The translations under genes were made by a program, and so were the position numbers. A stretch of 42,007 bases of DNA from positions 1 through 42,007 of the forward strand of contig JBOIEE010000334.1 of the NCBI GenBank assembly GCA_050740975.1, written 5' to 3'. How positions within the stretch are numbered: position 1 is the first letter of the stretch; the number at the start of each line of letters is the position of its first letter. The notes beneath the pieces are model-generated. The model ran no database searches. It worked only from the letters and a program-made list of their open reading frames with translations, and was not told the DNA's origin. The stretch comes from Gammaproteobacteria bacterium. GTDB lineage: Bacteria; Pseudomonadota; Gammaproteobacteria; JBOHHR01. Positions 1 to 42,007 of this stretch are shown here, one piece after another.

Positions 1-125
1 TTGCACGAGGCCCATGTGCTGGCACGCCAATCCCGATGAGGAAACCACCGACTGGAGAGCCGTGTGCGGGAAAACCGCTCGCACGGTTCGGAGGGCGGGG
101 AGACGCGAGTCTTCCCGACCCCTAT
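1..125 (+). mobile_element. 3' terminus of a group II intron (domain V and domain VI RNA), cut by the window edge
   Basis: 57-89 gagccgtgtgcgggaaaaccgctcgcacggttc folds as a domain-V-type hairpin: AGC triad at the base pairing with GUU, a 2-nt cu bulge on the 3' arm, and a GAAA-type apical loop. 93-121 folds as domain VI (gggcggggagac / gtcttcccg[a]ccc around a GCGA tetraloop), with unpaired A118 as the branch point 7 nt before ..ctat (125). Fold done by eye only. Confidence 0.6.
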
Positions 126-455
126 CGCTTGCAACGCACCGAAGAGGCCGTGCGGGAATTGGCTGAGGCGACCCGCCTCGCGCCGGAGGCGTCACGCTTT
201 GCCTACGTCTACGCTGTGGCGCTTCACTCGACCCCCCGGAAGCGCGAGGCTCTAGAAGTCCTCGATCGGGCGCTTGTCCATCACCCCGGCGAACGCGAGA
301 TGCTCCTTGCGGCAGTGAGCTTCAGCCGGGATATCGGTGATCGCACCGCGGCCTTGAAGTACGCGGAGCGCCTGGCGGCGCAAGCGCCCTGGGATCCGGC
401 TGGCCAGCAGATCCTCCAAGAGCTACGTTCGCACAACTCAAGAAGTGAACGCTGA
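126..455 (+). CDS. TPR-like helical-repeat protein, 3' portion (both ends uncertain)
   Basis: Frame of track ORF 36-455, with helical-repeat-like sequence EAVRELAEATRLAPE..YVYAVAL..ALEVLDRAL..AALKYAERLAAQAP. The frame is open to the window edge. Its first ~90 nt overlie the intron RNA and its last ~30 nt overlie a TA remnant. Confidence 0.35.
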   Translation, partial: RLQRTEEAVRELAEATRLAPEASRFAYVYAVALHSTPRKREALEVLDRALVHHPGEREMLLAAVSFSRDIGDRTAALKYAERLAAQAPWDPAGQQILQELRSHNSRSER

Positions 456-627
456 GTTCCACCCGGAGGCACAGGAAGAATTTACTGAGGCACCCCGTTC
501 TACGATTTGCAACTCTTGGGACTGGGCGAAGGATTTATATCCGAGGTAGAGCGAGTAACAAAGCTGCTTGTGGGAAAGCCCGAGATCGGGACTCGGATTG
601 ATGAGGTTTTTCGCTCCTGATCTATGG
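420..627 (+). pseudogene. Decayed copy of the antitoxin-tail / ParE-RelE toxin junction found intact at 1330-1655
   Basis: Nucleotide similarity to 1335-1560, e.g. ctcaagaagtgaacgctgagttccacccggaggc vs ctcaagaaatgagagctgagttgcacccggaggc, and a shared gagcgagtaacaaagctgcttgtgg. A 1-nt deletion and a ~35-nt internal deletion leave no intact frame. Confidence 0.7.
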
Positions 628-652
628 GCACCCCATCCGATGGGAGTTGTAG

Positions 653-774
653 AGATCCATCAGTGCGATCTGGCTAGGTGGTCAATAAGCGCATCTGTTC
701 AGGATCGCCGCTTGGTGGTCGAACGTGACAGTCTCTATGCAGCCAGCGGCCTGGTGCTTGATGCTGATGAGACG
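653..774 (-). pseudogene. 3' fragment of a PIN-domain toxin gene (repeat copy A of 37925-38046)
   Basis: Minus-strand translation reads ..RLISIKHQAAGCIETVTFDHQAAIL.., matching the C-terminal part of the PIN pseudogene at 37945-38202. The two loci share a perfect 35-mer, ggatcgccgcttggtggtcgaacgtgacagtctct. Confidence 0.6.
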
Positions 775-781
775 TGAGCGG

Positions 782-975
782 TTACCGAACCCTACCCTGT
801 TGGTCAGCGGGCTGGTGGATTAAGCTCGTTCGGTTTGATCTTATGAGGGAGCAGCTCTTTTCGATTTGCGCGACGGCGCTGGCCTTAGGTAGCTCGGTAA
901 AAATGTGGCGTAAGTAGTGATAAGGCTCGAGGCCGTTGGCTTTCGCGGTTTCGATAAGGCTAATAATCAATAAAG
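782..975 (-). mobile_element. IS66-family transposase C-terminal remnant
   Basis: The C-terminus of ORF 782-1129(-) reads SLIETAKANGLEPYHYLRHIFTELPKA..IE, the characteristic IS66 transposase tail. No upstream transposase body or inverted repeats are present. Confidence 0.6.
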
Positions 976-1128
976 TTAAACGATTACTGGTGCTCTCATA
1001 AGGCTCACCGCGGAGGCCGAGGCAGTTCGCGGATGCTTGGGATAAAAGGAAGTCTCGAAACGGGCCAGAGGCTGGTAAGTAGGACAAGAGAGTAGAATAG
1101 GGGGGAGAATAGAATTTGGAGACTTGCA

Positions 1129-1362
1129 ATGGCCTTATCTGTACACGAAATCGAGAAGGAGATTCACGCCTTGAGCACCGAAGACAAAACGACGCTGCTT
1201 CGCGCTCTAATTGCTGATCTGGACGACGAGGTGGATGAAAATATCGAACAATTGTGGCTAGAGGAGGCGCAACGCCGATACCGAGAATTGGAGGAGGGAC
1301 TGGTAAAGGCTGTTCCAGCGGAAGAGGTCTTTAGACGAGCGCGCGCAAAGCTCAAGAAATGA
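1129..1362 (+). CDS. Type II antitoxin, 'putative addiction module component' (TIGR02574-like) family
   Basis: 77 aa with L..EDK..L...L...LD......E..W.EEA.RR..E...G motifs. GGAG lies 9 nt upstream. A 4-nt ATGA overlap joins it to the downstream toxin. Confidence 0.85.
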   Translation: MALSVHEIEKEIHALSTEDKTTLLRALIADLDDEVDENIEQLWLEEAQRRYRELEEGLVKAVPAEEVFRRARAKLKK

Positions 1363-1655
1363 GAGCTGAGTTGCACCCGGAGGCGGAGAAAGAATTCATT
1401 GAGGCATCCCTCTTCTACGATTTGCAACTCCTGGGACTGGGCGAAGGGTTCATATGCGAGATGGAGCGAGTAACAAAGCTGCTTGTGGAAAAACCCGAGA
1501 TCGGGGCGCGGATTGATGAAACTTTTCGCCGAATGCTTTTGAATCGATTTCCGTATTCACTGATCTATAGCCTCGAACCGGAGAGGATCTGGATCGTTGC
1601 GGTAGCCCACCAACGCCGTCGCCCCGGTTATTGGCGCAGTCGAATTGAACGCTAA
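1359..1655 (+). CDS. Type II toxin, RelE/ParE family
   Basis: 98 aa with AE.E..EA..FY.....GLG..F......LL...P..G......R..L..FPYSLIY......I.I.AVAH.RR.P.YW, typical of ParE/RelE plasmid-stabilisation toxins. Translationally coupled to the antitoxin. Confidence 0.85.
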   Translation: MRAELHPEAEKEFIEASLFYDLQLLGLGEGFICEMERVTKLLVEKPEIGARIDETFRRMLLNRFPYSLIYSLEPERIWIVAVAHQRRRPGYWRSRIER

Positions 1656-2023
1656 CTCAACCATCGTAACAACGCTTGCTAAGCGTCTGCTCGATCACGA
1701 TTGGGCCCTCAAACAGGCCAAAGGTCGTGCTCGAGCAGTTCGGCCCTATCCGGCCGAAATAGTCCAGGATGTTCGCTGTCGCATGGCTGGGCGGCAAATC
1801 CGGCGTGGCTGTAGCGAAGGTGGAGCCAACTGGCGTATAGGCCGGCGGCATTTTGCCATCGGTCTGCATGTTCGCGGCGTTCCCGGCTTGCGCTAGGTAC
1901 GTGTAGCGGCCCCTTTTTCGTTCGGGAGTTTTTCGGGACGTGGTGATACGGCTTTGCCCCGACTTGAATCCCAGAACTGCTAAGACTATAGTCATTACTA
2001 TGGTCATGATTAAAGGTGTCTCG

Positions 2024-2251
2024 ATGGAAAAAATCAAAGCATCGGAGTTTAAGGCAAAGTGCCTTAAGTTGATGGATGAAGTGGCTGAGACAGGTCGGTC
2101 CGTGGTCATCACCAAAAACGGGCGAGCGGTTGCGCAGCTTGGACCGGTTATCTCCCGTCCCCGTACACTGACAGGGGCTCATAAGGGCAAGATCCATATC
2201 GCGAGGGACATTCTCGCGCCCATCGCAGAGCAGTGGGAAGCTCAGAGCTGA
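2024..2251 (+). CDS. Type II antitoxin, Phd/YefM family
   Basis: MEKIKASEFKAKCLKLMDEVAETGRSVVITKNGRAVAQL is a typical Phd/YefM N-terminus. I chose the ATG at 2024 rather than the track start at 1940. It overlaps the downstream PIN toxin gene. Confidence 0.8.
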   Translation: MEKIKASEFKAKCLKLMDEVAETGRSVVITKNGRAVAQLGPVISRPRTLTGAHKGKIHIARDILAPIAEQWEAQS

Positions 2252-2649
2252 TCCTATTAGATACCCACGCGCTGTTATGGCTGGACCTGGACAACCCTGC
2301 GCTTGGGCCGAAGGCACGGGAGCACGCCGACACGGCGCTACAGCAAGGGAGTCTCACTGTTTCCGCTATCTCGTTTTGGGAGGTCGCGATGCTCGCCTTG
2401 AAGGGCCGCATCGTGATGGAGATACCGCCGGCGAGCTGGTGTCGAGATCTACTGAATTCAGGGCTCACCGAGCTCCCGGTGGATGGCGAAACGGGGATTT
2501 TGGCAACGAGCCTTAGGGACTTCCACAGCGATCCCGCCGATCGGCTGATCCTCGCTGCCGCGATCGTCAAACGAGCGGCCCTGATCACGGCCGATGAGCG
2601 CATCCTCAGCTGGCCGCACAAGCTCGAACGACTGGATGCTCGAGTGTAG
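2233..2649 (+). CDS. vapC: Type II toxin, PIN-domain VapC
   Basis: LLDTHALLW..(Asp)...SAISFWEVA....DPADRLI.AAA......LITAD..I shows the conserved PIN acidic residues. GTG start, 19-nt overlap with the antitoxin. Confidence 0.85.
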   Translation: MGSSELILLDTHALLWLDLDNPALGPKAREHADTALQQGSLTVSAISFWEVAMLALKGRIVMEIPPASWCRDLLNSGLTELPVDGETGILATSLRDFHSDPADRLILAAAIVKRAALITADERILSWPHKLERLDARV

Positions 2650-2677
2650 CGGTAGCGCGATCGCACGCTATGGTGCG

Positions 2678-3613
2678 TTAAGGCGGCGCCGGTTGCAGCT
2701 CCGCTAATAGGACATCAGCTCCTTGAGAGAGCAGCTTTTCGGCAAGCCGCGTCCCCAGCTCTTCAGCGTGTTCAGGTGGGCCGCAGATCGCATCGCGCAG
2801 GATCCTCGTACCGTCTATGCTACCGACCAGTGCGCGCAGCCGCAGCTCGCCGTGAAGGATCTCGGCATGTCCGGCGATTGGCACCTGGCAACCGCCAAAC
2901 AGGCGGCGGTTGAGCGCCCGCTCCGCACCCACGCAAACCCGGCTGCGAGGGTCGTCCAGGGGTGTGATAAGCTGGATTAGATCCTCAGCTCCCTCGCGGC
3001 ACTCGATGCCGATCGCGCCCTGCCCGATGGCAGGAAGGAGGAGATCGGAATCGAGGTACGCTCGTATGCGTGCTGCTAAGCCTAAGCGCTTTAATCCGGC
3101 TGCGGCGAGTATAATGGCGTCGAACTGCCCCTCGTCCAGCTTGCGCAAACGGGTACCGACGTTGCCGCGCAAGCTTTGGAGCTTAAGATCGGGGCGAATC
3201 GCGCGTAGCTGGCATTGCCGGCGCAAGCTGGACGTGCCAACGAGCGCCGAGTGAGGCAGAGTCTGCAAGTCATCGTGGTGTTGAGAGACAAATGCATCAC
3301 GTGGGTCTTCGCGCGCGAGCACCACGGGTATGACCAGGCCTTGGGGTAAATCCACGGAGACGTCTTTCATGGAGTGCACGGCCAGATCGGCCGCCCCGCA
3401 AAGCAAGCGTTCTTCCAGCTCTTTGACGAATAAGCCTTTGCCCCCTACCGTCGCCAGGGACGCATCGAGGAGCTTATCCCCACTGGTATGGACAGCGACC
3501 AGCTCGATGGAGAGGCTTGGGTGCAAAGCGCCCAGTCGGGATTGAACAAAACGCGCTTGCCATAATGCGAGGGGGCTCTTGCGGGTGACGATGCGCAGGG
3601 GCGAAGAGATCAT
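2678..3613 (-). CDS. hemC: Hydroxymethylbilane synthase (porphobilinogen deaminase)
   Basis: RIVTRKSPLALWQA..V...L.......EL......GD......L...GGKGLFVKELE..LL.G.ADLAVHSMKD over 311 aa, full-length hemC-like. Confidence 0.95.
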   Translation of the reverse strand: MISSPLRIVTRKSPLALWQARFVQSRLGALHPSLSIELVAVHTSGDKLLDASLATVGGKGLFVKELEERLLCGAADLAVHSMKDVSVDLPQGLVIPVVLAREDPRDAFVSQHHDDLQTLPHSALVGTSSLRRQCQLRAIRPDLKLQSLRGNVGTRLRKLDEGQFDAIILAAAGLKRLGLAARIRAYLDSDLLLPAIGQGAIGIECREGAEDLIQLITPLDDPRSRVCVGAERALNRRLFGGCQVPIAGHAEILHGELRLRALVGSIDGTRILRDAICGPPEHAEELGTRLAEKLLSQGADVLLAELQPAPP

Positions 3614-3627
3614 GGGCTTCGGGTACG

Positions 3628-3916
3628 CTTAGAGCTTGTGAAAAAATCTACTGCGCTCGGAACCTCGCGTTCCGGCGGTGCTCGGACCAATCCGCCGGGA
3701 GCGGATTGGGAACGCAACAGGCGGCCCGCAGGGTGCGCGCCAGGGATGGTGCGCAACAATCCTCATGTATTTCAGTATACACTCCGGTTGCTCGTCTCAT
3801 CCTTGAGACTCGCCCCTGCGAGGCTTGCACGCCGTTTCGTTCCCGACGAAACGGTCCTGCGCGCCGGCGGAACGCGACTTTCCTTCGCTCGCGACGATTT
3901 TTTCACAAGCTCTTAG
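3628..3916. repeat. ~290-bp element bounded by terminal inverted repeats (MITE-like / long imperfect hairpin)
   Basis: agagcttgtgaaaaaatc (3631-3648) is the perfect 18-bp reverse complement of gattttttcacaagctct (3896-3913). Further imperfect complementarity inside (cgcgttccggcgg.. / ..ccgccggcggaacgcg). Lies in the hemC-gshB divergent intergenic region. Confidence 0.5.
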
Positions 3917-3948
3917 GGGCGTTCGGCGTTAGCACGGTGGTCTTTAGG

Positions 3949-4117
3949 CTAGGAGCCTGTCGGACTTAGGGAACCGTAGCGAGGCGCGTGGAAAATCGAG
4001 GGCAGATTTTCGATCATTTGAGGCGAATAGTGGTAACTATTTAACAAAAATGATCGGAAATATGGACCGATTTCCCACCGCCGCAGTAGGTTCTTCCTAA
4101 GTCCGACAGGCTCCTAG
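3949..4117. repeat. ~170-bp element bounded by perfect 22-bp terminal inverted repeats (MITE-like hairpin)
   Basis: ctaggagcctgtcggacttagg (3949-3970) vs cctaagtccgacaggctcctag (4096-4117). Inner arms are also complementary (ggaaaatcg../..cgatttcc, gatcattt/aaatgatc), so the whole unit can fold as one long hairpin. Confidence 0.6.
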
Positions 4118-4159
4118 GCTCGCGCAATGACTTTTGCCCTCTAGATTGGATAACCCAAG

Positions 4160-5122
4160 GTGGAAATCAAGCTTGGTATCGTGATGGATCCCATCAGTGG
4201 GATCAATATCAAGAAAGACAGTAGCTTTGCCATGCTGCTGGCGGCGCAGGCGAGAGGCTGGGCGATCGGCTACCTGGAGCTGGGCGACTTGTTTTTGCGT
4301 GACGGTCGCCCTTTTGGGCATTCTCGCGCGTTACGCGTGCAAGACCATGCGCCGCAATGGTTTCAGTTTAGCGGGGAAGAAACCATACCCTTGACCCAGT
4401 TCCCGGTGCTCTTGATGCGCAAAGACCCCCCCTTCGATATGGAGTACATGTATGCCACCTACTTGCTAGAGCTGGCGCAAGCTCAGGGCACCTTGGTGGT
4501 CAATGAACCGCGTAGTCTGCGCGATGCCAACGAGAAGCTGTTTTCGGCCTGGTTTCCGCAATGCAGTCCGCCGAGCCTAGTGACGCGCAACGCCGAACGC
4601 ATAAAAGAGTTTCTGGGGCAATATGCCGATATCATTCTCAAACCGCTGGATGGTATGGGAGGGGCTTCGATCTTTCGCCTGCGGGCGGGCGATCCGAACC
4701 TCAACGTCATCATCGAGACGCTCACCCAGCATGGCCGGCGTTTCACCCTGGCTCAGCGCTTTATCCCAGAGATAGCCGAGGGCGACAAGCGCATCTTGCT
4801 CATCGATGGGGATCCCGTGCCCTACGCCTTAGCGCGTATCCCCGCTCCGGGTGAGACGCGGGGCAACCTAGCCACCGGCGGAAGCGGCCGCGGCGTCCCG
4901 CTAAGCCAGAGGGATCGATGGATCTGCAATCAAGTGGGCCCCACTCTACGCAAAAAAGGGCTGCTGTTTGTGGGGCTGGATGTGATTGGAGATCACCTGA
5001 CCGAGATCAATGTCACCAGTCCGACCTGTATCCGAGAGCTAGACGCTATCTACGGTTTGGACATCGCCTCTCAGCTCCTCAACGCCATCGAACGGCGCCT
5101 GCATGCAGTGCATCGCCTGTAG
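4160..5122 (+). CDS. gshB: Glutathione synthetase (ATP-grasp)
   Basis: KLGIVMDPI..IN.KKDSSFAML.AQ.RGW......DL........; ..ILKPLDGMGG.SIFR; GETRGNLA.GG over 320 aa, gshB-like. GTG start. Confidence 0.95.
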   Translation: MEIKLGIVMDPISGINIKKDSSFAMLLAAQARGWAIGYLELGDLFLRDGRPFGHSRALRVQDHAPQWFQFSGEETIPLTQFPVLLMRKDPPFDMEYMYATYLLELAQAQGTLVVNEPRSLRDANEKLFSAWFPQCSPPSLVTRNAERIKEFLGQYADIILKPLDGMGGASIFRLRAGDPNLNVIIETLTQHGRRFTLAQRFIPEIAEGDKRILLIDGDPVPYALARIPAPGETRGNLATGGSGRGVPLSQRDRWICNQVGPTLRKKGLLFVGLDVIGDHLTEINVTSPTCIRELDAIYGLDIASQLLNAIERRLHAVHRL

Positions 5123-5341
5123 ATTGACTATACTCGCGCGTTTCCATGCGGTAAGCTCCTGAATCGGTCTACCGGTGGGCGGGGGAGGTCAGTCATGCGG
5201 TAGAGATAAAAACTCGAAGAAGCGCGCATACTTTGCTAATTTTAGACTACTGTTCCAGGAACGCTCATCAGAATTGACTGCTGTTGAATTAAGCCTGACT
5301 AGAGTCCTAACGCGCAAACCCGCTATCCGGGTAAAGGACGA

Positions 5342-6313
5342 TTGGGATCTGTGAGAGACTCCGGCGATAGGTTAGCCTTGGCGCTCTGCGCGGCCGTTCT
5401 GGCGCACAGCGGCGTTATTCTCGGTGTGGGCTTCTCCAAGGAGGATAGGTCGTTGCCCCAATCCCAGTCGCTGGAAGTCATTCTGGTCCAAAGCCGCACC
5501 CAAGAGGCGCCTGAGGAACCGGATTATCTAGCGCAAACAAATTTGCAAGGAGGCGGGGACGTCGCGCACAAGGAAAGCCCTTCCACACCCTTGCTCTCAC
5601 CTTTCCCGGAGCAGGAGCCTGTAATTGCTACTACCCTGGCCGACGAGCAGCCGCAGGAGCAGGTGGCCAAGCCGGCAAGGGAGCCTGCGAAAACCCGGGG
5701 ATCCGGTATGGGCGAAGTGGAAAAGAACCATCGAGAGCAGCTGGATAAACTGATGCTTGAGCAGCCGGCCGTGTTCGACGCTCCACTTGATCGGGAAAAA
5801 CCAGTTGCGCATCCACAGCCAGCGACACAGTCTGTGGCGGGCAGGGACACTAAGTCGCCGCCGCTACCCAGCGCCGCCCTGTTGATGCAGAACGCCCTGG
5901 CGATGGCGAGCTTGAATGCCGAGATCGATCAGCGGCTTTCCATCCACGCCAAGGCGCCGCGGCGCAAATTCATCTCCGCTAGCACCCGCGAGTATAAGTA
6001 TGCGGCCTATATGGAGGCGTGGCGGGCTAAAGTCGAACGCGTGGGTAACTTGAACTATCCGGACGAGGCGCGCGCGCGCAAGCTCGCGGGTAGCCTGATC
6101 TTGGATGTGGGCTTGCGGTCGGATGGCCGGGTAGTGGAAATGACCCTGCGCCGTTCCTCTGGAGAGCCTATCCTGGACCAGGCGGCGATGCGTATCGTGG
6201 AGCTGGCTTCCCCGTTTTCGCCCTTTCCCGATGATATCCGCGGCGAGGTAGATGTGCTCCATATCACGCGTACTTGGCAGTTCCTATACAGCCAGCGTTT
6301 CGCAAGCAAATAA
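5342..6313 (+). CDS. TonB-family energy transducer (C-terminal TonB domain)
   Basis: N-terminal membrane anchor LALALCAAVLAHSGVILGV, a Pro/Glu-rich spacer, and a C-terminal YP..A+...G.......V...G.V......SSG...LD.AA...V domain. Start ambiguous (TTG 5342 or GTG 5351). Confidence 0.8.
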   Translation: MGSVRDSGDRLALALCAAVLAHSGVILGVGFSKEDRSLPQSQSLEVILVQSRTQEAPEEPDYLAQTNLQGGGDVAHKESPSTPLLSPFPEQEPVIATTLADEQPQEQVAKPAREPAKTRGSGMGEVEKNHREQLDKLMLEQPAVFDAPLDREKPVAHPQPATQSVAGRDTKSPPLPSAALLMQNALAMASLNAEIDQRLSIHAKAPRRKFISASTREYKYAAYMEAWRAKVERVGNLNYPDEARARKLAGSLILDVGLRSDGRVVEMTLRRSSGEPILDQAAMRIVELASPFSPFPDDIRGEVDVLHITRTWQFLYSQRFASK

Positions 6314-6378
6314 CGCTGCTAATAGTGGCTCGTTTTATGGTAGTGTTTAATGTCAGGCACTAAATTCCCGGAGCCGCC

Positions 6379-6930
6379 ATGAACCTAACCAATCATTTCC
6401 TCATCGCAATGCCCAGTCTTGCCGATCCGAATTTTTATCAGACGGTAACCTATATTTGCGCGCATGATGCAGAGGGTGCTATGGGAATCGTGATCAATAG
6501 GCCCATGCCCTTTGGGTTGGGGGCTATCCTATCCCAGATGGATCTGGAATCAAACGACGCCAGAGTAAATGATACGACCATTTTCCAAGGCGGTCCCGTG
6601 CAGCAAGAGCGCGGTTTCATCATCCACCGACCGGTGAAGGATTGGGAATCGACGATCAAGGTCACCGAAGAGATCGGTGTGGGTACCTCACGCGACATCC
6701 TAGAAGCGATATCTCGGGGTACTGGGCCGACACAAATCCTGATCGCTTTGGGTTACGCCGGCTGGGGCGCCGGGCAGCTGGAGCGGGAGATGGGCGAGAA
6801 TGCGTGGCTTAGTGGTCCAGCCGATCTGGATGTCCTGTTCCAGGAGCCGGCCGAGCTGCGCTGGCAAAAGGCGGTAACGCTGCTCGGAGTCGATCTCCGG
6901 CAGTTATCGTCTTATGCGGGTCATGCTTAA
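6379..6930 (+). CDS. yqgE: YqgE/AlgH family protein (UPF0301)
   Basis: NHFLIAMPSLADPNF..TV.YICEH...GAMGIVINRP.......GGPV......F.IH is the YqgE/AlgH signature. Conserved position before ruvX. Confidence 0.9.
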   Translation: MNLTNHFLIAMPSLADPNFYQTVTYICAHDAEGAMGIVINRPMPFGLGAILSQMDLESNDARVNDTTIFQGGPVQQERGFIIHRPVKDWESTIKVTEEIGVGTSRDILEAISRGTGPTQILIALGYAGWGAGQLEREMGENAWLSGPADLDVLFQEPAELRWQKAVTLLGVDLRQLSSYAGHA

Positions 6931-6932
6931 GG

Positions 6933-7349
6933 GTGACCGTTCTCGGTTTCGATTTCGGTGAGAGGCGGATCGGCGTTGCCGTAGGCCATACCCTAACCGG
7001 TACGGCCGGCGCCCTACAATGCCTGCATGCCCGGGCTAGGGATCCGGATTGGGTAGCCATTAGCCAGCTCATTGCTTGCTGGCAGCCGGAGGCCTTGGTC
7101 GTCGGTATTCCGGTTAATTGTGATGGATCGGAACACCGGTTTGCGGGGTGCGTGGCGCGCTTCTGCCGGCAATTGCAGGGTCGTTTTGGCCTCCCCGTAC
7201 ATACCATAGACGAAACTCTTTCCTCCGTAGAAGCCAACCGCCACCCGCAAGCAGTAAAGCAGCGTGGTTTGGACGCCGTCGCCGCACAGCTCATCCTGGA
7301 GTCGTGGCTCAACGAACGCTCACGCTATGATGAACCTCGACAGCGGTGA
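6933..7349 (+). CDS. ruvX: Holliday-junction-resolvase-like putative pre-16S rRNA nuclease YqgF/RuvX
   Basis: [16 protein letters not shown]-terminus, 138 aa, synteny with yqgE and pyrR. Confidence 0.9.
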
Positions 7350-7839
7350 AATCGGCTCGCTCCTGGAGCGCATGGCGCAAGGTCTGACCGAGACCTTGGC
7401 CGGTAGAGGGCATGTCGATCCGCTAGTGGTCGGTATTCACACCGGGGGGGTGTGGATCGCGCAATGCTTGCGGGAGGGACTCGGTGTTCCCGAGCCGCTG
7501 GGCAGCTTAAACATTGCGTTTTATCGTGATGACTTTAGCCGCCTCGGTATGCATCCGAGCGTCAAACCGTCCCATTTGCCGTTCGATATCGATGGGCGCC
7601 ATGTGATCTTGGTGGATGACATCCTCTACACCGGCCGGACGGTACGCGCCGCGCTCAACGAGATCTTTGACTATGGCCGCCCGGCCAGCGTCACCCTTGC
7701 GGTTTTAGTCGATCGTTGCCAGCGGGAGTTGCCCATCAGGGCCGATGTTGTAGGTACTACCCTAGCGCTTGCGCACGGGGAGCACATCAAGCTCAGCGGC
7801 CCGCATCCCTTGCGATTGATCACCCACAAGGCGGTATGA
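7327..7839 (+). CDS. pyrR: Bifunctional pyr operon regulator / uracil phosphoribosyltransferase PyrR
   Basis: PRPP-binding motif [18 protein letters not shown] and a GI.TGG.W.A N-terminal part. I chose the ATG at 7327 (track ORF starts at 7264). The stop overlaps the pyrB start (ATGA at 7836-7839). Confidence 0.9.
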
Positions 7840-8810
7840 CGGGATCGAATATCCAGCTTGATGGGCAGGGGCATCTCAAACATTTTTTGAGTATTGAAGG
7901 GCTTCCCCGGGAACTGCTGCTCGAGATCCTAACCACCGCCGAAGGCTTTGCGCCGGTCGGGAGGAGGCCGGTTAAGAAAGTCCCGCTGCTGCGCGGCAAG
8001 ACGATTGTCAATCTCTTCTTCGAGCCCAGTACCCGCACCCGCATCACCTTCGAGCTGGCCGCGAAACGGCTCTCCGCCGATGTCTTGACGCTCAACGTCG
8101 GCGACTCGTCCACCAGCAAGGGTGAGTCGTTGCTGGATACACTGCGCAACTTGGAGGCGATGCACTGCGATATGTTCGTGATCCGCCACGAGTGCAGTGG
8201 TGCGGCGCACTTTATTGCTAGCCACGTTTGCTCTGAGGTACGGGTTATTAATGCGGGCGACGGCCGCCATGCCCATCCCACTCAAGCGATGCTGGATATG
8301 TTCACCATCGGTCGCGCGAAAGGGGATTTTGGCGCGTTGTGCGTGGCGATTGTGGGGGATATCGCGCATTCGCGGGTGGCGCGCTCCAACATGCACGCTC
8401 TTAGAACTTTGGGAGCGCGTGAGGTGCGGGTCATTGGCCCGAGGACTCTGATCCCTCCCGAGATAGAAACTCTGGGGGTGCGCGTTTATCACGATCTTAA
8501 GTCCGGATTGCAGGATGTGGATGCGATCATCATGCTGCGGCTGCAAAATGAACGCATGCAGGGGGCTCTGCTGCCCAGTGCGCGCGAATTCTTTGAGCTC
8601 TATGGGCTGACGGAGGAGCGGCTGGCGGTGGCCAAGCCGGACGCCATCGTTTTGCACCCTGGACCCATCAATCGCGGTGTAGAGATCGACTCCCAGGTCG
8701 CTAACGGCCCGCGCTCGGTGATCCTGGACCAGGTGAGCTATGGCATCGCGGTACGCATGGCGGTTATGTCCATGGTGATGAGCAGCGCGGCTAAACCGGA
8801 GCCGCGCTGA
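7836..8810 (+). CDS. pyrB: Aspartate carbamoyltransferase catalytic subunit
   Basis: [14 protein letters not shown] and HPGP motifs. Internal ATG at 7836 of track ORF 7716-8810. Confidence 0.95.
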
Positions 8811-8811
8811 G

Positions 8812-10110
8812 ATGCAGCTCTTGATCGCCAATGGCCGTGTTATCGATCCCGAAAAGGGTTTTGACGAAGTCACCGATCTCTATGTCCGTGCCGGCAAAAT
8901 CGAGAGCATAGGTAGCGCTCCCCAGGACTTCAAGCCAGAGCGTGTCATCGACGCCAGCCATCTGGTGGTAAGCCCCGGTTTTGTAGACTTGAGCGCGCGG
9001 CTGGGTGGAGGAGAGGCCGAGCATGGGGCCACCATCGTCAGCGAAACACAAGCCGCCGCTCGCGCTGGCATTACCACCTTGTGTTGTCCGCCGGATACCA
9101 CACCGGTGCTGGACATGCCAGCGGTGGCGGAGCTGATTCATCGACGCGCTCAGCAGGCAGGTTTAGCCAAGGTGCGTTGTTTAGGAGCCCTTACCCGGAG
9201 TTTGGGTGGGGAACAATTGGCCGAAATGTACGCCTTGAAGGCTATCGGTTGCGTTGGGGTGAGCAACGCTGGAAGAGCGGTGTATAACACCGAGGTACTG
9301 CGCCGCGCCCTAGAGTATGCGGGGACTTGCGGGTTGCCGGTGGTGCTACAAGCCGAGGACCATTGGTTAGGCGGTCTGGGACACATGCACGAGGGCCGCG
9401 TCAGCACCCGCCTGGGGATCCCGGGGATCCCCGAAACGGCGGAGACCGTGGCCTTGAGCCGCGATTTGCTATTGGTCGAGCAGACCGGCGTGCGCACGCA
9501 TTTCGCCCGACTTTCAACGGCCAAAGCGGTAGAGCTGCTGGCACAGGCTCAGGCCCGGGGATTGCCGGTCAGCGCCGATGTCACCATCCATCATTTGCAT
9601 CTAACCCATGACGCGGTGGGCGATTTCGATAGCATGTGCTATATACGGCCGCCGTTGCGCACAGCCGCCGACCGTAAGGCGCTGCGTGCCGCCGTCGCCC
9701 GCGGTGTCATTGCCGCCATCTGCTCGGATCACCAGCCGCATGATGTAGACGCCAAGACCGCTCCATTCGGTGCCACAGAGCCGGGAATGTCGGCTCTGGA
9801 GCTGCTGCTGCCCCTGACGCTAGAGTTGGTCCGCGGCCAGGTGTTGGATCTGTCCACGGCGATCGCCGCGATTACCTGCCGGGCCGCGCGGGTGTTGGGG
9901 ATGCAGGCAGGCACATTAGCAATCGGTGCGAGTGCCGATGTGTGTGTGTTTGATCCCGAGCGCAGATGGATTTTGACCGAAGAAAGCTTGTTGAGCGCGG
10001 GTAAGAACTCGCCGTTCCTCGGGCGCGAACTGGTGGGTAAAGTGACCCACACGCTGTTAGACGGGGAAGTGGTGTTTGACGAGGAGGCGGATGCCCCCGC
10101 TGCACGATAG
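8812..10110 (+). CDS. pyrC': Dihydroorotase-like protein, probably the non-catalytic PyrC' type
   Basis: Amidohydrolase fold (SPGFVDL.., CSDHQPH) directly after pyrB. The first metal-binding HxH motif is replaced (PGFVDLSARL where active enzymes have D.H.H.R). Confidence 0.8.
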   Translation: MQLLIANGRVIDPEKGFDEVTDLYVRAGKIESIGSAPQDFKPERVIDASHLVVSPGFVDLSARLGGGEAEHGATIVSETQAAARAGITTLCCPPDTTPVLDMPAVAELIHRRAQQAGLAKVRCLGALTRSLGGEQLAEMYALKAIGCVGVSNAGRAVYNTEVLRRALEYAGTCGLPVVLQAEDHWLGGLGHMHEGRVSTRLGIPGIPETAETVALSRDLLLVEQTGVRTHFARLSTAKAVELLAQAQARGLPVSADVTIHHLHLTHDAVGDFDSMCYIRPPLRTAADRKALRAAVARGVIAAICSDHQPHDVDAKTAPFGATEPGMSALELLLPLTLELVRGQVLDLSTAIAAITCRAARVLGMQAGTLAIGASADVCVFDPERRWILTEESLLSAGKNSPFLGRELVGKVTHTLLDGEVVFDEEADAPAAR

Positions 10111-10999
10111 CTCACCCCAAAGCGCACAGCCTAGGGGGACTATCTTTTTAGAAGAAGCCAGGGTGCTGTCGCACCATGCATACCCCGGTGGGCAGTACGT
10201 GTTGCGGGTCCAGGCACCCAAAACGGCCGCCAATGCCGCCCCCGGCCTATTTGTGCATCTACAGTGCGACCCCTTGCTGCCCATGCGGCGGCCCATGTCC
10301 CTGATGCGGGTAAATCCCGAACTGGGATGGATCGAGATCCTGTACAAGCGGCACGGGGTAGGAACCCAACTCTTAGCCCGGCGCGTCCCCGGGGAGACAG
10401 TGAGTGTGTTAGGACCCATAGGGGTGCCTTTCAAGCTGCAGGGTTACCGCCGCCGGGCGCTGCTCATCGGCGGTGGGGTTGGGATCCCACCCATGATCTA
10501 CCTGGCGGAGCACTTAAAATCCACAGCCCCCGAGGTTTCGGTGCTCGTGGTCATGGGTTCGGAAGCGCCCTTCCCCTTCCCAGCGATCCCCTCCCGCATC
10601 CTGGTACTTGGAGTTCCGGCGCCGGTTATCGCGGCCATGCCGCTTTTAGAGGATTGGGGGATCGCAAGTCGGCTCGCGAGTCGGCAAAGCTACCCTGGCT
10701 GTTTTGATGGATATGTTACCGATCTAGCGCGCTTTTGGCTTAACTCGCTGTTGCCCGCCGAAGGACATGAGGTGGAGCTGTTCGCCTGTGGCCCCACCCC
10801 GATGTTGCAAGTCGTCGCTGAATTGGCCCGCGAGTACGTTCTTCCCTGCCAGCTTTCGGTTGAAGAGTACATGGCGTGCGCGGTCGGTGGGTGTGCCGGT
10901 TGCACGGTCGCGGTGCGTACCCCCTCCGGGCCGGCGATGAAACGCGTTTGTGTCGACGGCCCGGTCTTCGAGGCATCGGAGCTTGTATTTGAGGCTTAG
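10091..10999 (+). CDS. PyrK-like FAD/NAD(P)-binding oxidoreductase with C-terminal 2Fe-2S motif
   Basis: RPMS (FAD-binding RxxS), GGGVGIPP (NAD-binding) and CAVGGCAGC..(16)..CVDGPVF cysteine cluster, as in the dihydroorotate dehydrogenase electron-transfer subunit. Start ambiguous (ATG 10091 after GAGGAGG, or TTG 10076). Confidence 0.7.
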   Translation: MPPLHDSSPQSAQPRGTIFLEEARVLSHHAYPGGQYVLRVQAPKTAANAAPGLFVHLQCDPLLPMRRPMSLMRVNPELGWIEILYKRHGVGTQLLARRVPGETVSVLGPIGVPFKLQGYRRRALLIGGGVGIPPMIYLAEHLKSTAPEVSVLVVMGSEAPFPFPAIPSRILVLGVPAPVIAAMPLLEDWGIASRLASRQSYPGCFDGYVTDLARFWLNSLLPAEGHEVELFACGPTPMLQVVAELAREYVLPCQLSVEEYMACAVGGCAGCTVAVRTPSGPAMKRVCVDGPVFEASELVFEA

Positions 11000-11161
11000 G
11001 GCCGGACAGGCGACAGTGTTTCACATCTGCCCACTCATCGCCGCCATGGACTGACACCCGGCGTTCTCACACTGGGTCAATCGTGGTCGGTTGGTAGGCA
11101 CGAGAGGGGCCTGGATCCGCTTCAAGTCTTCCAGCACCGAGCCAGCAGGGGTGCGACAATT

Positions 11162-11178
11162 TGTCGCATGTTCGAATA
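11162..11178. promoter_or_regulatory. Perfect 17-bp palindrome, candidate operator upstream of the barrel gene
   Basis: tgcgacaa-t-ttgtcgca lies 62 nt upstream of the ATG at 11240. No known box is assigned. Confidence 0.3.
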
Positions 11179-11239
11179 TCGCTTGTTCGGTTACACTTCC
11201 CGGCCACCTGAAAATTCCAACACCAAAGAGGTCGAGTCC

Positions 11240-12340
11240 ATGCAACGACGTTACACATATCTTCAAGCGTTACTGTTTTTTGGCTTAGTGTTTCATGCCT
11301 TGTCTGCCCACGCGGATCATCTTTCGGGGGGACTTGGGATCGAGCAGACGGCCCCCATCAACACCGAAAGCGCTGTGCCCTTGAAACAAGGCTCATGGAT
11401 TGCGGGTGTGCGCACGGAATACGTTAATAACGATAGCTTTTCGGATCAGGAGCTCATCACCCTACGCGGGATCGGCATCAACCGGGATGGCGAGGCCGAT
11501 GAAGACCTGCATAGCATCGACTCCATATTAGGTGTCTCACTACGAGCCGCCTATGGTGTGACGGAAAACTTAACGGTAGGTTTTCGATTGCCTTATGTTC
11601 GGCGCGAGAATATCCGTGAGCCGGAAGAAGGACATGCCCATGGCGCGAATCCGATCGTCGTCCACGATATCGTCGAGCACGGAGACAGCGCCGGAATCGG
11701 TGACACCACCTTCTTTGGCCAATACCGGTTTTACCATGACGGGAGCAGCGATATCGCGGCCCTGTTCGGAGTCAAGACCCCGACCGGCGAGACGGGGGAA
11801 GAGGGCTTTGAAGGCGAGCACTTTGGCGGACGCTTTGTAACCGATGTGTTCCCAAGCGAAGAGGAAGAAGGACATCATCACCAAGGCACCCGCCTAGAGA
11901 CCCATCAGCAACCGGGCTCCGGTTCCTGGGACGGAATAGTTGGGGTCGCTTACAGCCGAAGCATAAGCCCGGTCAACTTTGATACGAGTGTTCTTTATAC
12001 CGTAGTCAGCGAAGGGTCTCAGGATACAGATCTCGGGGACATCTTTAACTACAACTTTGCGCTGTCGCATCCGACGAATGCTTTTGTTCCCTGCCAACCG
12101 TGCTCGTGGAACCTGGTGTTGGAGCTGAACGGCGAGTGGCGGGACAAGGAGGAGAGAGGAGATATCGAGATCGGCAACTCCGGCGGCCATGTGCTTTATC
12201 TCGCACCGGGGTTCCGCTTCATCGGCCCGGGTGGGTGGAATATGGCGCTCTCGGCCGGCTATCCGGTGGTCAACGATCTGAATGGCGATCAGTCTGAACC
12301 GGATTATCGAATCGTAGGCACGGTGAATTTCAACTTCTAA
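11240..12340 (+). CDS. Outer-membrane beta-barrel protein with His-rich loops (possibly MetA-pathway/transporter-like family)
   Basis: Signal peptide MQRRYTYLQALLFFGLVFHALSAHA. Alternating beta-strand pattern, GIGDTTFFGQYRF and FGVKTPTGE motifs, terminal ..VNFNF. His-rich inserts EEGHAHG and EEEEGHHHQG. AAGAGG RBS. Confidence 0.6.
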   Translation: MQRRYTYLQALLFFGLVFHALSAHADHLSGGLGIEQTAPINTESAVPLKQGSWIAGVRTEYVNNDSFSDQELITLRGIGINRDGEADEDLHSIDSILGVSLRAAYGVTENLTVGFRLPYVRRENIREPEEGHAHGANPIVVHDIVEHGDSAGIGDTTFFGQYRFYHDGSSDIAALFGVKTPTGETGEEGFEGEHFGGRFVTDVFPSEEEEGHHHQGTRLETHQQPGSGSWDGIVGVAYSRSISPVNFDTSVLYTVVSEGSQDTDLGDIFNYNFALSHPTNAFVPCQPCSWNLVLELNGEWRDKEERGDIEIGNSGGHVLYLAPGFRFIGPGGWNMALSAGYPVVNDLNGDQSEPDYRIVGTVNFNF

Positions 12341-12363
12341 CCATACCGGCACCGCACCGTCTG

Positions 12364-13572
12364 ATGGCACGTTATACGAGGTTTGATCTACTGCATAGGC
12401 ATGATGGCGGAAGCCGCCGCACAGGGTTTCGTGCGCGAGCGTTTTCACTATTTGCGGTCCTATCTCTAGTGCTATGGGGCTGTGCCTCTGCACCGGTTGC
12501 CCCTAATGCTTCAGCGGCTGCGGCTTCCGGACTGATTGTTTCGGTGGCTTTCGCGCCCGACAGTCGCCTATGGCGGGTACGCGCCACAGCCGATCGGATT
12601 TATGTAGATTACTCAGACGATTTCGGAGTGAGCTATAGCGCGCCGATCACAGTGAATGAGACACCACAGCGGATCAGAGCGTTGCCAGAAGATCGGCCGG
12701 GGCTCGCAGCCGACAAATCGGGCCGTATCGCCGTGGTTTATTACGCCGAAGAGTCCCATGGCGTGGTTCCCTATTTCAGCTACTCACTGGATAGGGGCCA
12801 GCACTTCAGTTCACCGCGGCCTTTGACCACACCCGGATCCGAGGCCGAGCATGCGATGGTGAAGCTCGTGGCCGATGATAGGGATCGTTTCTACCTGTTC
12901 TGGTATGAGACTCGCGCACACGAGCCGGGCGCATCGCTTTACTATACGGTTAGCGACAAGCCTGAGATACTGCCTGTCCCCAACCGACGGATAACCGCTA
13001 CCCTGTGCGAATGCTGCCGGCTGGCGTTGGATTTTAATCGCGACCAACAGCCGGTACTATTGGCTCGGGTCATCTTTCCAGGAAGCGTCCGGGACCATGC
13101 GTTAATTGCACTCAACCCCGAGTCAACTCGGCGTGTGACTGACGACGACTGGTATATCGAAGCTTGTCCCAAGCACGGTCCGGCGCTCTCCATTGCTGCA
13201 GACGGTCGCTATCACATCGCCTGGTTTACCCAGGGCAAAAAACGGAAGGGCTTGTTCTACGCCTACGCGGATAACCTAGGACAGAGCTTCTCGCAACCCA
13301 AGCGTTTCGGTAACCCCAAATCCCTGCCCGAACACGCCGATGTCCTCGCGCTCGGAGATCGGGTAGTGCTCACTTGGAAGGAGTTCGATGGGCAACGGAC
13401 ACGACTCTTGGCGATGCAGTCCCGCGATCGCGGTAATACGTGGTTAGCAAGCAGTGTGATCGGAGAATCGAACAGCGGATCCGATCAGCCGGACCTCATC
13501 ACTAACGGCCAGCGTACGTTCGCGTCCTGGAGCGCTCTGGATAACGGCCATAGGCTCATTCCGATCCCGTAG
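12364..13572 (+). CDS. BNR/Asp-box repeat (sialidase-like beta-propeller) lipoprotein
   Basis: Lipobox LVLWGC. Four Asp-boxes: SDDFGVSY, SLDRGQHF, ADNLGQSF and SRDRGNTW. Confidence 0.7.
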   Translation: MARYTRFDLLHRHDGGSRRTGFRARAFSLFAVLSLVLWGCASAPVAPNASAAAASGLIVSVAFAPDSRLWRVRATADRIYVDYSDDFGVSYSAPITVNETPQRIRALPEDRPGLAADKSGRIAVVYYAEESHGVVPYFSYSLDRGQHFSSPRPLTTPGSEAEHAMVKLVADDRDRFYLFWYETRAHEPGASLYYTVSDKPEILPVPNRRITATLCECCRLALDFNRDQQPVLLARVIFPGSVRDHALIALNPESTRRVTDDDWYIEACPKHGPALSIAADGRYHIAWFTQGKKRKGLFYAYADNLGQSFSQPKRFGNPKSLPEHADVLALGDRVVLTWKEFDGQRTRLLAMQSRDRGNTWLASSVIGESNSGSDQPDLITNGQRTFASWSALDNGHRLIPIP

Positions 13573-13617
13573 GTTGAAGGAGGTGCGAATGATTTCGGGG
13601 AGCGAGGTGGGCGGAGG
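13566..13617 (+). repeat. Left 52-bp direct repeat (attL-like) of the islet
   Basis: cccgtaggttgaaggaggtgcgaatgatttcggggagcgaggtgggcggagg matches 18813-18864 at 50 of 52 positions. Contains the TAG stop of the BNR gene. Confidence 0.8.
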
Positions 13618-13639
13618 GGACATAAACTCGGTACTCGAC

Positions 13640-13808
13640 TGGTCATCCGTGGCGAGGAATTTCAGCTATGGAGACAGTAAACGTTTATCGGAAGCTACGT
13701 TGGACGCAGGGAGTGTCACATAGAATCCGACTGGCTGCTGATCTACAAGTTGGACCGGAACACATCCTCTTCGAGCGCACACGGTCGCACGCGGACTTAT
13801 TTAGAGAT
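13640..13808 (+). pseudogene. Multiply frameshifted YafQ/RelE-type toxin relic
   Basis: Frame fragments ..YVGRRECHIESDWLLIYKLD and ..PEHILFERTRSHADLF match the conserved C-terminal half of YafQ-family toxins (RECHI.PDWLLIYK...L.L.RTGSHSDLF) but sit in different frames. No partner antitoxin is present. Confidence 0.5.
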
Positions 13809-13925
13809 AACGCTGATTGAAACTAGGCCTGTGGGGTTAGATCCTATAGGTCATTTACGCGATCATATTGATTGCCTTATAGTTCAATATATGGCGTCTG
13901 GTTATATCTGCCTGTTGGATGAGAA

Positions 13926-16718
13926 ATGGCCAATACTGCAAACCCAATTACGTTCTTTCGCGGAGAGCCCTTCGAGTTGTCCCGGCCCGTGTCGAGCCGC
14001 TTTTTTGACAAGTTCGCTCAGAAATGGCGTCAACCGTTAGGAGAGGGAAGGCGGCCCCTCTTTGTGCTTGGCGCAGGAGTATCGCGCGCTGCATCTGTGC
14101 CAATGATGTCCGATATGCTTAGCCACCTAAGCAAGCTATTGGAAGAAGCGCAGCAGGACCAGACTACCGATAGTGCTCTAGGGGAAGCGCGCTTATACTC
14201 CGAACAAGCGATTGCAACGCGCGGTCGTACTGATTGTGCGCTGCTCTTTGGGGCGTTACAGGATTCGGAGAAACCAGAGGCAAGGGACGTATGGCGCACG
14301 TTCTGCCAGGACTTCATTTCTGGGGAGATTACCACTGATGCGCAACCGCCGGCGCATACCTCCCTATTCGAGGCCCAACCCACTGAGACGCACCAGTGGA
14401 TCGCAGATCTAGTAGTTACGTCTCAGGCGCAATGCATAAGTCTCAATTTCGATGGCCTCACCCGAAAAGCCATCGACAACATGCTCAGGAGCAAGAATGG
14501 ATCCGGTAAATGTGTGATCCTGGACACGGCTGAAAAGATAACGAACTTCATAGGCCGCGATCCAAGAAGCAATGAGGCAAAGCACCTGCGGTCTATAATC
14601 AAGCTGCGGGGAGACGTATTCTACGCCATCTGTGTTACGCCTGGCTGTCCTCTCTCAGAGATCCAGACTCCCGTTTATGACCTCCCGACCTCCGACCCAA
14701 AGCAGCGCCTAACGTGTCCTGAGTGCAAATGCCAGAGAAACCTCCAGATTGCGTTTCCGGGGCACCACGATAAAGAGCGGGAAAGCGAAGCGATTCTTGA
14801 CGCCGCATGGCGGTACCTAGTTCCGTCCACTTCATTGTTCATGATCATGGGCTTCAGTGGCGAATGGGATGGCAGCGTTGTCGAATTTGTTTTCTCGGCA
14901 GCACAACTGCTAAGCGTCCCAGTTATTGACGTCCGGATTAAACCGGACGAGGAGTCTTCGCATTACATTAAAGATATTTGGTGTCAGCGGTTCCCACGGG
15001 TAGAGTATCAGCCCATTTACTGCACTGCGGATGAATTCGCCACCCGCGCTGCAAACAATGTTAGTGCCAGGAATAACGCTGAGGTCATTGCAGTGGTCGG
15101 CTGCCCAGTCATAAAGCCTAAGCCCTTGCCCGCAGACCACATTTGGGACACCAGAGGGACAGACGTGCGTCCTATGATCGGTCAGATCTGCGCAGCCGAC
15201 GACTTTCGCAGTTTGGAGAACTACTCACAGTTAGGGCTTAAGACCTTCTGGTGGGGGGCGGTAGGGAGTTTCCAACTACACGACCGATATCACCACTCCA
15301 TTGGAACGATGCGAGTCGCTTCAAGATGGCATGGATGCCTCACGGATTGTGCTTTTTCGAATGACCTTTCAAGAGCAAGTGACAGAGAAAACGAATTCTT
15401 GGCTATTGCGGCATTGCTGCACGACTATGGACATCTCCCATTTTCACACTTGTTTGAAGAGATATTCGACGAGCTACATTGGACGACGGTGAATTCCTCG
15501 GGCAAACCATGGCACGAGGTCCTGACCCACAAAAAGATCCGCGAGCTGGTCGCCATGGATATCGCTGGTAAGCAAGATGCTGTTAAAATGTACACTGAAT
15601 ATCTCGGATTTACGGTCGATCAATTGCTCAGTTTGATAGATGGATGTCTTGGAAAGCCTTATCTCGACGCACTTGTTAATAGCCCCCTCGACGCAGACAA
15701 GATCGATTATGTATTTCGTGACCTCTACTTCCTTGAAATGGCGGGCAAGCTGGAACATAGAAGGCTTGGGAATAGCGTAGGAGATCCTATAGCGTGGCGA
15801 GATGATTTCTTTCGAGAACAAGAGCTATCCCCGGAGCAACTAATTCGTCTCAACGGCCGTTCTGCTTTAAGATTGCTGGAACTTCTCGAGACACGACGAA
15901 ATCTGTATTTTAAGTTTTACCTTTCTCCTGAAATGCGTGTGATGGAGCGGATTACGGCCTTCGTAATGACTAATTATCTCGCGCACGTCATATCAAGAAA
16001 GCTAGGTGATGAGATTCGAGATAGCGATCAGCCGTTCGAATACGATCACGGCGATCTGAAAGTTCGCCTCGCAACCGATAACATCCTTGGCAAGTACGAC
16101 AACGTGATGATCAACCACAGCACTAATAAGTATAAGGAGCTCCCCCTGTTGGGTGTGCTCCTGGAAGAGTTGCTGGAGGACGGGTTTCCGATTGACGATG
16201 TCCCGCGTGAGGTGCTCAAGAAACTTAAGGATACGCTGAATAGATTCCCGAAAGATCGAGACGAAGGCCCATTCGGGGTGACAGTAAGGGACGTATATAA
16301 GGATTTGCACGTTGGTGGACCGTATTATTTCGACTCGTCGCATGAAGGAAAGATTAGGGACATGGTTAGAGAACTAACCTTGCTCTATCAGGGTTCAGTG
16401 CTGTTCGATGTTGTTAAGACTCCGCGCTTCCTTGCTGGGGCAAAAACAAGAAGATATCGTCGCTTGTGGGCCAATGGAGAGGTTATCGGAGAGACGTTTC
16501 TAGTGCCGTCCATTAATCCAATGAAATGGACAGTCAAGACACGTGCCGCGGTTCCGTTAGGCGCTGTAGATTTCGGGCAACTCGAACGTCAGTACCTTCA
16601 GGTGATTGTCTTTGACCCGCTAGGTTATCCTACAAAGGCTCGTTTCGTTGACCAAGAGTTTCGGCGCAGATGCCGTGCGAGTGGCGTCGATTTTATGGAC
16701 ACAATTACGTCGAATTGA
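13926..16718 (+). CDS. Fusion protein: N-terminal sirtuin (SIR2)-like domain with Zn-ribbon, plus C-terminal SAMHD1/COG1078-type HD phosphohydrolase domain
   Basis: SIR2 motifs: GAGVS (aa 49-53), HQWIADL..ISLNFDGL (156-178), and Cys236/241/264/267. HD motifs: HDRYHHSIG (452-460), LLHDYGHLPFSH (497-508), DADKIDYVFRD (589-599). First ATG after an in-frame stop. 930 aa. Confidence 0.85.
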   Translation: MANTANPITFFRGEPFELSRPVSSRFFDKFAQKWRQPLGEGRRPLFVLGAGVSRAASVPMMSDMLSHLSKLLEEAQQDQTTDSALGEARLYSEQAIATRGRTDCALLFGALQDSEKPEARDVWRTFCQDFISGEITTDAQPPAHTSLFEAQPTETHQWIADLVVTSQAQCISLNFDGLTRKAIDNMLRSKNGSGKCVILDTAEKITNFIGRDPRSNEAKHLRSIIKLRGDVFYAICVTPGCPLSEIQTPVYDLPTSDPKQRLTCPECKCQRNLQIAFPGHHDKERESEAILDAAWRYLVPSTSLFMIMGFSGEWDGSVVEFVFSAAQLLSVPVIDVRIKPDEESSHYIKDIWCQRFPRVEYQPIYCTADEFATRAANNVSARNNAEVIAVVGCPVIKPKPLPADHIWDTRGTDVRPMIGQICAADDFRSLENYSQLGLKTFWWGAVGSFQLHDRYHHSIGTMRVASRWHGCLTDCAFSNDLSRASDRENEFLAIAALLHDYGHLPFSHLFEEIFDELHWTTVNSSGKPWHEVLTHKKIRELVAMDIAGKQDAVKMYTEYLGFTVDQLLSLIDGCLGKPYLDALVNSPLDADKIDYVFRDLYFLEMAGKLEHRRLGNSVGDPIAWRDDFFREQELSPEQLIRLNGRSALRLLELLETRRNLYFKFYLSPEMRVMERITAFVMTNYLAHVISRKLGDEIRDSDQPFEYDHGDLKVRLATDNILGKYDNVMINHSTNKYKELPLLGVLLEELLEDGFPIDDVPREVLKKLKDTLNRFPKDRDEGPFGVTVRDVYKDLHVGGPYYFDSSHEGKIRDMVRELTLLYQGSVLFDVVKTPRFLAGAKTRRYRRLWANGEVIGETFLVPSINPMKWTVKTRAAVPLGAVDFGQLERQYLQVIVFDPLGYPTKARFVDQEFRRRCRASGVDFMDTITSN

Positions 16719-16735
16719 CTAGCTCAGGAGGCGCA

Positions 16736-17842
16736 ATGGGAAACGTATCCTGGTTTACGTACGAATGTATTTTTGGATCCGTGCACCATCTGAAGGCAAT
16801 TGAATTTATTAATGAGAAGGAGAACCAAAGACTTGAGGGCTTTTACCGGGCACTTCCAAACGTCAGAGCGGAGGTATCTCCCGACGTTTCGAGCGCAATC
16901 GGCCGCTTCTTGACAACGAGTGAGATCTCCCTGGCAGATAACGAACGGCTAGAGCGGTGCTTGGCAGACCTGCTTATGAATAACATGCATCGATATCTTC
17001 GAGAAGAAGGTCCGGTTCTACTCGTGGAGGGACCCCCGCTCTCAAAACTGATTGGGCGCATTGGTTACCGGTACCCGCGCCCCGAAGTGACCATTGCGTT
17101 TGTCACAATTCGACCAGAATACCTACCCCAGCCTGGTGGGGCATCGGTGATGTCGGATGGTTGGAACGGTCCTTTCCCGGGGTTACAGGAAGATACGGTC
17201 CGAAGGACATATTTCCGATACAAACCAATTCCTATACGACTGGACATTTTCGCACAGGGATTGCAACGGTTCCGTCCGCTATGCAAAAAGGGAGGTGTCC
17301 CCATGGGCGTTACAGCAAAACTGAGGGCAATTTCTGAAGATGTCCTAAAGTTCGCGGATTATCTGAATCAGCGAGAGGCCCAAAGCCAGCCGAGATATAT
17401 TGCCGGACAACCGAAGAGGTTCACTCCTGTCGCAGACGAGGGTACGATCAATGAAAACTTAGCGGAGGCAGCGAGAGGTGGCAAGGCCGATGCTAGTAGC
17501 AAGAAGAGGGAACCTCGAACACCCAATCGGTCGACCGATCCATCAGTGGAGCGGGGAAAACGCGACCTCGTCAGGGCCCTCACCTCTGTTCCCGAGGACG
17601 CAATCCTCGATACGATCTTTGACAAAACGGACCGGCACATTAGGAAGGCTAACGGCGACCTGGTTAAGCAGTTTTTGGCAGAGAGGGGACTTGGAACAAT
17701 AGACGAAAAGCAGAACAAACAATTGTTGATATTTGTACAGAAAAGAATTATCGAGGAGCGCAAGGAGCGGCCATATAGATTGACTGTTCAGGACTTGGAA
17801 AGATGGTATGCAGAATTTAAGGGAGACGAGGGACGGAGCTAG
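16736..17842 (+). CDS. Hypothetical protein with no recognisable motif (middle gene of the operon)
   Basis: ATG at 16736 preceded by AGGAGG (16725-16730), 17 nt after the gene 1 stop. 368 aa, with a charged Lys/Arg/Glu-rich C-terminal third. Confidence 0.7.
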   Translation: MGNVSWFTYECIFGSVHHLKAIEFINEKENQRLEGFYRALPNVRAEVSPDVSSAIGRFLTTSEISLADNERLERCLADLLMNNMHRYLREEGPVLLVEGPPLSKLIGRIGYRYPRPEVTIAFVTIRPEYLPQPGGASVMSDGWNGPFPGLQEDTVRRTYFRYKPIPIRLDIFAQGLQRFRPLCKKGGVPMGVTAKLRAISEDVLKFADYLNQREAQSQPRYIAGQPKRFTPVADEGTINENLAEAARGGKADASSKKREPRTPNRSTDPSVERGKRDLVRALTSVPEDAILDTIFDKTDRHIRKANGDLVKQFLAERGLGTIDEKQNKQLLIFVQKRIIEERKERPYRLTVQDLERWYAEFKGDEGRS

Positions 17843-17844
17843 GC

Positions 17845-18732
17845 GTGCGCTATAGAAGCGAGCGAGTGCTAACCTTTTCACGCTATTGGGGTGCGCCACA
17901 CCCTGTCATCGCGATGGAGAGGGCCATCGACGCTGCTTTTCCCGACCTCGACCGAATGCAGCCACCAATCGATCTTCGGAAACTGGGAGAGCGTAGGGGT
18001 ATCAAAGTTGTCGAGCGCCCAATCGACGCTGATGGCCTTATTTTTCGGGCCGAAGATGAAGGATATGTAGTCGTCCTAAACACGCGTGCCCAAGAGGAGC
18101 GGCGGCGTTTTACCCTTGCACATGAGATTGCTCACACTTTTTTCTTTGACGCGGAAGGCTGCCGCGGCTATGAAACTACAGCGAGTCGCGGTGAAGTCAG
18201 ACGCGAGGTTGATCCAGAGGAAGAGCATTTATGCGATTATGGGGCAGCCAAGATCCTAATGCCTAAGGGATTAATCGCGCCGCTGCTCGACACATTTGGG
18301 CCAAGTGCCCATTTTGTTGTTCAGGTCGCGAGAACGTTCAAGGTGTCAATGCGGGCTAGTGCGCGGCATCTGGTTAAGATTAGCGATACAAAGATTGTAG
18401 TGGGATATTGGGAATATCGAGCCTCGCGTGGGCAGTTCGAGACATCGTGGGTAGAGGGGCGAGAGACCGCCAAAGGCAGAAGGGCGATGGCAGTGGGAAA
18501 AGACCAGCCAATATTCGACGACTTCCTAGCAGCGCAGGATTTTCGTGGTAGGAGATGGATGTCTTTGGGAGGGGACCTACAGCATTATTTTGTGGATGCA
18601 GTGTTCCTGAAGGGTACGCCGCGACGATGGCTTACTGAGATTGTGCTTGATCCCATCGCCGAGAGGGGGTTTGTGGGGCGATCGACGCGGATAGCAGGTT
18701 TAAGTGGCGAGGTTCCTGGCCACCTGCGTTAG
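17845..18732 (+). CDS. ImmA/IrrE-family (COG2856, peptidase M78-like) zinc metalloprotease
   Basis: HEIAH (aa 93-97, nt 18121-18135) followed by EEEHLCDYGAAKILMP, the family's third-ligand / FA..LLMP-like motif. GTG start 2 nt after the gene 2 stop (alternative ATG at 17914). I see no HTH domain. Confidence 0.8.
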   Translation: MRYRSERVLTFSRYWGAPHPVIAMERAIDAAFPDLDRMQPPIDLRKLGERRGIKVVERPIDADGLIFRAEDEGYVVVLNTRAQEERRRFTLAHEIAHTFFFDAEGCRGYETTASRGEVRREVDPEEEHLCDYGAAKILMPKGLIAPLLDTFGPSAHFVVQVARTFKVSMRASARHLVKISDTKIVVGYWEYRASRGQFETSWVEGRETAKGRRAMAVGKDQPIFDDFLAAQDFRGRRWMSLGGDLQHYFVDAVFLKGTPRRWLTEIVLDPIAERGFVGRSTRIAGLSGEVPGHLR

Positions 18733-18812
18733 CGCTCCCGCGGCGCTACAGTAAATGTCTGCCGTGTAACTACGGCGACCAAAGGTTCGGGCTTTCGCAT
18801 CGCGGCGAGCAC

Positions 18813-18864
18813 CCCGTAGGTTGGAGGAGGTGCGAATGATTTCGGGGGGCGAGGTGGGCGGAGG
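18813..18864 (+). repeat. Right 52-bp direct repeat (attR-like) of the islet
   Basis: cccgtaggttggaggaggtgcgaatgatttcggggggcgaggtgggcggagg. Flanking sequence on both sides is unrelated to that around the left copy. Confidence 0.8.
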
Positions 18865-18931
18865 AGCCGGTAGCCGCCCCCGGCCGAAGTTTGCGCTGTT
18901 TGGAAGTAAAGAGAGCGCGTCCGCCGGGCCC

Positions 18932-19057
18932 TCACGTTTTCACGGTTGTCACACGGCACGCCACAATTCCAAAGAGAACAATCGCGCCGCCAAGCGACTG
19001 CTGTACGCTAAAAGGTTCAGCCAACAGCACCCAGGCAAACACTGCGGCTGCGGCCGG
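18932..19057 (-). pseudogene. C-terminal relic of a DMT/EamA-family transporter
   Basis: Minus-strand 42 codons, PAAAAVFAWVLLAEPFSVQQSLGGAIVLFGIVACRVTTVKT*, match the last TM helix pattern of EamA transporters (..LGE..S..Q..GG..I..G). Preceded by an in-frame stop, with no gene body. Confidence 0.45.
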
Positions 19058-19101
19058 CTAGCGTCTTAGCTGATCAAGCGACTCTATGGCGCAGGGGTAA
19101 A

Positions 19102-20580
19102 TCAGGCCCGCTGTCCGCCGCCGTTCCAAGCTAGCAGATTCAAGAACTCGCGGCGCGTCTTCGGGCCATGGGTGCGGAAGTGGGGGTCCGGTGCCTCGCG
19201 ATAAGCCAACCGCTCCTGGGCGATACCATCGCGCGCCGCGCGTTTTTTCATCTCATCGGCGCTGATAGGATAGGGCCGCAGTGCGTTCAGCCCGAATACC
19301 TTGGCACGCAGCTCGGGCGTGATCTCAAGGTAGCCGTGTTGCTCGCGAAGCTCGTTGGCGATTTGAAAGGTCCGGAAGGCCTGGATCTGGTCTTGCGGCG
19401 AGCCATACCAGATGGAATCGGTGCCCCACAACACGTTGTCCTGCCCGACATAGTTAAAGAGCTTGCCGAGCGCATGCGCCGCACTCTGCGGGTCGCGCAT
19501 CAAATAGCGCCAGGTACTACCGAGCTCCGCATACACGTTGCTGTTCGGCGGCAGGTCATTCTCGACGACGGTCTTGATTAACGAATCGATGCCTTCGTTG
19601 CGTGCGGGGTCGTAAGGCCCTTCGGCCTGGCCGGGCACGAATCCGGGGTGGTAGATAAGAAAGTTGACATCCGGGTAGCGCCTGGCGACGACACCGATGT
19701 CGTCGCACAGTGAATGCGCATAGGATTTCCGGCCGAAGGGAATACCCTTGTGTACGCAGATGTTCTTGATGCTGAGCTTGCGCGCCCGCTCGATGAAGGC
19801 CAGCCCCACCTCGTCACTCAGAAAAAAGCCCCGCCCCTCCGGGCCCCATTGGGTGTAGGTCTTCCAGGCAGACACCTTCCAGCGCTCGGCCAATTCGTCC
19901 ATGCCTTGCAGATCGCCGTCCTGATTCGGGTTCACGCGCCCGTGCAGGAGTAGCCTATGTGCGCCGCCCATCCTCTCCACGATCCGGGCCGTGGCTGCCG
20001 CTTCTTCGATGGCGAGAGGCTCGGCGTCGCGATGTGAGGGCACGAAGGACAGCACCATCATGTCCGTGTCGGAATCCAGAAAGACGTCTTTGATGAACTC
20101 CTCCTCGCCCAGGCACAGCAGGTAGCTGTGCTCACCCGGCCTATCGGCCAAGTGGCAACTTGCCTTGGGCGCCCACTTGAACCGTCCGCTGCCGGGCGGC
20201 TCATTTTTCAGCCATGCGCCCCTGGGATTCACGTAATGGCCCTGCACGTCGAAAATGAACTCGCTACCTTCAAGCGCTGCGGCCGCGACCTCCCGATCGA
20301 GGGCGGCTTCCTTGGCGACATCAAAGAACCCACCGCCACGCCCCGCGGCTGCATAGGCCGCGTTCATTGCGAGCAAGGTGGACGCCGCTCCACCGGCCGA
20401 GATCAAAAAATTCCGGCGCCCAACGCCGCAACGCTTGGCGTTCCCCGTGGCGGCCTCATGAGCCAGGCGCCGCGCCTGCCGGTGCACCGACTCAAGCGGT
20501 ATGGGGGCGAATTCGCCGTTGGTCGTGGTATCCAACTTGATGGGCAGGCGGCGCCCTTCGGGATCGTGTGGCTGAGTCAT
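19102..20580 (-). CDS. Amidohydrolase-family (metal-dependent TIM-barrel hydrolase) protein with Tat-type signal motif
   Basis: GRRNFLISAGGAASTLLAMNAAYAA twin-arginine motif at aa 54-78 of the track ORF. The body resembles Amidohydro_2-type hydrolases. The true start may be the internal GTG (VHRQARR..). Confidence 0.7.
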   Translation of the reverse strand: MTQPHDPEGRRLPIKLDTTTNGEFAPIPLESVHRQARRLAHEAATGNAKRCGVGRRNFLISAGGAASTLLAMNAAYAAAGRGGGFFDVAKEAALDREVAAAALEGSEFIFDVQGHYVNPRGAWLKNEPPGSGRFKWAPKASCHLADRPGEHSYLLCLGEEEFIKDVFLDSDTDMMVLSFVPSHRDAEPLAIEEAAATARIVERMGGAHRLLLHGRVNPNQDGDLQGMDELAERWKVSAWKTYTQWGPEGRGFFLSDEVGLAFIERARKLSIKNICVHKGIPFGRKSYAHSLCDDIGVVARRYPDVNFLIYHPGFVPGQAEGPYDPARNEGIDSLIKTVVENDLPPNSNVYAELGSTWRYLMRDPQSAAHALGKLFNYVGQDNVLWGTDSIWYGSPQDQIQAFRTFQIANELREQHGYLEITPELRAKVFGLNALRPYPISADEMKKRAARDGIAQERLAYREAPDPHFRTHGPKTRREFLNLLAWNGGGQRA

Positions 20581-20707
20581 TTCGTTCTTCCCAGCGGGGT
20601 GTGTGGCCTAATTCCGAATTCTACGGCAATGTACCCATTAACGGCAGTTTTATGAATCCTCGACCACCAGTAAAGCACTAATAAGCATCTCGGAAAGGAG
20701 CTGTGTC

Positions 20708-21309
20708 ATGCAAGAAATCGCGAGCGACATCTTCACCTGGTCTTGGTTTTCCGAGCCCCACGGCTACGATTTCAACGGCCACTTCATTCGCCACTCGGAG
20801 GGTAACCTTTGCATCGACCCGGTTCAGCCCAGCGAAGAAGACCTGGAGACGATCACGCGGCTAGGGGTCGCGCAGATCCTGCTCACCAACCGCAACCACA
20901 CGCGTGCGGCCAAGTTGGTGCGGCTGCGCACTGGGGCAAAAGCGGCCATCCACCCGGATGACGCGCACCACGCCCGTAGCCAGGGGGCCGAGATCGATGA
21001 GGCGTTGCGGGTTGGCGAACAAATAGGTCCGCTCGAGGTGATCGGCGTCCCGGGGAAGTCGCCGGGTGAGGTCGCATTCTACTGGCGGGCGCGTCGGGTC
21101 CTGATCGTGGGAGATGCGGTGATCGGCAATCCGCTCGGACGCTGCGGACTGCTCCGGGAGCAGGTCATGGGGATCCGGTGCGTTTGAGGCAAAGCGTGCG
21201 TAACTTGCTGGATCTGGACTTCGACACGCTGCTTGTGGGAGACGGCGTATCCATTCTCCAGGGGGCGAAGGACGGGCTTAGGGCGCTGGTGGATAGGTTT
21301 CCGGATTGA
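20708..21309 (+). pseudogene. MBL-fold metallo-hydrolase, frameshifted near its 3' end (or a sequencing indel)
   Basis: ORF 20708-21187 stops early. The conserved tail GDPVRLRQSVRNLLDLDFDTLLVGDGVSILQGAKDGLRALVDRFPD* continues in the -1 frame from the GGGG run at 21169-21172 to 21309. The 602-nt span is not a multiple of 3. Confidence 0.7.
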
Positions 21310-21476
21310 TGGCGGCGCCGTGGCTGGAAACTGGAACTCTCCCTTTCTCGACCGCACCGGTTGGGAAAAGAGCGTCAAGAAGATGGTCCATGTGATGGGC
21401 GCCCCCATACCCGAGCAGGATCTCACCAAGAAATTTCGCTTCGTAACGCCTTGTTTCGGCTCGTACCACATCGGTT

Positions 21477-21504
21477 TTGCGGACCAGGGGGCTACGGATA
21501 TAAT
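21477..21504 (+). promoter_or_regulatory. Candidate sigma70 promoter of the second antitoxin gene (possibly a leaderless transcript)
   Basis: TTGCGG (21477-21482), a 16-nt spacer, then consensus TATAAT (21499-21504). The ATG at 21512 is only 7 nt downstream and no SD is present. Confidence 0.4.
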
Positions 21505-21511
21505 TTAACTC

Positions 21512-21742
21512 ATGGGTGCTACCTTTGAAGAACTGGAAAAGCAAGCCCGAGCGTTGAGCCCGAAAGAGAAAGCTGCCCTTGCACGCATTCTCATTGATGA
21601 GCTAGATACCTCGGTCGACCCGGACGCCGAAGAGCTGTGGATTGAAGAAGCTCAGCGGCGGTATGACGCCTTTATAAGGGGCGAGCTTCAGGACCTCCCC
21701 GGTGACGAGGTAATGCGTAGGGTTCGTAGCCGCCTCAAATGA
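21512..21742 (+). CDS. Type II antitoxin, same TIGR02574-like family as 1129-1362
   Basis: LS.KEKA.LA..LI.ELD.....D.E.LW.EEAQRRY......G aligns with the 1129-1362 product. ATGA overlap with the truncated toxin. Confidence 0.8.
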   Translation: MGATFEELEKQARALSPKEKAALARILIDELDTSVDPDAEELWIEEAQRRYDAFIRGELQDLPGDEVMRRVRSRLK

Positions 21743-21802
21743 TCGGCTATCGGTATCTTCCTCCGGCGGAGGAAGAAATGACCGAAGCATCCCTCTGGGG
21801 GA
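21739..21802 (+). pseudogene. 5' stub of a ParE/RelE toxin gene
   Basis: YRYLPPAEEEMTEASLW resembles AELHPEAEKEFIEASLFY of the intact toxin. Homology ends at ~21802, where unrelated duplicated sequence begins. Confidence 0.5.
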
Positions 21803-21897
21803 TTTTTGACTGTGGAAGACGGGATCGATGGAATCGAACGATGGACAATGGAGAAGCCCCTTGGATGTCTCCGAAGGAATGCGACAATTTCGGTACC
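21803..21897 (+). repeat. Diverged duplicate of the 5' region of the decarboxylase gene (copy of 41665-41757)
   Basis: tttttgactgtgg..gggatcgatggaatcgaa..ggatgtctcc..ggtacc is shared with 41665-41757. The minus-frame translations of both contain CPSFDSIDP. Confidence 0.6.
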
Positions 21898-22146
21898 TCA
21901 ACACGGACTTCGCTAAATTTTGTTTCACGTTTGCTCGGTGAATTATTTACATCACAATCCCACTTAACCTTGATACACTAGCGACGTTTAGGTGGATCAA
22001 TGATTCCTTAGAAAAAACGCATTATTTCCTCCCCCCTCATGGGCTCCAAAGCGACTTTATTAAATTCTTTTCAGACCTCCTAGGCGTGGGAGGGATTTAA
22101 GGGGGAGGGAGCATTCTAGAAGCATAATTTCGTGGAGGTCTAAAAA

Positions 22147-23628
22147 ATGCCCCAGAAGAAAAGTCTCATTCTAATCCTATTGACCGGCTCTTTGGCTTTG
22201 TTGATGGCGGGTTGTCCACAGCCACCAGGACCCCCGGAAATAAAGATCACCACGTCCTCGCCGTTGCCGCAGGGCAAGGTGGGGGAACGCTATAAAGCCC
22301 GATTTATGGCGACCGGTGGACAGGCGCCGTATACGTGGTCAGGCGGTCCCCCGGCAGGTTTAGGCTTAAGCCTGAAGGCCGATGGTAAACTAACGGGGAC
22401 ACCCACAAAGGCGGGTAGCTTTAAGTTTGACGTCAAGGTGACCGACTACGCGAATCGGTCTGTCACGAAGAACTTCCAGCTCAAAGTCAAGGTCGTCGAT
22501 GGCCGTTGTGCGATCACGACCACCTCTTCGTTGCCCAACGGGACGGTAGGGCAGACTTATGGGCCGGTCACCCTGCAGGCGAGTAGTGGTTGCAAACCTC
22601 CGCTGACCTGGTCGGTGGGCGCGGGGGCACTGCCTCCGGGCTTAACGCTGAACGCCCAAAGCGGTGTCATCGGTGGAACGCCCACTCAGGCGGGCACCTT
22701 CAACTTTACCATCAAGGTGACCGACAGCACCGGACAATCTGACACTAATGGCTTGCAGATCACAATTACCACAAACGGCCCGGAGTGTGAGATCGCGACC
22801 TCCTTGCTGCCGAACGGGACGGTGAACCAGTCTTATCCGGCGGTAACGCTGCAGACGAGGAATTGCACGCCACCGCTGACCTGGTCGGTGAGCGCAGGGG
22901 CCCTGCCTCCGGGCTTAAGGTTGAACGCCCAAGCCGGGGTTATCGACGGGACCCCAAGTCAGGCGGACACCTTCAACTTTGCCGTCAGGGTGAGCAGCGC
23001 AGGCCAGTTGGACACCCAAGACCTCCAGATCACGATAGGGCCGCCGGTCGCGGTTTGTGAGATCACGACCACCTCACCCTTGCCTGACGGGAGGGTAAAC
23101 CAGCCTTACCCGCCGCAAACCTTGCGCACGACGGGTTGCACGGCGCCGCTGACCTGGTCGGTGAGTGCGGGGGCACTGCCTCCGGGCTTAAACCTGAACG
23201 CACAAACGGGTGTCATCGGCGGCACAGCCACTGGGGACGGCACCTTCAACTTTACCGTTAGGGTGACCGACAGCGCGAGTCCGGCCCAGTCCGACACCGA
23301 AGGCTTTCGGATTGTGATCGAAGGTCGGGTATGTGGAACCCATACGGTAAGTATGAATAATCTTCAATTTATACCGCGCACATTGACCGTAAGGGCTTGT
23401 GAGACAGTGAATTGGGTGCATAATCAACCGGGTGTTCCCCATACTGTGACAAGTGATACCGGCGTATTCGAAAATGGAACAGTGGCTAATCCTATGGTGT
23501 TCCAGCAAACCTTCTCTCATACCTTTGCTAACCCTGGGACATTCCCCTATCACTGTAGGATCCATGGGGCGCCAGGTGGAAATCCAGCCCTAATGACCGG
23601 AAGTATCACGGTAAATCCTAATCCGTAG
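22147..23628 (+). CDS. Lipoprotein with four Ig-like (He_PIG/cadherin-like) repeats and a C-terminal type-1 copper cupredoxin domain
   Basis: Signal and lipobox LALLMAGC. Repeats carry LP.G.V.Q.Y....L...G...PLTWS...GALPPGL.LN...G.I.GTP...GTFNF...VTDS. C-terminal HTVTSD...YHCRIHG...........M gives the His/Cys/His/Met ligand set. Confidence 0.8.
   Translation: MPQKKSLILILLTGSLALLMAGCPQPPGPPEIKITTSSPLPQGKVGERYKARFMATGGQAPYTWSGGPPAGLGLSLKADGKLTGTPTKAGSFKFDVKVTDYANRSVTKNFQLKVKVVDGRCAITTTSSLPNGTVGQTYGPVTLQASSGCKPPLTWSVGAGALPPGLTLNAQSGVIGGTPTQAGTFNFTIKVTDSTGQSDTNGLQITITTNGPECEIATSLLPNGTVNQSYPAVTLQTRNCTPPLTWSVSAGALPPGLRLNAQAGVIDGTPSQADTFNFAVRVSSAGQLDTQDLQITIGPPVAVCEITTTSPLPDGRVNQPYPPQTLRTTGCTAPLTWSVSAGALPPGLNLNAQTGVIGGTATGDGTFNFTVRVTDSASPAQSDTEGFRIVIEGRVCGTHTVSMNNLQFIPRTLTVRACETVNWVHNQPGVPHTVTSDTGVFENGTVANPMVFQQTFSHTFANPGTFPYHCRIHGAPGGNPALMTGSITVNPNP
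22492..23328 (+). repeat. Three tandem ~93-codon intragenic repeats, conserved at the DNA level
   Basis: The core ccgctgacctggtcggtg occurs at 22600, 22873 and 23146 (spacing 273 and 273 nt), each followed by the near-identical g.gc.gggg.c.ctgcctccgggcttaa. Confidence 0.8.
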
Positions 23629-23797
23629 AAAACGGTGTAGCGGTTATCCAGGGTCCACTTGCAGGGTGAAGGTCTTATGATCCCTATGCGGTGGACCCTG
23701 GAACGCCGGCCCAGTTAGAACGGGAAGAGAAGAGGCACCAGTGCCCCTGACACTAAAAGAGGGTTTGCCTGTGCATCTTGCAAAGAGGAGGGAAATA

Positions 23798-26700
23798 ATG
23801 GAGAGAGGGTCATCTAGAGAACGCAATCGCGGCATCGGCATGGGTCTAAACTTTATCGTTGCCGCTTTTGTTGTCTGGAATACCGGAGGTCAGGCAGGCG
23901 TTCCACCTGATGTCGCGGGGGTGAGATCTACTGCCTCCTCGCAGGCCACCGCCCCCGCGGATCCCTGCAGAGACGAAAATAGACATGATTGGCGCCACTA
24001 CCACGTCTCTGCCATCGATGTAAAGATGGTATTAAACCGCTTCGGTGACCGTGATGACGATGCCTTCATGTACGTACTCGATGAAAAAAGAAAGAAGATT
24101 GAAGACTGGCAAAACCAGCCCGGCTGCACGAGCTGGAATAAACCCGGTGAACACAAGTCCTGCGTCACGACGGGTTTGCGCGACGACCTGGTCCAGCCCC
24201 TGGTTCTGCGTGCGAACCTGGGGCAGTGCCTGGTCATCCATTTCACCAATCGTTTGGAGGTGGATAAGTTCCTCGATCCGAATAAAACCCTGGATCGGAC
24301 CTCGGGGCGTAAGTGGCCCGTCGATCGTGTTGATCGCAAGCCTGACGGCCAGCCGATCAGCAAGGCCGCGCTCCAGATCAGCGGGTTGATATACTCGGTA
24401 GAAAAAGACGGTAAACCGGTCACCCGTGCTATCGATACATTTGCCGCCGAGAACGAAACGATCCTCTATAAGGTCCCGCTACCAAGCGACCCGGCTGCGG
24501 AGCGAGCCTACTATTTTCACGATGGAGGAGGCAACCGCCAGCGGGTGCCTCATGGTTTATTCGGTGTCATCGCGGCCGAACCGGCAGGATCCAAATACCT
24601 GGATCCGAAAACTGGTTATCTCTCAGACGGTACCGGTTGGGAGGCAATCATCGACGTTCTTCCAAAGCAGCGCGATTTCCGCGAGTTTGTTATCATCTAC
24701 CACGAGGTCGGTGATGAAAACTACGACAGGATCGTTGATGGAACGAAATATCCAGGGCCGCAAAACCCAGACGATATCTTCTTACCGCAGCTTACCCCCA
24801 GTAGCTTTGCTCCGCTGGAACAAACTTACCGGCCGGCGGGGAGGGCGCTCAACTACCGCAGTGAACCCTTCCTCCACCGGCTGGCCATCAACGGTGATCC
24901 AAATAACAGCGATCTCACGGTATCTCCGTTCGCCCAAAAAAAGGCCCTGGCTTATAGCTCCTACACCTTCGGCGATCCGGCCACCCCGATCCCGCGTTCT
25001 TATCTCGGAGAGCCCACCAAGACCCGCCTGGTGCACGGCGGCAGCGAGGTGTTTCACGTGCATCATCTGCACGGGGGTGGCGACCGCTGGCGACGAAACC
25101 CTAGATCTGATCCCAACAACGACATCAGCTCGGGCTTGAATAAGCGCCCGCTGCAGAATGTCTTTTCCACCCATCTCGATTCCCAAACCATAGGCCCAGG
25201 CACCAGCTATAACCTCGAGCACGAATGCGGTGCCGGGGGCTGCCAGCGGGCCGCTGGCGATTTTCTTTACCACTGCCACATTGGACACCACTACATCGGC
25301 GGCATGTGGGGGCTGTGGCGCGTCTTTGATACCTGGCAGCACGATCTGGCAAAACTCCCCGATATGCCCGATCCACCGAAGGCCGTGGATTCCACTCAAT
25401 TGATCGGCAAGACCTTTGAGGGAAAAACCGTGGTGCTCAAAGCCGATCCCAACGATCCGGATCAGATCAGCTTAAAAAAATGGGTTGAAGAGCAATTACC
25501 ACCCCCGGGCATACCGATTGATAATGAGGATGCTACCGTCTGGTTTTGGAGTGTAGAGGATCGAAAGGGTCTACCCCTTTATTTGGGGGAACCGGAGATC
25601 ACTCAAGAAGAAAAGTGGGCGAATTATGAGTCCCCTCACCCGGGGGAGCGCCTCCCCATCCGCTTTAATCCCATCAACGGCCGTTACGCTTGGCCGTTGT
25701 TCCGGCCCCATCTAGGCCAGCGGCCTCCCTTCGCGCCCAACGGACACTCCGGCGCACCTTGGCTGGGCGAGCAGGGTTCGGAGGAGCGCCGGGACGGGCT
25801 CTGCCCCGATCCGAAAGTGTGGGGTATTCCACACCAAAGGATTCGCCATTACCCAATTTCCGCGGTCCCTGTAGATATTCCCCGGATGGACATTCCCGAT
25901 AACGAGGTAGGGAATATCGATAGAGATGGGAAGATATTTGTCTTGAACGAAGACATACGCGGCGAAACGCACGAAGGAAAGGTTCTTTTGCCTAAGTCAA
26001 AAAACATAGAGCCTCTGGTCGTCCGCTCCAATGTAGGCGACTGTGTGCGGATCATTTTTTCCAATAGATTGAAGGACACCTTCGATGCTGTCAGTGCAAA
26101 GTTGACCACCTTGTCGAAGGTCAACATGCACACCCATTTTGTCCAGTTCGACCCGCAAGCCTCTGATGGAGTGATTACCGGGTTCTCCTATGAACAGTCG
26201 GTGCGCCCGTATAGCACTGAGACACCGCCAGGGGCGAAACAAGGACGCCGACTCGTGGCTAATACCGCGCCCGGAGCGCAAGCGATCATTGTCGATCAGG
26301 CACATAGGTTGAGGACGAATGGTCAGGCAAGGAAAGGCGTGTGGATCGGAATCGGCCTCGGGGAAGGGGTGTTGGACACACGTAACTCCTGCTGCGCTCC
26401 AAAGCCGGGTGGCCTGGTCCCGCGTACCGAGATCCGCCGTATTGAGGACATTGCTGCCTTGAATGATGGCACCTTCAAAATAATACTGGATCGACCGCTC
26501 GACTTGCCCCACGAAGCGGGTGAGGCCGTCGGTGTGGAATTCGTGCAGTATCTCTGGTATTCGGACGTTGATACGGGCACGGTGTTCTGGCACGATCACG
26601 TGGATTTTAAATCCTGGGGCCACGGGCTTGCTTCCGCCCATGTGATCGAACCGGGATCGTCTACCTGGCACGACCCTAAGACAGGTAAACCCGTTCGCAG

Positions 26701-28474
26701 CGGGGCCATCGCCGATATCCGCACACCCGCGGAGTCCTCCATAGGGGCTGGACAAAAAGGCAGCTTCCGCGAGTTTGTGCTGTTTAACATTAAAGACCAA
26801 TTATTTGGGGATTTTTTCGGGGAACGTAAGGCGACCATCAACCTGCGGGCCGAGCCGATCGATGCGGATCCCAACAATAGCACCCCGGAGCGCGATCGAA
26901 ACGGCCCCCCCGCCTATTGGTTCTCCTCGGTCAAACACGGTGATCCTGCAACCCCCATCCCGCGGGCCTACGTCGGTGATCCCTTTGTGGTTCGTCACCT
27001 GGGGGTGCTAGACCGGGAGGGCGGGATCCGCATCACCGGGCATCGCTTTCGCCTGGAGCGTTTTGCCCCCGAGGGTAAGTTCTCCGACGGTTCCCCGATG
27101 GGGATCTCAGAGCGCTATGATCTCGTGCTCGATGGGGGTGCCGGAGGTCCCTTGGGCAAGCCCGGTGATTATCTTTACTACAACACCCTGGGCCGCGATA
27201 TGTTGGGCGGAGCTTGGGGCTTGATCCGAGTCCATGACACGTGGCAGGAGGACTTAAAGCCCTTGCGCGATAGATCCCCCCCTCCGCGAGGCAACGGTTT
27301 TCCGAGCCAGACCGCGGCAAATTCGGGCGCGCGCGGAAACATCCCCGATCGGGCCGTGGACTCAGGGAACCCCTGTCCCGCGGTTGCCCCAGAAAGAGTC
27401 TATCAGATCCATCTCAGGGAGACTGAGATCTTGCAGCAAAGCCGCTTGAAAGACCTGCAAGACACGCGCGCCCGCGAAGCCTTGACCATCAAACAGGGGA
27501 TCGTCTACAGCCTGCGTGGGCAGCCTGCCGATTACAGCATTGAGCCTTTAGTGCTTCGCGTCAATCACGGGGAATGCCTTAAGATCGATCTGCACAATGA
27601 TCTTTGCTTGCCGCAGCAGCCGTGCACAGACCGCGATCTTAAACGCGCCAGCCTGCATGTGGGTGAACTGCTTTTCGATCCCCAAGGTTCACAGGGTGCG
27701 GCCATCGGCCTGAATCTGGATTCGACGGTAGCGCCGGGTGAGAAGCGGGTCTACCGCTACTTCGCCGATCAGGAACTGGGAACAACCATTGCCTTTAATC
27801 TCGCCAATCCGCCACAGGCAGGAAAAGGCGCGTTCGCGGCGGTGATCGTAGAGCCGAAAGGTTCGCAATACCGAGATATCGCGAATGGCAAACCGATCGA
27901 GACAGGGGTATTGGCCGATATTGTCAGCCCAACCCAAAGCTTCCGCGAGATCGTCACCCTCTTCCATGATAGTGATCCGTTCCTAGGTCAGAATTTCATG
28001 CTTTACCCCTGGGAGGCCCACTGTAGTCCCGGGGGCGCTCCCTCAGGGTGTAGCAGAGACCGCGGAAGTTTCAGGGGGATGTTCACCTCGATCAGCTATA
28101 AGCTGAATCCCTGGTGGATGCGGGAGGATCAAACAGCCCCCGCAGAGGTATACAGCGTGGATCGCCACGGCGATCCAGGTCTGGTGGTCAAGGGTACGGC
28201 AGGTTCACCCCTGATGTTCCGGGTGGCCGCACCGTGGGCAGAGCAGTTGCACACCTTTAGCCTGTCGGGTCACCGCTGGCCACTGGAGCCGGGCATGCAC
28301 AATTCCGAACAGGTATTCGCCCACGGGCTCGCCCCCGGATACTCGTTTGATGTGCCTATTATCGGCGGCTTTGGCGGGGAGTATGGAAAGACCGGTGATT
28401 TTCTCTTCTTCGACGCCCGCATGCCCTTTACCCAGGCCGGTTTGTGGGGATTTATTCGCGTTGAATCGAAGTAG
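23798..28474 (+). CDS. Very large (~1558 aa) multi-domain multicopper oxidase-like protein
   Basis: Copper motifs: HVHHLHG (25055-25072), HCHIGHHYIGGM (25271-25306), HTH (26129-26137), WHDH (26588-26599). N-terminal hydrophobic segment GLNFIVAAFVVW. ATG at 23798 follows AAGAGGAGGG. Confidence 0.85.
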   Translation: MERGSSRERNRGIGMGLNFIVAAFVVWNTGGQAGVPPDVAGVRSTASSQATAPADPCRDENRHDWRHYHVSAIDVKMVLNRFGDRDDDAFMYVLDEKRKKIEDWQNQPGCTSWNKPGEHKSCVTTGLRDDLVQPLVLRANLGQCLVIHFTNRLEVDKFLDPNKTLDRTSGRKWPVDRVDRKPDGQPISKAALQISGLIYSVEKDGKPVTRAIDTFAAENETILYKVPLPSDPAAERAYYFHDGGGNRQRVPHGLFGVIAAEPAGSKYLDPKTGYLSDGTGWEAIIDVLPKQRDFREFVIIYHEVGDENYDRIVDGTKYPGPQNPDDIFLPQLTPSSFAPLEQTYRPAGRALNYRSEPFLHRLAINGDPNNSDLTVSPFAQKKALAYSSYTFGDPATPIPRSYLGEPTKTRLVHGGSEVFHVHHLHGGGDRWRRNPRSDPNNDISSGLNKRPLQNVFSTHLDSQTIGPGTSYNLEHECGAGGCQRAAGDFLYHCHIGHHYIGGMWGLWRVFDTWQHDLAKLPDMPDPPKAVDSTQLIGKTFEGKTVVLKADPNDPDQISLKKWVEEQLPPPGIPIDNEDATVWFWSVEDRKGLPLYLGEPEITQEEKWANYESPHPGERLPIRFNPINGRYAWPLFRPHLGQRPPFAPNGHSGAPWLGEQGSEERRDGLCPDPKVWGIPHQRIRHYPISAVPVDIPRMDIPDNEVGNIDRDGKIFVLNEDIRGETHEGKVLLPKSKNIEPLVVRSNVGDCVRIIFSNRLKDTFDAVSAKLTTLSKVNMHTHFVQFDPQASDGVITGFSYEQSVRPYSTETPPGAKQGRRLVANTAPGAQAIIVDQAHRLRTNGQARKGVWIGIGLGEGVLDTRNSCCAPKPGGLVPRTEIRRIEDIAALNDGTFKIILDRPLDLPHEAGEAVGVEFVQYLWYSDVDTGTVFWHDHVDFKSWGHGLASAHVIEPGSSTWHDPKTGKPVRSGAIADIRTPAESSIGAGQKGSFREFVLFNIKDQLFGDFFGERKATINLRAEPIDADPNNSTPERDRNGPPAYWFSSVKHGDPATPIPRAYVGDPFVVRHLGVLDREGGIRITGHRFRLERFAPEGKFSDGSPMGISERYDLVLDGGAGGPLGKPGDYLYYNTLGRDMLGGAWGLIRVHDTWQEDLKPLRDRSPPPRGNGFPSQTAANSGARGNIPDRAVDSGNPCPAVAPERVYQIHLRETEILQQSRLKDLQDTRAREALTIKQGIVYSLRGQPADYSIEPLVLRVNHGECLKIDLHNDLCLPQQPCTDRDLKRASLHVGELLFDPQGSQGAAIGLNLDSTVAPGEKRVYRYFADQELGTTIAFNLANPPQAGKGAFAAVIVEPKGSQYRDIANGKPIETGVLADIVSPTQSFREIVTLFHDSDPFLGQNFMLYPWEAHCSPGGAPSGCSRDRGSFRGMFTSISYKLNPWWMREDQTAPAEVYSVDRHGDPGLVVKGTAGSPLMFRVAAPWAEQLHTFSLSGHRWPLEPGMHNSEQVFAHGLAPGYSFDVPIIGGFGGEYGKTGDFLFFDARMPFTQAGLWGFIRVESK

Positions 28475-28482
28475 ATGCCCTG

Positions 28483-30123
28483 ATGACGGCTAAAGCGATA
28501 GGCCTACCAAGGCAAAGAACGGCAAGGGGACAGATGTATCGGGTAGGAGCCGTAACGATGATGGCCTGCGCGCTTGGCATGGGTGATGGCCGGTCGGAAG
28601 AAAACTGTGATGATACTCCATTGACGCAGGCCACGCCCGAGGCAATCCGATCCTGCTTAAAGTACAGCTCGCGCGAAGCCCGTTTGGCTGCGCCCTATGC
28701 GCTACCGCAGAGTGTACGGGAGGAACGGACCAAAGCGCTAAAGGCAGCGCTGGCGGCTGCCATGCCTGCAGCCCAGTTAAAGAAAACGGCTTATCCAGGC
28801 GGTGTCTATGTCTATACCACCGCGGTACCTGAGTTAAAGGAAGGAGCCCCGCGCGGCAAGATCACCTACCCGCTCTACAAAGGAACCCTCGGTGCCTCGA
28901 ACGGTAAGGCGGTGCATTTTATTCTGTCTGACGCCTCCGATCGGGAGTTCGCGGAGGCATTTGGGATCACGCACGCGACTCGATTAGCGAATGTAAACGA
29001 ACAGGGTATCGAGGGTGGGTCCACCCTGAGCGGAGAGGGAAAATGGGTATTCCCCCGCGATCCGGGTTGGGTCGCCCACATCGACTCAAGCGGTCAGGTA
29101 CGAACAGGGAAGGAAAACCCCGACTATTCGCCCTTAAAAAGCCTCCTATGGAAGGACCGCACCGTCATCGTCAATGCTCCCTTTGTCACATGGGGTGAGG
29201 GCCCGGGCCAACAATTGATCATCGATAAAGGGGGCTGTGATCCCTTGATACGGCGGAGCCCGCCGAGTCGCCTGCGCGTCGGTGGAAGGCCCGATGCAGG
29301 CGGAGGACCCGAGGGATGTGAACGGGAAGGGCAGAAGAACCCGCTCAATCGCTACCGGGGCGGACAAGCGCTGGAGATCCGGCTACTGAACGACGACTGC
29401 CAGTCCGCCAAACCGTGGAAGCCCTGTGGTTGGGTAACCATGAAGCTGCATCAGACCGTCCACAGGGAGGACATCTATCCCTATCTGGCTGTGTTTTCTG
29501 CTAGCGAGGCGGACATCGCCGAGGAGTTGGGCGTGCCTCATACCCCAAAGCTCGCCTACGCTGGGCGCTCGCACGCGAGCCCGCCCCTCGGTTTGTCCGG
29601 GGATCCCGGAGGGAATGAGGGAGTCAGCGCTATCGTGGAATTTCATAACGGCGTGGAGACCTGGGCGGGGGGGCCGGCGGGTTTCCAAGCGGGTGTCATC
29701 AGCTATGGCGAACCGACCTGGAGCACCTACAGCCCGATCGTGCATGTCACCTGGGCCTTCTTCGACTGCGGGGGCGCGAAGCAGCTTTTCCCCAAGGATC
29801 GCAACGAATCGTTCGGGGTCCTACCGCAGGCTGGTATCGAGGGCTTCGATCCCAACCAAGCCCGGAGCTTTAACCCTTATCTCATGACCTATTGGAACAT
29901 AGCCTGCCCGGAGCTGGCCGCAAGATTGGCCGGCAGATCGCAGGGTATCGTATACGTGAACCGGCTGTCAGAGCTGTGGGTCGCGGGGGATCTCGTGATC
30001 ACCGAATCACCGGCGGGCTGGGTGGTGAACGCCATGCAAGGCGATTATCCGCTCCCCGACCATGCGTCCAAGATGCATCTCGTGCTCGACGCCCCGGCTC
30101 CCGTAGCCGTCATCCGACGGTGA
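28483..30123 (+). CDS. Hypothetical protein, possibly a lipoprotein, internally duplicated
   Basis: Starts 9 nt after the MCO stop. Possible short signal MYRVGAVTMMAC if it starts at 28534. Two related segments: FILSDASDREFAEAFGITHATRLA and AVFSASEADIAEELGVPHTPKLA. No family recognised. Confidence 0.55.
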   Translation: MTAKAIGLPRQRTARGQMYRVGAVTMMACALGMGDGRSEENCDDTPLTQATPEAIRSCLKYSSREARLAAPYALPQSVREERTKALKAALAAAMPAAQLKKTAYPGGVYVYTTAVPELKEGAPRGKITYPLYKGTLGASNGKAVHFILSDASDREFAEAFGITHATRLANVNEQGIEGGSTLSGEGKWVFPRDPGWVAHIDSSGQVRTGKENPDYSPLKSLLWKDRTVIVNAPFVTWGEGPGQQLIIDKGGCDPLIRRSPPSRLRVGGRPDAGGGPEGCEREGQKNPLNRYRGGQALEIRLLNDDCQSAKPWKPCGWVTMKLHQTVHREDIYPYLAVFSASEADIAEELGVPHTPKLAYAGRSHASPPLGLSGDPGGNEGVSAIVEFHNGVETWAGGPAGFQAGVISYGEPTWSTYSPIVHVTWAFFDCGGAKQLFPKDRNESFGVLPQAGIEGFDPNQARSFNPYLMTYWNIACPELAARLAGRSQGIVYVNRLSELWVAGDLVITESPAGWVVNAMQGDYPLPDHASKMHLVLDAPAPVAVIRR

Positions 30124-30143
30124 ACGCCGTGGCAGGTACCCTG

Positions 30144-30662
30144 ATGGATAGGCGGTGGAGGGTAGGGGCCGTCCTGGTTCTGGGGCTCGAAGCCGCAGGG
30201 TTGACGGCATGGGCAGCCAGCACGATTACGCCCGGGGCATCCGTGGCTGGTTTTGGGATGCGGATCGAAGGGATTGCCTGGGTTAAAGACCATATGGAGC
30301 ACAGCGACAGGTTCCCTATGCCGCCGAGCATGATGCCGGATATGCCTGCGCATGGACATGCTCGCCTGAGCATAGAGATCACCATTTACAATGAGGGAGG
30401 GGAACGACAGCTATTCCAGGCATCAGAGCTGCAACTGCGCTCCTCAGCGGGGCGCAACTGGCTGCCCTCCTCCACCACGGTAGAATCAATGGTATTGTCC
30501 ACCGGACAATTCGCGCACCTATTCCTGAATTTCGATGTGCCGGCTATAAGGGAAGAGAAGCTTCAGTTGATATGGCACCGGCGTGGAACAGAACGGGCCA
30601 TGATCGCAGTCCCTTCGCCAGGCGATTTCCATGGGCATCACGCGAGTGGACATCCCGATTGA
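30144..30662 (+). CDS. Small membrane-anchored protein with Met/His-rich motifs (putative periplasmic copper-binding protein)
   Basis: TM/signal VGAVLVLGLEAAGLTAWAAS, then DHMEHSDRFPMPPSMMPDMPAHGH and a C-terminal FHGHHASGH. I chose the ATG at 30144 within track ORF 29892-30662 (the upstream part overlaps the previous gene). Confidence 0.5.
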   Translation: MDRRWRVGAVLVLGLEAAGLTAWAASTITPGASVAGFGMRIEGIAWVKDHMEHSDRFPMPPSMMPDMPAHGHARLSIEITIYNEGGERQLFQASELQLRSSAGRNWLPSSTTVESMVLSTGQFAHLFLNFDVPAIREEKLQLIWHRRGTERAMIAVPSPGDFHGHHASGHPD

Positions 30663-30702
30663 AGAGACTATTTCTCACTAAACCTGGAGATATTGGCAGG
30701 CT

Positions 30703-31893
30703 ATGGTGACCAAAAGAAACCCTAGCTTGGGGTTTTTTGCAGCGGGTTTTTGTGCCTTATTGGTTGGTTGTCCAACCTCTCTCCCCCCTGCCCCAGAGAT
30801 TACGTCCGCTTCCCGCTTGCCGAATGCCAAAGTGGGCAGGCCTTATTCGGTGAGCCTAAAGGCAAGAGGCGGTGAAGGGCTATTGAGCTGGTCGGGTATA
30901 CCGCCGGCCGGTTTAAAGCTGACACCAGAGTCGGGTCAGATCACGGGCTCGCCCGATCACGAAGGGAACTTTCGCTTCAAGGTGTCAGTGAAAGACAGCA
31001 GCACGCCGGCCCGATCGGACAGCGAAATCTTCGCACTTACGATAAGCCCTAATGTTCCCCTGGCGATCGCCACAACCTCGCCCCTTCCAAGCGCGGGGAT
31101 AAACCAGTCCTATTCAAAGATCCTTGAAGCGATCGGCGCAGAGGGAAAACTGAGTTGGTCCTCAACTAATCTTACGGATGAGGATGACTTCACTCTAAAT
31201 CAACGCACAGGCGCTATGGAAGGGACCCCGAAGAGAACCGGCACGTTTACCTTCGACGTCAAGGTCACCGACAGCGCTAACCAGTGTGCCACCAAACGCT
31301 TTGTACTTGGGATATTGGACATTCTAACCGCCTCGCCGCTGCCGGCGGCGACCGAGGGACAGGACTACGCCCCGGTTATCCTCCAAGCGGCGGGCGGAAA
31401 CCCGCCGCTTAGGTGGGCGGGCGGACCCCCAGCAAACTTAACCCTGGATCCAGAAACGGGCGAGATACACGGTATACCGGTTGCGGATGGCGACATTAGC
31501 TTTGCTGTGAAGGTGACCGACAGCTCAACCCCACCGCGGTCTGTAACTAAAACCTTTCAACTAACCGTCCGGCCAAAGCAACCCGGGGGGGTCTGTACAA
31601 CGCACAGCGTAACTATGGATAATTTTGAATTCACACCTAAGACTTTAACTATAAAGGCCTGTGATACGGTGAAATGGGAACATAAACAGGGCGTACCCGA
31701 TGGGACCGAGCATACGGTGACCAGCGATGGCGGAGCGTTTGACAGTCGTGGGGGCAATGCTGCCGCGCGCATGTCGTTAGGGCAGGCCTTCTCCCATACT
31801 TTCGCTGCTACGGGGTCCTTCCCCTATCACTGTGTAGTCCATGGGAGCTCGGGCGGGGGTGGAATGAGCGGCACCATCAGCGTCACTCCGTAA
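30703..31893 (+). CDS. Second Ig-repeat / cupredoxin lipoprotein (paralogue of 22147-23628)
   Basis: Lipobox ALLVGC. Three to four Ig-like repeats (LP.A.VG.PYS..L.A.GG...LSWS..PPAGL.L....G.I.G.P...G.F.F.V.V.DS). C-terminal HTVTSD..YHCVVHGSSGGGGM type-1 Cu ligand set. Confidence 0.8.
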   Translation: MVTKRNPSLGFFAAGFCALLVGCPTSLPPAPEITSASRLPNAKVGRPYSVSLKARGGEGLLSWSGIPPAGLKLTPESGQITGSPDHEGNFRFKVSVKDSSTPARSDSEIFALTISPNVPLAIATTSPLPSAGINQSYSKILEAIGAEGKLSWSSTNLTDEDDFTLNQRTGAMEGTPKRTGTFTFDVKVTDSANQCATKRFVLGILDILTASPLPAATEGQDYAPVILQAAGGNPPLRWAGGPPANLTLDPETGEIHGIPVADGDISFAVKVTDSSTPPRSVTKTFQLTVRPKQPGGVCTTHSVTMDNFEFTPKTLTIKACDTVKWEHKQGVPDGTEHTVTSDGGAFDSRGGNAAARMSLGQAFSHTFAATGSFPYHCVVHGSSGGGGMSGTISVTP

Positions 31894-32222
31894 CCTCTAG
31901 GTGGTCTTTTCCTGCGGAAACGTATGTCCACTTCAGGAAATACGTGTGGTTCCCGAAAACTCGTGTGCTGGCTTGTTCTTGGCGTTCCCGCTTTTACGCT
32001 GCGAGTCGTAGGTAGTGATGTGAAGACCACTGAGATCGGGAACTTCGATGATCTTGCCCTGGTCGGGCGTCTGAACATCCCGTCCCTGGGGTGTGCCCAT
32101 CTCATCGCGACATGAAACGCGAACATCATGAGTTTCTCAACGTTTTGGGTGCCAAGTACGCAGCCATACTCCATCAACAGTAGCGGTTGGTGGACCACAT
32201 CAAAAGTGAATAGCAAGCAGCG

Positions 32223-33140
32223 ATGTTTATCCGCCAGCTCTACTACCTCGTGACCCTGGCTAAGGAGCGGCATTTCGCCCGTGCCGCGGAACTCTGCAAC
32301 GTTTCGCAGCCGGCGCTGTCGGCCGCTATCCAGCATCTGGAAGATGAGCTCGGGGTCGCCATCGTCCAGCGTGGGCAGCGCTTCGAAGGCTTCACCCCCG
32401 AGGGCGAGCGCCTACTTATCTGGGCACGGCGTATCGTAGATGACTGCGAGGGATTGCGCCAGGAAGCGACGGTTGCGCGTAAGCAATTAACCGGGACCTT
32501 ACGCCTCGGGGCTATCCCAACCGCTCTGCCAGTTGTGCCGCTACTCACGGCGCCCTGTCTAGCGGCGCATCCCGGCATTCGACAGGTGGTGCTGTCGCTG
32601 TCCGCTGAGCAGATCATCCGTCAGCTTGATGACTTCGATCTCGATCTCGGGATCACGTACCTCGAAGACCAGCGCTTGCAAGGCTTTCGCGTGTTGCCTT
32701 TGTACCGCGAGCGCCATGTGCTGCTCGCGCGCGATGCCACCCAGCTTGGCCAACGGGCGGCCATAAGTTGGCAGGATGCTGCGGAACTGCCGCTCTGCCT
32801 CTTGACACCAAATATGCAAAACCGGCGCATCATCGATGCCGCGTTCCGGCAGGCGGGTACCTCACCTCGTGTGGCGGTCGAGACCGACTCCCTCTTCGCG
32901 CTGTATTCTCACGTGCGCTGCGCTGGGCTTTACAGCATCGTGCCGCACAGCGTCCTTCATCTCTTCGAGTTGCGCCAAGAGGTAACGGCGATCCCCTTAA
33001 GCCCCGAGCTCTCGCGCTCGATTGGCGTCATCGCACCGGAGCGTGATCCGCTTCCGCCCTTAACCTCCGCCGCTTGGGCCGTCTTAGGCGAGCTTGAACT
33101 GCAGACACGCTTCGACGCCCTGATAAGCATGATCTATTGA
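32223..33140 (+). CDS. LysR-family transcriptional regulator
   Basis: N-terminal wHTH IRQLYYLVTLAKERHFARAAELCNVSQPALSAAIQHLEDELGV..V.R. 305 aa with a typical LysR substrate-binding body. Confidence 0.9.
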   Translation: MFIRQLYYLVTLAKERHFARAAELCNVSQPALSAAIQHLEDELGVAIVQRGQRFEGFTPEGERLLIWARRIVDDCEGLRQEATVARKQLTGTLRLGAIPTALPVVPLLTAPCLAAHPGIRQVVLSLSAEQIIRQLDDFDLDLGITYLEDQRLQGFRVLPLYRERHVLLARDATQLGQRAAISWQDAAELPLCLLTPNMQNRRIIDAAFRQAGTSPRVAVETDSLFALYSHVRCAGLYSIVPHSVLHLFELRQEVTAIPLSPELSRSIGVIAPERDPLPPLTSAAWAVLGELELQTRFDALISMIY

Positions 33141-33312
33141 CCCATCGATACAAACGATTGGCCTGATCGGAGCCCTCCGCTACATAATAGTGCGGATCCG
33201 GTGGTTCTACTCATGTCCCGCCGGAGGTAGTAGGTCTGATCGCAGAAGACCGATGAACCGGACGGTGCGGCCTGCTTGATCCAATCTGTTAGCGAATCAA
33301 GGGGAACAAGAA

Positions 33313-34515
33313 ATGGCAAAAGTTGTTTGTGTGCTCTACGCCGATCCCGTTACCGGGTATCCGAAGTCCTATGCCCGCGATGAAATTCCGAAGCTCGAAC
33401 ACTATCCCGACGGGCAGACCTTGCCCTCCCCAAAGGGCATCGATTTCAAACCCGGCGAGCTGCTAGGCAGCGTCTCGGGCGAGCTCGGCTTGCGCAAGTT
33501 TCTCGAAGCCAATGGGCACCAGCTCGTCGTCACCTCCAGTAAGGACGGCCCGGACTCGGTGTTGGAAAAAGAGCTGCCGGACGCGGACATCGTGATCTCC
33601 CAGCCCTTCTGGCCCGCCTATATGACCGCGGCGCGTATCGCCAAAGCACCCAAGCTCAAGCTCATCGTCACCGCCGGGATCGGTTCCGACCATACCGATC
33701 TGCAAGCGGCGATCGAGCACGGGATCACGGTGGCCGAGGTCACCTATTGCAACAGCATTAGCGTCGCCGAGCACGTAGTCATGATGATCCTCTCGCTGGT
33801 GCGCAACTACATCCCGTCCTATCAGTGGGTCATCGACAAGGGTTGGAACATCGCCGACTGCGTGGCACGTTCCTATGATCTGGAAGGCATGGCGGTCGGA
33901 ACCGTGGCCGCTGGGCGCATCGGGCTCGCCGTGCTGCGCCGGCTCAAGCCCTTCGATGTAAAGCTCCATTACACCGACCGGCATCGGCTCTCACCGGACA
34001 TCGAGCGGGAATTGGACCTCACCTTCCATACGAACGCCGAATCGCTGGCGCGGGTTTGTGATGTGGTGACCATCAACTGCCCGCTGCACCCCGAGACCGA
34101 GCACATGTTTAACGACACGCTGATCGGCAAGATGAAGCGCGGCGCCTACATCGTCAACACCGCGCGCGGCAAGATCTGCGATCGCGACGCGATCGCCCGC
34201 GCGCTTGAGAGCGGCCAGCTTGCCGGTTACGCTGGAGACGTGTGGTTTCCGCAGCCCCCGCCCAAGGATCACCCCTGGCGCACTATGCCGCATCACGGCA
34301 TGACCCCGCACATCTCCGGGACAAGCCTGTCGGCGCAGGCGCGCTACGCGGCGGGGGTGCGCGAGATCCTGGAGTGCTGGTTCGAAGGCCACCCCATCCG
34401 CAACGAATACCTCGTCGTCGACCAAGGCAAACTCGCAGGGGTAGGCGCACATTCGTACAGCGCTGGCAACGCGACGGGCGGCTCTGAGGAAGCAGCCCGG
34501 TTCAAACAAGGATAG
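33313..34515 (+). CDS. fdh: NAD-dependent formate dehydrogenase (metal-independent, D-2-hydroxyacid dehydrogenase superfamily)
   Basis: MAKVVCVLY.DP..GYP..YARD.IP....YPDGQTLP.PK.IDF.PG.LLG.VSGELGLR.FLE..GH.LVVT.DKDG is the hallmark N-terminus. GAGRIG dinucleotide fold. 400 aa. Confidence 0.95.
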   Translation: MAKVVCVLYADPVTGYPKSYARDEIPKLEHYPDGQTLPSPKGIDFKPGELLGSVSGELGLRKFLEANGHQLVVTSSKDGPDSVLEKELPDADIVISQPFWPAYMTAARIAKAPKLKLIVTAGIGSDHTDLQAAIEHGITVAEVTYCNSISVAEHVVMMILSLVRNYIPSYQWVIDKGWNIADCVARSYDLEGMAVGTVAAGRIGLAVLRRLKPFDVKLHYTDRHRLSPDIERELDLTFHTNAESLARVCDVVTINCPLHPETEHMFNDTLIGKMKRGAYIVNTARGKICDRDAIARALESGQLAGYAGDVWFPQPPPKDHPWRTMPHHGMTPHISGTSLSAQARYAAGVREILECWFEGHPIRNEYLVVDQGKLAGVGAHSYSAGNATGGSEEAARFKQG

Positions 34516-34851
34516 CCCGCGCACTCTCTGTAAAAAGTTGTTTTCTAAAGCCCGGGCGCCAAGTACACATCTGTTATCTCACGAGGCCGTTAATATAGGA
34601 TGTGGAGTCTCTACATTCACCATGCGCGGCACTAACCGAGTGGGGTGATATCAGCTCCTACGACCCTAAGCTTTCGCTCCACCGGACGCGCTAAAAAAGG
34701 GGCGCGTCCGGTAAGCTTATTGGGGTCATCTATTTCAGACGATGGCTCAGGAGAGCATGGGGCAAGCACGGACGCACATCGAGAGCGGACACGCCGAAAA
34801 GCAGCATCCCGATGAACAGCGTACCAGGGCTGTTCAAGTCGGAACTCAAAC

Positions 34852-35673
34852 TCAAACGAAGATCCCCAGGATAACGCTTGAAGCCTTGAAGATGGCCGTC
34901 GCTCTCTTTCCTTCAGCCAAGCCAAGTGACTTCAAGCTGTCAAGCGTTATGGTGGCCGCGATCGCGCCTCCACCATCGAGGTCGAGAACCACTTCGGCAT
35001 TCACCGCTCCGGGCGTGACTCCGGCAACTGTTCCCTTAAGCTGATTGCGGGCAGACAGATGCATGTCGTCGGTGTCGGTGGCTATGATGACCGATGACGA
35101 CTTCACCAATGCGAACGCCGTCGTATTGATGCGCAAACCTAGGGATTCGGAGCTTTCCCGCGTCACGATGGCCACCAGCTTTCCACCGCCGGGAAGCGTC
35201 AGCCCCACTTCGTCATTGACGGCACCGGCGCGGATGGCGGTGACCGTTCCCATGAACTGGTTGCGGGCGCTGGTCTTCATGTTCAAGGTCCTCAGAAGGT
35301 TCATGTCGTCTCCGAGGTTGATCGCCTCATCGCTCAGCAACTGCACGAACCTGCGGTGTATGGCTTCGACCTGCGCGAATCGCTGAACAAGCTGTTTTCC
35401 TCGCTCCGTGAGGCGCGTGGAGCCTCCGCCACGACCGCCGGTACTGCGCTCGACTAAAGGCTCACCGGCCAGGTTATTCATGGTATCCACGGCTTCCCAG
35501 GCGGCTTTGTAGCTCATTCCAATCGCCTTGGCGGCCTGGGTGATAGAGCCGCGCTCGGCGACGGCGCGTAGAAGCCCGGTCCGCCCTTTGCCCCCGAGGT
35601 TGTCGCCGCCAACGGTCATCCATATGGTCCCATCCAGCTCGATGGGTCTGCTCTTCTTGCGCGTATTACCCAT
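34852..35673 (-). CDS. modE: Molybdate-responsive transcriptional regulator ModE (HTH plus two Mop/TOBE domains)
   Basis: GSITQAAKAIGMSYKAAWEAVDTMNNL...PLV.R..GG.GGGST.LT..G, plus two SARNQ..G.V......AVN.EV.L.L repeats. Confidence 0.9.
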   Translation of the reverse strand: MGNTRKKSRPIELDGTIWMTVGGDNLGGKGRTGLLRAVAERGSITQAAKAIGMSYKAAWEAVDTMNNLAGEPLVERSTGGRGGGSTRLTERGKQLVQRFAQVEAIHRRFVQLLSDEAINLGDDMNLLRTLNMKTSARNQFMGTVTAIRAGAVNDEVGLTLPGGGKLVAIVTRESSESLGLRINTTAFALVKSSSVIIATDTDDMHLSARNQLKGTVAGVTPGAVNAEVVLDLDGGGAIAATITLDSLKSLGLAEGKRATAIFKASSVILGIFV

Positions 35674-36418
35674 CGATACACGCCAGGCTTTCGTTCGGCA
35701 CTGAGGCAGCCAGAGTGACGACCATCTCGGATGCTGGGGTCAGGTCGACTACACGCCCCTCTTCCAGGTGTACGACTTCTTCCGCGAAATACGACACATC
35801 GTCTTCGTCGTGGGTGATCAAGAGTACCGGAATGTCCAAGTGCTGCTGCAAGTCGCGGAGTCCATCCCGTAATCGGTGCCGCAGCGTCTTGTCGAGTGCG
35901 GCAAAGGGTTCGTCCAGCAGCAAGGCCCTAGGCTGAGTAACCAGCGCTCGTGCGAGCGCCGTGCGCTGACGTTGTCCCCCGGAGAGTTGCTCTGGGAAGT
36001 GCCTCTCGATGGGTTCAAGACCGAATGCCCCGATCCAGCGATCAACGGCTTCATTCACCATGTCGCATGGCGGATTGCGCCAGCCGAGCCTCAGCCCAAA
36101 CGCAATGTTCTGTCGCACGGTCAGGTGCGGAAACAGCGCGTAGTCCTGAAAGACGTAGCCCAACCGGCGATCCTGGGCCGCAAGGTCGATCCCGGTCCCG
36201 TGGTCAAAGACCACTTCTCCGGCCAGGCTCACACGGCCACGATCCGGTCTGGCCAACCCCGCGATCATCTTGAGCGTTTGGGTTTTGCCCGCGCCAGAGG
36301 GTCCGAACAGCACTAGGCGCTGCGATGGACTCTCAAAACACACCTTGAGATCAAACCGGGTCTTCGCGTGTTCGAAACGCTTTGAAACGTCGATATCCCA
36401 AATTAACGCGCTCTCCAT
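35666..36418 (-). CDS. modC: Molybdate ABC transporter ATP-binding protein (short form without C-terminal TOBE domain)
   Basis: Walker A GPSGAGKT, signature LSGGQRQR, Walker B LLLDEPFAALD. 250 aa. An 8-nt overlap with the modE start and a 1-nt overlap with the modB stop. Confidence 0.85.
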   Translation of the reverse strand: MESALIWDIDVSKRFEHAKTRFDLKVCFESPSQRLVLFGPSGAGKTQTLKMIAGLARPDRGRVSLAGEVVFDHGTGIDLAAQDRRLGYVFQDYALFPHLTVRQNIAFGLRLGWRNPPCDMVNEAVDRWIGAFGLEPIERHFPEQLSGGQRQRTALARALVTQPRALLLDEPFAALDKTLRHRLRDGLRDLQQHLDIPVLLITHDEDDVSYFAEEVVHLEEGRVVDLTPASEMVVTLAASVPNESLACIDG

Positions 36419-37098
36419 CAGGTGTTACTTGCGACCCGGCCGGGGATCAGCCGGCCTGCGGCGAGCAGCACCGCCAGGCAGGTAATTGAAGCGAGCAGAA
36501 CCAACACGACAGCGACATCATCCTGACCCGCCTGGACCGCCTCGTAGACCGCGAGCGACAGCGTCTGGGTTTTACCCGGAATGCTGCCAGCAACCATCAG
36601 CGTGGCCCCAAACTCGCCGGTTGCCCGGGCAAAGGCCAGCAACAACCCCGCCAGGATCCCTCGCCAAGCCAGCGGCAGAGAAACCCTGAAGAACACGCCC
36701 CATTCACGCACGCCAAGCACGCGGGCGGCTTGCTCCAGCTGTGGATCGACGGATTCAAAAGCCGCCCTTGCCGATTTAAAGACGAGGGGGAAGGCCACAA
36801 TGGTGGCGGCGATGACCGCACCTTGGCATGTGAAGATCAGGTTGATGCCAAACTGATCGTTAAGCCAACTGCCGAGCGGGCCTTGGCTTCCGATGAGCAC
36901 GAGTAAGTAATAGCCGAAGACCGTTGGCGGCATGACCATCGGCAAGGTAAGCGCCGCATCCAGCAGATCCCGCCCCCGAAACCGTCCGCGGGCTAGTACA
37001 TAGCCCACGCCGACGCCGAGCACGAGGTTCAGTGCAGTCGCCCATCCCGCGACCTTTAGCGTCAGGGCCAGTGCGATCCACGCGCCGTCCATCGACAA
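36418..37098 (-). CDS. modB: Molybdate ABC transporter permease
   Basis: 226 aa with 5-6 TM segments and an EAA-like loop, LEQAARVLG....F..V.LP. Position between modA and modC. Confidence 0.9.
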   Translation of the reverse strand: MSMDGAWIALALTLKVAGWATALNLVLGVGVGYVLARGRFRGRDLLDAALTLPMVMPPTVFGYYLLVLIGSQGPLGSWLNDQFGINLIFTCQGAVIAATIVAFPLVFKSARAAFESVDPQLEQAARVLGVREWGVFFRVSLPLAWRGILAGLLLAFARATGEFGATLMVAGSIPGKTQTLSLAVYEAVQAGQDDVAVVLVLLASITCLAVLLAAGRLIPGRVASNT

Positions 37099-37101
37099 CC
37101 C

Positions 37102-37845
37102 TCAAGGCTTTCCGAATCCATACTTGGCCAACACGCTCTGTGCCGTCGGCGAGCTGACGAACTCGATGAACTTCTTGGCTGCATCTGTGTTCGTGCTCGT
37201 TGCGATGGAGGCGATCGGGTACAAGATGGGAGTGGGAGTTGGCACCGCGAAGGACACCTTGACTTTATCGGGCATCAACGCCGCGTCGGTCGCGTAGACG
37301 AAGCCGGCATCGACCTCGCCGCGCGCCACGTAATCGAGTGCCTGCCGAACGTTCTGCGCGCCGATCATTTTCGGCTCGATGGCGGCCCATAGGCCGGCCT
37401 TCTCCAACGAAGCCTTGGTGTAGCGCCCAACGGGAACACTCGCAGGCAACCCGATTGCCACTCGCTTGTATGCGGGCTGCGCGAGATCACTCAGGGACTT
37501 GGGAACGGTATTGCCCTGCGCAGGCACGATCACGACCAGAGCATTGGAGACGAAGAAGCTTCGGTCGGAAGCTTTCACCTGGGCTTGGTTCATGGTCTCC
37601 TGATCGGCGCTCGCAAACACGTCCACCGGCGCGCCCTTGGCGATCTGCTGCAGCAGGGCACCGGATGCGCCGAAGTTCAGCTGCACCTTAGTGTCGGGGA
37701 GCTGTGCTTCGAACATCGGAGCCAACTCGCGAAAGGCGTTGGTGAGGCTGGCTGCGGCGGAAACCGTAAGCTCCGCAGCAGAAACGGCGCAACTCAACAC
37801 CACTCCCGCGAGCGTGGCCAACATCCGAAGGCGAACTGACTTCAT
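37102..37845 (-). CDS. modA: Periplasmic molybdate-binding protein
   Basis: Signal peptide MKSVRLRMLATLAGVVLSCAVSA. ..VSAAASL..A......F.......V...FG.SG.L..QI..GAP.DVF.SAD is typical of ModA. Confidence 0.9.
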   Translation of the reverse strand: MKSVRLRMLATLAGVVLSCAVSAAELTVSAAASLTNAFRELAPMFEAQLPDTKVQLNFGASGALLQQIAKGAPVDVFASADQETMNQAQVKASDRSFFVSNALVVIVPAQGNTVPKSLSDLAQPAYKRVAIGLPASVPVGRYTKASLEKAGLWAAIEPKMIGAQNVRQALDYVARGEVDAGFVYATDAALMPDKVKVSFAVPTPTPILYPIASIATSTNTDAAKKFIEFVSSPTAQSVLAKYGFGKP

Positions 37846-37872
37846 AGCTGACTCCCCCTTGTTCCAGACAGG

Positions 37873-37896
37873 CGTAGTATATCAGCCTATATAACG
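37873..37896 (-). promoter_or_regulatory. ModE-box-like inverted repeat upstream of modA
   Basis: The minus strand reads CGTTATATA-GGCTGA-TATACTACG, 28-51 nt upstream of the modA ATG. It resembles the CG.TATATA-N6/7-TATATA.CG ModE operator, with 7 of 9 positions symmetric. Confidence 0.5.
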
Positions 37897-37944
37897 GTTT
37901 GTCTTCCGCTCAATGGGGTGGCGGAGATCCGCCGTACGATCTGG

Positions 37945-38202
37945 CTAGGTGGTGAATAAGCGCATGTGCCGCAGGATCGCCGCTTGGTGGTCGAACGTGA
38001 CAGTCTCTGTGCAGCCAGCGGTCTGGTCTTTGACGCTGATGAGACAATCCGAGAAATCCGCGTTGTGGGCCTTCAACAGGACCAGCGCCGGCTACACAGT
38101 CACCAATTTATGGTGTCGAACGCAGTGCTCAAGCAGATCGCTGCACACTCCTCGGGCGATGAAGGCGGCGAGCAGCACATTGGTATCAAGGACCACCCTC
38201 AC
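37945..38202 (-). pseudogene. PIN-domain toxin pseudogene (internal deletion and in-frame stop); contains repeat copy B (37925-38046)
   Basis: Minus strand reads VRVVLDTNVLLAAFIARGVCSDLLEHCVRHHKLVTV*PALVLLKAHNADFSDCLISVKDQTAGCTETVTFDHQAAIL... Only 258 nt against ~400 nt for an intact PIN toxin. The upstream antitoxin region is also broken. Confidence 0.65.
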
Positions 38203-38529
38203 GAGACACGGTCAAATACGTCTTGGTCGGTATAGATACTCTGAGCTTACGCCTTGGAGGCCATATGTTCGCGAAGCTTCCAGTACAACCCGTACACGAT
38301 GACGCGCCGTTTGGATGCGCGCTCCACTGGAGGCAATGAGTGGAGTTGTAAGGAGCGAAAGGCGAAGGAACATTCCGTTGTGGAGCAAAATGCAGTCAAT
38401 TCCAATTGAGGCATGAGTCTGTGCGATCGGTTTTTGAATAGCTGATTACATAACCGATTGTTGAGTCCTGGGAAGCTTGTGGCGGATCAGCCCTATACGT
38501 TGCCGAATTGATTGGCTAGGCGGGTAACC

Positions 38530-38790
38530 CGATGGTCACCGCGTACAAGGCGGCCTCCTCTATACCGTCCACGTCCAGCAGATCGTTCACGTTGTCGTCG
38601 GGCGTTGAGAAACGTTGCCCGGCCGGGCAGCGGTTATTCGCCACCGTCACGAGGAGTGGTTGCGGTTCCTGCGTCGTATCGACCGGCAAACGCCTAAGGA
38701 GAAGGAACTGCACTTGATCTGCGATAACTATGCACCGTTCGTTGCAGGCCTGCTCCGGGAAGCGTACCATCCCCGTCTGGGTAGCAGACG
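38530..38790 (+). mobile_element. IS630-family transposase remnant
   Basis: [32 protein letters not shown] is the characteristic block around the second catalytic Asp of IS630/Tc1-type DDE transposases. Upstream homology is in other frames. No ends or full ORF. Confidence 0.6.
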
Positions 38791-38925
38791 CCCGCGAAGG
38801 CCGATGCCAGCGCCAGGCCTGGGATAGCGCGGGTCCCCTGGGGTTTTCGTCTTGCGCCTGCCTGCGCTACTTGGAAAACCGCTGCCAGCGCGCAGTAAGA
38901 AAATAGAAACTCTTACCGGGGGTGA

Positions 38926-39519
38926 CTACGCTCGATCGGCGCGCGCACGTAGCGCGAAATAACCGATCATTTGCCGGCGCCCCCACCACCATTTGAAGTG
39001 GACTTTCCCAAGATAAATCCCTTCATCCACTTGCACGAGCTCATCGATTAGGGGGCGGATCGTGAGCGTTGGGTTGGCCGGGGAGTCATAATCTATCTTG
39101 AAGACGCTGCGGTCGGGGTCGACCTGACCCGCCGTGATCGACGTCTGAAACACAAAAGCGCGAAAGGCCTCGGGCTCATATTCGATGTAACTCCTATAGA
39201 ACGGGAACAGCACGCGGAAGATCAAGCGATTACCTCGACCGAAGATGTTGTCGCCCTGGGAGTTTGCCGCCATCACATATTTGCCTTTCCACGGCATCCA
39301 CAATCTTGCCAGCCCTTCAACGAATTGAGTGACTCCCGGTGCGATTTCGACCGCCACCAACTCACCGTGATAGGGTCCATCGAGCGGCGGTTGCGGCGGA
39401 TGACCCGCCCGAAAAAGTTCATTGAGCGCGGCCAAGCCTTGCTGACGATCTTGCTTGTATAGCGCCTGCGCGGTACGGATACGGTCGGTTGCTGCAACCG
39501 AGCCTGTGGAATCGTTCAT
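38926..39519 (-). CDS. Conserved-looking hypothetical protein
   Basis: ATG at 39519 preceded by GAAGAGGGGG. 197 aa. No motif recognised. Confidence 0.55.
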   Translation of the reverse strand: MNDSTGSVAATDRIRTAQALYKQDRQQGLAALNELFRAGHPPQPPLDGPYHGELVAVEIAPGVTQFVEGLARLWMPWKGKYVMAANSQGDNIFGRGNRLIFRVLFPFYRSYIEYEPEAFRAFVFQTSITAGQVDPDRSVFKIDYDSPANPTLTIRPLIDELVQVDEGIYLGKVHFKWWWGRRQMIGYFALRARADRA

Positions 39520-39707
39520 AACGCCCCCTCTTCTGTAGACATTGTGATAATAATTCAACGTATAGCGCGTGATTCTTCTATTCCCACGGCGGCAAATGCC
39601 CCCCTCTTCTTACCCGGCAATTCAATACCCTCACCCCCACCCTCTCTCTCGGAGGGAGAGGGAACTTTACTGTTGTTGGGTTAATAATATAGCAGTTGTG
39701 CCTGTCC

Positions 39708-39993
39708 CTACCCTGAGTGATCGGTCCGACGGTCCTGATTCTCGATCGTGCTTTGTGCATCTTCGATAATCACATCCGAAGCTTTCTCGCTGGTCAGGTA
39801 CACGGCCGTCATATGAAACCCCCGGGTATTCTGGAAAAAACCGAGGCGTCCACGACGCGTAAACGGTGCCGTATACCCGGAATCGGCTATCGACCACGGT
39901 CATCGGGTCGCTCGCCGGCCCTATTTTACACGTGCAGGAGGCATGATGCCCCCAGGCATTATCTTTGATGAACTGGCGGATCCGCAGTACCTC
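39708..39993 (-). pseudogene. C-terminal fragment of a GMC-family oxidoreductase, multiply frameshifted
   Basis: The frames give AWGHHASCTCKIGPASDPMTVVDSRFRVYG, RVVDASVFSRIPGGF and GFHMTAVYLTSEKASDVIIEDAQ, which are the three conserved blocks of the GMC C-terminal domain in three different frames. Confidence 0.65.
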
Positions 39994-40130
39994 CGGCAAT
40001 GATACCTCGGTCCGGACCGCGGCCAATGACAGCATCACCGGCCCCGCAGGAGACGATACGCTTTCGGGCGGTGCCGGGCACGACGTCCTACGAGGCGAGG
40101 AGGGTGACGACATGCTCTTCGGGGAGGAGT
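39989..40130 (+). pseudogene. Short RTX / hemolysin-type calcium-binding repeat fragment
   Basis: TSGNDT...GPAGDDTLSGGAGHDVLRGEEGDDMLFG gives three GGxGxD-type nonapeptides with no surrounding gene. Confidence 0.4.
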
Positions 40131-40671
40131 GTAGGAGGAGTGTAGATAGCATATCAATGGCAAATCATATGCTCGCCTTTTGTAGCACCTGAATTGTCCG
40201 GTTTCCTGTTGAGCCTGAGGAGGGTCAACATGAACCGAGCGAGAATGCTACAAGAGGTGAGGAAGATGAGGTTTGAAGAGCTCTGTCGATCCAGTCAAGC
40301 CATTAGCGTTTAACCGTTTCAACACCGTGTCCAAGCTACACCGGTCAAAGACGGAATTCCTTCACACACCGGCCAGAGCTGCAGAGTTCCGGACAACGCC
40401 ATTCGGAAAACGTCAGCGTCGGATTGCGTGCTCGGCCCTAGAACCGGAAAAACTCTATGATATGACTGGATTGTCGTAATGGCGCCGCGGTTTGCGATTG
40501 TGGTAACCGATCGCCACTACTTGCAAGATGGTAGCGGGTTGCCTTTATCAAAGTTGTCGATCGAGGCGAGCTTTGATGCTGCCTCGGTGATAAACTCAAA
40601 TTCTTCTTACGGCCGTTTCGAAACGCGATTCGCCGGTTACAACGGCTTTTGATCCTGCCAGAGGTCCGAAG

Positions 40672-41556
40672 ATGAAGTTTGCTGTTATTACCTTGCCGTA
40701 CAGTGTGGATGGGTGGGATAAGGGTACCGAGGCGGGGCCCGTAGCGCTGTTGCAGGCGGGGCTCATAGGCTGGCTGCAGGAACAAGGGCACGAGGTGGCC
40801 GGTCCGTACCACGTCGAATTAACACCCAAAGAACAGGCGGCCTATGGTGCCTGGAACAAGATCGGCTTTGCCAATGCGCACCTTGCCCGACTGATCTCGG
40901 AAGCAACACAGGCACAGGCTTTTCCACTGGTTTTGGAAAGCAATTGTTACGGCGCCATCGGCGCCCTAGCCGGGCTTCAAATGTCTGTCAACCCAGCCTC
41001 TCCGCGCCTCGGCATGATCTGGATAGATGCCCACGGAGATTGCAACACACCGGAAACGACACTGAGCGGCATGCTCAGCGGGATGCCCGTCGCGATCGCT
41101 ATAGGACTATGTCTGCACCGACTTCGCAAACAGGCGGGGCTTGATCCCCCGATCGATCCGCGTGACGTAGTGATGGTTGGGGTGCGGGCCAACGATCCCC
41201 TGGAGCAGGAGTTGATCGATCAGCTCGGCATCGAAATGGTGCCGGCGGCCGATGTCAAAGGGGATTGCCGCCAGTTTTGCGCTGCGATGAGCCGCCTGAG
41301 CAGCACCGTCGATCGGATCTATATCCACTTTGATGTCGATGCGCTTGATGAATCGGAGGTGGCGTCCATGTGGCTGTCGGAACCGAACGGTCCAATGAGG
41401 GCAGAATTAGCCGTCGCGTTGGAGGTCATCATGGCCTATCCCAAAGTTGCCGCGTTTGGGATCGCGGACATTAACCCGGACGAGGATGTGGAAGGGAAGA
41501 TGGTTCAATCGGCCCTGGCCGTCATTAAAGGTGGTGTTGCGGGCGTTGCCGGGTAA
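40672..41556 (+). CDS. Arginase/agmatinase/formiminoglutamase-family ureohydrolase
   Basis: WIDAHGDCNTPETT.SG...GMP.A and IYIHFDVDALD manganese-ligand motifs. 294 aa. Confidence 0.85.
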   Translation: MKFAVITLPYSVDGWDKGTEAGPVALLQAGLIGWLQEQGHEVAGPYHVELTPKEQAAYGAWNKIGFANAHLARLISEATQAQAFPLVLESNCYGAIGALAGLQMSVNPASPRLGMIWIDAHGDCNTPETTLSGMLSGMPVAIAIGLCLHRLRKQAGLDPPIDPRDVVMVGVRANDPLEQELIDQLGIEMVPAADVKGDCRQFCAAMSRLSSTVDRIYIHFDVDALDESEVASMWLSEPNGPMRAELAVALEVIMAYPKVAAFGIADINPDEDVEGKMVQSALAVIKGGVAGVAG

Positions 41557-41664
41557 CCAACGGTCTTCCCTCAGTGATCTTTTGTTCCAATCGAGACGTT
41601 GATCGAAATCGTACCGAGGTGATGTTTCCAAACCGGCTAAAGCGTCAGCAGTGTATTGCGGAGC

Positions 41665-41757
41665 TTTTTGACTGTGGGATCGATGGAATCGAAAGACGGA
41701 CATGAATCGAGGAGTCCTTTGGAGATGTCTCCAGAGGAAATGCGAAGCCTTGGGTAC
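41665..41757 (+). repeat. Parent copy of the 21803-21897 duplicate (upstream region and first codons of the decarboxylase gene)
   Basis: See 21803-21897. Includes the ATG at 41725. Confidence 0.6.
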
Positions 41758-42007
41758 CGCGTTGTCGAGATGATAATCGAACATTTTGAGCAACTCCGAG
41801 ACAAGCCCGTCACGCGGGTCAGCGACAGGCAGCGACTAGAACAGCGGCTACGGGAACCGCTCCCCGAAAAGGGGAAGGCGATAGGCACGCTTCTGGATCA
41901 ATTGCAGCACGATGTTTTTGGCAACATCATGCACATGGATCATCCGCGCTTCTTCGCCTACGTTCCGGGACCGACCAATTTTGTGAGCGTCATGGCGGAT
42001 GCGCTGG
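41725..42007 (+). CDS. Group II pyridoxal-dependent (aromatic-amino-acid/glutamate-type) decarboxylase, N-terminal part, open at the window end
   Basis: My own translation: MSPEEMRSLGYRVVEMIIEHFEQLRDKPV...LPEKG......L..L..DVF.....MDHPRFFAYVPGP.NFVSVMADAL, a typical N-terminus of this family. Not in the ORF track because no stop is reached. Confidence 0.8.
   Translation, partial: MSPEEMRSLGYRVVEMIIEHFEQLRDKPVTRVSDRQRLEQRLREPLPEKGKAIGTLLDQLQHDVFGNIMHMDHPRFFAYVPGPTNFVSVMADAL

What the first reader, a model, noticed from the sequence alone, without database searches (positions are those of the whole stretch)
13566..18864. 5.3-kb lower-GC islet bounded by 52-bp direct repeats, inserted exactly at the stop codon of the BNR lipoprotein gene
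Seen: the 52-mer at 13566-13617 recurs at 18813-18864 with 2 mismatches, while the sequence immediately outside each copy is unrelated. The left copy contains the TAG stop (13570-13572) of the BNR gene. My 60-nt spot counts inside the islet (lines 14401, 16081, 17701) gave 47%, 43% and 35% GC, against 60% in lines 12481 and 19201 outside it. Content from left to right: a decayed YafQ/RelE-type toxin, then the three-gene operon. Just beyond the right repeat lies a 42-codon relic of a DMT/EamA transporter. Inference: this is an attL/attR-like target duplication left by site-specific insertion of a small mobile islet. No integrase or recombinase is present, so the element is either decayed or mobilised in trans.
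Basis: partly seen in the sequence, partly recalled or inferred. Interest (0 to 1): 0.75.

Follow-up and report, generated by a model that had tools for sequence, protein, structure and literature searches.

The report
Integrase-less defence islet with 52-bp repeats
A 5.2-kb piece of foreign DNA carrying a very rare three-gene candidate anti-phage module sits right after a gene's stop codon, bracketed by two copies of a 52-bp host sequence that related genomes without the insert carry only once; the insertion is real, but the islet encodes no enzyme that could have moved it.

Summary
The 52-mer occurs exactly twice in the window (13566-13617 and 18813-18864, 2 mismatches). The left copy contains the BNR gene's TAG. 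The 5,195 bp between the copies are compositionally foreign: GC 0.516 against 0.583, below every same-size window elsewhere.

Four contigs from relatives (BNR 86-88% identical) lack the islet. Three show BNR, one 52-mer copy and the same EamA relic. The 52-mer is therefore native target sequence that was duplicated on insertion.

The occupied state appears in two further assemblies, so it is not an assembly artefact.

The mechanism is not settled. The window has no integrase, transposase, terminal inverted repeats, dif site, attC hairpin or tRNA gene. The left inner end cuts a YafQ toxin gene.

The relic predates the insertion.

The cargo is a conserved operon of three genes:
- a SIR2-like domain (weakly supported) fused to a SAMHD1-type dNTPase;
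- a protein with no family match and a weak EndoV/PIWI-like fold;
- a CapP/IrrE-type metallopeptidase.

The operon is very rare. One homologous operon on another contig is again flanked by ~90-bp repeats and again has no integrase.

Verdict: a real, ordinary kind of islet with an unusual cargo and an unexplained insertion mechanism.

The parts
12364..13572 (+). BNR/sialidase-like lipoprotein gene. This is the target gene, and its last 4 nt plus the TAG lie in the left repeat.
   Evidence: ORF. Weak BNR_2 Pfam hit. Homologues are named sialidase family protein.
13566..13617 (.). Left copy of the 52-bp direct repeat (attL-like).
   Evidence: It is homologous to the single copy in L002, L153 and L154.
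13681..13820 (+). Relic of a YafQ/RelE-type toxin gene. It is 5'-truncated and frameshifted, and no antitoxin gene is present.
   Evidence: YafQ_toxin positions 49-88 of 88, E 1.8e-12.
13854..13883 (+). Promoter-like site in an AT-rich stretch about 45 nt upstream of the first cargo gene.
   Evidence: 9 of 12 consensus match only; not evidence of function. GC is 0.39 at 13800-13899.
13926..16718 (+). 930-aa fusion protein. The N-terminal ~390 aa form a Rossmann-type domain with SIR2-like GAGxS/NFDG motifs and a Cys4 ribbon. The C-terminal ~500 aa form a SAMHD1/EF1143-type HD dNTP triphosphohydrolase.
   Evidence: SIR2 membership is weak.
16736..17842 (+). 368-aa protein with no family match (an alternative upstream start is at 16670). 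It has a conserved core and a weak EndoV/PIWI-like fold.
17845..18732 (+). 295-aa Peptidase_M78 (IrrE/ImmA/CapP-type) zinc metallopeptidase with a HEIAH motif.
   Evidence: 7.4e-16; PADLOC capP 5.8e-23; PDB 8slm, 3dte.
18813..18864 (.). Right copy of the 52-bp direct repeat (attR-like).
   Evidence: The right junction is confirmed in an independent Logan contig, L151.
18932..19057 (-). C-terminal relic of an EamA/DMT transporter gene. It is part of the old right flank, not of the islet.
   Evidence: The same relic is present at the empty sites.
19102..20580 (-). Amidohydrolase_2 gene, the first intact gene of the right flank.

Best explanation
About 5.2 kb of horizontally acquired DNA was inserted into the short spacer between the stop codon of the BNR-like gene and an already decayed EamA gene. 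The insertion happened in the lineage of this uncultured gammaproteobacterium. The inserted DNA carries a toxin-gene relic and an intact three-gene candidate anti-phage operon.

The insertion left one copy of a 52-bp native sequence on each side. The most likely route (inferred, not shown) is a Campbell-type integration. In that route a circular intermediate carrying a copy of this 52-bp sequence recombined with the chromosomal copy. The recombinase was not encoded in what remains. Either the element lost it by deletion, which would fit the truncated toxin gene at the left inner end, or it acted in trans.

What remains is a non-autonomous islet resembling a cis-mobilizable element. It can probably still be lost by recombination between the two repeats.

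Its cargo most likely acts as an abortive-infection module. The large protein would deplete dNTPs through its SAMHD1-like HD domain, and possibly NAD+ through its SIR2-like domain. The 368-aa protein and the CapP/IrrE-like protease would serve as sensor or regulator. This function is inferred from domain content and neighbourhood only.
For: Shown:
- The repeat is exact at the stated coordinates and is not a chance match.
- Empty sites exist. L002, L153 and L154 (BNR 86% identical) read BNR stop, one 52-mer homologue, then the same right flank with the EamA relic.
- L152 (BNR 88% identical) keeps the full upstream gene order from hemC to BNR, has no islet, and retains only the first ~27 nt of the 52-mer.
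- The start of the 52-mer also resembles the BNR-tlpA junction in the more distant L003 and L004. The repeat is therefore host sequence.
- The islet is foreign by GC, GC3 and tetranucleotide usage.
- The occupied state is not an artefact. L001 (GCA_975376085.1) is 99.75% identical to the window and has both repeats with the same two mismatches. L151 (SRR27067775) spans the right junction.
- Only 2 of the 56 differences between L001 and the window fall in the islet, which makes up 23% of the aligned length. This is compatible with recent arrival.
- No recombinase domain was found in the ORFs scanned in the window.

Support for an att-type route:
- The repeat begins 4 nt before the stop codon, so the target gene stays intact.
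- On contig L061 a 46%-identical copy of the same operon is flanked by ~90-nt direct repeats (84-89% identical). These repeats are the 3' half of an XRE-type HTH gene. The left copy is intact. The right copy is a displaced, frameshifted fragment whose protein-level similarity runs to the stop codon. This is the classic signature of an element that brings a surrogate 3' end for its target gene.

Cargo:
- The three-gene order is conserved in L061, L062, L065, L066, L067 and L147.
- The HD half resembles SAMHD1 and EF1143.
- The protease matches PADLOC capP and the IrrE structures.
- TA genes lie beside the operon in L147 and here.
Against: - No integrase lies in the islet or the window, and no cognate element was found. 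The 19-nt core of the 52-mer has no exact match in 2.9 million viral contigs. The islet DNA has no match in the plasmid or phage collections.
- The 52-mer has no inverted-repeat core. The inner ends share no arm-type repeats above chance.
- The left inner end lies inside a truncated toxin gene. That is what capture of a random fragment would give. Under the att model it needs an extra deletion ending exactly at the repeat.
- The second half of the 52-mer is specific to this lineage and is not conserved in L152. An incoming element would not be expected to carry a 96% match to it unless it had lived in this lineage before.
- L147 has the operon with no flanking repeats.
- The defence function is untested.
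- SIR2 membership of the N-terminal domain is weak.
Confidence: 0.5

Rival explanations
1. The insertion was not site-specific. A linear fragment of foreign DNA was captured at a chromosomal break, or by another illegitimate or replicative event. The 52-bp duplication was made on the spot by fill-in of a long staggered cut. No att site or integrase was ever involved.
For: - The left inner end is a 5'-truncated toxin gene with no antitoxin, as expected for an arbitrary fragment end.
- There are no terminal inverted repeats, no arm-type repeats and no inverted-repeat core in the 52-mer.
- The two copies are nearly identical, and the second half of the 52-mer is lineage-specific host sequence. 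An in-situ duplication explains this without a donor that already carried the sequence.
- No recombinase is present in the window.
Against: - To my knowledge no bacterial insertion process is known to give 52-bp target duplications routinely. Transposases give 2-15 bp.
- The repeat edge sits 4 nt before a stop codon so that the gene stays intact, which suggests a targeted site or strong selection.
- The parallel case L061 has diverged repeats (84-89%) in which the left copy completes a gene. That pattern fits an element-borne surrogate end better than a duplication made in place.
Confidence: 0.25
2. The islet is old at this locus and was vertically inherited. The 'empty sites' in relatives are secondary losses by homologous recombination between the two repeats.
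For: - Recombination between 52-bp direct repeats would leave exactly one copy, as seen in L002, L153 and L154.
- The two repeat copies already differ at 2 of 52 positions, and both differences are shared by two strains.
Against: - The islet is still far from host composition (GC 0.516 against 0.583; GC3 0.53-0.55 against 0.61-0.80).
- It shows less between-strain variation than its flanks (2 of 56 differences).
- It is absent from both sister lineages sampled (the L152 type and the L002 type), and from L003 and L004, which carry a different gene there.
- In any case this rival does not explain how the repeats arose.
Confidence: 0.1
3. The 52-mer is a dispersed, multi-copy REP-like or MITE-like repeat, and the islet merely lies between two copies.
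For: The window and its relatives do contain dispersed short repeats, for example the 3628-3916 element that also lies at both ends of L002.
Against: - There are only two copies in 42 kb, and there is no hairpin or palindrome.
- In the other fetched loci the 22-nt core occurs only in L001, at the two orthologous places.
- Relatives carry a single homologous copy at exactly this position, with both flanks collinear.
- There are no exact matches in viral contigs.
Confidence: 0.04
4. Assembly artefact: a small circular replicon sharing the 52-mer with the chromosome was threaded into the chromosomal contig.
For: A loop in an assembly graph would produce exactly an 'insertion flanked by repeats'.
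Against: - Three separate assemblies agree (window, L001, L151).
- The longest exact stretch shared by the two copies is 23 nt. That is too short to join k=31 or longer assembly graphs (my reasoning about assembler behaviour, not tested here).
- L151 reads continuously from islet DNA through the right copy, with both right-copy variants, into the chromosome.
Confidence: 0.02

Closest known systems
Integrase-type genomic islands and integrative elements flanked by att-like direct repeats at the 3' end of a gene. Pipolins are an example described as defence islands flanked by direct repeats (bioRxiv 10.1101/2024.05.22.595293).
   Same: - Foreign composition.
- Defence and toxin-antitoxin cargo.
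- Insertion at the very end of a gene that stays intact.
- Direct repeats tens of bp long that are single-copy at the empty site.
   Different: - No integrase and no tRNA target.
- Only 5.2 kb long.
- One inner end lies inside a truncated gene.
- The repeated sequence is a poorly conserved intergenic or pseudogene stretch rather than a conserved gene end.
Cis-mobilizable elements (CIMEs) and other decayed or non-autonomous islands. These are bounded by att sites but lack recombination and transfer genes and are mobilised by a related element's integrase (from my own knowledge of the Streptococcus ICESt literature; not checked here).
   Same: Two att-like repeats with no recombinase between them. 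The cargo is adaptive genes only.
   Different: No cognate integrase-bearing element using this site was found. Mobility is not shown.
Defence systems that deplete NAD+ or dNTPs: SIR2-HerA and DSR (bioRxiv 10.1101/2021.12.14.472415 and 10.1101/2023.11.13.566805, listed), and the bacterial dGTPase defence (PADLOC model hit).
   Same: - A SAMHD1-type HD dNTPase domain with a SIR2-like N-terminal domain.
- Distant relatives of the fusion protein are paired with a HerA-like ATPase (L063, L075).
   Different: - Both domains are fused in one 930-aa protein.
- The partners here are a 368-aa protein of unknown family and an M78 peptidase, not HerA.
- The canonical SIR2 His is replaced (KLRGD motif).
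- No Pfam SIR2 model is matched.
CapH-CapP, the DNA-damage-responsive regulators of immune operons (bioRxiv 10.1101/2022.04.27.489752 and 10.64898/2026.05.16.725639).
   Same: The third gene is an M78/IrrE-type metallopeptidase. Its best PADLOC match is capP (5.8e-23), and it matches the IrrE-orthologue structure 8slm.
   Different: - No CapH-like HTH repressor gene is adjacent here or in L147. Only L061 has an HTH gene upstream.
- The peptidase is the last gene of the operon rather than part of an upstream regulator pair.
Short prokaryotic Argonaute systems with SIR2 effectors (SPARSA type).
   Same: A SIR2-like effector lies next to a protein whose predicted fold weakly resembles PIWI/EndoV. 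The Foldseek hits include SPARDA short pAgo and TtAgo (E ~1e-4).
   Different: - TM-scores are low (0.2-0.39) and the model has a mean pLDDT of 65.
- No MID domain or APAZ region was identified.
- The effector's C-terminal half is a complete SAMHD1 fold.

Membership tests
Integrase-type genomic island | Flanking direct repeats that are one copy at the unoccupied site | tested here: met
Integrase-type genomic island | Integrase or recombinase gene next to one att site | tested here: not met
   No recombinase domain in the islet or in the ORFs scanned across the 42-kb window. The 368-aa protein has no recombinase motifs or family hits.
Integrase-type genomic island | Atypical base composition relative to the host | tested here: met
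Integrase-type genomic island | Insertion in a tRNA gene or at the 3' end of a gene, with the gene restored | tested here: met
   The repeat starts 4 nt before the BNR stop codon and the gene is intact. No tRNA gene is present.
Integrase-type genomic island | Excision to a circle or a strain-level presence/absence polymorphism | not testable with these tools
   Needs read mapping or PCR. All three sequences from this species are occupied.
Cis-mobilizable element (CIME) | att-like repeats with no recombination or transfer genes between them | tested here: met
Cis-mobilizable element (CIME) | A cognate integrase-bearing element that uses the same att sequence | tested here: inconclusive
   No exact match of the core in viral contigs, and no similarity of the islet to plasmid or phage records.
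Xer-dependent element (IMEX) | Flanking dif-like 28-bp sites | tested here: not met
   No dif-like site in the window at up to 3 mismatches. Only the first 11 nt of GGTGCGAATGA resemble a XerC arm (by eye).
Integron cassette | attC site, an imperfect palindrome that folds as a hairpin | tested here: not met
   The 52-mer does not fold on either strand (z-scores 0.62 and -0.22).
DDE transposon / IS | Terminal inverted repeats, a short fixed target duplication and a transposase | tested here: not met
   15 of 60 matches between the two ends, which is the chance level. There is no transposase, and the duplication is 52 bp.
REP-like dispersed repeat | Many copies per genome, usually palindromic | tested here: inconclusive
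   Two copies in 42 kb, no palindrome, and single orthologous copies in relatives. A whole-genome count was not possible.
SAMHD1/EF1143-type HD dNTP triphosphohydrolase | HD-domain metal ligands (H...HD...D) and the SAMHD1 catalytic-core fold | tested here: met
   - Invariant H457, H499-D500 and D589/D591.
- Profile hits to EF1143 (8e-25) and SAMHD1.
- Foldseek TM-score about 0.6 relative to the target.
SIR2 (defence-associated sirtuin) | A match to SIR2 models, with the catalytic Asn and His | tested here: inconclusive
   - Only weak PADLOC SIR2 hits (E ~5e-3) over residues 42-82.
- No Pfam SIR2 hit in any of 10 family members.
- No PDB hit by sequence.
- The NFDG motif is present, but the usual His position reads KLRGD.
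- One homologue is annotated by JGI as a SIR2 family protein.
CapH-CapP regulator pair | M78 peptidase with HExxH | tested here: met
CapH-CapP regulator pair | Adjacent HTH repressor (CapH) as the substrate | tested here: not met
   No HTH gene in the islet and none upstream in L147. Present only in L061.
Short prokaryotic Argonaute system | MID-PIWI protein partnered with an APAZ-domain effector | tested here: inconclusive
   Weak fold hits of the 368-aa protein to EndoV and PIWI. The effector's C-terminal half is SAMHD1-like, not APAZ.

The most novel reading that the evidence does not exclude
This three-gene module may belong to a family of integrase-less defence cassettes. Such cassettes would insert at the 3' ends of host genes and leave unusually long (about 50-90 bp) duplications of the target, by a mechanism not yet described. 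Candidate mechanisms are a trans-acting recombinase with host-specific sites, or a break-repair or replicative capture process. Two independent, differently located cases support this reading: this window, and contig L061.
Probability: 0.1. Interest if true: 0.8.

Novelty: new variant of a known kind. Interest (0 to 1): 0.45.

Why it matters
As a mobile-element finding this is a well-documented small example of how defence genes arrive in a chromosome. The insertion, the target duplication and matching empty sites are all visible. It also shows that an islet can carry clear att-like repeats and yet no recombinase.

If the same pattern recurs around this operon, as it does once in L061, it would point to an unrecognised way of moving defence cassettes.

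The cargo may be the more valuable part. It fuses a SAMHD1-type dNTPase to a SIR2-like domain and pairs that protein with an unknown protein and a CapP/IrrE-like protease. The protease has no HTH partner, which suggests direct proteolytic control of an immune effector rather than transcriptional control. The operon is very rare: 12 clusters at E <= 1e-30 among 1.84 billion representative proteins. To my knowledge it is undescribed.

Tried and rejected
- dif/Xer site: no dif-like sequence.
- Integron attC or REP hairpin: the 52-mer does not fold.
- Transposon: no terminal inverted repeats and no shared arm motifs above chance.
- tRNA target: none in the window or in 19 related loci.
- Known RNA element in the repeat: Rfam finds only a group II intron fragment at 55-125.
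- Plasmid or phage origin: no DNA similarity of the islet to 72,556 plasmid or 50,697 phage records. Protein-level hits cover the HD domain only. No relative of the fusion protein was found in viral contigs. The 52-mer core is absent from viral contigs.
- Repeats around other copies of the operon: L061 has them. L147 and L067 do not. L075 has multi-copy GC-rich repeats on both sides rather than a simple pair. The 24-nt match in L065 lies inside the coding region and is chance. L062, L065, L066, L148 and L149 are too short to judge.
- The 216-aa ORF of the L061 islet as a hidden recombinase: no Pfam or PHROG match.
- An exact-protein look-up of the window's BNR protein found nothing.
- Literature search over the whole library failed four times. 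Only bioRxiv could be searched. One DOI look-up failed.
- SIR2 assignment: could not be confirmed by Pfam, NCBIfam or PDB sequence searches.

Full report
**1. Observation**

The 52-nt sequence at 13566-13617 recurs at 18813-18864 with two A/G differences. These are the only two matches in the 42-kb window at up to 3 mismatches, and 100 shuffles gave none. The bases just outside each copy are unrelated.

The 402-aa BNR/sialidase-like ORF ends at 13572, so its TAG lies inside the left copy.

Over the whole 5,195-bp interior, GC is 0.516 against 0.583 for the rest of the window. That is lower than all 265 same-size windows elsewhere (minimum 0.556). The tetranucleotide distance is 0.284 against a maximum of 0.197 elsewhere. 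GC3 of the three cargo genes is 0.53-0.55 against 0.61-0.80 in 15 neighbouring genes.

The stated content is also correct:
- A frameshifted YafQ-type toxin relic matches only positions 49-88 of the 88-position Pfam model (E 1.8e-12).
- Three co-directional genes follow it.
- Beyond the right repeat lies a 41-codon EamA C-terminal relic on the minus strand.

**2. Is it an insertion?**

Yes. A scan of one genome per species with the BNR protein gave 59 loci. Protein look-ups gave further contigs.

Three contigs from a relative with 86% BNR identity (L002, L153, L154) read BNR stop codon, one homologue of the 52-mer, then 'AGCCGGTGGCC' and the EamA relic. This is the window's right flank joined directly to its left flank through a single repeat copy.

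A second relative (L152, 88% identity) keeps the whole upstream gene order from hemC to BNR. It has no islet, and only the first ~27 nt of the 52-mer are followed by unrelated DNA and phoX.

In more distant genomes (L003, L004) a TlpA-like gene starts 3 nt after the BNR stop. The junction there still resembles the start of the 52-mer.

The 52-mer is therefore native chromosomal sequence, and the islet lies between two copies of it. Read on the other strand, it continues the reading frame of the old EamA gene.

The EamA relic is equally decayed at the empty sites.

The DNA downstream of BNR differs in every lineage sampled, so this is a rearrangement-prone spot.

**3. Is it an artefact?**

No. 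L001 (GCA_975376085.1) is 99.75% identical to window 4079-26717. It has the same islet and both repeats with the same two differences. A Logan contig from another run (L151, SRR27067775) reads continuously from islet DNA through the right copy into the chromosome.

The two copies share at most 23 identical bases in a row. By my reasoning about assemblers, that is too short to mislead a k=31 assembly.

Only 2 of the 56 differences between L001 and the window lie in the islet, which is 23% of the aligned length. The other differences cluster in short tracts.

**4. How did it get there?**

This is not resolved. Nothing that could move DNA was found:
- no integrase, transposase or other recombinase domain in the ORFs scanned in the islet or the rest of the window;
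- no tRNA gene;
- no dif-like site;
- no hairpin in the repeat on either strand;
- no terminal inverted repeats, and no short motifs shared by the two inner ends above chance.

The islet DNA has no match in the plasmid or phage collections. The repeat core has no exact match in viral contigs.

Two lines of evidence pull in different directions.

For an att-type route, meaning a circle recombining across a shared sequence:
- The repeat starts 4 nt before the stop codon and leaves the gene intact.
- On contig L061 a 46%-identical copy of the same operon is again bracketed by direct repeats of ~90 nt at 84-89% identity.
- Those repeats are the 3' half of an XRE-type HTH gene. The left copy completes an intact gene. 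The right copy is a 5'-truncated, frameshifted fragment that stays similar at the protein level up to the stop codon.
- That is the usual signature of an element that brings a substitute 3' end for its target gene. L061 also has no recognisable recombinase.

Against the att-type route:
- The window's left inner end lies inside a toxin gene that lacks its first ~27 or more codons and its antitoxin gene. An arbitrary fragment end would look like this.
- The second half of the 52-mer is lineage-specific sequence that an incoming element would not be expected to carry.

I rate the att-type or Campbell route, with a lost or trans-acting recombinase, as most likely (about 0.5). An in-place duplication during non-site-specific capture comes second (about 0.25). 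Ancestral presence with secondary loss (0.1), a dispersed repeat (0.04) and an assembly artefact (0.02) are unlikely.

**5. Cargo**

The operon has a promoter-like site at 13854-13883 in an AT-rich stretch.

*Gene 1 (930 aa).* Its C-terminal ~500 residues form a complete SAMHD1/EF1143-type dNTP triphosphohydrolase.
- The H...HD...D residues are invariant.
- The family profile hits EF1143 at 8e-25 and SAMHD1 at about 1e-16.
- The AlphaFold model has a mean pLDDT of 78, and Foldseek gives a TM-score of about 0.6 relative to the target.

The N-terminal ~390 residues have GAGxS and NFDG motifs and a Cys4 ribbon, and give weak PADLOC SIR2 hits (E ~5e-3). No Pfam, NCBIfam or PDB sequence match to SIR2 was obtained for any family member. 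The usual His position reads KLRGD. 'SIR2-like' is therefore a lead, not a result.

*Gene 2 (368 aa).* It matches no family in Pfam, NCBIfam, PADLOC or PHROGs.
- It has a strongly conserved core.
- The model has a mean pLDDT of 65. Its best Foldseek matches are endonuclease V and the PIWI domains of short and long Argonautes, at E ~1e-4 but with low TM-scores.

*Gene 3 (295 aa).* It is an M78 metallopeptidase.
- Its best PADLOC match is CapP (5.8e-23), and it matches the IrrE structures.
- CapP normally cleaves an adjacent HTH repressor, CapH, when single-stranded DNA appears.
- No HTH gene accompanies it here or in L147. It may therefore act on one of the two other proteins. This is inference.

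*Conservation and rarity.*
- The three-gene order is conserved in L061, L062, L065, L066, L067 and L147.
- More distant relatives pair the fusion protein and the gene-2 protein with a HerA-like ATPase instead (L063, L075).
- The fusion protein has 13 homologues (E <= 3e-49) among 5.8 billion clusters.
- The gene-2 profile finds 12 clusters at E <= 1e-30 among 1.84 billion representative proteins.
- In L147 the operon lies among Fic, VapBC and Phd toxin-antitoxin genes. There it has no flanking repeats.

**6. Comparison with known systems and verdict**

The islet behaves like a small genomic island or a cis-mobilizable remnant.
- Features met: flanking repeats that are single-copy at the empty site, foreign composition, and insertion at a gene's 3' end.
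- Feature failed: an integrase.
- Families tested and excluded: transposon, integron cassette and Xer-dependent element.

The cargo resembles known NAD+- and dNTP-depletion defences and CapP-regulated operons, but it matches none in architecture.

I rate the islet as an ordinary kind of feature that has been well verified, with an unexplained insertion mechanism and an undescribed, very rare cargo. Interest is 0.45. The novelty is 'new variant of a known kind', mainly because of the cargo and the integrase-less structure with long repeats. The islet alone would be a new member of a known kind.

Noticed in passing
window 55-125: 3' domain of a group II intron (Rfam RF00029, 53.5 bits). The rest of the intron would lie upstream of the window.
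   Followed up: no
window 782-1129 (-), 663-773 and 37934-38045: An ORF that looks by eye like the C-terminal part of an IS66-family transposase. Next to it is a ~110-nt sequence that recurs 37 kb away at 91-93% identity.
   Followed up: no
window 3628-3916 and 3946-4120; L002 56-269 and 4576-4701: A MITE-like ~290-bp element with 21-nt terminal inverted repeats, and a second inverted-repeat pair beside it. Copies of this element lie at both ends of contig L002, flanking the OMP-BNR genes there.
   Followed up: partly
window 1129-1655 and 21512-21981: Two toxin-antitoxin pairs of the same type (Unstab_antitox-like antitoxin plus a small toxin). The second toxin ORF looks degenerate. A 122-nt repeat at 493-614 recurs at 1408-1529 and overlaps the first pair.
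   Followed up: no
window 11599-11716, 12702-12870, 21100-21234: The differences between the window and the 99.75%-identical L001 cluster in three short tracts, one of them inside the BNR gene. This suggests recombination tracts between strains.
   Followed up: partly
downstream of the BNR gene in L003/L004, L152, L153, L002 and the window: Every lineage has different DNA after the BNR gene:
- L003 and L004: a TlpA-like gene.
- L152: phoX and a CHAD gene.
- L153: the EamA relic, then ribE and ribD.
- L002: the EamA relic, then a MITE-like element.
- Window: the islet, the EamA relic, then the amidohydrolase gene.
The site is a rearrangement hotspot.
   Followed up: partly
window about 18876-18948: A 73-nt segment between the right repeat and the EamA relic that is absent from L002. 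Its origin is unknown.
   Followed up: no
L147 4560-6693: Repeats of 30-63 nt (89-97% identical, partly inverted) bracket the Fic and VapBC toxin-antitoxin cassettes next to the homologous operon. The arrangement recalls a cassette array.
   Followed up: no
L063 10001-14943; L075 1006-5892: A variant of the system in which the SIR2-like/HD fusion protein and a relative of the gene-2 protein are followed by a HerA-like (DUF87) ATPase instead of the M78 peptidase. In L075 the AT-rich operon is flanked on both sides by multi-copy GC-rich repeats.
   Followed up: partly
window 22147-31893: A cluster of large secreted proteins with He_PIG Ig-like repeats and C-terminal cupredoxin domains, plus a 1577-aa protein. 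They contain internal 273-nt tandem repeats, and a 75-nt stretch at 23494-23568 recurs at 31771-31845 (72% identical).
   Followed up: no

What the first reader, a model, noticed from the sequence alone, without database searches (positions are those of the whole stretch)
13926..18732. Candidate undescribed three-gene defence-like operon: SIR2 / SAMHD1-type-HD fusion, an orphan protein and an ImmA/IrrE metalloprotease
Seen: three co-directional ORFs (13926-16718, 16736-17842, 17845-18732) are separated by only 17 and 2 nt, with an AGGAGG RBS before gene 2. They sit in a lower-GC islet bounded by direct repeats. Gene 1 (930 aa) joins a sirtuin-type domain (GAGVS, ISLNFDGL, a four-Cys Zn ribbon) to an HD phosphohydrolase domain carrying the SAMHD1/dNTP-triphosphohydrolase signatures (HDRYHHSIG, LLHDYGHLPFSH, DADKIDYVFRD). 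Gene 3 has HEIAH plus EEEHLCDYGAAKILMP, the ImmA/IrrE (COG2856) signature. Gene 2 has no motif I can place. Established: SIR2 domains are NAD+-depleting effectors in Thoeris, DSR and SIR2-HerA systems. dNTP-hydrolysing enzymes (dGTPase type, and SAMHD1 in animals) restrict viruses by depleting dNTPs. COG2856 peptidases act as signal-responsive regulators or antitoxins (ImmA/ImmR, IrrE/DdrO, Xre-COG2856 modules, RosmerTA). Inference: I do not know of a named system in which one polypeptide combines an NAD-directed and a dNTP-directed domain and is co-transcribed with an orphan protein and an HTH-less ImmA-type protease. I propose an abortive-infection or replication-starvation system whose effector is licensed by proteolysis.
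Basis: partly seen in the sequence, partly recalled or inferred. Interest (0 to 1): 0.95.

Follow-up and report, generated by a model that had tools for sequence, protein, structure and literature searches.

The report
SIR2-HD defence operon with protease switch
A small foreign gene island carries a rare three-gene, probably anti-virus, system in which a DNA-building-block-destroying enzyme seems to be switched on by a protease that cuts a portable tail on its partner protein; that control mechanism appears not to have been described before.

Summary
Three tightly packed co-directional genes (13926-16718, 16736-17842, 17845-18732) lie in a 5.2-kb low-GC islet bounded by a 52-nt direct repeat. 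Gene 1 is a SIR2-fold domain fused to a SAMHD1/EF1143-type HD dNTPase whose catalytic residues are all intact. The SIR2 domain lacks the sirtuin catalytic His (R228; never His in 20 homologues). Gene 3 is an IrrE/CapP-type M78 peptidase. Gene 2 is not a true orphan: it has an RNase H-like (EndoV/PIWI-like) N-domain, a disordered linker with a conserved Ala-Ala-Arg, and a helical C-module.

The family is very rare (about 13 gene 1 homologues in 5.8 billion proteins). Gene 1 plus gene 2 is the invariant core. Most relatives have HerA as the third gene, which links them to SIR2-HerA systems. The window's clade has the protease instead. Gene 2's C-module occurs only where the protease does. It is also found on unrelated proteins, including HD dNTPases, and a gene 3-type M78 gene follows in all five such loci whose context could be read (13/13 against 0/12).

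Best reading: a protease-licensed dNTP-depleting defence system, a new variant of a known kind. PADLOC does not name it. Literature could not be checked because the paper tools were down.

The parts
13566..13617 (+). Left copy of the 52-nt direct repeat bounding the islet. It contains the stop codon of upstream gene 12364-13572, a GGAGG and the first 9 codons of a small ORF.
13854..13883 (+). Promoter-like site (TTTACG-18-TATAGT) 43 nt upstream of gene 1, overlapping a short inverted repeat (13859-13875). Consensus match only.
   Evidence: the number of such sites in the region is not above chance
13926..16718 (+). Gene 1, 930 aa: SIR2-like / SAMHD1-type HD fusion, the putative effector.
13926..15074 (+). 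Gene 1 SIR2-fold domain (aa 1-383). GAGVS 49-53, N174/D176 and the Cys4 Zn ribbon (236, 241, 264, 267) are invariant. The catalytic-His position is R228.
15162..15773 (+). Gene 1 HD catalytic core (aa 413-616). R454, H457, H499, D500, H503, H508, H530, D589, D591, K592, Y595 and D599 are invariant in 20/20 homologues.
15774..16715 (+). Gene 1 C-terminal region (aa 617-930). Conserved within the family, no separate domain call.
16724..16729 (+). AGGAGG ribosome-binding site for gene 2.
16736..17383 (+). Gene 2 N-domain (aa 1-216): RNase H-like (EndoV/PIWI-like) fold. Homologous in every locus that carries gene 1.
17384..17590 (+). Gene 2 disordered linker (aa 217-285; pLDDT below 30).
17468..17476 (+). 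Conserved Ala-Ala-Arg (aa 245-247) in the linker, the candidate M78 cleavage or docking site.
17591..17839 (+). Gene 2 helical C-module (aa 286-368). Portable module found only next to gene 3-type M78 peptidases.
17845..18732 (+). Gene 3, 295 aa (GTG start): IrrE/CapP-type M78 metallopeptidase. HEIAH at 93-97 (nt 18121-18135), with E126/E127 as the third-ligand region. The C-terminal domain (aa 174-295) is conserved.
18813..18864 (+). Right copy of the 52-nt direct repeat. It leads into the intact small ORF 18837-19069.

Best explanation
The islet carries a three-gene abortive-infection or replication-starvation type defence operon from a rare, apparently uncatalogued family.

Shown:
- The invariant core of the family is a SIR2-fold/SAMHD1-type-HD fusion protein (gene 1) plus an RNase H-fold partner (gene 2).
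- Most relatives add a HerA ATPase. The window's clade instead carries an IrrE/CapP-type M78 peptidase (gene 3).
- In exactly those loci, gene 2 carries a C-terminal 'Ala-Ala-Arg linker plus helical domain' module.
- That module is portable. It is also attached to stand-alone HD dNTPase-like proteins and to other unrelated proteins. In the five such loci whose context could be read, a gene 3-type peptidase gene follows, translationally coupled.

Inferred mechanism:
1. Genes 1 and 2 form a complex that is held inactive by gene 2's C-module.
2. The peptidase, activated by an infection cue (by analogy with CapP and IrrE, single-stranded DNA or DNA damage), docks on the C-module and cuts in the linker at or near Ala-Ala-Arg.
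3. The released complex then hydrolyses dNTPs through the intact HD site and starves phage DNA synthesis.

The SIR2 domain keeps its NAD pocket but lacks the catalytic His. It most likely serves as a ligand-binding or assembly platform (the part that docks HerA in relatives) and not as a canonical NADase.
For: Operon and conservation:
- The trio is found in the window and in L001, L002, L007, L008, L012, L013 and L014.
- Gene 2 is homologous in all loci.

Domains:
- HD passes the Pfam cutoff, and its PDB hits are EF1143, SAMHD1 and 9mr6 at E 8e-10 to 2e-6.
- Twelve HD catalytic or substrate residues are invariant in 20/20 homologues.
- The SIR2 fold is confirmed by structure. Sir2Tm H116 aligns to R228, and the position is never His in 20 sequences.
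- Gene 3 matches IrrE orthologues at E 3.5e-15 and 2e-12, and its best PADLOC hit is CapP at 5.8e-23.

Link to HerA systems:
- HerA is the third gene in 9 relatives, with PADLOC HerA at 3e-34.
- The best structural match of the SIR2 domain is the SIR2 of SIR2/HerA.

C-module and M78 linkage:
- The module is present in the 8 M78-linked gene 2 loci and absent from the 12 others.
- An exhaustive profile search finds the module alone on HD/HD_assoc_2 and other proteins.
- Loci L035-L039 all have a gene 3-type M78 (E about 1e-90) overlapping the stop codon by 4 nt.
- Overall the count is 13/13 against 0/12, Fisher p = 2e-7, not corrected for phylogeny.
- Ala-Ala is invariant in the module alignment although it lies in an unalignable, disordered linker.

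Defence context:
- L012 has VapBC, Fic, Phd and MazE-PIN modules and a Cas6 fragment nearby.
- PtuA/GajA-like ATPases and a SMEK-domain protein sit next to HerA-type loci.
- The window's islet is low-GC and repeat-bounded, with a TA antitoxin 2.8 kb away.
Against: - There is no experimental evidence for defence, for proteolysis or for dNTPase activity.
- No protease-substrate complex could be modelled.
- The fold of the C-module is unidentified. It could be DNA-binding, which would favour transcriptional control over post-translational control.
- The cleavage site is a guess from conservation.
- The direction of control (activation or inactivation by cleavage) is not determined.
- The window's immediate flanks are metabolic genes, not a rich defence island.
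- The invariant NAD-pocket residues (G49, G51, S53, N174, D176, G229, D230) leave room for a non-canonical NADase activity.
- The co-occurrence counts include related loci and rest on about three independent architectures.
- The literature could not be searched.
Confidence: 0.5

Rival explanations
1. Transcriptional switch of the CapH/CapP or DdrO/IrrE kind. Gene 2's helical C-module would be a DNA-binding or dimerising repressor domain that shuts off the operon's own promoter. The M78 peptidase would cleave it after DNA damage, so control would act on expression level and not on enzyme activity.
For: - The best PADLOC match of gene 3 is CapP, and its PDB matches are IrrE. Both of these cleave repressors (from memory of the CapH/CapP and IrrE/DdrO work).
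- The C-module is an all-helical unit of about 85 aa.
- A promoter-like site overlapping a small inverted repeat lies upstream of gene 1.
Against: - No HTH or any other family is detected in the C-module by Pfam or a PDB profile search, and gene 2 has no PADLOC hit.
- The module is fused to the C-terminus of large enzymes (HD dNTPases of 570-880 aa), which is unusual for an autorepressor.
- The promoter-like hit is not above chance.
Confidence: 0.15
2. Toxin-antitoxin logic of the RosmerTA or COG2856 type. The protease would be the protective partner that continuously cleaves or neutralises a toxic gene 1/gene 2 complex. Toxicity would be released when phage shuts off host expression or inhibits the protease.
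For: - Gene 3 matches several RmrA models at E 2e-9 to 1e-3.
- NCBIfam gives a weak hit to the spr1629 repressor/antitoxin family.
- TA-rich neighbourhoods occur in L012, and an antitoxin lies 2.8 kb from the islet in the window.
Against: - Matches to RmrA cover only the peptidase half of those models (profile positions about 146-281 of 363). Gene 3 has no HTH.
- In the sister systems HerA, an ATPase motor and not an antitoxin, occupies the same position.
- A conserved protease C-terminal domain (W189, W202, W238 and others) suggests signal sensing, as in IrrE and CapP.
Confidence: 0.12
3. The SIR2 domain is the main effector, a non-canonical NADase using another base such as the invariant D230 in 'RGD'. 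This would deplete NAD+ as in SIR2-HerA, DSR or Thoeris. The HD domain would be accessory or give dual NAD+/dNTP depletion.
For: - The NAD-pocket residues G49, G51, S53, N174, D176, G229 and D230 are invariant in 20/20 homologues, so the pocket is under selection.
- The closest structures are defence NADases.
Against: - The position of the catalytic His is R, N or W and never His.
- PDB entries for related defence NADases use His mutants as inactive forms: KomC H146N and DSR2 H171A (entry names).
- SIR2 HMMs do not reach threshold.
- Stand-alone HD-C-module proteins pair with the same protease without any SIR2 domain, which points to HD as the regulated activity.
Confidence: 0.15
4. Not a defence system: a niche nucleotide-pool or stress-response regulator carried on a small mobile islet.
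For: - The immediate flanks in the window are metabolic genes.
- SAMHD1-like enzymes also have housekeeping roles (general knowledge).
Against: - The family is extremely rare and patchily distributed across distant phyla.
- The islet is low-GC and repeat-bounded.
- Relatives carry HerA of the defence type, and TA or defence-type genes are neighbours.
Confidence: 0.08

Closest known systems
SIR2-HerA (Gao_Her_SIR) anti-phage system
   Same: - The SIR2-fold domain's best structural match is the SIR2 of this system (8wld_K, E 6e-8; also 8sub, 8uae).
- Nine relatives of gene 1 are encoded with a defence-type HerA (PADLOC HerA 3e-34).
   Different: - The window has no HerA.
- The SIR2 domain is fused to a SAMHD1-type HD domain and lacks the catalytic His.
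- An extra RNase H-fold gene is always present.
- PADLOC SIR2 models score only about 13 bits.
CapH/CapP (CBASS-associated), IrrE/DdrO and ImmA/ImmR protease-repressor pairs
   Same: - Gene 3 is the same kind of M78 peptidase: CapP model E 5.8e-23 and IrrE orthologues E 3.5e-15.
- It has HExxH plus a downstream Glu, and an extra C-terminal domain.
- It lies next to its presumed substrate.
   Different: - No HTH repressor is present.
- The presumed substrate is a novel C-terminal module on an effector-associated protein, or directly on HD enzymes.
- This implies direct post-translational licensing of effectors and not derepression of transcription (inference).
Bacterial defence dGTPase and animal SAMHD1 (dNTP depletion)
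   Same: - The HD core aligns with SAMHD1 and EF1143 and keeps all metal and substrate residues.
- The related HD-C-module protein P0108 hits the PADLOC dGTPase model at 8.7e-10.
   Different: - Gene 1 hits the dGTPase model only at E 0.009.
- It is a 930-aa fusion within a multi-gene system with a protease or HerA, not a single-gene Dgt-type enzyme.
RosmerTA (RmrT/RmrA)
   Same: - The M78 peptidase domain matches RmrA models at E down to 2e-9.
   Different: - Only the peptidase part aligns, with no HTH portion.
- The partner genes are unrelated to RmrT.
Short pAgo SPARSA (SIR2-APAZ plus MID-PIWI)
   Same: - The SIR2 domain also matches the SPARSA SIR2 (8jkz_A, TMq 0.53).
- Gene 2's N-domain matches PIWI domains of SPARDA and TtAgo as well as EndoV (E 1e-4 to 2e-3).
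   Different: - No MID or APAZ domain is present, and gene 2 is only about 300 aa.
- Matches have low TM-scores (0.2-0.39).
- There is no sequence similarity.

Membership tests
SIR2 superfamily | Rossmann-type SIR2 fold with Zn-ribbon insertion | tested here: met
   AF2 model pLDDT 84, pTM 0.85. There are 40 PDB hits at E<=1e-3, all SIR2 proteins. The Cys4 set is invariant.
SIR2 superfamily | NAD-binding GAGxS loop and NxD motif | tested here: met
   G49, G51, S53, N174 and D176 are invariant in 20/20. They align to the sirtuin GAGIS and QNID motifs.
SIR2 superfamily | Catalytic His (Sir2Tm H116 equivalent) | tested here: not met
   hhalign places H116 opposite R228 (Sir2Tm sequence verified against 1yc5_A). 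The position is R in 15, N in 4 and W in 1 of 20.
SIR2 superfamily | Passes curated sequence model (Pfam SIR2/SIR2_2, NCBIfam) | tested here: not met
   No Pfam SIR2 hit. The NCBIfam deacylase model scores 12.7 bits against a 221-bit cutoff. PADLOC SIR2 gives E about 5e-3.
SAMHD1/EF1143-type dNTP triphosphohydrolase (HD superfamily) | H...HD...D metal site | tested here: met
   Pfam HD scores 28.4 bits against a cutoff of 22. H457, H499, D500 and D591 are invariant.
SAMHD1/EF1143-type dNTP triphosphohydrolase (HD superfamily) | SAMHD1-type substrate and catalytic residues (R, H, H, H, K, Y, D around the HD core) | tested here: met
   R454, H503, H508, H530, K592, Y595 and D599 are invariant. 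The alignments to 9mr6, 2o6i and SAMHD1 cover these motifs. Equivalence to SAMHD1 residue numbers is from memory.
SAMHD1/EF1143-type dNTP triphosphohydrolase (HD superfamily) | Allosteric nucleotide sites, tetramerisation and dNTPase activity | not testable with these tools
   Needs biochemistry or a multimer model.
ImmA/IrrE/CapP M78 peptidases | HExxH plus downstream Glu ligand; passes the Pfam Peptidase_M78 model | tested here: met
   PF06114 E 7.4e-16, 58.5 bits against a cutoff of 22. H93, E94, H97, E126 and E127 are invariant in 11 partners. IrrE PDB hits.
ImmA/IrrE/CapP M78 peptidases | Adjacent or fused HTH (XRE-type) substrate | tested here: not met
   Genes 2 and 3 have no HTH in Pfam. 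No conserved small HTH ORF lies in the leader or trailer or in related loci.
SIR2-HerA system | HerA ATPase encoded next to the SIR2 protein | tested here: not met
   No HerA in the window's islet. HerA is present in 9 distant relatives.
CBASS CapH/CapP regulon | CapH repressor and a CD-NTase operon adjacent | tested here: not met
   None in the window or in the related loci examined.
RosmerTA | RmrA-type antitoxin over its full length, with an RmrT toxin | tested here: not met
   Only the peptidase part of the RmrA models aligns. Genes 1 and 2 match no Rmr model.
Defence dGTPase (PADLOC dGTPase) | Significant full-length match to the Dgt-type model | tested here: not met
   E 0.0087, 13.4 bits, over about 50 profile positions. 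TIGR01353 scores 15 bits against a 152-bit cutoff.
Endonuclease V / PIWI (RNase H-like fold) for gene 2 | Fold similarity | tested here: inconclusive
   Foldseek gives EndoV 3ga2 at E 9e-5, prob 1.0, and SPARDA and TtAgo PIWI at E 1e-4 to 2e-3. TM-scores are only 0.2-0.39 and the model's mean pLDDT is 65. Weak RNaseH and RuvC hits appear in BFVD.
Endonuclease V / PIWI (RNase H-like fold) for gene 2 | Catalytic DED(D/H) acidic residues | not tested
   No residue-level structural superposition was available. There is no conserved acidic residue in the first strands of the family alignment (by eye).

The most novel reading that the evidence does not exclude
The 'Ala-Ala-Arg linker plus helical C-module' together with a dedicated IrrE/CapP-like M78 peptidase would be a portable proteolytic switch. 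It would license diverse immune effectors directly, at the protein level. The effectors would include SIR2-HD/RNase-H-fold complexes, stand-alone SAMHD1-like dNTPases and at least two further unknown enzyme families. This would be a new mode of bacterial immune activation. In the same family this switch is evolutionarily interchangeable with a HerA motor. The His-less SIR2 domain would act as an NAD-type ligand sensor gating a dNTPase.
Probability: 0.4. Interest if true: 0.88.

Novelty: new variant of a known kind. Interest (0 to 1): 0.78.

Why it matters
If the reading is correct, it matters in three ways:
- It adds a bacterial SAMHD1-like dNTP-depletion effector in a new multi-gene setting.
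- It shows that HerA motors and M78 proteases can be swapped as the controlling partner of the same effector core.
- It identifies a portable substrate module for IrrE/CapP-type proteases, with a candidate cleavage motif.

The third point would extend these proteases from transcriptional derepression to direct activation of enzymes. It also gives a simple sequence handle (C-module plus M78) for finding further effectors.

The hypothesis is directly testable with three point-mutant sets and an in vitro cleavage assay.

Tried and rejected
Searches that found nothing:
- Sequence HMMs for SIR2 (Pfam, NCBIfam, PADLOC) were all sub-threshold. The question was settled by structure instead.
- Gene 2 and its C-module have no significant hit in Pfam or in PDB sequence profiles.
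- The BFVD viral fold library gave nothing significant for gene 2.
- Rfam found no RNA family in 13300-19300, and there is no tRNA in the window. A tRNA-linked integration site or a riboswitch leader is therefore not supported.
- Gene 1 and gene 2 have no full-length relatives among 72,556 plasmid records, and gene 1 has none among 50,697 phage records. Only generic HD hits appeared.
- The islet encodes no integrase or transposase, so how it moved is unexplained.

Searches that failed or were limited:
- The first C-module alignment was too divergent for a metagenome scan. A narrower one gave only 4 loci.
- The last word-indexed homology search with the C-module profile returned only 5 proteins.
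- Literature search and paper retrieval failed every time. Statements about CapH/CapP, IrrE/DdrO, RosmerTA, SIR2-HerA, the dGTPase defence and SAMHD1 residue numbers therefore rest on memory, and the novelty claim rests on PADLOC-DB v2 (2023) and the annotated collections only.

Readings considered and rejected:
- SPARSA membership: no MID or APAZ domain.
- A stand-alone HD family (L028-L034): these are roughly 440-aa (one 914-aa) HD-only matches that cover only the HD region of gene 1, and they have no gene 2.

Full report
OBSERVATION

The three ORFs are present as described: 13926-16718 (930 aa), 16736-17842 (368 aa) and 17845-18732 (295 aa, GTG start), all on the + strand. The gaps between them are 17 nt and 2 nt. 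An AGGAGG lies 6 nt before the gene 2 ATG. The segment between the repeats has 51.6% GC, against 58-59% on either side.

A 52-nt direct repeat (50/52 identical) lies at 13566-13617 and 18813-18864. It has only these two copies in the window, and none is expected by chance. The repeat contains the stop codon of the upstream gene, a GGAGG and the first nine codons of a small ORF. The intact copy of that ORF follows the right repeat (18837-19069). The islet therefore looks like a 5.2-kb insertion into the start of that ORF. It encodes no integrase, and there is no tRNA in the window.

DOMAINS OF GENE 1

Pfam finds an HD domain above its cutoff. Residues 413-616 align with the dNTP triphosphohydrolases 9mr6, EF1143 (2o6i) and SAMHD1 at E 8e-10 to 2e-6, through the HxRxxHSxG, LLHDxGHxPFSH and DxDKxDYxxRD motifs. 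Twelve residues of this catalytic and substrate set are invariant in all 20 full-length or near-full-length homologues.

No sequence model calls SIR2 at threshold. However, a profile of the N-terminal 383 residues hits only sirtuins in the PDB, weakly. A confident AlphaFold model (pLDDT 84, pTM 0.85) gives 40 Foldseek PDB hits at E<=1e-3, all SIR2 proteins. They are led by the SIR2 of the SIR2/HerA antiphage complex, SPARSA SIR2-APAZ, SIRT2, ThsA and DSR2.

The GAGVS loop, N174/D176 and the four Zn-ribbon cysteines are invariant. The sirtuin catalytic histidine is missing. A profile alignment to Sir2Tm (sequence verified against 1yc5_A) puts H116 of 'VIELHGNV' opposite R228 of 'IIKLRGDV'. Across 20 homologues that position is R (15), N (4) or W (1), and never H. 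PDB entries of related defence NADases use His mutants as inactive forms (KomC H146N and DSR2 H171A; names). A canonical NADase is therefore unlikely, although the conserved pocket implies that a ligand is still bound.

GENE 3

Peptidase_M78 is strong (E 7e-16). The closest solved structures are IrrE orthologues (E 3.5e-15 and 2e-12). The best PADLOC model is CapP (5.8e-23), with weaker matches to the peptidase half of RmrA models. H93, E94, H97 and E126/E127, plus a set of aromatic residues in the C-terminal domain, are invariant in the 11 gene 3-type proteases that were aligned. No HTH protein is encoded nearby.

GENE 2

No sequence library recognises gene 2. The AlphaFold model has well-predicted domains separated by a disordered linker (residues 218-285, pLDDT below 30).

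The N-domain matches Endonuclease V (E 9e-5, prob 1.0) and the PIWI domains of SPARDA and Thermus Argonaute. This indicates an RNase H-like fold, though TM-scores are low. The viral library gives only weak RNaseH and RuvC hits.

The linker contains a nearly invariant Ala-Ala-Arg (245-247). A conserved helical module of about 85 residues follows.

FAMILY AND CONTEXT

Gene 1 has only about 13 homologues among 5.8 billion proteins. A scan of representative genomes added distant full-length relatives. These came from MAGs of Lachnospiraceae, Oscillospiraceae, Bacillota, Bacteroidetes, Desulfobacterales, Thermotogaceae and an archaeon.

A gene 2 homologue lies directly downstream of gene 1 in every locus that extends far enough. 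The third gene differs by lineage:
- The window, L001, L002, L007, L008, L012, L013 and L014 have the M78 peptidase. L011 has a divergent one.
- Nine loci (L005, L015, L018, L022-L027) have a defence-type HerA ATPase instead, with PADLOC HerA at 3e-34.

In a midpoint-rooted NJ tree of gene 1, the M78-linked systems form one clade and the HerA-linked ones form three other lineages.

Neighbourhoods include several defence-type genes:
- L012 has VapBC, Fic, Phd and MazE-PIN modules and a Cas6 fragment.
- Three HerA-type loci have PtuA/GajA-like ABC ATPases immediately upstream, and L022 also has a SMEK-domain protein downstream.
- The window has an Unstab_antitox gene 2.8 kb downstream of the islet.

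PADLOC-DB v2 assigns none of the three proteins to a system. No full-length relatives of gene 1 exist in the annotated plasmid or phage collections, and none of gene 2 in the plasmid collection.

THE PROTEASE-MODULE LINK

In a 20-locus alignment of gene 2, the linker plus C-module is present in the M78-linked loci and absent from all 12 others.

An exhaustive profile search of 1.84 billion representative proteins found about 35 proteins that match only the C-module, always at their C-terminus. These include:
- HD/HD_assoc_2 dNTPase-like proteins (P0066, P0051, P0108; P0108 also hits the PADLOC dGTPase model at 8.7e-10).
- At least three other families with no Pfam domain.

Nearly all of the proteins examined carry Ala-Ala-(Arg/Lys/Gln) about 105-125 residues from the C-terminus, in otherwise unalignable sequence; P0064 has Arg-Ala-Arg at that position.

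For the five such loci whose context could be obtained (L035-L039), a 294-296-aa gene 3-type M78 gene follows with a 4-nt overlap. These genes score E about 1e-90 against the gene 3 profile and are 34-35% identical to gene 3. Adjacency to M78 is thus 13/13 with the module and 0/12 without it. Fisher p is 2e-7, not corrected for relatedness, and rests on about three independent architectures.

MECHANISM

Shown:
- The domain identities and the intact HD site.
- The His-less SIR2 domain.
- The gene 1 plus gene 2 core.
- The HerA-or-M78 alternation.
- The portable C-module with a dedicated protease.

Inferred:
- The protease recognises the C-module and cuts at or near Ala-Ala-Arg after sensing an infection signal. 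By analogy with CapP and IrrE (from memory), the signal would be ssDNA or DNA damage.
- Cleavage relieves inhibition of the gene 1/gene 2 complex, whose HD domain then depletes dNTPs.
- The SIR2 domain acts as a ligand-binding or assembly platform.

I put about 0.5 on this whole chain. Individual elements rate higher: about 0.95 for a conserved system with these domains, about 0.7 for defence, about 0.6 for gene 2's module being the protease substrate, and about 0.55 for dNTP depletion as the output.

Rivals are listed separately: transcriptional control through a DNA-binding C-module, toxin-antitoxin logic with a protective protease, a non-canonical NADase as the main effector, and a non-defence role.

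COMPARISON AND NOVELTY

The system works like a hybrid of SIR2-HerA, SAMHD1 or dGTPase-type dNTP depletion, and CapP/IrrE proteolytic signalling. It fails the membership test for each named system:
- It has no HerA, and no catalytic His in the SIR2 domain.
- It has no HTH substrate and no CD-NTase operon.
- It has no full RmrA, and no Dgt-type match.

I rate it a new variant of a known kind. The protease-plus-portable-module switch is the part most likely to be new.

The novelty claim is limited because every literature query failed.

Noticed in passing
window 13566-13617 and 18813-18864; small ORFs 13590-13723 and 18837-19069: The 52-nt direct repeat duplicates the stop codon of gene 12364-13572, an RBS and the first 9 codons of a small ORF. 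The right copy leads into the intact 78-aa ORF and the left copy into a diverged 44-aa remnant. This looks like a target duplication from insertion of the 5.2-kb islet, yet no integrase or transposase is present.
   Followed up: partly
window 21512-21742 and 21739-21981: An Unstab_antitox (PF09720) antitoxin gene is followed by an overlapping 80-aa ORF with no Pfam hit. This is a probable toxin-antitoxin pair 2.8 kb downstream of the islet.
   Followed up: partly
window 13926-16718 and 16736-17842 (database proteins P0001 and P0034): The public gene calls for this contig start gene 1 at M64 (867 aa, which cuts off the GAGVS loop) and call only the C-terminal 179 aa of gene 2. Homologue alignments support the longer starts used here.
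   Followed up: yes
L022 5935-7788, L026 6068-7942, L027 4578-6530: In three HerA-type relatives, a 617-650-aa ABC-type ATPase (AAA_15/AAA_21, PtuA/GajA/AriA-like) fused to a methyltransferase domain lies 20-47 nt upstream of the SIR2-HD gene on the same strand. It may be a fourth component or an adjacent defence gene.
   Followed up: partly
L022 13565-15166: A SMEK-domain protein (PF21941) lies downstream of a HerA-type system. It matches the PADLOC Aga_REase-PNTD model at 7e-35.
   Followed up: no
proteins P0060/P0070/P0073/P0047, P0067/P0080/P0055/P0059 and P0057/P0063; loci L036-L039: At least three further protein families with no Pfam or PADLOC match carry the same Ala-Ala-Arg linker plus C-module. 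For the P0060-like family, a gene 3-type M78 gene follows. These are candidate new effectors under the same protease control.
   Followed up: partly
L007 6223-6666: A dCMP/cytidine deaminase-like gene lies about 1.4 kb downstream of an M78-type trio. It may be another nucleotide-pool enzyme in the same neighbourhood.
   Followed up: no
proteins P0014 and P0015: Ser/Thr-kinase plus HD_assoc_2 fusion proteins of about 900 aa are weak relatives of gene 1's HD region.
   Followed up: no
window 22147-28474: Two large secreted-type proteins lie here. One is 493 aa with He_PIG Ig repeats plus a plastocyanin-like copper-binding domain. The other is 1577 aa with a weak multicopper-oxidase match. Both are unrelated to the finding.
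   Followed up: no
L005 1-9788 and 15020-22712: One HerA-type system sits inside a cell-surface polysaccharide gene cluster (GT87, acyltransferases, GtrA, DegT). Such clusters are typically variable, phage-receptor-related regions.
   Followed up: no

What the first reader, a model, noticed from the sequence alone, without database searches (positions are those of the whole stretch)
14070..14760. The SIR2 domain keeps its NAD-pocket and Zn-ribbon motifs, but the catalytic His position appears to be Arg
Seen: GAGVS (aa 49-53), THQWIADL...ISLNFDGL (155-178) and Cys236/Cys241/Cys264/Cys267 line up with the sirtuin GAGxS, TQNIDxL and CxxC...CxxC elements. The segment that aligns by eye with the conserved ..(E/K)LHG(S/T).. 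strand reads IIKLRGD (aa 224-230; Arg228 = cgg at 14607-14609). Established: the His of this HG motif is required for sirtuin deacylation and for NADase activity in the defence SIR2 domains tested. Inference: the domain may be a catalytically altered NAD(+)- or ADP-ribose-binding sensor that regulates the HD domain, rather than an NADase effector. Alternatively my by-eye alignment is off by a strand (His220 lies 8 residues upstream).
Basis: partly seen in the sequence, partly recalled or inferred. Interest (0 to 1): 0.6.

Follow-up and report, generated by a model that had tools for sequence, protein, structure and literature searches.

The report
Histidine-less SIR2 domain on a dNTPase
A 930-residue protein joins a SAMHD1-type dNTP-degrading enzyme to a sirtuin-fold domain that keeps its NAD pocket but, in every relative found, lacks the catalytic histidine, so the domain probably binds a nucleotide and controls the enzyme rather than destroying NAD+.

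Summary
ORF 13926-16718 (+) encodes GAGVS (aa 49-53), SLNFDGL (172-178), IIKLRGD (224-230; Arg228 = CGG at 14607-14609) and Cys236/241/264/267.

The N-terminal 400 aa fold as SIR2 (VIA-align Z 18.5 to SPARSA SIR2, 17.0 to Sir2-Af1). Two independent profile-profile alignments put Arg228 on the invariant His of the HG motif: CobB sirtuins (E 5.6e-11) and defence-type SIR2_2 (E 1.3e-12).

This is not a strain mutation. Of 149 relatives with this column, 114 have R, 21 W, 8 K, 5 N and 1 G, never His, and the states are fixed clade by clade. His220 is not conserved. The seven other invariant SIR2_2 positions are kept.

Residues 410-930 are a complete SAMHD1-like catalytic core (Z 22.2) with invariant catalytic residues. 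Fused and split forms always sit in one cassette: SIR2-like, HD, an orphan protein and an M78 protease. The cassette occurs in MAGs of six phyla.

I read the domain as a ligand-binding control module for the dNTPase (about 50%). This is untested. An NAD-consuming enzyme with altered chemistry stays possible.

The scan had noted this operon before, on this same window only.

The parts
13926..16718 (+). Gene for the 930-aa SIR2-like / SAMHD1-type HD fusion protein (P0001). The true start is ATG 13926.
   Evidence: ORF list and translation. An in-frame stop lies directly upstream. Homologues conserve the N-terminal 60 aa including GRxPLFxIGAGVSR. The database gene call (867 aa, starts at Met64) cuts off this loop.
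13926..15125 (+). SIR2-fold domain, aa 1-400.
   Evidence: AlphaFold2 model: pLDDT 78, pTM 0.80. Foldseek probability 1.0 to SIR2 structures. VIA-align Z 18.5 (8y80_E), 17.4 (8wld_E), 17.0 (1ici_B). hhalign to sirtuins and SIR2_2.
14070..14084 (+). GAGVS dinucleotide-phosphate loop, aa 49-53.
   Evidence: G49 and S53 are invariant and G51 nearly so in 124 relatives that have this column. The loop aligns with GAGxS of sirtuins and SIR2_2.
14445..14453 (+). N174-F175-D176 of SLNFDGL, equivalent to the sirtuin QNxD / SIR2_2 TTNxD motif.
   Evidence: N in 145 of 146 and D in 146 of 146 relatives. Aligned with the invariant N and D of both reference families.
14607..14609 (+). Arg228 codon (CGG) at the position of the catalytic His of the HG motif.
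   Evidence: Sequence. hhalign R to H in two reference families. Family counts: R114, W21, K8, N5, G1, H0. About 6 state changes on a 114-sequence tree.
14631..14726 (+). Cys4 zinc ribbon: C236, C241, C264, C267.
   Evidence: C236 and C264 are invariant and C241 and C267 nearly invariant. They align with the two Cys pairs of CobB sirtuins.
14850..14870 (+). G309-F-S311-G312-E-W314-D315, equivalent to the sirtuin GTSxxV motif.
   Evidence: G309, S311, W314 and D315 are invariant or nearly so. Aligned with GTSG of sirtuins.
15153..16715 (+). Complete SAMHD1/EF1143-type HD dNTP triphosphohydrolase core, aa 410-930.
   Evidence: Pfam HD. Family profile against PDB: EF1143 2.5e-26, SAMHD1 2e-20. 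AlphaFold2 pLDDT 90.8. VIA-align Z 22.2 to SAMHD1 residues 114-580, covering model residues 3-515. R454, H457, D500, H503, H508, D589, K592, Y595 and D599 are invariant and H499 is kept in 69 of 70 relatives.
16736..17842 (+). Orphan middle protein (about 368 aa), a conserved cassette member.
   Evidence: Homologues follow the SIR2-like/HD genes in every locus long enough to show them. No Pfam, NCBIfam or PADLOC family.
17845..18732 (+). M78 (ImmA/IrrE/CapP-like) zinc metalloprotease with HEIAH motif, a conserved cassette member.
   Evidence: Pfam Peptidase_M78 7.4e-16 and PADLOC capP 5.8e-23. Conserved downstream in related loci.
13566..13617 (.). Left copy of the 52-nt direct repeat bounding the lower-GC islet.
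   Evidence: the repeat finder: 2 copies, 96% identical, 5247 nt apart. GC is 0.46-0.54 inside against 0.56-0.64 outside.
18813..18864 (.). Right copy of the 52-nt direct repeat.

Best explanation
The N-terminal 400 residues are a true SIR2-fold domain of a distinct, rare family. The family has lost the general-base histidine and kept the rest of the dinucleotide pocket. The domain most likely no longer carries out sirtuin or defence-SIR2 NAD+ turnover. Instead it binds NAD+ or an NAD-derived or ADP-ribose-containing ligand. It then acts as the control or assembly module of the attached SAMHD1-type dNTP triphosphohydrolase, which is the catalytic effector. It takes the place that the SAM domain and the allosteric nucleotide sites hold in SAMHD1. 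The protein works in a mobile three-gene cassette with an orphan protein and an M78 protease, and the cassette is probably anti-phage. Shown here: the fold, the residue equivalence, family-wide absence of His, conservation of the pocket and of the HD catalytic set, and conservation of the cassette in fused and split forms. Inferred: ligand binding, regulation of the dNTPase, and the defence role.
For: Fold: Foldseek probability 1.0. VIA-align Z 18.5/17.4/17.0 to SPARSA SIR2, SIR2-HerA and the Sir2-Af1-NAD complex over the whole domain.

Residue equivalence: R228 aligns with the invariant catalytic His in two independent profile-profile alignments.

Family-wide loss: 0 His in 149 sequences with this column (R114/W21/K8/N5/G1). 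States are fixed by clade, with about 6 changes on a 114-sequence tree against 24 expected from shuffles. The site is therefore constrained but is not one chemical group. R, W and K suit stacking or binding better than acid-base catalysis (inference).

Pocket kept: seven of the eight invariant SIR2_2 columns are retained (G, G, S, N, D, the G of HG, the G of GxS). Only His is lost.

Effector intact: all HD catalytic residues are invariant or nearly so (H499 in 69 of 70) in 70 long members, and the region is a complete SAMHD1 core (Z 22.2).

Functional linkage: the SIR2-like and HD parts occur fused, or as adjacent overlapping genes, always followed by the same orphan protein and usually an M78 protease. 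This holds in Planctomycetota, Acidobacteriota, Armatimonadota, Verrucomicrobiota, Abyssobacteria and Elusimicrobia MAGs.

Predicted docking of the SIR2-like domain on the HD core: ipSAE 0.67 (median of 3 runs), best of 3 controls 0.00. That mark was reached by 58 of 80 solved complexes and 2 of 110 mismatched pairs. The runs agree in at least 62% of contacts and partner pLDDT is at least 76. The counts hold only roughly because my own alignments were used. The interface uses SIR2-like residues 206-213 and 218-219, just before the strand that carries R228. On the HD side it uses local residues 165-172 of the 410-930 segment, next to the DxDKxDY catalytic motif.

The guanine-specific allosteric residues of SAMHD1 (D137, Q142, R145; established knowledge) align with non-conserved, mostly acidic positions in this family.

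Precedent: the variant Sir2-like domain of the antiviral protein SAMD9L is proposed to be regulatory or scaffolding while another domain is the effector (bioRxiv 10.64898/2026.02.01.703102).
Against: No binding or activity data exist. N174 and D176, the residues tied to nicotinamide-ribose handling in sirtuins (established knowledge), are invariant. So is a family-specific Asp230 two residues after position 228. This is equally what an enzyme with a relocated catalytic residue would show. I could not obtain model coordinates, so residue equivalence rests on profile alignments and secondary-structure topology, not on a 3-D superposition. Neighbouring genes in related loci are mostly housekeeping, so no defence-island association supports the defence role. 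Docking of two domains of one polypeptide fits any role for the domain.
Confidence: 0.5

Rival explanations
1. The domain is still an NAD+-consuming enzyme (NAD+ glycohydrolase, cyclase or ADP-ribosyltransferase) that uses a different catalytic arrangement. The protein would then be a dual effector that depletes both NAD+ and dNTPs.
For: GxGxS, N174, D176 and GxS are invariant. A family-specific invariant Asp230 follows G229, and K283 and D315 are also invariant. The closest structures are defence NADases: SPARSA SIR2 and SIR2-HerA. In sirtuins nicotinamide cleavage depends more on the N/D pair than on the His (established knowledge, not tested here).
Against: His-to-Ala or His-to-Asn forms are used as the dead versions of several SIR2 enzymes with solved structures: DSR2 H171A and KomC H146N, SIRT2 H187A. 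Position 228 varies among R, W, K, N and G between clades. A conserved catalytic role for that side chain is therefore unlikely, and any activity must rest on other residues. No Pfam SIR2 or SIR2_2 match reaches even E 0.1.
Confidence: 0.28
2. The domain is a ligand-free scaffold that only mediates oligomerisation or docking of the HD core and the partner proteins.
For: SIR2 domains act as assembly scaffolds in SIR2-HerA, Avs5 and SAMD9L according to the SAMD9L preprint. Docking on the HD core is predicted: ipSAE 0.67 against 0.00 for the best control, where 58 of 80 solved and 2 of 110 mismatched pairs reached the mark.
Against: A pure scaffold would not need G49/G51/S53, N174, D176 and G309/S311 to stay invariant across sequences only about 20-30% identical. 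The predicted interface does not use those residues.
Confidence: 0.14
3. Arg228 is a local inactivating mutation, or the alignment is off and a His such as His220 is the catalytic residue.
For: None found.
Against: There is no His at this column in 149 relatives. H220 is His in only 8 of 154. Two independent hhalign alignments agree on R228. The only nearly invariant His, H156, aligns with the non-catalytic His of the sirtuin PxxxH motif. A small 'HANGD' subclade has His at position 226, the -2 position also occupied by His in CobB 'IHMHG'.
Confidence: 0.02

Closest known systems
Defence-type SIR2 NADases (SIR2_2, PF13289): ThsA, DSR2, SPARSA SIR2, SIR2-HerA, KomC
   Same: Same fold (Z 17-18.5). 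hhalign E 1.3e-12. Same GxGxS...P loop type, N-x-D motif, the G of HG and the GxS-equivalent G. Like them, the domain is fused or paired with a second domain in mobile, patchily distributed loci.
   Different: The invariant catalytic His is replaced (R/W/K/N/G) in every member. The family keeps a Cys4 zinc ribbon. No Pfam or PADLOC model matches significantly. The partner is a SAMHD1-type dNTPase rather than SLOG, HerA, Ago or a tail-tube sensor.
Canonical sirtuins (PF02146; CobB, Sir2Tm, Sir2-Af1, SIRT2/5)
   Same: Fold (Z about 16-17). hhalign E 5.6e-11 with colinear GAGxS, PxxxH, NxD, two Cys pairs, RP..F and GxSG motifs.
   Different: No catalytic His. The cofactor-loop FR motif and the Q of QNxD are absent. 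A large helical insert lies between GAGxS and NxD.
SAMHD1 / EF1143 dNTP triphosphohydrolases and bacterial defence dGTPases
   Same: Residues 410-930 are a complete SAMHD1-like core (Z 22.2; profile E 2.5e-26 to EF1143) with all catalytic residues.
   Different: An N-terminal SIR2-like domain replaces the SAM domain. The guanine-specific allosteric-site residues are not conserved. The gene is embedded in a cassette with an orphan protein and an M78 protease.
dGTPase-SIR2-like fusions noted in PMC13519002 (Nat Commun 2026)
   Same: That survey reports dGTPase domains fused to a SIR2-like domain in Verrucomicrobiota and a Methanophagales archaeon. One of my related loci is from a Verrucomicrobiota (Limisphaerales) MAG, so this is probably the same architecture.
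   Different: In the passages retrieved by my term search for SIR2, fusion and fused, the paper treats the SIR2-like domain as an immune module that replaces the SLOG domain of ThsA. Those passages give no residue analysis, no mention of the missing His, and no mention of the conserved partner genes.
Variant Sir2-like domain of SAMD9/SAMD9L
   Same: A sirtuin-fold domain in an antiviral multidomain protein, proposed to be regulatory or scaffolding while another domain is the effector.
   Different: SAMD9L lacks the Cys4 zinc module, which is kept here. No sequence relationship was tested. The effector there is an AlbA tRNase, not an HD dNTPase.

Membership tests
SIR2 superfamily (fold level) | Rossmann-type SIR2 fold with a small helical/zinc module | tested here: met
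   Foldseek probability 1.0, E 4e-9. VIA-align Z 18.5 (rmsd 4.5, 276 aligned) to 8y80_E and Z 17.0 (rmsd 3.5, 234 aligned) to 1ici_B.
SIR2 superfamily (fold level) | GxGxS phosphate-binding loop and N-x-D motif | tested here: met
   G49/G51/S53 and N174/D176 are invariant or nearly so, and aligned to the reference motifs.
Sirtuin deacylases (PF02146) | Catalytic His of the HG motif | tested here: not met
   R228 aligns with invariant H119 of the CobB alignment. No His at this column in 149 relatives.
Sirtuin deacylases (PF02146) | Cys4 zinc ribbon | tested here: met
   C236/C241/C264/C267 are conserved and aligned with the sirtuin Cys pairs.
Sirtuin deacylases (PF02146) | Match to the Pfam model above the gathering score | tested here: not met
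   No SIR2 or SIR2_2 hit at E <= 0.1. The window's genome gives no PF02146 match either.
Defence SIR2 NADases (SIR2_2 type) | Invariant Asn and His needed for NADase activity | tested here: not met
   The Asn is kept (N174). The His is replaced: R228 aligns with invariant H172 of the SIR2_2 alignment.
Defence SIR2 NADases (SIR2_2 type) | NAD+ hydrolysis on activation | not testable with these tools
   Needs an enzyme assay.
SAMHD1/EF1143-type dNTP triphosphohydrolase (HD superfamily) | H...HD...D metal ligands plus R164/H210/H215/Y315-type catalytic residues | tested here: met
   R454, H457, H499-D500, H503, H508, D589, K592, Y595 and D599 are invariant or nearly so in 70 relatives. Pfam HD 2.1e-6. 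Profile against EF1143 2.5e-26.
SAMHD1/EF1143-type dNTP triphosphohydrolase (HD superfamily) | Full catalytic-core fold | tested here: met
   Z 22.2, rmsd 3.4, 353 residues aligned, model 3-515 against SAMHD1 114-580.
SAMHD1/EF1143-type dNTP triphosphohydrolase (HD superfamily) | Guanine-specific allosteric site 1 (D137, Q142, R145 in human SAMHD1) | tested here: inconclusive
   The family consensus has mostly Glu at the aligned positions. This is a sequence alignment only, and EF1143-type enzymes use other allosteric arrangements.
Known anti-phage systems in PADLOC-DB v2 | Significant match of the cassette proteins to a system model | tested here: not met
   For the fusion protein only weak partial hits (E 0.004-0.04) to SIR2, PDC-S65 and dGTPase models. 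The orphan protein matches nothing. The protease matches capP at 5.8e-23.

The most novel reading that the evidence does not exclude
A SIR2-fold domain has been converted from an NAD+-destroying effector into a receptor for NAD+ or an NAD-derived signal, and it gates a SAMHD1-type dNTPase. Cellular NAD+ status, or an ADPR-type messenger, would then be coupled directly to dNTP depletion. An M78 protease and an orphan partner would add a second layer of control. This would be the first sirtuin-fold sensor described in prokaryotic immunity.
Probability: 0.3. Interest if true: 0.75.

Novelty: new variant of a known kind. Interest (0 to 1): 0.55.

Why it matters
SIR2 domains in bacterial immunity are taken to be NAD+-depleting effectors. 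A 2026 survey read SIR2-dGTPase fusions in that frame. Here a whole family (246 clusters at 50% identity) keeps seven of the eight invariant SIR2_2 pocket positions but has lost the histidine that is mutated to make dead versions of several structurally studied SIR2 enzymes. Its fused SAMHD1-like dNTPase is fully intact. The default annotation ('NADase plus dNTPase') is therefore probably wrong. If the domain is a ligand sensor, it gives a testable case of how a catalytic immune domain becomes a regulatory one, and of how a prokaryotic SAMHD1 relative is controlled without SAMHD1's allosteric nucleotide sites. If it is still an enzyme, it defines a His-independent SIR2 chemistry. Either result would be informative.

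Tried and rejected
- Direct family scans did not recognise the N-terminal domain. Pfam and NCBIfam gave no SIR2 hit. PADLOC gave only E 0.004-0.04 partial hits. phmmer against PDB gave nothing.
- A 7-sequence profile against PDB gave only sub-threshold sirtuin hits. A 114-sequence profile reached E about 2e-4 to FAM118B, SIRT5 and KomC, but those alignments stop before the HG region. Residue equivalence therefore had to come from hhalign.
- His220 as the true catalytic residue: rejected, because it is not conserved.
- Strain-specific mutation: rejected.
- His226 of the 'HANGD' subclade as a shifted catalytic His: rejected. It is the -2 position, also His in CobB, and occurs in only 7 of 154 sequences.
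- The search for related loci with the broad alignment A3 failed for lack of a conserved stretch. The narrower A2 found 10 loci.
- No relatives were found in the plasmid or phage collections.
- Only the window's own genome matched among 401 genomes sampled from its phylum.
- A defence-island association was looked for in related loci and not found. Flanking genes are a permease, an E1 dehydrogenase, a ComM-like ATPase and one transposase.
- The ESM Atlas feature search gave only sub-threshold SIR2_2 clusters (0.83).
- Literature searches found no description of a His-less SIR2 fused to an HD domain.
Full report
**The observation**

The ORF at 13926-16718 (+) translates to a 930-residue protein. 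Arg228 is CGG at 14607-14609. Two base changes separate CGG from a His codon, so a single-base read error does not explain it. An in-frame stop lies just before the ATG at 13926. Homologues conserve the first 60 residues, including GRxPLFxIGAGVSR. The 867-residue gene call held in the protein database starts at Met64 and therefore loses the phosphate-binding loop.

**Is it a SIR2 domain?**

Pfam and NCBIfam see only the HD domain, and PADLOC gives only weak partial SIR2 hits. An AlphaFold2 model of residues 1-400 (pLDDT 78, pTM 0.80) matches SIR2 structures over the whole domain.
- Foldseek probability is 1.0, with SPARSA SIR2, SIR2-HerA, SIRT2 and ThsA among the top-ranked matches.
- VIA-align gives Z 18.5 to 8y80_E, 17.4 to 8wld_E and 17.0 to the Sir2-Af1-NAD complex 1ici_B.

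**Which residue sits at the catalytic His site?**

An exhaustive profile search found 246 clusters at 50% identity related to the N-terminal domain. I aligned 114 full-length domains (A3). I compared that profile with two reference alignments built from genomes of the same phylum: 17 CobB-type sirtuins (A4) and 19 SIR2_2 defence-type domains (A7).
- Against the sirtuins, hhalign gives 97.1% probability and E 5.6e-11.
- Against SIR2_2, it gives 97.8% and E 1.3e-12.

In both alignments GAGxS, NxD, the G of HG and GxSG are colinear, and Arg228 lies on the invariant His. Against the sirtuins, PxxxH and the two Cys pairs are colinear as well. In the model, R228-G229-D230 forms the loop between strand 221-226 and strand 233-236, which leads into the zinc ribbon. 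This is the sirtuin topology. I could not obtain coordinates, so this is not a 3-D superposition.

**Conservation**

Among 154 relatives, 149 have a residue at position 228: R in 114, W in 21, K in 8, N in 5 and G in 1. None has His.
- His220 is His in only 8 sequences.
- The nearly invariant His156 aligns with the non-catalytic His of the sirtuin PxxxH motif.
- A small 'HANGD' subclade has His at position 226. This is the -2 position, which is also His in CobB 'IHMHG'.
- On a FastTree of the 114 domains, built without that column, the five residue states need about 6 changes. Shuffled labels need about 24. The residue is fixed within clades but differs between them.
- G49, S53, N174, D176, G229, D230, C236, C264, K283 and D315 are invariant.
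- G51, H156, C241, C267, G309, S311 and W314 are nearly invariant.

Of the eight invariant columns of the SIR2_2 alignment (G, G, S, N, D, H, G, G), seven are kept and only His is lost.

**The rest of the protein**

Residues 410-930 are a complete SAMHD1-type catalytic core.
- The family profile matches EF1143 at 2.5e-26 and SAMHD1 at about 2e-20.
- The model has pLDDT 90.8.
- VIA-align gives Z 22.2 over model residues 3-515 against SAMHD1 residues 114-580.
- R454, H457, D500, H503, H508, D589, K592, Y595 and D599 are invariant in 70 long relatives, and H499 is kept in 69 of 70.
- The guanine-specific allosteric residues of human SAMHD1 (D137, Q142, R145; established knowledge) align with non-conserved, mostly acidic positions. 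This is a weak hint that control works differently here.

**Context**

The gene is followed by an orphan protein (16736-17842) and an M78/CapP-like protease (17845-18732). The same order recurs in metagenomic and MAG loci from Planctomycetota, Acidobacteriota, Armatimonadota, Verrucomicrobiota, Abyssobacteria and Elusimicrobia.
- In some loci SIR2-like and HD are fused. In others they are adjacent overlapping genes of about 390-400 and 540-590 residues.
- The split HD proteins match residues 410-930 at E 5e-47 and 2e-60.
- The family is rare. Only the window's own genome matched among 401 genomes sampled from its phylum. There are no matches in the plasmid or phage collections.
- In the window the cassette lies in a lower-GC islet bounded by 52-nt direct repeats.
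- Flanking genes in related loci are mostly housekeeping. The defence role is therefore inferred from domain content, mobility and patchy distribution. It is not inferred from defence-island association.

**Coupling of the two domains**

A complex prediction of the SIR2-like domain against the HD core gave ipSAE 0.67 (median of three runs), and the best of three controls gave 0.00. That mark was reached by 58 of 80 solved complexes and 2 of 110 mismatched pairs. The runs agree in at least 62% of contacts, and partner pLDDT is at least 76. The counts hold only roughly because my own alignments were used. The model supports binding but does not show it.

The confident interface uses SIR2-like residues 40-42, 167, 206-213, 218-219, 288-301 and 317-329. 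On the HD side it uses local residues 157-172, 224-232 and 433-471 of the 410-930 segment. The 206-219 loop directly precedes the strand that carries R228. HD local residues 165-172 precede the DxDKxDY catalytic motif. That is a possible allosteric path (inference).

**Interpretation**

In several SIR2 enzymes with solved structures the His is the residue mutated to give the dead form: DSR2 H171A and KomC H146N, and SIRT2 H187A. A family that keeps every other pocket anchor but never has that His, beside a fully intact dNTPase, is most simply read as follows. The SIR2-like domain is a nucleotide-binding control or assembly module, and the HD domain is the effector.

The R/W/K variation suits a stacking or binding residue better than a catalytic base. 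I put this reading at about 50%. An altered-chemistry NAD-consuming enzyme is at about 28%, because N174, D176 and the family-specific D230 are invariant. A ligand-free scaffold is at about 14%, because invariant pocket residues that lie outside the predicted interface argue against it. An alignment error or a local mutation is effectively excluded.

**Literature**

A 2026 survey of dGTPases notes fusions to a SIR2-like domain in Verrucomicrobiota and a Methanophagales archaeon, and suggests the domain replaces the SLOG domain of ThsA. The passages my term search retrieved contain no residue analysis (PMC13519002). The SAMD9L cryo-EM preprint proposes a regulatory or scaffolding role for its variant Sir2-like domain. 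My searches found no report of a conserved His-less SIR2 domain paired with an HD dNTPase, nor of this cassette.

Earlier notes of this scan on the same window describe the operon, the islet and the HD domain. I re-tested those points here. They concern this DNA only.

Noticed in passing
window 13626-13820: Frameshifted relic of a YafQ/RelE-type toxin gene just inside the left repeat of the islet. '...DWLLIYKL...' and '...ILFERTRSHADLF' lie in two different frames.
   Followed up: partly
window 13926-14117: The database gene call for this ORF (867 aa, P0002) starts at Met64. It omits the conserved N-terminus with the GAGVS loop, which may help explain why the SIR2 domain goes unannotated.
   Followed up: yes
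G000 contig C218:12254-12643 (locus L037): The same genome carries a second, ordinary SIR2_2-type domain (PF13289, E 3.6e-23) in a 707-aa open frame. No canonical sirtuin (PF02146) was found in this 93%-complete assembly.
   Followed up: no
locus L024:3594-8168: In one metagenomic locus the HD core itself appears split into two ORFs after the stand-alone SIR2-like gene. No M78 protease was detected. A RecQ-like helicase is encoded divergently upstream.
   Followed up: partly
relatives P0130, P0142, P0144, P0148, P0154: One subclade reads (V/I)LHANGD at the motif: Asn at the His position, plus His two residues earlier, as in CobB 'IHMHG'. It forms one well-supported branch on the family tree.
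   Followed up: partly
window 7716-10999: Pyrimidine-synthesis genes lie upstream of the islet: aspartate carbamoyltransferase, dihydroorotase, and a PyrK-like electron-transfer subunit of dihydroorotate dehydrogenase.
   Followed up: no
locus L060:4465-6090: In the Limisphaerales MAG a DDE transposase lies about 0.8 kb upstream of the cassette, in keeping with mobility.
   Followed up: no

Follow-up and report, generated by a model that had tools for sequence, protein, structure and literature searches.

A conserved tail and its partner M78 metalloprotease point to a protein-level switch for probable anti-phage enzymes

Zinc metallopeptidases of the ImmA/IrrE/CapP type (M78) are understood as switches that cut repressors. 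The described systems closest to the locus reported here are CapP-CapH, which as a pair regulates CBASS and further immune operons, and the Deinococcus pair IrrE/PprI-DdrO. In both, as in our locus, an M78 zinc peptidase of about 280-300 aa combines a protease domain with a C-terminal region that is sensor-like, in our case putatively so, and the gene for the substrate (in our case a candidate substrate) is adjacent and translationally coupled. Peptidases of the CapP/IrrE type have a GAF-like sensor domain with a groove for single-stranded DNA, which stimulates their activity. CapH is cut between F82 and R83, and its R83A mutant is uncleavable; DdrO is cut between L106 and R107. The known GAF-bearing M78 proteases cut before Arg. 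In many CapP proteins, but not all, a cysteine-switch loop separates HExxH from the third ligand. Here we describe a pairing of tail and protease that suggests a previously undescribed switch, acting at the protein level, for enzymes that are probably directed against phages.

A three-gene cassette with a CapP/IrrE-type protease

The cassette lies in a window of 42,007 nucleotides, the whole stretch of DNA that was analyzed, where it occupies a 5.2-kb islet between direct repeats. The relevant features are as follows.

13566..13617, no strand assigned: 52-bp direct repeat, left copy, with 96% identity to its counterpart at 18813-18864; the repeat bounds the 5.2-kb islet
13926..16718, + strand: gene 1, 930 aa, with a SIR2-like N-domain, a SAMHD1/EF1143-type HD dNTPase-like domain and a C-terminal region of about 330 aa
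16726..16731, + strand: AGGAGG ribosome-binding site of gene 2, read from the sequence, 4 nt before the ATG
16736..17383, + strand: gene 2 N-domain, residues 1-216, predicted RNase-H-like with an Endonuclease V/PIWI-like fold (AlphaFold2, Foldseek)
17384..17590, + strand: gene 2 disordered linker, residues 217-285, pLDDT 25-29, unconserved in alignments A1 and A2 save for the AAR motif
17468..17476, + strand: A245-A246-R247 of the [R/P]-L-A-A-R motif, with the proposed M78 cleavage site A246|R247
17591..17839, + strand: gene 2 C-domain, residues 286-368, a predicted domain of four to five helices belonging to a portable tail cassette (AlphaFold2)
17845..18732, + strand: gene 3, 295 aa, a CapP/IrrE-type M78 zinc metallopeptidase (Pfam PF06114, PADLOC CapP, IrrE structures)
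18121..18135, + strand: HEIAH zinc-binding/catalytic motif, H93-H97 of gene 3, read from the sequence and invariant in the clade
18813..18864, no strand assigned: right copy of the 52-bp direct repeat (repeat search)

The genes for the SIR2-like/HD protein, gene 2 and the M78 protease keep their order and strand as a trio in L001-L005, L015 and L017, that is, in every homologous locus with readable flanks. Thus gene 2 is conserved beside homologues of genes 1 and 3, a point on which the initial annotation had made its reading of the locus depend. Gene 1 homologues are collinear, with 46% identity in L001-L003 and 27% in L017, where the M78 protein is 401 aa long. The relatives were all drawn from metagenomes or MAGs, where they lie among toxin-antitoxin, TIR/Mrr and ubiquitin-like (Bil/Bub-type) genes.

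The HD domain of gene 1 is recognized by Pfam HD (2.1e-6), and residues 413-616 match 9mr6, 2o6i and SAMHD1 in the PDB. Matches to SIR2 are weak and cover residues 42-82. The canonical His of the LHG motif is replaced by Arg ('KLRGD'), as it is in all homologues, and NAD cleavage by gene 1 is therefore doubtful.

Gene 3 matches Pfam Peptidase_M78 (PF06114) with 58.5 bits against a cut-off of 22 (7.4e-16), the PADLOC CapP profile at 5.8e-23, and the IrrE structures 8slm (3.5e-15) and 3dte (2e-12) in the PDB; CapP and IrrE are its best matches in PADLOC and the PDB. The active site is intact, with H93-E94-I-A-H97 followed by E126/E127...AAKILMP; HExxH and the downstream Glu that provides the third zinc ligand are invariant in eight clade members, and the ligand spacing resembles that of IrrE (H82/E83/H86/E113). 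The invariant positions in the clade alignment (A3) are H93, E94, H97, E126, E127, C130, W189, W202, R234, W238, Y248 and D251. The protein also has a clade-specific N-terminal extension and a C-terminal region of about 100 aa rich in invariant Trp/Arg/Tyr, with W189, W202, R234, W238 and Y248 assigned to the roughly 100 residues beyond the IrrE-aligned region (61-199). The GTG at 17845 is the first possible start, in a different frame from gene 2, and it is supported as the true start because a clade-specific N-terminal block (RYWG in gene 3, 'kfC.hW' in relatives) aligns from residue ~5. We considered whether gene 3 shares the cysteine switch of CapP. C106 does lie in the loop, but its position is unconserved in the clade, and the invariant Cys is C130, after the Glu; the activation mechanism may therefore differ from that of CapP.

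Gene 2 runs from the ATG at 16736 to the TAG at 17840-17842 (16736-17842) and encodes 368 aa. No HTH was found in it by Pfam, NCBIfam, PADLOC, PHROGs, a PDB profile search or Foldseek on two AlphaFold models, and PHROGs returned only a weak match to phrog_3562, of unknown function. Likewise, no HTH was detected in gene 3. A small HTH ORF was also sought in the islet flanks, which contain a degenerate toxin-like fragment and the direct repeats but no such ORF, and an adjacent XRE-family HTH repressor was not found in gene 2, the islet flanks or the homologous loci. The initial annotation had reported a gap of 2 nt between genes 2 and 3, an M78 protease core in gene 3, and no XRE-type HTH in either gene. 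All three observations are borne out, with the gene 2 stop ending at 17842 and the GTG of gene 3 at 17845, an intact HEIAH and downstream Glu motif, and negative HTH searches. The same annotation described gene 2 as an orphan, which it is not: its family numbers 105 cluster representatives at E<=1e-3.

Gene 2 couples an Endonuclease V/PIWI-like domain to a portable tail

The N-domain of gene 2 is assigned an Endonuclease V/PIWI-like fold by fold search only. The AlphaFold2 model (pLDDT mostly 80-95) has the topology beta-beta-beta-alpha-beta-alpha-beta, and its DSSP order fits the core of that fold with the sheet extension typical of PIWI/EndoV. The top 50 Foldseek matches in the PDB are almost all Endonuclease V or Argonaute/PIWI proteins, with Endonuclease V first (E 4.8e-4 to 7e-3, probability 0.8-1.0, TM on target 0.3-0.41). 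The likeness is confined to the fold level: the domain has no match to Endonuclease_5, Piwi or any other family in Pfam, and a sequence-level kinship with Endonuclease V was rejected when hhalign of alignment A1 against E. coli Nfi gave nothing. The catalytic Asp/Glu/Asp(+His/Asp) set is also absent, as strand 1 lacks a conserved acid and G99 is preceded by E, Q or K. What the family does conserve, across 56 members, are the motifs E73-R74..D78 and G99-P100..K104..G107-R108..Y111-R112, in which E73, R74, D78, K104, R108, Y111 and R112 are invariant. Of the profile and fold searches proposed in the initial annotation, the fold search pointed to this domain, and neither kind found a cryptic HTH. 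Gene 2 thus differs from repressors of the CapH/DdrO/ImmR type, whose N-terminus is an XRE-type HTH, in having an N-terminus predicted to fold RNase-H-like.

A highly charged C-terminal tail of about 110 aa had been noted earlier, and it is indeed present, but it is not a single unit. It comprises a disordered linker and a folded helical domain, which together are portable and common to other enzymes. The helices of the C-domain are predicted with pLDDT 84-95 (AlphaFold2 on the 32-sequence alignment A2) and form a small, charged bundle whose conserved residues are mainly hydrophobic or aromatic core positions. The domain belongs to no Pfam or NCBIfam family and has no significant Foldseek match in the PDB or BFVD (best E ~1).

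The sole conserved element of the linker is [R/P]-L-A-A-R. Specifically, P2 is Ala in 47 of 47 sequences, P1 is Ala in 42/47, P1' is Arg or Lys in 42/47, and P3 is Leu in 24/47. The string 'AAR' occurs in 64 of 112 family proteins, compared with 17.9+-4.0 in shuffles. Even distant N-domain subfamilies with other C-termini carry L-A-A-R, 24-46 aa from the end, and are followed by an M78 gene. We propose this motif as a candidate cleavage site because it is a short conserved element in a disordered and otherwise freely drifting linker, with Arg at P1' as in two mapped M78 sites; judged from the sequence, A246|R247 resembles the hydrophobic|Arg sites of CapH and DdrO. The motif could also serve otherwise, for example in binding.

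The tail, consisting of the AAR motif and the helical domain, terminates proteins with at least six unrelated kinds of N-terminal region: the EndoV-like domain, a SAMHD1-like HD, an FTCD_C cyclodeaminase-like domain, and proteins of about 570, 630 and 270 aa of unknown type. Sequence searches of the PDB with the ~570-aa and ~630-aa carriers were empty, and the enzymes that bear the tail (HD, FTCD_C) are 390-881 aa long. At every locus looked up (the window, L001-L014 and L179/L180), the tail gene is followed by the same clade of M78 proteins of about 296-298 aa, at a distance of -4 to +12 nt. The converse also holds. Among 80 metagenome M78 loci, a tail ORF ends at the M78 start in all six that encode a clade-type M78 and in none of the 74 that encode a generic one. 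A collection of species-representative genomes served as the negative control, since its 80 M78 loci were all generic, with no close relatives of gene 3; none of these has a tail ORF, which brings the total for generic M78 to 0/154.

In L001/L003, the tail as well as the M78 protein has its nearer counterparts in L006/L007, where the N-domains are different, and more distant ones in the window, L002 and L004; the two components thus appear to travel together. Divergence of tail and protease is correlated overall (Mantel r 0.69, p = 2e-4), but this value derives largely from relatedness within families and falls to r 0.20 between families; we therefore rejected co-divergence as a proof of interaction. 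Taken with the motif, the exclusive occurrence of the tail with one M78 clade supports an earlier suggestion, namely that the M78 protease has in gene 2 a non-canonical substrate without an HTH, and that the switch operates at the protein level rather than on transcription.

A proposed protein-level switch and its alternatives

On balance, we judge it somewhat probable from comparative sequence evidence that gene 2 is the dedicated substrate of gene 3 and that the three-gene cassette gates the SIR2-HD effector at the protein level. The protease would act on gene 2 rather than on a repressor, and the substrate tail would comprise the disordered linker with [R/P]-L-A-A-R, a stretch of 25-35 residues, and then the helical domain, which probably docks on the protease. 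Upon a cue, gene 3 would cut at A246|R247. To judge from CapP and IrrE, this cue may be single-stranded DNA that arises when DNA is damaged or phages replicate. The helical domain would thereby be detached from the EndoV/PIWI-like N-domain, which, we infer, would alter the action of gene 2 on the SIR2-like/HD (SAMHD1-type) protein encoded by gene 1. Most likely the effector would be released or licensed and would then exhaust dNTPs, and possibly NAD-related metabolites, bringing phage replication to a halt. On other N-terminal types, the tail and protease pair may act as a portable cassette that gates enzymes directly. The presence of the tail on a metabolic-looking enzyme (FTCD_C) means that a housekeeping damage response fits as well as defence does.

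Cleavage could also inactivate instead of activate. A switch of this opposite sign would have the tail proteins, or a complex of genes 1 and 2, active by default, for example as a SAMHD1-like barrier that lowers dNTPs, and a damage-activated protease would turn them off and free dNTPs and folate cofactors for repair. The tail is indeed found on enzymes of nucleotide metabolism (SAMHD1-like HD and FTCD_C), IrrE and CapP answer DNA damage, and DdrO and CapH are inactivated by cleavage through loss of oligomerisation. We nevertheless regard this arrangement as rather unlikely, given that the cassette resides in a 5.2-kb islet between direct repeats and its relatives among toxin-antitoxin, TIR/Mrr and Bil/Bub-type genes, a setting that fits inducible and usually latent effectors, and that SIR2/HD effectors would normally be costly to the cell if constitutively active. 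It is less probable again that the classical logic of ImmR/ImmA and CapH/CapP applies with a new fold, such that gene 2 binds DNA through a cryptic domain, its helical C-domain, to repress the operon until the protease relieves the repression. All characterized GAF-bearing M78 proteases do cut DNA-binding repressors, the C-domain is a small, charged helical bundle, and DNA-binding domains that are small and helical can elude fold searches. However, neither an HTH nor any other DNA-binding family was recognized by Pfam, NCBIfam or Foldseek against the PDB and BFVD (best E ~1), conservation in the C-domain falls mainly on its hydrophobic and aromatic core, and the same domain ends enzymes of 390-881 aa (HD, FTCD_C), which would be unexpected for autorepressors.

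Two further explanations dispense with a signal-activated cut of gene 2. The locus could be a toxin-antitoxin system of the RosmerTA or COG2856 type, in which the M78 protein constitutively neutralizes gene 2, or genes 1 and 2 together, by binding or processing. Translational coupling is typical of such pairs, toxin-antitoxin genes neighbour the related loci, and PADLOC RmrA profiles match gene 3, albeit more weakly (best 2.2e-9) than CapP, which is by far the better match (5.8e-23). Against this, the N-terminal HTH of RmrA is missing in gene 3, and these profiles align from about profile position 142 onward only; gene 2 has no RmrT-like match in PADLOC; and the long, sensor-like C-terminal region of gene 3 with its invariant Trp/Arg/Tyr suggests control by a ligand. 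We consider this explanation as improbable as the cryptic repressor. Slightly more doubtful still is an arrangement with no proteolysis between the partners, in which the tail serves for assembly and brings the M78 protein into a complex, the target of the protease is a phage protein or gene 1, and the AAR motif is structural or used in binding. It is true that co-occurrence alone is no proof of cleavage, and the M78 relative Rir binds and thereby inhibits its partner, of which no cleavage could be demonstrated. Yet the AAR motif, conserved in an otherwise drifting disordered linker and with Arg at the P1' position of two mapped M78 sites, has the look of a cleavage site, and the HExxH...E catalytic residues are invariant across the clade.

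If a clade of M78 proteases does cut a portable tail on enzymes, as the preferred reading of gene 2 as the substrate of gene 3 proposes, then the same single-stranded DNA-sensing logic would control immunity or nucleotide metabolism post-translationally, faster than transcription and independently of it. A domain family would be newly defined, together with a candidate motif for cleavage, metalloproteases would join the recently recognized protease-effector modules, and a modular, possibly DNA-damage-triggered protein switch would be of biotechnological interest. The analysis also provides a concrete handle on an unstudied SIR2-like/SAMHD1-like/EndoV-like cassette of environmental bacteria. 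More tentatively, the L-A-A-R linker, helical domain and CapP-like M78 protease might constitute a portable 'fuse', that is, a DNA-damage or single-stranded DNA sensor wired to enzymes and the first protease-effector (zymogen) system in prokaryotic immunity based on a metalloprotease. In the trio, the SIR2-like/SAMHD1-like effector would have as its partner a nucleic-acid-binding protein of Argonaute/EndoV fold, as in short-pAgo/SIR2 systems, and proteolysis would license the complex of the two. We consider this wider scheme possible, though less likely than not.

Comparison with known systems

Our literature searches found no description of a gene 2-type tail or of such a pairing of M78 protease and effector. 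Fusions of SIR2 and dGTPase domains have been noted among SAMHD1-like/dGTPase defence enzymes (PMC13519002), and the SIR2-like plus SAMHD1-type HD architecture of gene 1 is of this kind; the EndoV-like partner, the tail and the M78 protease are not described there. SPARSA (short prokaryotic Argonaute plus SIR2) and Endonuclease V offer a further likeness, in that a SIR2-domain protein has as its encoded neighbour an RNase-H-fold domain from the PIWI/EndoV clade. In contrast to these, gene 2 has no MID or APAZ, no sequence similarity and no DED(D/H) set, and the locus adds an HD dNTPase domain and a protease, such that the resemblance is at the level of fold only.

RosmerTA (RmrT/RmrA) likewise combines an M78-domain protein with a non-HTH partner in a defence context. 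Whereas RmrA is an N-terminal HTH fused to M78, gene 3 carries no HTH and is matched by RmrA profiles in the protease part only (~142-283), and gene 2 has no similarity to RmrT profiles.

Relative to CapP-CapH and IrrE-DdrO, the proposed cut in gene 2 likewise precedes Arg and follows a hydrophobic or small residue, as at CapH F82|R83 and DdrO L106|R107. Gene 2 differs from their substrates in lacking an XRE HTH, and its proposed site is in a disordered linker N-terminal to a new helical domain, not in a dimerisation helix that follows an HTH. Since it is enzymes or an EndoV/PIWI-like domain that carry the tail, the proposed output is at the protein level, not transcriptional. Unlike CapP, the gene 3 clade has no conserved cysteine switch, and it has an N-terminal extension of its own.

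Finally, the locus resembles the protease-effector zymogen modules, in which a modular cassette is reused across partners and defence islands. In those modules a protease gene is linked to a latent protein that bears a conserved motif for site-specific cleavage and is turned into its active form by the cut. The corresponding elements here are strict adjacency of protease and putatively latent protein at all loci examined, the reciprocal test of M78 loci, and the L-A-A-R motif. Known modules of this type employ serine or caspase-like cysteine proteases, and their survey makes no mention of metallopeptidases, whereas the protease here is an M78 metalloprotease that, by analogy, probably senses single-stranded DNA itself. 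Moreover, what would be cleaved is a portable tail common to several proteins, not an inhibitory segment specific to each effector.

The three-gene cassette

Three genes of the same orientation, encoding a SIR2-like/HD protein (gene 1), the candidate substrate (gene 2) and an M78 protease (gene 3), occupy a 5.2-kb stretch of the window between 52-bp direct repeats. GC content falls to 0.49-0.53 within the repeat-bounded stretch, and the repeats and this dip are together compatible with insertion of a mobile islet.

Features of the cassette (window positions)
13566-13617 and 18813-18864: 52-bp direct repeats, 96% identical, 5247 bp apart, flanking the three genes
13926-16718, + strand: gene 1, 930 aa
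16726-16731, + strand: AGGAGG box, 4 nt before the gene 2 ATG
16736 (ATG) to 17840-17842 (TAG), + strand: gene 2, 368 aa
17468-17476, + strand: A245-A246-R247, the motif copy in gene 2
17845 (GTG) to 18732, + strand: gene 3, 295 aa

The coordinates confirm the initial annotation's spacing of 2 nt between the gene 2 stop and the gene 3 GTG; the two reading frames differ. This GTG is the earliest possible start of gene 3, and it is needed because it encodes an N-terminal block that is kept in relatives. A short ORF (13668-13820) that lies after the left repeat and before gene 1 carries a RelE/YafQ-like fragment ('ILFERTRSHADLF') and looks like the relic of a toxin gene.

The trio recurs elsewhere. 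In homologous loci L001-L003, collinear gene 1 homologues (46% identity) are followed by a gene 2 homologue and an M78 gene in the same order, and L015 also keeps this arrangement. L004 and L005 each lose part of the upstream gene at the contig end; what remains corresponds to the gene 1 C-terminal region. A distant trio in L017 (744-6857) begins with a gene 1 homologue of 1117 aa (27% identity) whose SIR2 region is degenerate in the GAGxS loop. Next come a member of the gene 2 N-domain family, which has an L-A-A-R of its own close to its end, and a longer M78 protease of 401 aa, immediately after which lies an additional 166-aa gene. Gene 1 itself joins a SIR2-like domain to an intact SAMHD1/EF1143-type HD domain. 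Its 'KLRGD' (residues ~225-229, window 14598-14612) has Arg in place of the catalytic His of the sirtuin LHG motif, a substitution found in 5 of 5 gene 1 homologues compared, the one at 27% identity among them. The HD motifs remain intact. Instead of cleaving NAD, the SIR2-like domain may bind it or another ligand.

Gene 3 has the protease core that had been claimed for it (H93-E94-I-A-H97 and E126/E127...AAKILMP). Its Pfam Peptidase_M78 score is 58.5 bits (cut-off 22), and it also hits the PADLOC CapP profile at 5.8e-23 and the IrrE crystal structures 8slm (3.5e-15) and 3dte (2e-12); it belongs to the M78 family and is most CapP/IrrE-like in its working. Searches of Pfam, NCBIfam, PADLOC and PHROGs found no helix-turn-helix in gene 2 or gene 3, and no small HTH gene was found in the cassette flanks, so the description of an ImmA/IrrE-type protease lacking an HTH partner stands. 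Proteases of the gene 3 type form one clade with a common N-terminal extension and invariant H93, E94, H97, E126, E127, C130, W189, W202, R234, W238, Y248 and D251. In the loop that joins HExxH to the third zinc ligand, gene 3 has Cys106 (18160-18162) with acidic residues after it, at the position of the CapP cysteine switch; the other clade members have no Cys there.

Gene 2 is not the orphan it was taken to be, given 11 relatives at 30-44% identity in a word-indexed search and 105 cluster representatives in an exhaustive profile search. An AlphaFold2 model based on the family alignment places a confidently predicted N-domain at residues 1-216, a disordered linker at 218-285 (pLDDT <30) and a helical C-domain at 286-367. 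The element order of the predicted N-domain, beta-beta-beta-alpha-beta-alpha-beta, is that of the RNase H fold, and its best Foldseek matches in the PDB are nearly all to Endonuclease V, with Argonaute PIWI domains next (lowest E 4.8e-4, prob ~1, target TM 0.3-0.41). Neither a Pfam match to the domain nor an hhalign match of the family to E. coli Nfi was obtained, and the likeness, judged from the model, is limited to the level of fold. The classical acidic triad is not present, and the residues near-invariant across 56 family members are E73, R74, D78, G99, P100, K104, G107, R108, Y111 and R112. We infer that the N-domain has a binding or non-canonical role and is not a standard nuclease.

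A portable tail and its protease

The two halves of gene 2 were matched separately in the exhaustive search, and several kinds of protein that are otherwise unrelated also end in the linker and C-domain (hereafter the tail).

Tail carriers and the loci read
Gene 2 family: window, L001-L005
SAMHD1-like HD proteins (P0037, P0049, P0053, P0062, P0069, P0092): L007
FTCD_C cyclodeaminase-like (P0041 group; PDB 7vg4 at 3.6e-13; Pfam FTCD_C): L179/L180, where the downstream fragment bears the clade N-terminal signature
~570-aa family, no assigned type: L006
~630-aa family, no assigned type: L009-L011
~270-aa family, no assigned type
Tail gene and M78 likewise: L008, L012-L014

Alignment of the tails reveals a single conserved element within an otherwise free-drifting linker, with the consensus [R/P]-L-A-A-R and small polar residues after it. 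Numbered around the proposed cut, Ala occupies P2 in 47/47 and P1 in 42/47 sequences, Arg or Lys occupies P1' in 42/47, and Leu occupies P3 in 24/47. The AAR tripeptide is present in 64 of 112 family proteins, versus 17.9 ± 4.0 (maximum 31) in composition-preserving shuffles, and lies 103-124 residues from the C-terminus of tail carriers. Distant N-domain subfamilies with differing C-terminal sequences still have L-A-A-R, 24-46 residues before the end. The helical domain, modelled confidently from a 32-sequence alignment (helices at pLDDT 84-95), does not significantly resemble any PDB or BFVD structure and belongs to no Pfam or NCBIfam family. Many tails (e.g. P0047, P0053, P0035, P0041) end in a conserved ...G-S-(K/R)-(L/R), such as GSKL or GSKR, which may be a C-terminal recognition element, whereas gene 2 of the window ends in ...GDEGRS.

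At every readable locus (window, L001-L014, L179/L180), the tail-bearing gene is followed by an M78 gene of ~296-298 aa, the two overlapping by up to 4 nt or lying up to 12 nt apart. For the reverse test, metagenome contigs were pattern-scanned with the clade alignment, yielding 80 M78 loci, of which six were called clade-type on a match to the whole clade profile or to its N-terminal region. A tail-bearing ORF ends at the protease start in all six and in none of the other 74, and the 80 M78 loci examined in species-representative genomes have neither tail nor N-domain. The co-occurrence of tail and clade protease is exclusive in both directions.

L001 and L003 share their N-domain with the window, L002 and L004 and not with L006 and L007, but in both tail and protease they are nearer to L006 and L007. 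This suggests that tail and protease travel jointly as one cassette. The tail/protease Mantel correlation (r = 0.69 overall) largely reflects within-family relatedness, and it is not relied upon because the between-family r is just 0.20.

Neighbours of the related loci include toxin-antitoxin, TIR/Mrr and ubiquitin-like conflict genes. In L006 (3864-5665), a BubE / DUF6791-ThiF / Multi_ubiq set, a bacterial ubiquitin-like conflict system, adjoins the tail carrier and M78. In L009 (8938-10318), as in L010 and L011, a 280-aa TIR_2/Mrr_cat protein and a 178-aa unassigned protein lie directly 3' of the tail carrier and M78, and together they may form a larger defence operon. A formimino/methenyl-tetrahydrofolate cyclodeaminase-like (FTCD_C) domain is fused to the tail in L179 (659-1834) and L180 (588-1763), with the clade M78 next; protease control of such a folate-enzyme-like domain is unexpected.

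A candidate cleavage switch and its relation to known systems

CapP and IrrE are GAF-bearing M78 proteases that are both stimulated by single-stranded DNA. Each cleaves its substrate ahead of an arginine: CapP cuts CapH at F82/R83 and does not cut CapH R83A, and IrrE cuts DdrO at L106/R107. By analogy with these enzymes, gene 3 would sense single-stranded DNA and cut gene 2 between A246 and R247, and the tail would owe its specificity as a substrate to the helical domain, acting as a docking element. The comparative evidence supports the earlier proposal that gene 2 is a non-canonical substrate of gene 3, and we consider it likely that its tail is what the protease recognizes and cuts.

In two-gene systems the tail sits directly on a SAMHD1-like enzyme with no further partner, and thus the simplest general reading is that cleavage alters the activity state of an enzyme, be it attached or associated. 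In the trio, cleaved gene 2 might license or release the SIR2-like/HD protein, presumably leading to dNTP depletion in a putative defence response. We lean slightly towards this mechanism as a whole. Its main rival retains the substrate relationship and reverses the sign, such that DNA damage would shut the enzymes off. The other alternatives are less probable. Gene 2 might be a cryptic repressor, in keeping with the usual partners of such proteases, but it is not a protein of the CapH/DdrO/ImmR type. Genes 2 and 3 might be a Rosmer-like toxin-antitoxin pair; RosmerTA itself is rejected for them because the protease has no HTH and the partner is not RmrT-like. A non-proteolytic role in assembly would agree with the constant pairing of tail and protease, and it has to be set against the protease core of gene 3 and the conserved L-A-A-R element.

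Known systems differ from this one in several respects. CapP/IrrE systems are defined by an XRE repressor partner, which gene 3 does not have, and CapP uses a cysteine switch that is not conserved in the gene 3 clade. SIR2-dGTPase fusions have already been noted (PMC13519002), but without a gene 2-like partner, tail or protease, and the literature searched holds no description of the tail or of its pairing with M78. The conceptually nearest class is that of protease-effector zymogen modules; a recent survey of these covers serine and caspase-like proteases, with no mention of metallopeptidases. In the description that fits best, a CapP-like sensor protease has been put to a second use: by way of a portable L-A-A-R tail, it would trigger a protease-effector module.

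What the first reader, a model, noticed from the sequence alone, without database searches (positions are those of the whole stretch)
22147..31893. Five-gene extracytoplasmic copper-protein cluster: a giant multicopper oxidase bracketed by two Ig-repeat cupredoxin lipoproteins
Seen: five co-directional genes separated by intergenic gaps of 8 to 169 nt. In order they are: lipoprotein 1 (four Ig-like repeats plus a type-1 Cu domain); a ~1558-aa MCO; a 546-aa internally duplicated protein of unknown family, starting 9 nt after the MCO stop; a 172-aa membrane-anchored Met/His-rich protein; and lipoprotein 2 (a paralogue of lipoprotein 1). Established: very large MCOs (MnxG, MofA, MoxA types) are linked to Mn(II) oxidation. 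CopA/PcoA-type MCOs with Met/His-rich partners are linked to copper detoxification. Cupredoxins are single-electron shuttles. Inference: this is a cell-surface or periplasmic metal-oxidation or electron-transfer module in which tethered cupredoxins on long Ig-repeat stalks could deliver or accept electrons. I do not recognise this gene combination as a described operon type.
Basis: partly seen in the sequence, partly recalled or inferred. Interest (0 to 1): 0.7.

Follow-up and report, generated by a model that had tools for sequence, protein, structure and literature searches.

The report
MnxG-type copper oxidase cluster with tethered cupredoxins
An uncultured gammaproteobacterium has a conserved five-gene cluster for an exported giant copper oxidase related to the manganese oxidase MnxG, its two family-specific helper proteins and two lipid-anchored blue-copper electron carriers; this is a copper-only variation on gene clusters already described for metal-oxidising bacteria.

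Summary
Five co-directional genes lie at 22147-31893, with gaps of 169, 8, 20 and 40 nt, and all five proteins have N-terminal export signals by inspection. The 1558-aa oxidase is a homologue of Bacillus MnxG (PDB 9bxa, E 1.4e-86). It has one complete copper centre. It is not an MnxG equivalog and not CopA-like. It belongs to a very large, mostly unannotated family.

Gene 3 (DUF7482) is fused to the oxidase in other lineages. Gene 4 is a DUF4352-fold beta-sandwich with a conserved MPxSMMPGxP motif. It is the most widespread neighbour of this oxidase family (64 of 83 loci).

In sister clusters the gene-4 homologue carries a c-type haem domain and sits beside the copper chaperones SCO1 and PCuAC. 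That matches the described MofA/OmpB cluster type. In the window's clade gene 4 has no haem, and two paralogous lipoproteins carry type-1 copper domains on Ig-repeat stalks. Gene order is kept in all six related contigs.

Best reading: an exported metal oxidase, most likely acting on Mn(II), in which cupredoxins replace the cytochrome c partner. Substrate and direction of electron flow are inferred, not shown. It is a new variant of a known kind, of moderate interest.

The parts
22147..23628 (+). g1: lipoprotein with four He_PIG Ig-like domains and a C-terminal type-1 copper (amicyanin/plastocyanin-like) domain
   Evidence: Pfam He_PIG E 1.6e-45 with 4 stretches; Copper-bind 30.6 bits against a cut-off of 21.2. 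PDB amicyanin E 2.3e-9, with His, Cys and His aligned. Lipobox LLMAGC followed by Pro at +2, and GGAGG 8 nt before the ATG.
23647..23702 (+). Intercistronic stem-loop between g1 and the oxidase gene (12-nt perfect arms, no U tract)
   Evidence: the 169-nt spacer folds at -63.3 kcal/mol, z -2.4. The same arms occur in L092, and hairpins of different sequence sit at the same position in L001 and L002. Its function is inferred: mRNA stabilisation or partial attenuation.
23798..28474 (+). g2: exported six-cupredoxin-domain multicopper oxidase, 1558 aa (the ORF opens at GTG 23741)
   Evidence: PDB 9bxa MnxG E 1.4e-86, six aligned stretches. NCBIfam MnxG 121 bits against a cut-off of 3100. Motifs in ORF numbering from GTG 23741: HxxHxH 439-444, HCHxxxHxxxxM 511-522, HTH 797-799, WHDH 951-953. 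The two later GD[FY]L[FY] repeats (1142, 1552) lack Cu ligands. Invariant ligands in an 18-sequence alignment. Sec-type signal MGLNFIVAAFVVW..GQA/G. SD GAGGAGG before ATG 23798.
28483..30123 (+). g3: exported DUF7482 protein, internally duplicated; a dedicated partner of the oxidase (alternative start 28534)
   Evidence: PF24298 36.7 bits against a cut-off of 27.5. 19 homologues, most carrying PF24298. The same domain forms the C-terminus of fused oxidases P0009 (38% identity, E 3e-88) and P0012 (42%, E 2e-85). It directly follows the oxidase in L002, L083, L085, L086 and L087. Duplication: hhalign 92.6%. AF2 model is poor (pLDDT 50) and gives no fold match.
30144..30662 (+). g4: small exported or anchored Met/His-motif beta-sandwich protein (DUF4352 fold), haem-less form of a family that elsewhere carries a C-terminal cytochrome c domain
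   Evidence: AF2 core pLDDT about 85-91. Foldseek hits 5bxg, 3cfu (YjhA) and 4r4g at E 3e-5 to 2e-4. Conserved DHMEH..PMPxSMMPDMP motif and C-terminal His. An HMM finds it in 34 of 80 GTDB oxidase loci. With the homologous cluster-1 family (hhalign 97.3%) it is present in 64 of 83 loci. 42 of 150 family representatives have CxxCH. The homologues in L083, L086, L087 and L088 have CxxCH; the window clade has none.
30703..31893 (+). g5: lipoprotein with three He_PIG Ig-like domains and a C-terminal type-1 copper domain; paralogue of g1
   Evidence: Pfam He_PIG E 2.1e-26 with 3 stretches; Copper-bind 29.0 bits against a cut-off of 21.2. 41% identity to g1, E 1e-75. Lipobox LLVGC followed by Pro. 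Ligands HTV..YHCVVH..M. Orthologues sit at the same position in L085 and L091.

Best explanation
The five genes form one conserved cluster, probably an operon, for an extracytoplasmic copper-dependent oxidase system of the MnxG / MofA-OmpB kind.

Shown:
- g2 is a Sec-exported six-domain multicopper oxidase homologous to the Mn(II) oxidase MnxG. It has a single complete type-1 plus trinuclear copper centre, built between domain 2 and the following domains.
- g3 (DUF7482) and g4 (a Met/His-motif beta-sandwich) are partners specific to this oxidase family. g3 is fused to the oxidase in other lineages. g4 is the commonest neighbour of the family.
- g1 and g5 are paralogous lipoproteins that hold a type-1 copper domain on three or four Ig repeats.

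Inferred mechanism:
- The oxidase is exported unfolded and receives copper in the periplasm. In sister clusters this job falls to SCO1 plus PCuAC. Here the MPxSMMPDMP/His motif of g4 is the likely Cu(I) donor or a copper-binding subunit.
- The oxidase, with g3 and g4 bound, takes single electrons from a metal ion at its type-1 site and reduces O2 to water. Mn(II) is the most likely substrate, by homology and by association.
- The tethered cupredoxins do the job that the C-terminal cytochrome c domain of the g4 homologue does in sister lineages. They act as a one-electron relay between the oxidase and other redox partners at the outer membrane.

In short, this is an all-copper variant of the MCO + MofC-like cytochrome + copper-chaperone cluster.
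For: - Homology to MnxG across six domains. All MCO copper ligands are present and invariant in the family.
- The family is very large: more than 2342 proteins and more than 534 GTDB species.
- Gene order is kept in L001, L002, L085, L091 and L092.
- g3 is fused to the oxidase in P0009 and P0012.
- The g4 superfamily is found in 64 of 83 oxidase loci.
- Composition of sister loci: L086 has MCO, DUF7482, g4-cytochrome c, PCuAC, SCO1. L087 has MCO, DUF7482, g4-cytochrome c. L088 has an MCO::DUF7482 fusion, SCO1, PCuAC, g4-cytochrome c. L083 has MCO, DUF7482, SCO1, g4-cytochrome c. The published MofA/OmpB clusters have the same theme (PMC5566968, PMC8218464).
- In my sample, loss of the haem domain together with flanking cupredoxin lipoproteins is seen only in the window clade. 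Even the He_PIG proteins of L001 and L002 that Pfam misses end in C-x2-H-x3/4-M copper motifs.
- In L002 the upstream cupredoxin hangs on a Thr/Pro linker instead of Ig repeats, so the tether varies while the copper domain is kept.
- The cupredoxin domains align to amicyanin with their ligands conserved.
- Link to Mn: MopA-like animal haem peroxidases with RTX repeats sit beside family members in 9 actinobacterial loci. BaMnxG needs small copper-binding accessory subunits (PMC5622069).
- All five proteins have export signals.
Against: - No member of this particular oxidase clade has been assayed. Identity to BaMnxG is low (phmmer 294 bits over 1558 aa), and the NCBIfam MnxG equivalog threshold is missed by far (121 against 3100).
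- An MCO does not need an external electron carrier to turn over, so the role of the cupredoxins or cytochrome c is unclear.
- Most g4 family members (103 of 150) are haem-less, and many such loci show no flanking cupredoxin (for example Streptomyces L090). The relay is therefore not universal, and the 'replacement' rests on what is probably one evolutionary event.
- Copper binding by g4 is inferred from motifs only. Its fold relatives have no known function.
- The function of g3 is unknown, and it has no conserved metal-ligand cluster.
- Co-transcription was not tested. The promoter and terminator scans were at background level.
- Similarity to MofA, MofC and OmpB themselves could not be tested here.
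Confidence: 0.55

Rival explanations
1. Copper homeostasis or detoxification module. The oxidase oxidises periplasmic Cu(I) as CueO, CopA or PcoA do. g4 (Met/His-rich) and the cupredoxin-like lipoproteins bind and buffer copper, as CopI-type cupredoxins do.
For: Met/His motif in g4. CopC-CopD fusions lie next to 15 actinobacterial family members, and a YcnI protein lies nearby in Streptomyces. Copper chaperones are present in sister loci. OmpR-type regulators are present in 21 loci.
Against: The oxidase is not CopA, PcoA or CueO-like; no such NCBIfam or Pfam family match was found. The window has no CopB/C/D, Cus or CopRS genes. CopCD, SCO1 and PCuAC are equally explained as copper supply for a copper-hungry enzyme. 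The oxidase lacks a Met-rich insert of its own. The cupredoxin domains have complete type-1 redox sites.
Confidence: 0.15
2. Respiratory or lithotrophic electron-transfer module, in one of two forms. In the first, the oxidase is a terminal oxidase whose physiological substrates are the reduced cupredoxins (cytochrome c in sister lineages). In the second, electrons taken from Mn(II) or Fe(II) are passed from the oxidase to the cupredoxins and on to the respiratory chain for energy conservation.
For: A dedicated one-electron carrier (cytochrome c domain or cupredoxin) is genetically coupled to the oxidase in several lineages. Brouwers et al. proposed that MofC carries electrons during Mn oxidation (cited in PMC5566968). 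MCO-derived Mn(II) electrons entering a chain were proposed for Georhizobium (PMC11708043). A conserved hairpin after g1 suggests a higher carrier-to-enzyme ratio.
Against: No bc1, oxidase, porin or quinone-linked genes lie in the window. The intact trinuclear site argues that electrons go to O2 within the enzyme. Most family members have no carrier nearby.
Confidence: 0.15
3. Oxidase for organic or polymeric substrates at the cell surface (laccase-like phenol oxidation, pigment or matrix cross-linking), with the Ig-repeat lipoproteins serving as surface scaffolds.
For: The Ig (He_PIG) repeats are typical of surface proteins. A tyrosinase lies next to the betaproteobacterial homologue L067. 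Two-domain laccases are weak PDB hits for one domain.
Against: Laccase similarity is limited to the copper motifs (E about 5e-5). The whole protein aligns to MnxG. The neighbours found across the family are copper-handling proteins and redox carriers, not polymer or pigment genes.
Confidence: 0.08
4. The five genes are adjacent by chance and do not work together.
For: Co-transcription was not shown, and the promoter and terminator scans were uninformative.
Against: The order is kept in six related contigs. There are g3-oxidase fusions. g4 is found in 64 of 83 loci.
Confidence: 0.02

Closest known systems
Bacillus sp. PL-12 Mnx complex (MnxG with MnxE3F3; PDB 9bxa; PMC5622069)
   Same: The catalytic subunit is a homologous six-domain MCO with the same copper motifs at the aligned positions. 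The enzyme depends on small co-encoded, copper-binding accessory proteins. It is the best characterised Mn(II) oxidase.
   Different: Similarity is only distant: 294 bits, and about 27-28% identity to Bacillus/Priestia-type genes. g3 and g4 show no sequence similarity to any PDB chain, so none to any MnxE/F chain that PDB may hold. The host is Gram-negative and the proteins are exported by Sec and the lipoprotein pathway, rather than being in a spore coat. MnxG has no cupredoxin lipoproteins.
mofABC operon of Leptothrix discophora / Rubrivivax and the ompB cluster of Geobacter sulfurreducens (MCO + MofC-like cytochrome c + SCO1/SenC chaperone; PMC5566968, PMC8218464)
   Same: [quoted passage not shown] Sister loci of the window clade have this composition.
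   Different: The window has no cytochrome c, no SCO1/PCuAC and no MofB (FKBP). Instead it has a haem-less g4 and two type-1 copper lipoproteins.
Pseudomonas putida GB-1 mnxG operon (NCBIfam NF041487)
   Same: A large MnxG-type MCO in a multigene operon that includes an SCO-family protein, in a gammaproteobacterium (PMC8218464).
   Different: The score is 121 bits against the equivalog cut-off of 3100. The accessory genes differ (ABC transporter, lactonase-fold protein, SurA-like protein).
CopA/PcoA-type copper-resistance MCOs with CopB/C/D or PcoC/E
   Same: A periplasmic MCO together with Met/His-rich copper-binding partners.
   Different: Those are three-domain enzymes of a different family, with no NCBIfam or Pfam match here. 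No CopB/C/D genes lie in the window.
Lipid-tethered cupredoxins such as Neisseria Laz, and soluble amicyanin (comparison with Laz is from my own knowledge)
   Same: A type-1 copper domain with His/Cys/His/Met ligands acts as a one-electron carrier. The domain aligns to amicyanin at E 2.3e-9. The lipoprotein anchor keeps it at the membrane.
   Different: Here the copper domain sits at the C-terminus of three or four He_PIG Ig repeats. The Cys-His-Met ligand loop is unusually long (C-x2-H-x9-M in g1, C-x2-H-x7-M in g5). The genes bracket an MCO rather than a dehydrogenase or nitrite reductase.

Membership tests
Multicopper oxidase (catalytically competent) | Four copper-binding motifs giving one type-1 site (His, Cys, His, Met) and a trinuclear cluster (eight His) | tested here: met
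   HxxHxH 439-444, HCHxxxHxxxxM 511-522, HTH 797-799 and WHDH 951-953. All are invariant in 18 family members and aligned to the MnxG motifs.
MnxG (NCBIfam NF041487 equivalog, Pseudomonas type) | Score above the curated whole-protein cut-off (3100 bits) | tested here: not met
   121 bits, E 2.3e-35.
MnxG superfamily (six-domain MnxG-like MCOs) | Homology to solved MnxG over all domain pairs | tested here: met
   PDB 9bxa_A, E 1.4e-86, six aligned stretches covering query 85-1575. Three GD[FY]L[FY]..W-G-x-x-R-V repeat ends at 506, 1142 and 1552.
Bacillus Mnx complex | Co-encoded MnxE and MnxF accessory subunits | tested here: not met
   g3 and g4 have no significant PDB sequence match. Different accessory proteins occupy the cluster.
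Mn(II) oxidase (function) | Demonstrated Mn(II) to Mn(III/IV) oxidation | not testable with these tools
   Indirect only: homology to MnxG, the JGI label 'manganese oxidase' on some homologues, and MopA-like peroxidases next to 9 family loci.
MofA/OmpB-type cluster | MCO clustered with a MofC-like cytochrome c protein and an SCO1/SenC-type copper chaperone | tested here: not met
   The window has no CxxCH protein and no SCO1 or PCuAC. The sister loci L083, L086, L087 and L088 do.
MofA/OmpB-type cluster | Sequence orthology of the oxidase to MofA or OmpB, and of g4 to the non-haem part of MofC or GSU1397 | not testable with these tools
A plasmid search with a g4-cytochrome c homologue found nothing.
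CopA/PcoA/CueO copper-resistance MCO | Match to the family models, and CopB/C/D or Cus neighbours | tested here: not met
   No such NCBIfam or Pfam hit at E<=0.01. The flanks encode an amidohydrolase, a metallo-beta-lactamase-fold protein, a LysR regulator, a dehydrogenase and ModE/ABC.
Type-1 (blue) cupredoxin, plastocyanin/amicyanin family | PF00127 above the gathering score, and His...Cys-x2-His...Met ligands | tested here: met
   g1 30.6 bits and g5 29.0 bits against a cut-off of 21.2. Amicyanin alignment has His, Cys and His matched. A Met lies 9 (g1) or 7 (g5) residues after the second His.
Bacterial lipoprotein | Signal peptide ending in a lipobox [LVI][ASTVI][GAS]C | tested here: inconclusive
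   By eye: g1 LLMAG-C, g5 LLVG-C, each after a hydrophobic stretch. No LipoP or SignalP was available. g1 has Met at position -3.
DUF7482 (PF24298) | Score above the gathering threshold | tested here: met
   36.7 bits against 27.5, but only 44 of the 257 profile positions are matched. 17 of 19 homologues carry precomputed PF24298 hits.
DUF4352-fold beta-sandwich (PF11611) | Fold match or Pfam match | tested here: inconclusive
   Foldseek top hits are DUF4352-type structures, including 3cfu, 4r4g and 4les, at E 6e-5 to 1.2e-3 but with TM only 0.44-0.54. The window protein has no Pfam hit. Homologues score 13-26 bits around the 25.9 cut-off.

The most novel reading that the evidence does not exclude
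The tethered cupredoxins (and the cytochrome c domains in sister lineages) are the physiological electron acceptors of the oxidase. The cluster would then be a copper-only extracytoplasmic module that feeds electrons from Mn(II) or Fe(II) oxidation into the respiratory chain. That would be a lithotrophic, energy-conserving metal-oxidation pathway based on an MCO rather than on Cyc2 or porin-cytochrome complexes, found in an uncultured gammaproteobacterium. The DUF7482 and g4 proteins would be obligatory subunits of a new type of MCO holoenzyme.
Probability: 0.1. Interest if true: 0.85.

Novelty: new variant of a known kind. Interest (0 to 1): 0.45.

Why it matters
Giant MnxG/MofA-type oxidases are the main candidates for bacterial manganese oxide formation, yet only the Bacillus enzyme is understood biochemically. 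That enzyme works only with small copper-binding partner subunits.

This analysis points to two conserved partners for a much larger, largely unannotated branch of the family, found in Acidobacteriota, Chloroflexota, Actinomycetota and some Proteobacteria:
- a DUF7482 protein that is sometimes fused to the oxidase;
- a Met-motif beta-sandwich protein that often carries a c-type haem.

If these are needed for activity, that would suggest a reason why such oxidases might be hard to express in active form, and it gives a defined set of genes to co-express.

The window's clade offers a natural experiment in which haem is exchanged for blue copper. This bears on an old, unresolved question raised for MofC: why does an O2-reducing oxidase keep a dedicated one-electron carrier?

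Tried and rejected
- Structure of g3: the AF2 model built from a 20-sequence alignment was poor (pLDDT 50; only residues 112-250 reach about 80). Foldseek against PDB gave nothing below E 1. No fold assignment is possible.
- PDB sequence searches with g3 and g4 gave no meaningful hits. No link to MnxE/F can be made.
- Promoter and terminator scans gave counts equal to shuffled sequence and are uninformative.
- Rfam search of 20.5-33.5 kb at E<=1 found no Mn (yybP-ykoY) riboswitch or any other RNA family.
- The word-indexed homologue search with g4 found only 6 close relatives. The wider family came from tblastn and HMM searches of fetched loci and from the exhaustive HMMER search.
- A g3 HMM found no DUF7482 gene in the 80 GTDB loci. 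DUF7482 is restricted to the sub-clade closest to the window (oxidase identity 47% or more).
- A plasmid search with a g4-cytochrome c homologue found no match. I could not reach annotated mofC-like genes or the MofA, OmpB and PpMnxG reference sequences, so no reference phylogeny was built.
- The metagenome scan with g5 added only two syntenic loci. The other hits were cupredoxin domains in unrelated contexts, for example next to narGHJ in L094. The copper domain type itself is therefore generic.
- CopA-type copper resistance was considered and rejected as the primary reading (see rivals).

Full report
**What is there**

The window is a 42-kb contig of an uncultured 'Gammaproteobacteria bacterium' MAG. 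Cluster-mates of its housekeeping proteins carry that name, and the cluster proteins are annotated only as hypothetical or 'putative Ig domain-containing'.

Five + strand ORFs occupy 22147-31893. The oxidase most likely starts at ATG 23798 (GAGGAGG Shine-Dalgarno; relatives are 1555-1557 aa), giving 1558 aa. g3 may start at 28534 rather than 28483. The deposited annotation starts g4 at GTG 30120. A 218-nt AT-rich spacer precedes g1 and 329 nt follow g5. The flanks are unrelated housekeeping or regulatory genes: an amidohydrolase, a metallo-beta-lactamase-fold protein, a LysR regulator, a 2-hydroxyacid dehydrogenase and ModE/molybdate ABC.

**The oxidase (g2)**

Pfam sees only a weak Cu-oxidase_3 match. 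The protein nevertheless aligns to the solved Bacillus MnxG structure chain (9bxa_A) at E 1.4e-86, in six stretches that cover the whole protein.

It carries one full set of MCO motifs: HxxHxH 439-444, HCHxxxHxxxxM 511-522, HTH 797-799 and WHDH 951-953. The two later copies of the GD[FY]L[FY]...WGxxRV repeat, at 1142 and 1552, have lost the ligands. It is therefore a six-domain enzyme with one type-1/trinuclear centre, formed between domain 2 and the following domains. The ligands are invariant in an 18-sequence alignment.

It scores 121 bits against the NCBIfam MnxG equivalog cut-off of 3100. No CopA or CueO model matches. It is thus a distant member of the MnxG superfamily and not an 'ordinary CopA'.

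The family is very large. More than 2342 proteins pass E 1e-3 among the 8000 candidates scored, and more than 534 GTDB species genomes encode one. These are mostly Acidobacteriota, Chloroflexota and Actinomycetota. Annotations are 'multicopper oxidase domain-containing', 'hypothetical' or, in JGI, 'manganese oxidase'. A Streptomyces plasmid copy is annotated 'hypothetical protein' in RefSeq.

The window clade has a simple Sec-type signal (…GMGLNFIVAAFVVW…GQA/G). More distant homologues have a long multi-helix N-terminal extension.

**The conserved partners (g3 and g4)**

g3 is a DUF7482 protein with a weakly supported internal duplication (hhalign 92.6%, E 4.6e-7 over 51 columns). In P0009 and P0012 the same domain pair forms the C-terminus of the oxidase itself (38-42% identity over about 400-470 residues, E 3e-88 and 2e-85). 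In L002, L083, L085, L086 and L087 it is the gene directly after the oxidase. That gene fusion makes it a dedicated partner. Its fold and function remain unknown.

g4 is a small protein with an N-terminal hydrophobic signal or anchor, a strictly conserved DHMEH…PMPxSMMPDMPxHG segment, a beta-sandwich core and a His-rich tail. The AF2 core is confident (pLDDT about 85-91). It resembles DUF4352-type sandwiches of unknown function (3cfu, 5bxg, 4r4g).

An HMM of g4 finds it within 10 kb of the oxidase in 34 of the 80 GTDB loci. A second neighbour family (motif GMxHG, same topology and HxH tail) is homologous to it (hhalign 97.3%, E 2.4e-11). Together they occur in 64 of 83 loci, many of which are truncated contigs. 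The MPxxMMPGxP motif and the terminal HxH are kept across phyla.

An exhaustive HMMER search found 189 representative clusters. Among the best 150, 42 carry a C-terminal CxxCH (42 of the 47 long forms), and all 103 short forms are haem-less. Pfam confirms a cytochrome c domain in the acidobacterial and Chloroflexota versions.

**The lineage-specific part (g1 and g5)**

Both proteins have lipoboxes. They have four and three He_PIG Ig domains respectively, and a C-terminal PF00127 domain above threshold. They are paralogues (41% identity, E 1e-75). The copper domain aligns to amicyanin (E 2.3e-9) with the His, Cys and His ligands matched, and a Met lies in an extended loop.

Related contigs keep the arrangement as far as they extend:
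- L092: g1, MCO, g3.
- L001: He_PIG protein, MCO, g3.
- L002: cupredoxin lipoprotein, MCO, g3, g4, He_PIG protein.
- L085: MCO, g3, g4, g5.
- L091: g3, g4, g5.
- An 11-kb NCBI contig: g3, g4, g5.

The He_PIG proteins of L001 and L002 that Pfam does not flag as copper proteins still end in …HGV…C-x2-H-x3/4-M. The upstream L002 protein is a lipoprotein in which a Thr/Pro-rich linker replaces the Ig stalk. The constant feature is therefore a lipid-tethered type-1 copper domain on each side of the oxidase.

Relatives of the cupredoxin domain alone occur in unrelated contexts, so the domain type is generic.

**Comparison with sister clusters and the literature**

The nearest DUF7482-containing lineages (oxidase identity 47-53%) have these compositions:
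- L086: MCO, DUF7482, g4-like, PCuAC, SCO1.
- L087: MCO, DUF7482, g4-like.
- L088/L089: MCO::DUF7482 fusion, SCO1, PCuAC, g4-like.
- L083: MCO, DUF7482, SCO1, g4-like.

In all four the g4 homologue has a CxxCH haem domain. The window, L002 and L085 homologues have none.

[quoted passage not shown] The window clade therefore looks like a variant of a described cluster type in which the haem carrier has been exchanged for tethered blue-copper carriers and the classical chaperones are absent.

I could not reach the MofA, MofC or OmpB sequences. Orthology to them is a lead, not a result.

**Function**

Steps that are shown: homology to a Mn(II) oxidase, an intact copper centre, export signals, dedicated partners, and type-1 copper carriers.

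Steps that are inferred:
- Mn(II) as substrate. Support comes from MnxG homology and from MopA-like animal haem peroxidases with RTX repeats beside nine actinobacterial family members.
- Periplasmic copper loading through the g4 motif. This is by analogy with the SCO1/PCuAC neighbours and with the copper-binding MnxE/F subunits that BaMnxG requires (PMC5622069).
- Cupredoxins as a one-electron relay.

Caveats:
- An MCO needs no external carrier.
- Most g4 family members are haem-less, and many of their loci show no flanking cupredoxin (for example Streptomyces L090).
- The haem-for-copper exchange probably reflects a single evolutionary event.

The rivals (copper detoxification, a terminal-oxidase or lithotrophic electron chain, organic substrates) are not excluded and are scored separately.

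**Regulatory detail**

No Rfam family, including the Mn riboswitch, matches in or around the cluster. The promoter and terminator scans are at background level.

A strong stem-loop without a U tract sits between g1 and the oxidase gene (23647-23702; spacer z -2.4). The same arms occur in L092, and hairpins of different sequence occupy the same position in L001 and L002. This is consistent with an intercistronic element that sets the carrier-to-enzyme transcript ratio. That reading is an inference.

**Verdict**

It overstates the novelty of the operon type and overlooks that genes 3 and 4 are the conserved core. It is a new variant of a known kind, and interest is moderate at 0.45. It would be higher if the cupredoxins prove to divert metal-derived electrons into respiration.

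Noticed in passing
window 13926-18732: Low-GC island (GC 0.49-0.51 against 0.56-0.61 around it). It encodes a 930-aa HD-domain protein, a 390-aa protein with no family match and a 295-aa M78 peptidase that matches PADLOC capP (E 5.8e-23). It may be a horizontally acquired defence or regulatory module. The two large proteins have no PADLOC match.
   Followed up: partly
window 23647-23702; L092 499-558; L001 3557-3596; L002 1805-1833: A stem-loop without a U tract sits between the upstream cupredoxin gene and the oxidase gene in all four loci where that junction is available. The sequence is conserved only between the window and L092.
   Followed up: partly
L008, L026, L034, L044, L047, L054, L077, L080, L082 (for example L077 1-5259): Very large animal-haem-peroxidase proteins with RTX and FN3 repeats (MopA-like) lie next to the actinobacterial homologues of the oxidase. 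Two kinds of putative Mn oxidase are thus co-located.
   Followed up: partly
15 actinobacterial loci (for example L082 6823-8712; L090 12679-14418): A CopC-CopD fusion protein lies next to the oxidase. A YcnI-family protein lies nearby in the Streptomyces plasmid. OmpR-type response regulators are present in 21 loci. FGE-sulfatase-like proteins are present in 13 loci, nearly all acidobacterial.
   Followed up: no
P0007-P0100 N-termini (homologues at about 50% identity): Most distant homologues of the oxidase begin with a 100-200-aa stretch of several hydrophobic helices, some with His-rich segments. The window clade has only a signal peptide, which implies a membrane-embedded form of the enzyme elsewhere.
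   Followed up: no
L067 1038-2540: A tyrosinase with PPC domains lies directly upstream of the betaproteobacterial homologue of the oxidase.
   Followed up: no
window 28483 vs 28534; 30120 vs 30144: The start codons of g3 and g4 are ambiguous. The internal ATG 28534 has the better Shine-Dalgarno sequence. Close relatives of g3 are annotated 25-26 residues shorter, from a start that would remove the signal peptide and is probably wrong.
   Followed up: partly
window 34852-37845 (- strand): A ModE-like regulator (HTH_1 plus two TOBE domains) with an ABC ATPase, a permease and a periplasmic binding protein. It is a molybdate uptake locus unrelated to the finding.
   Followed up: no
window 11168-13572: Two adjacent + strand ORFs of 390 and 402 aa have no family assignment apart from a sub-threshold BNR-like hit.
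   Followed up: no
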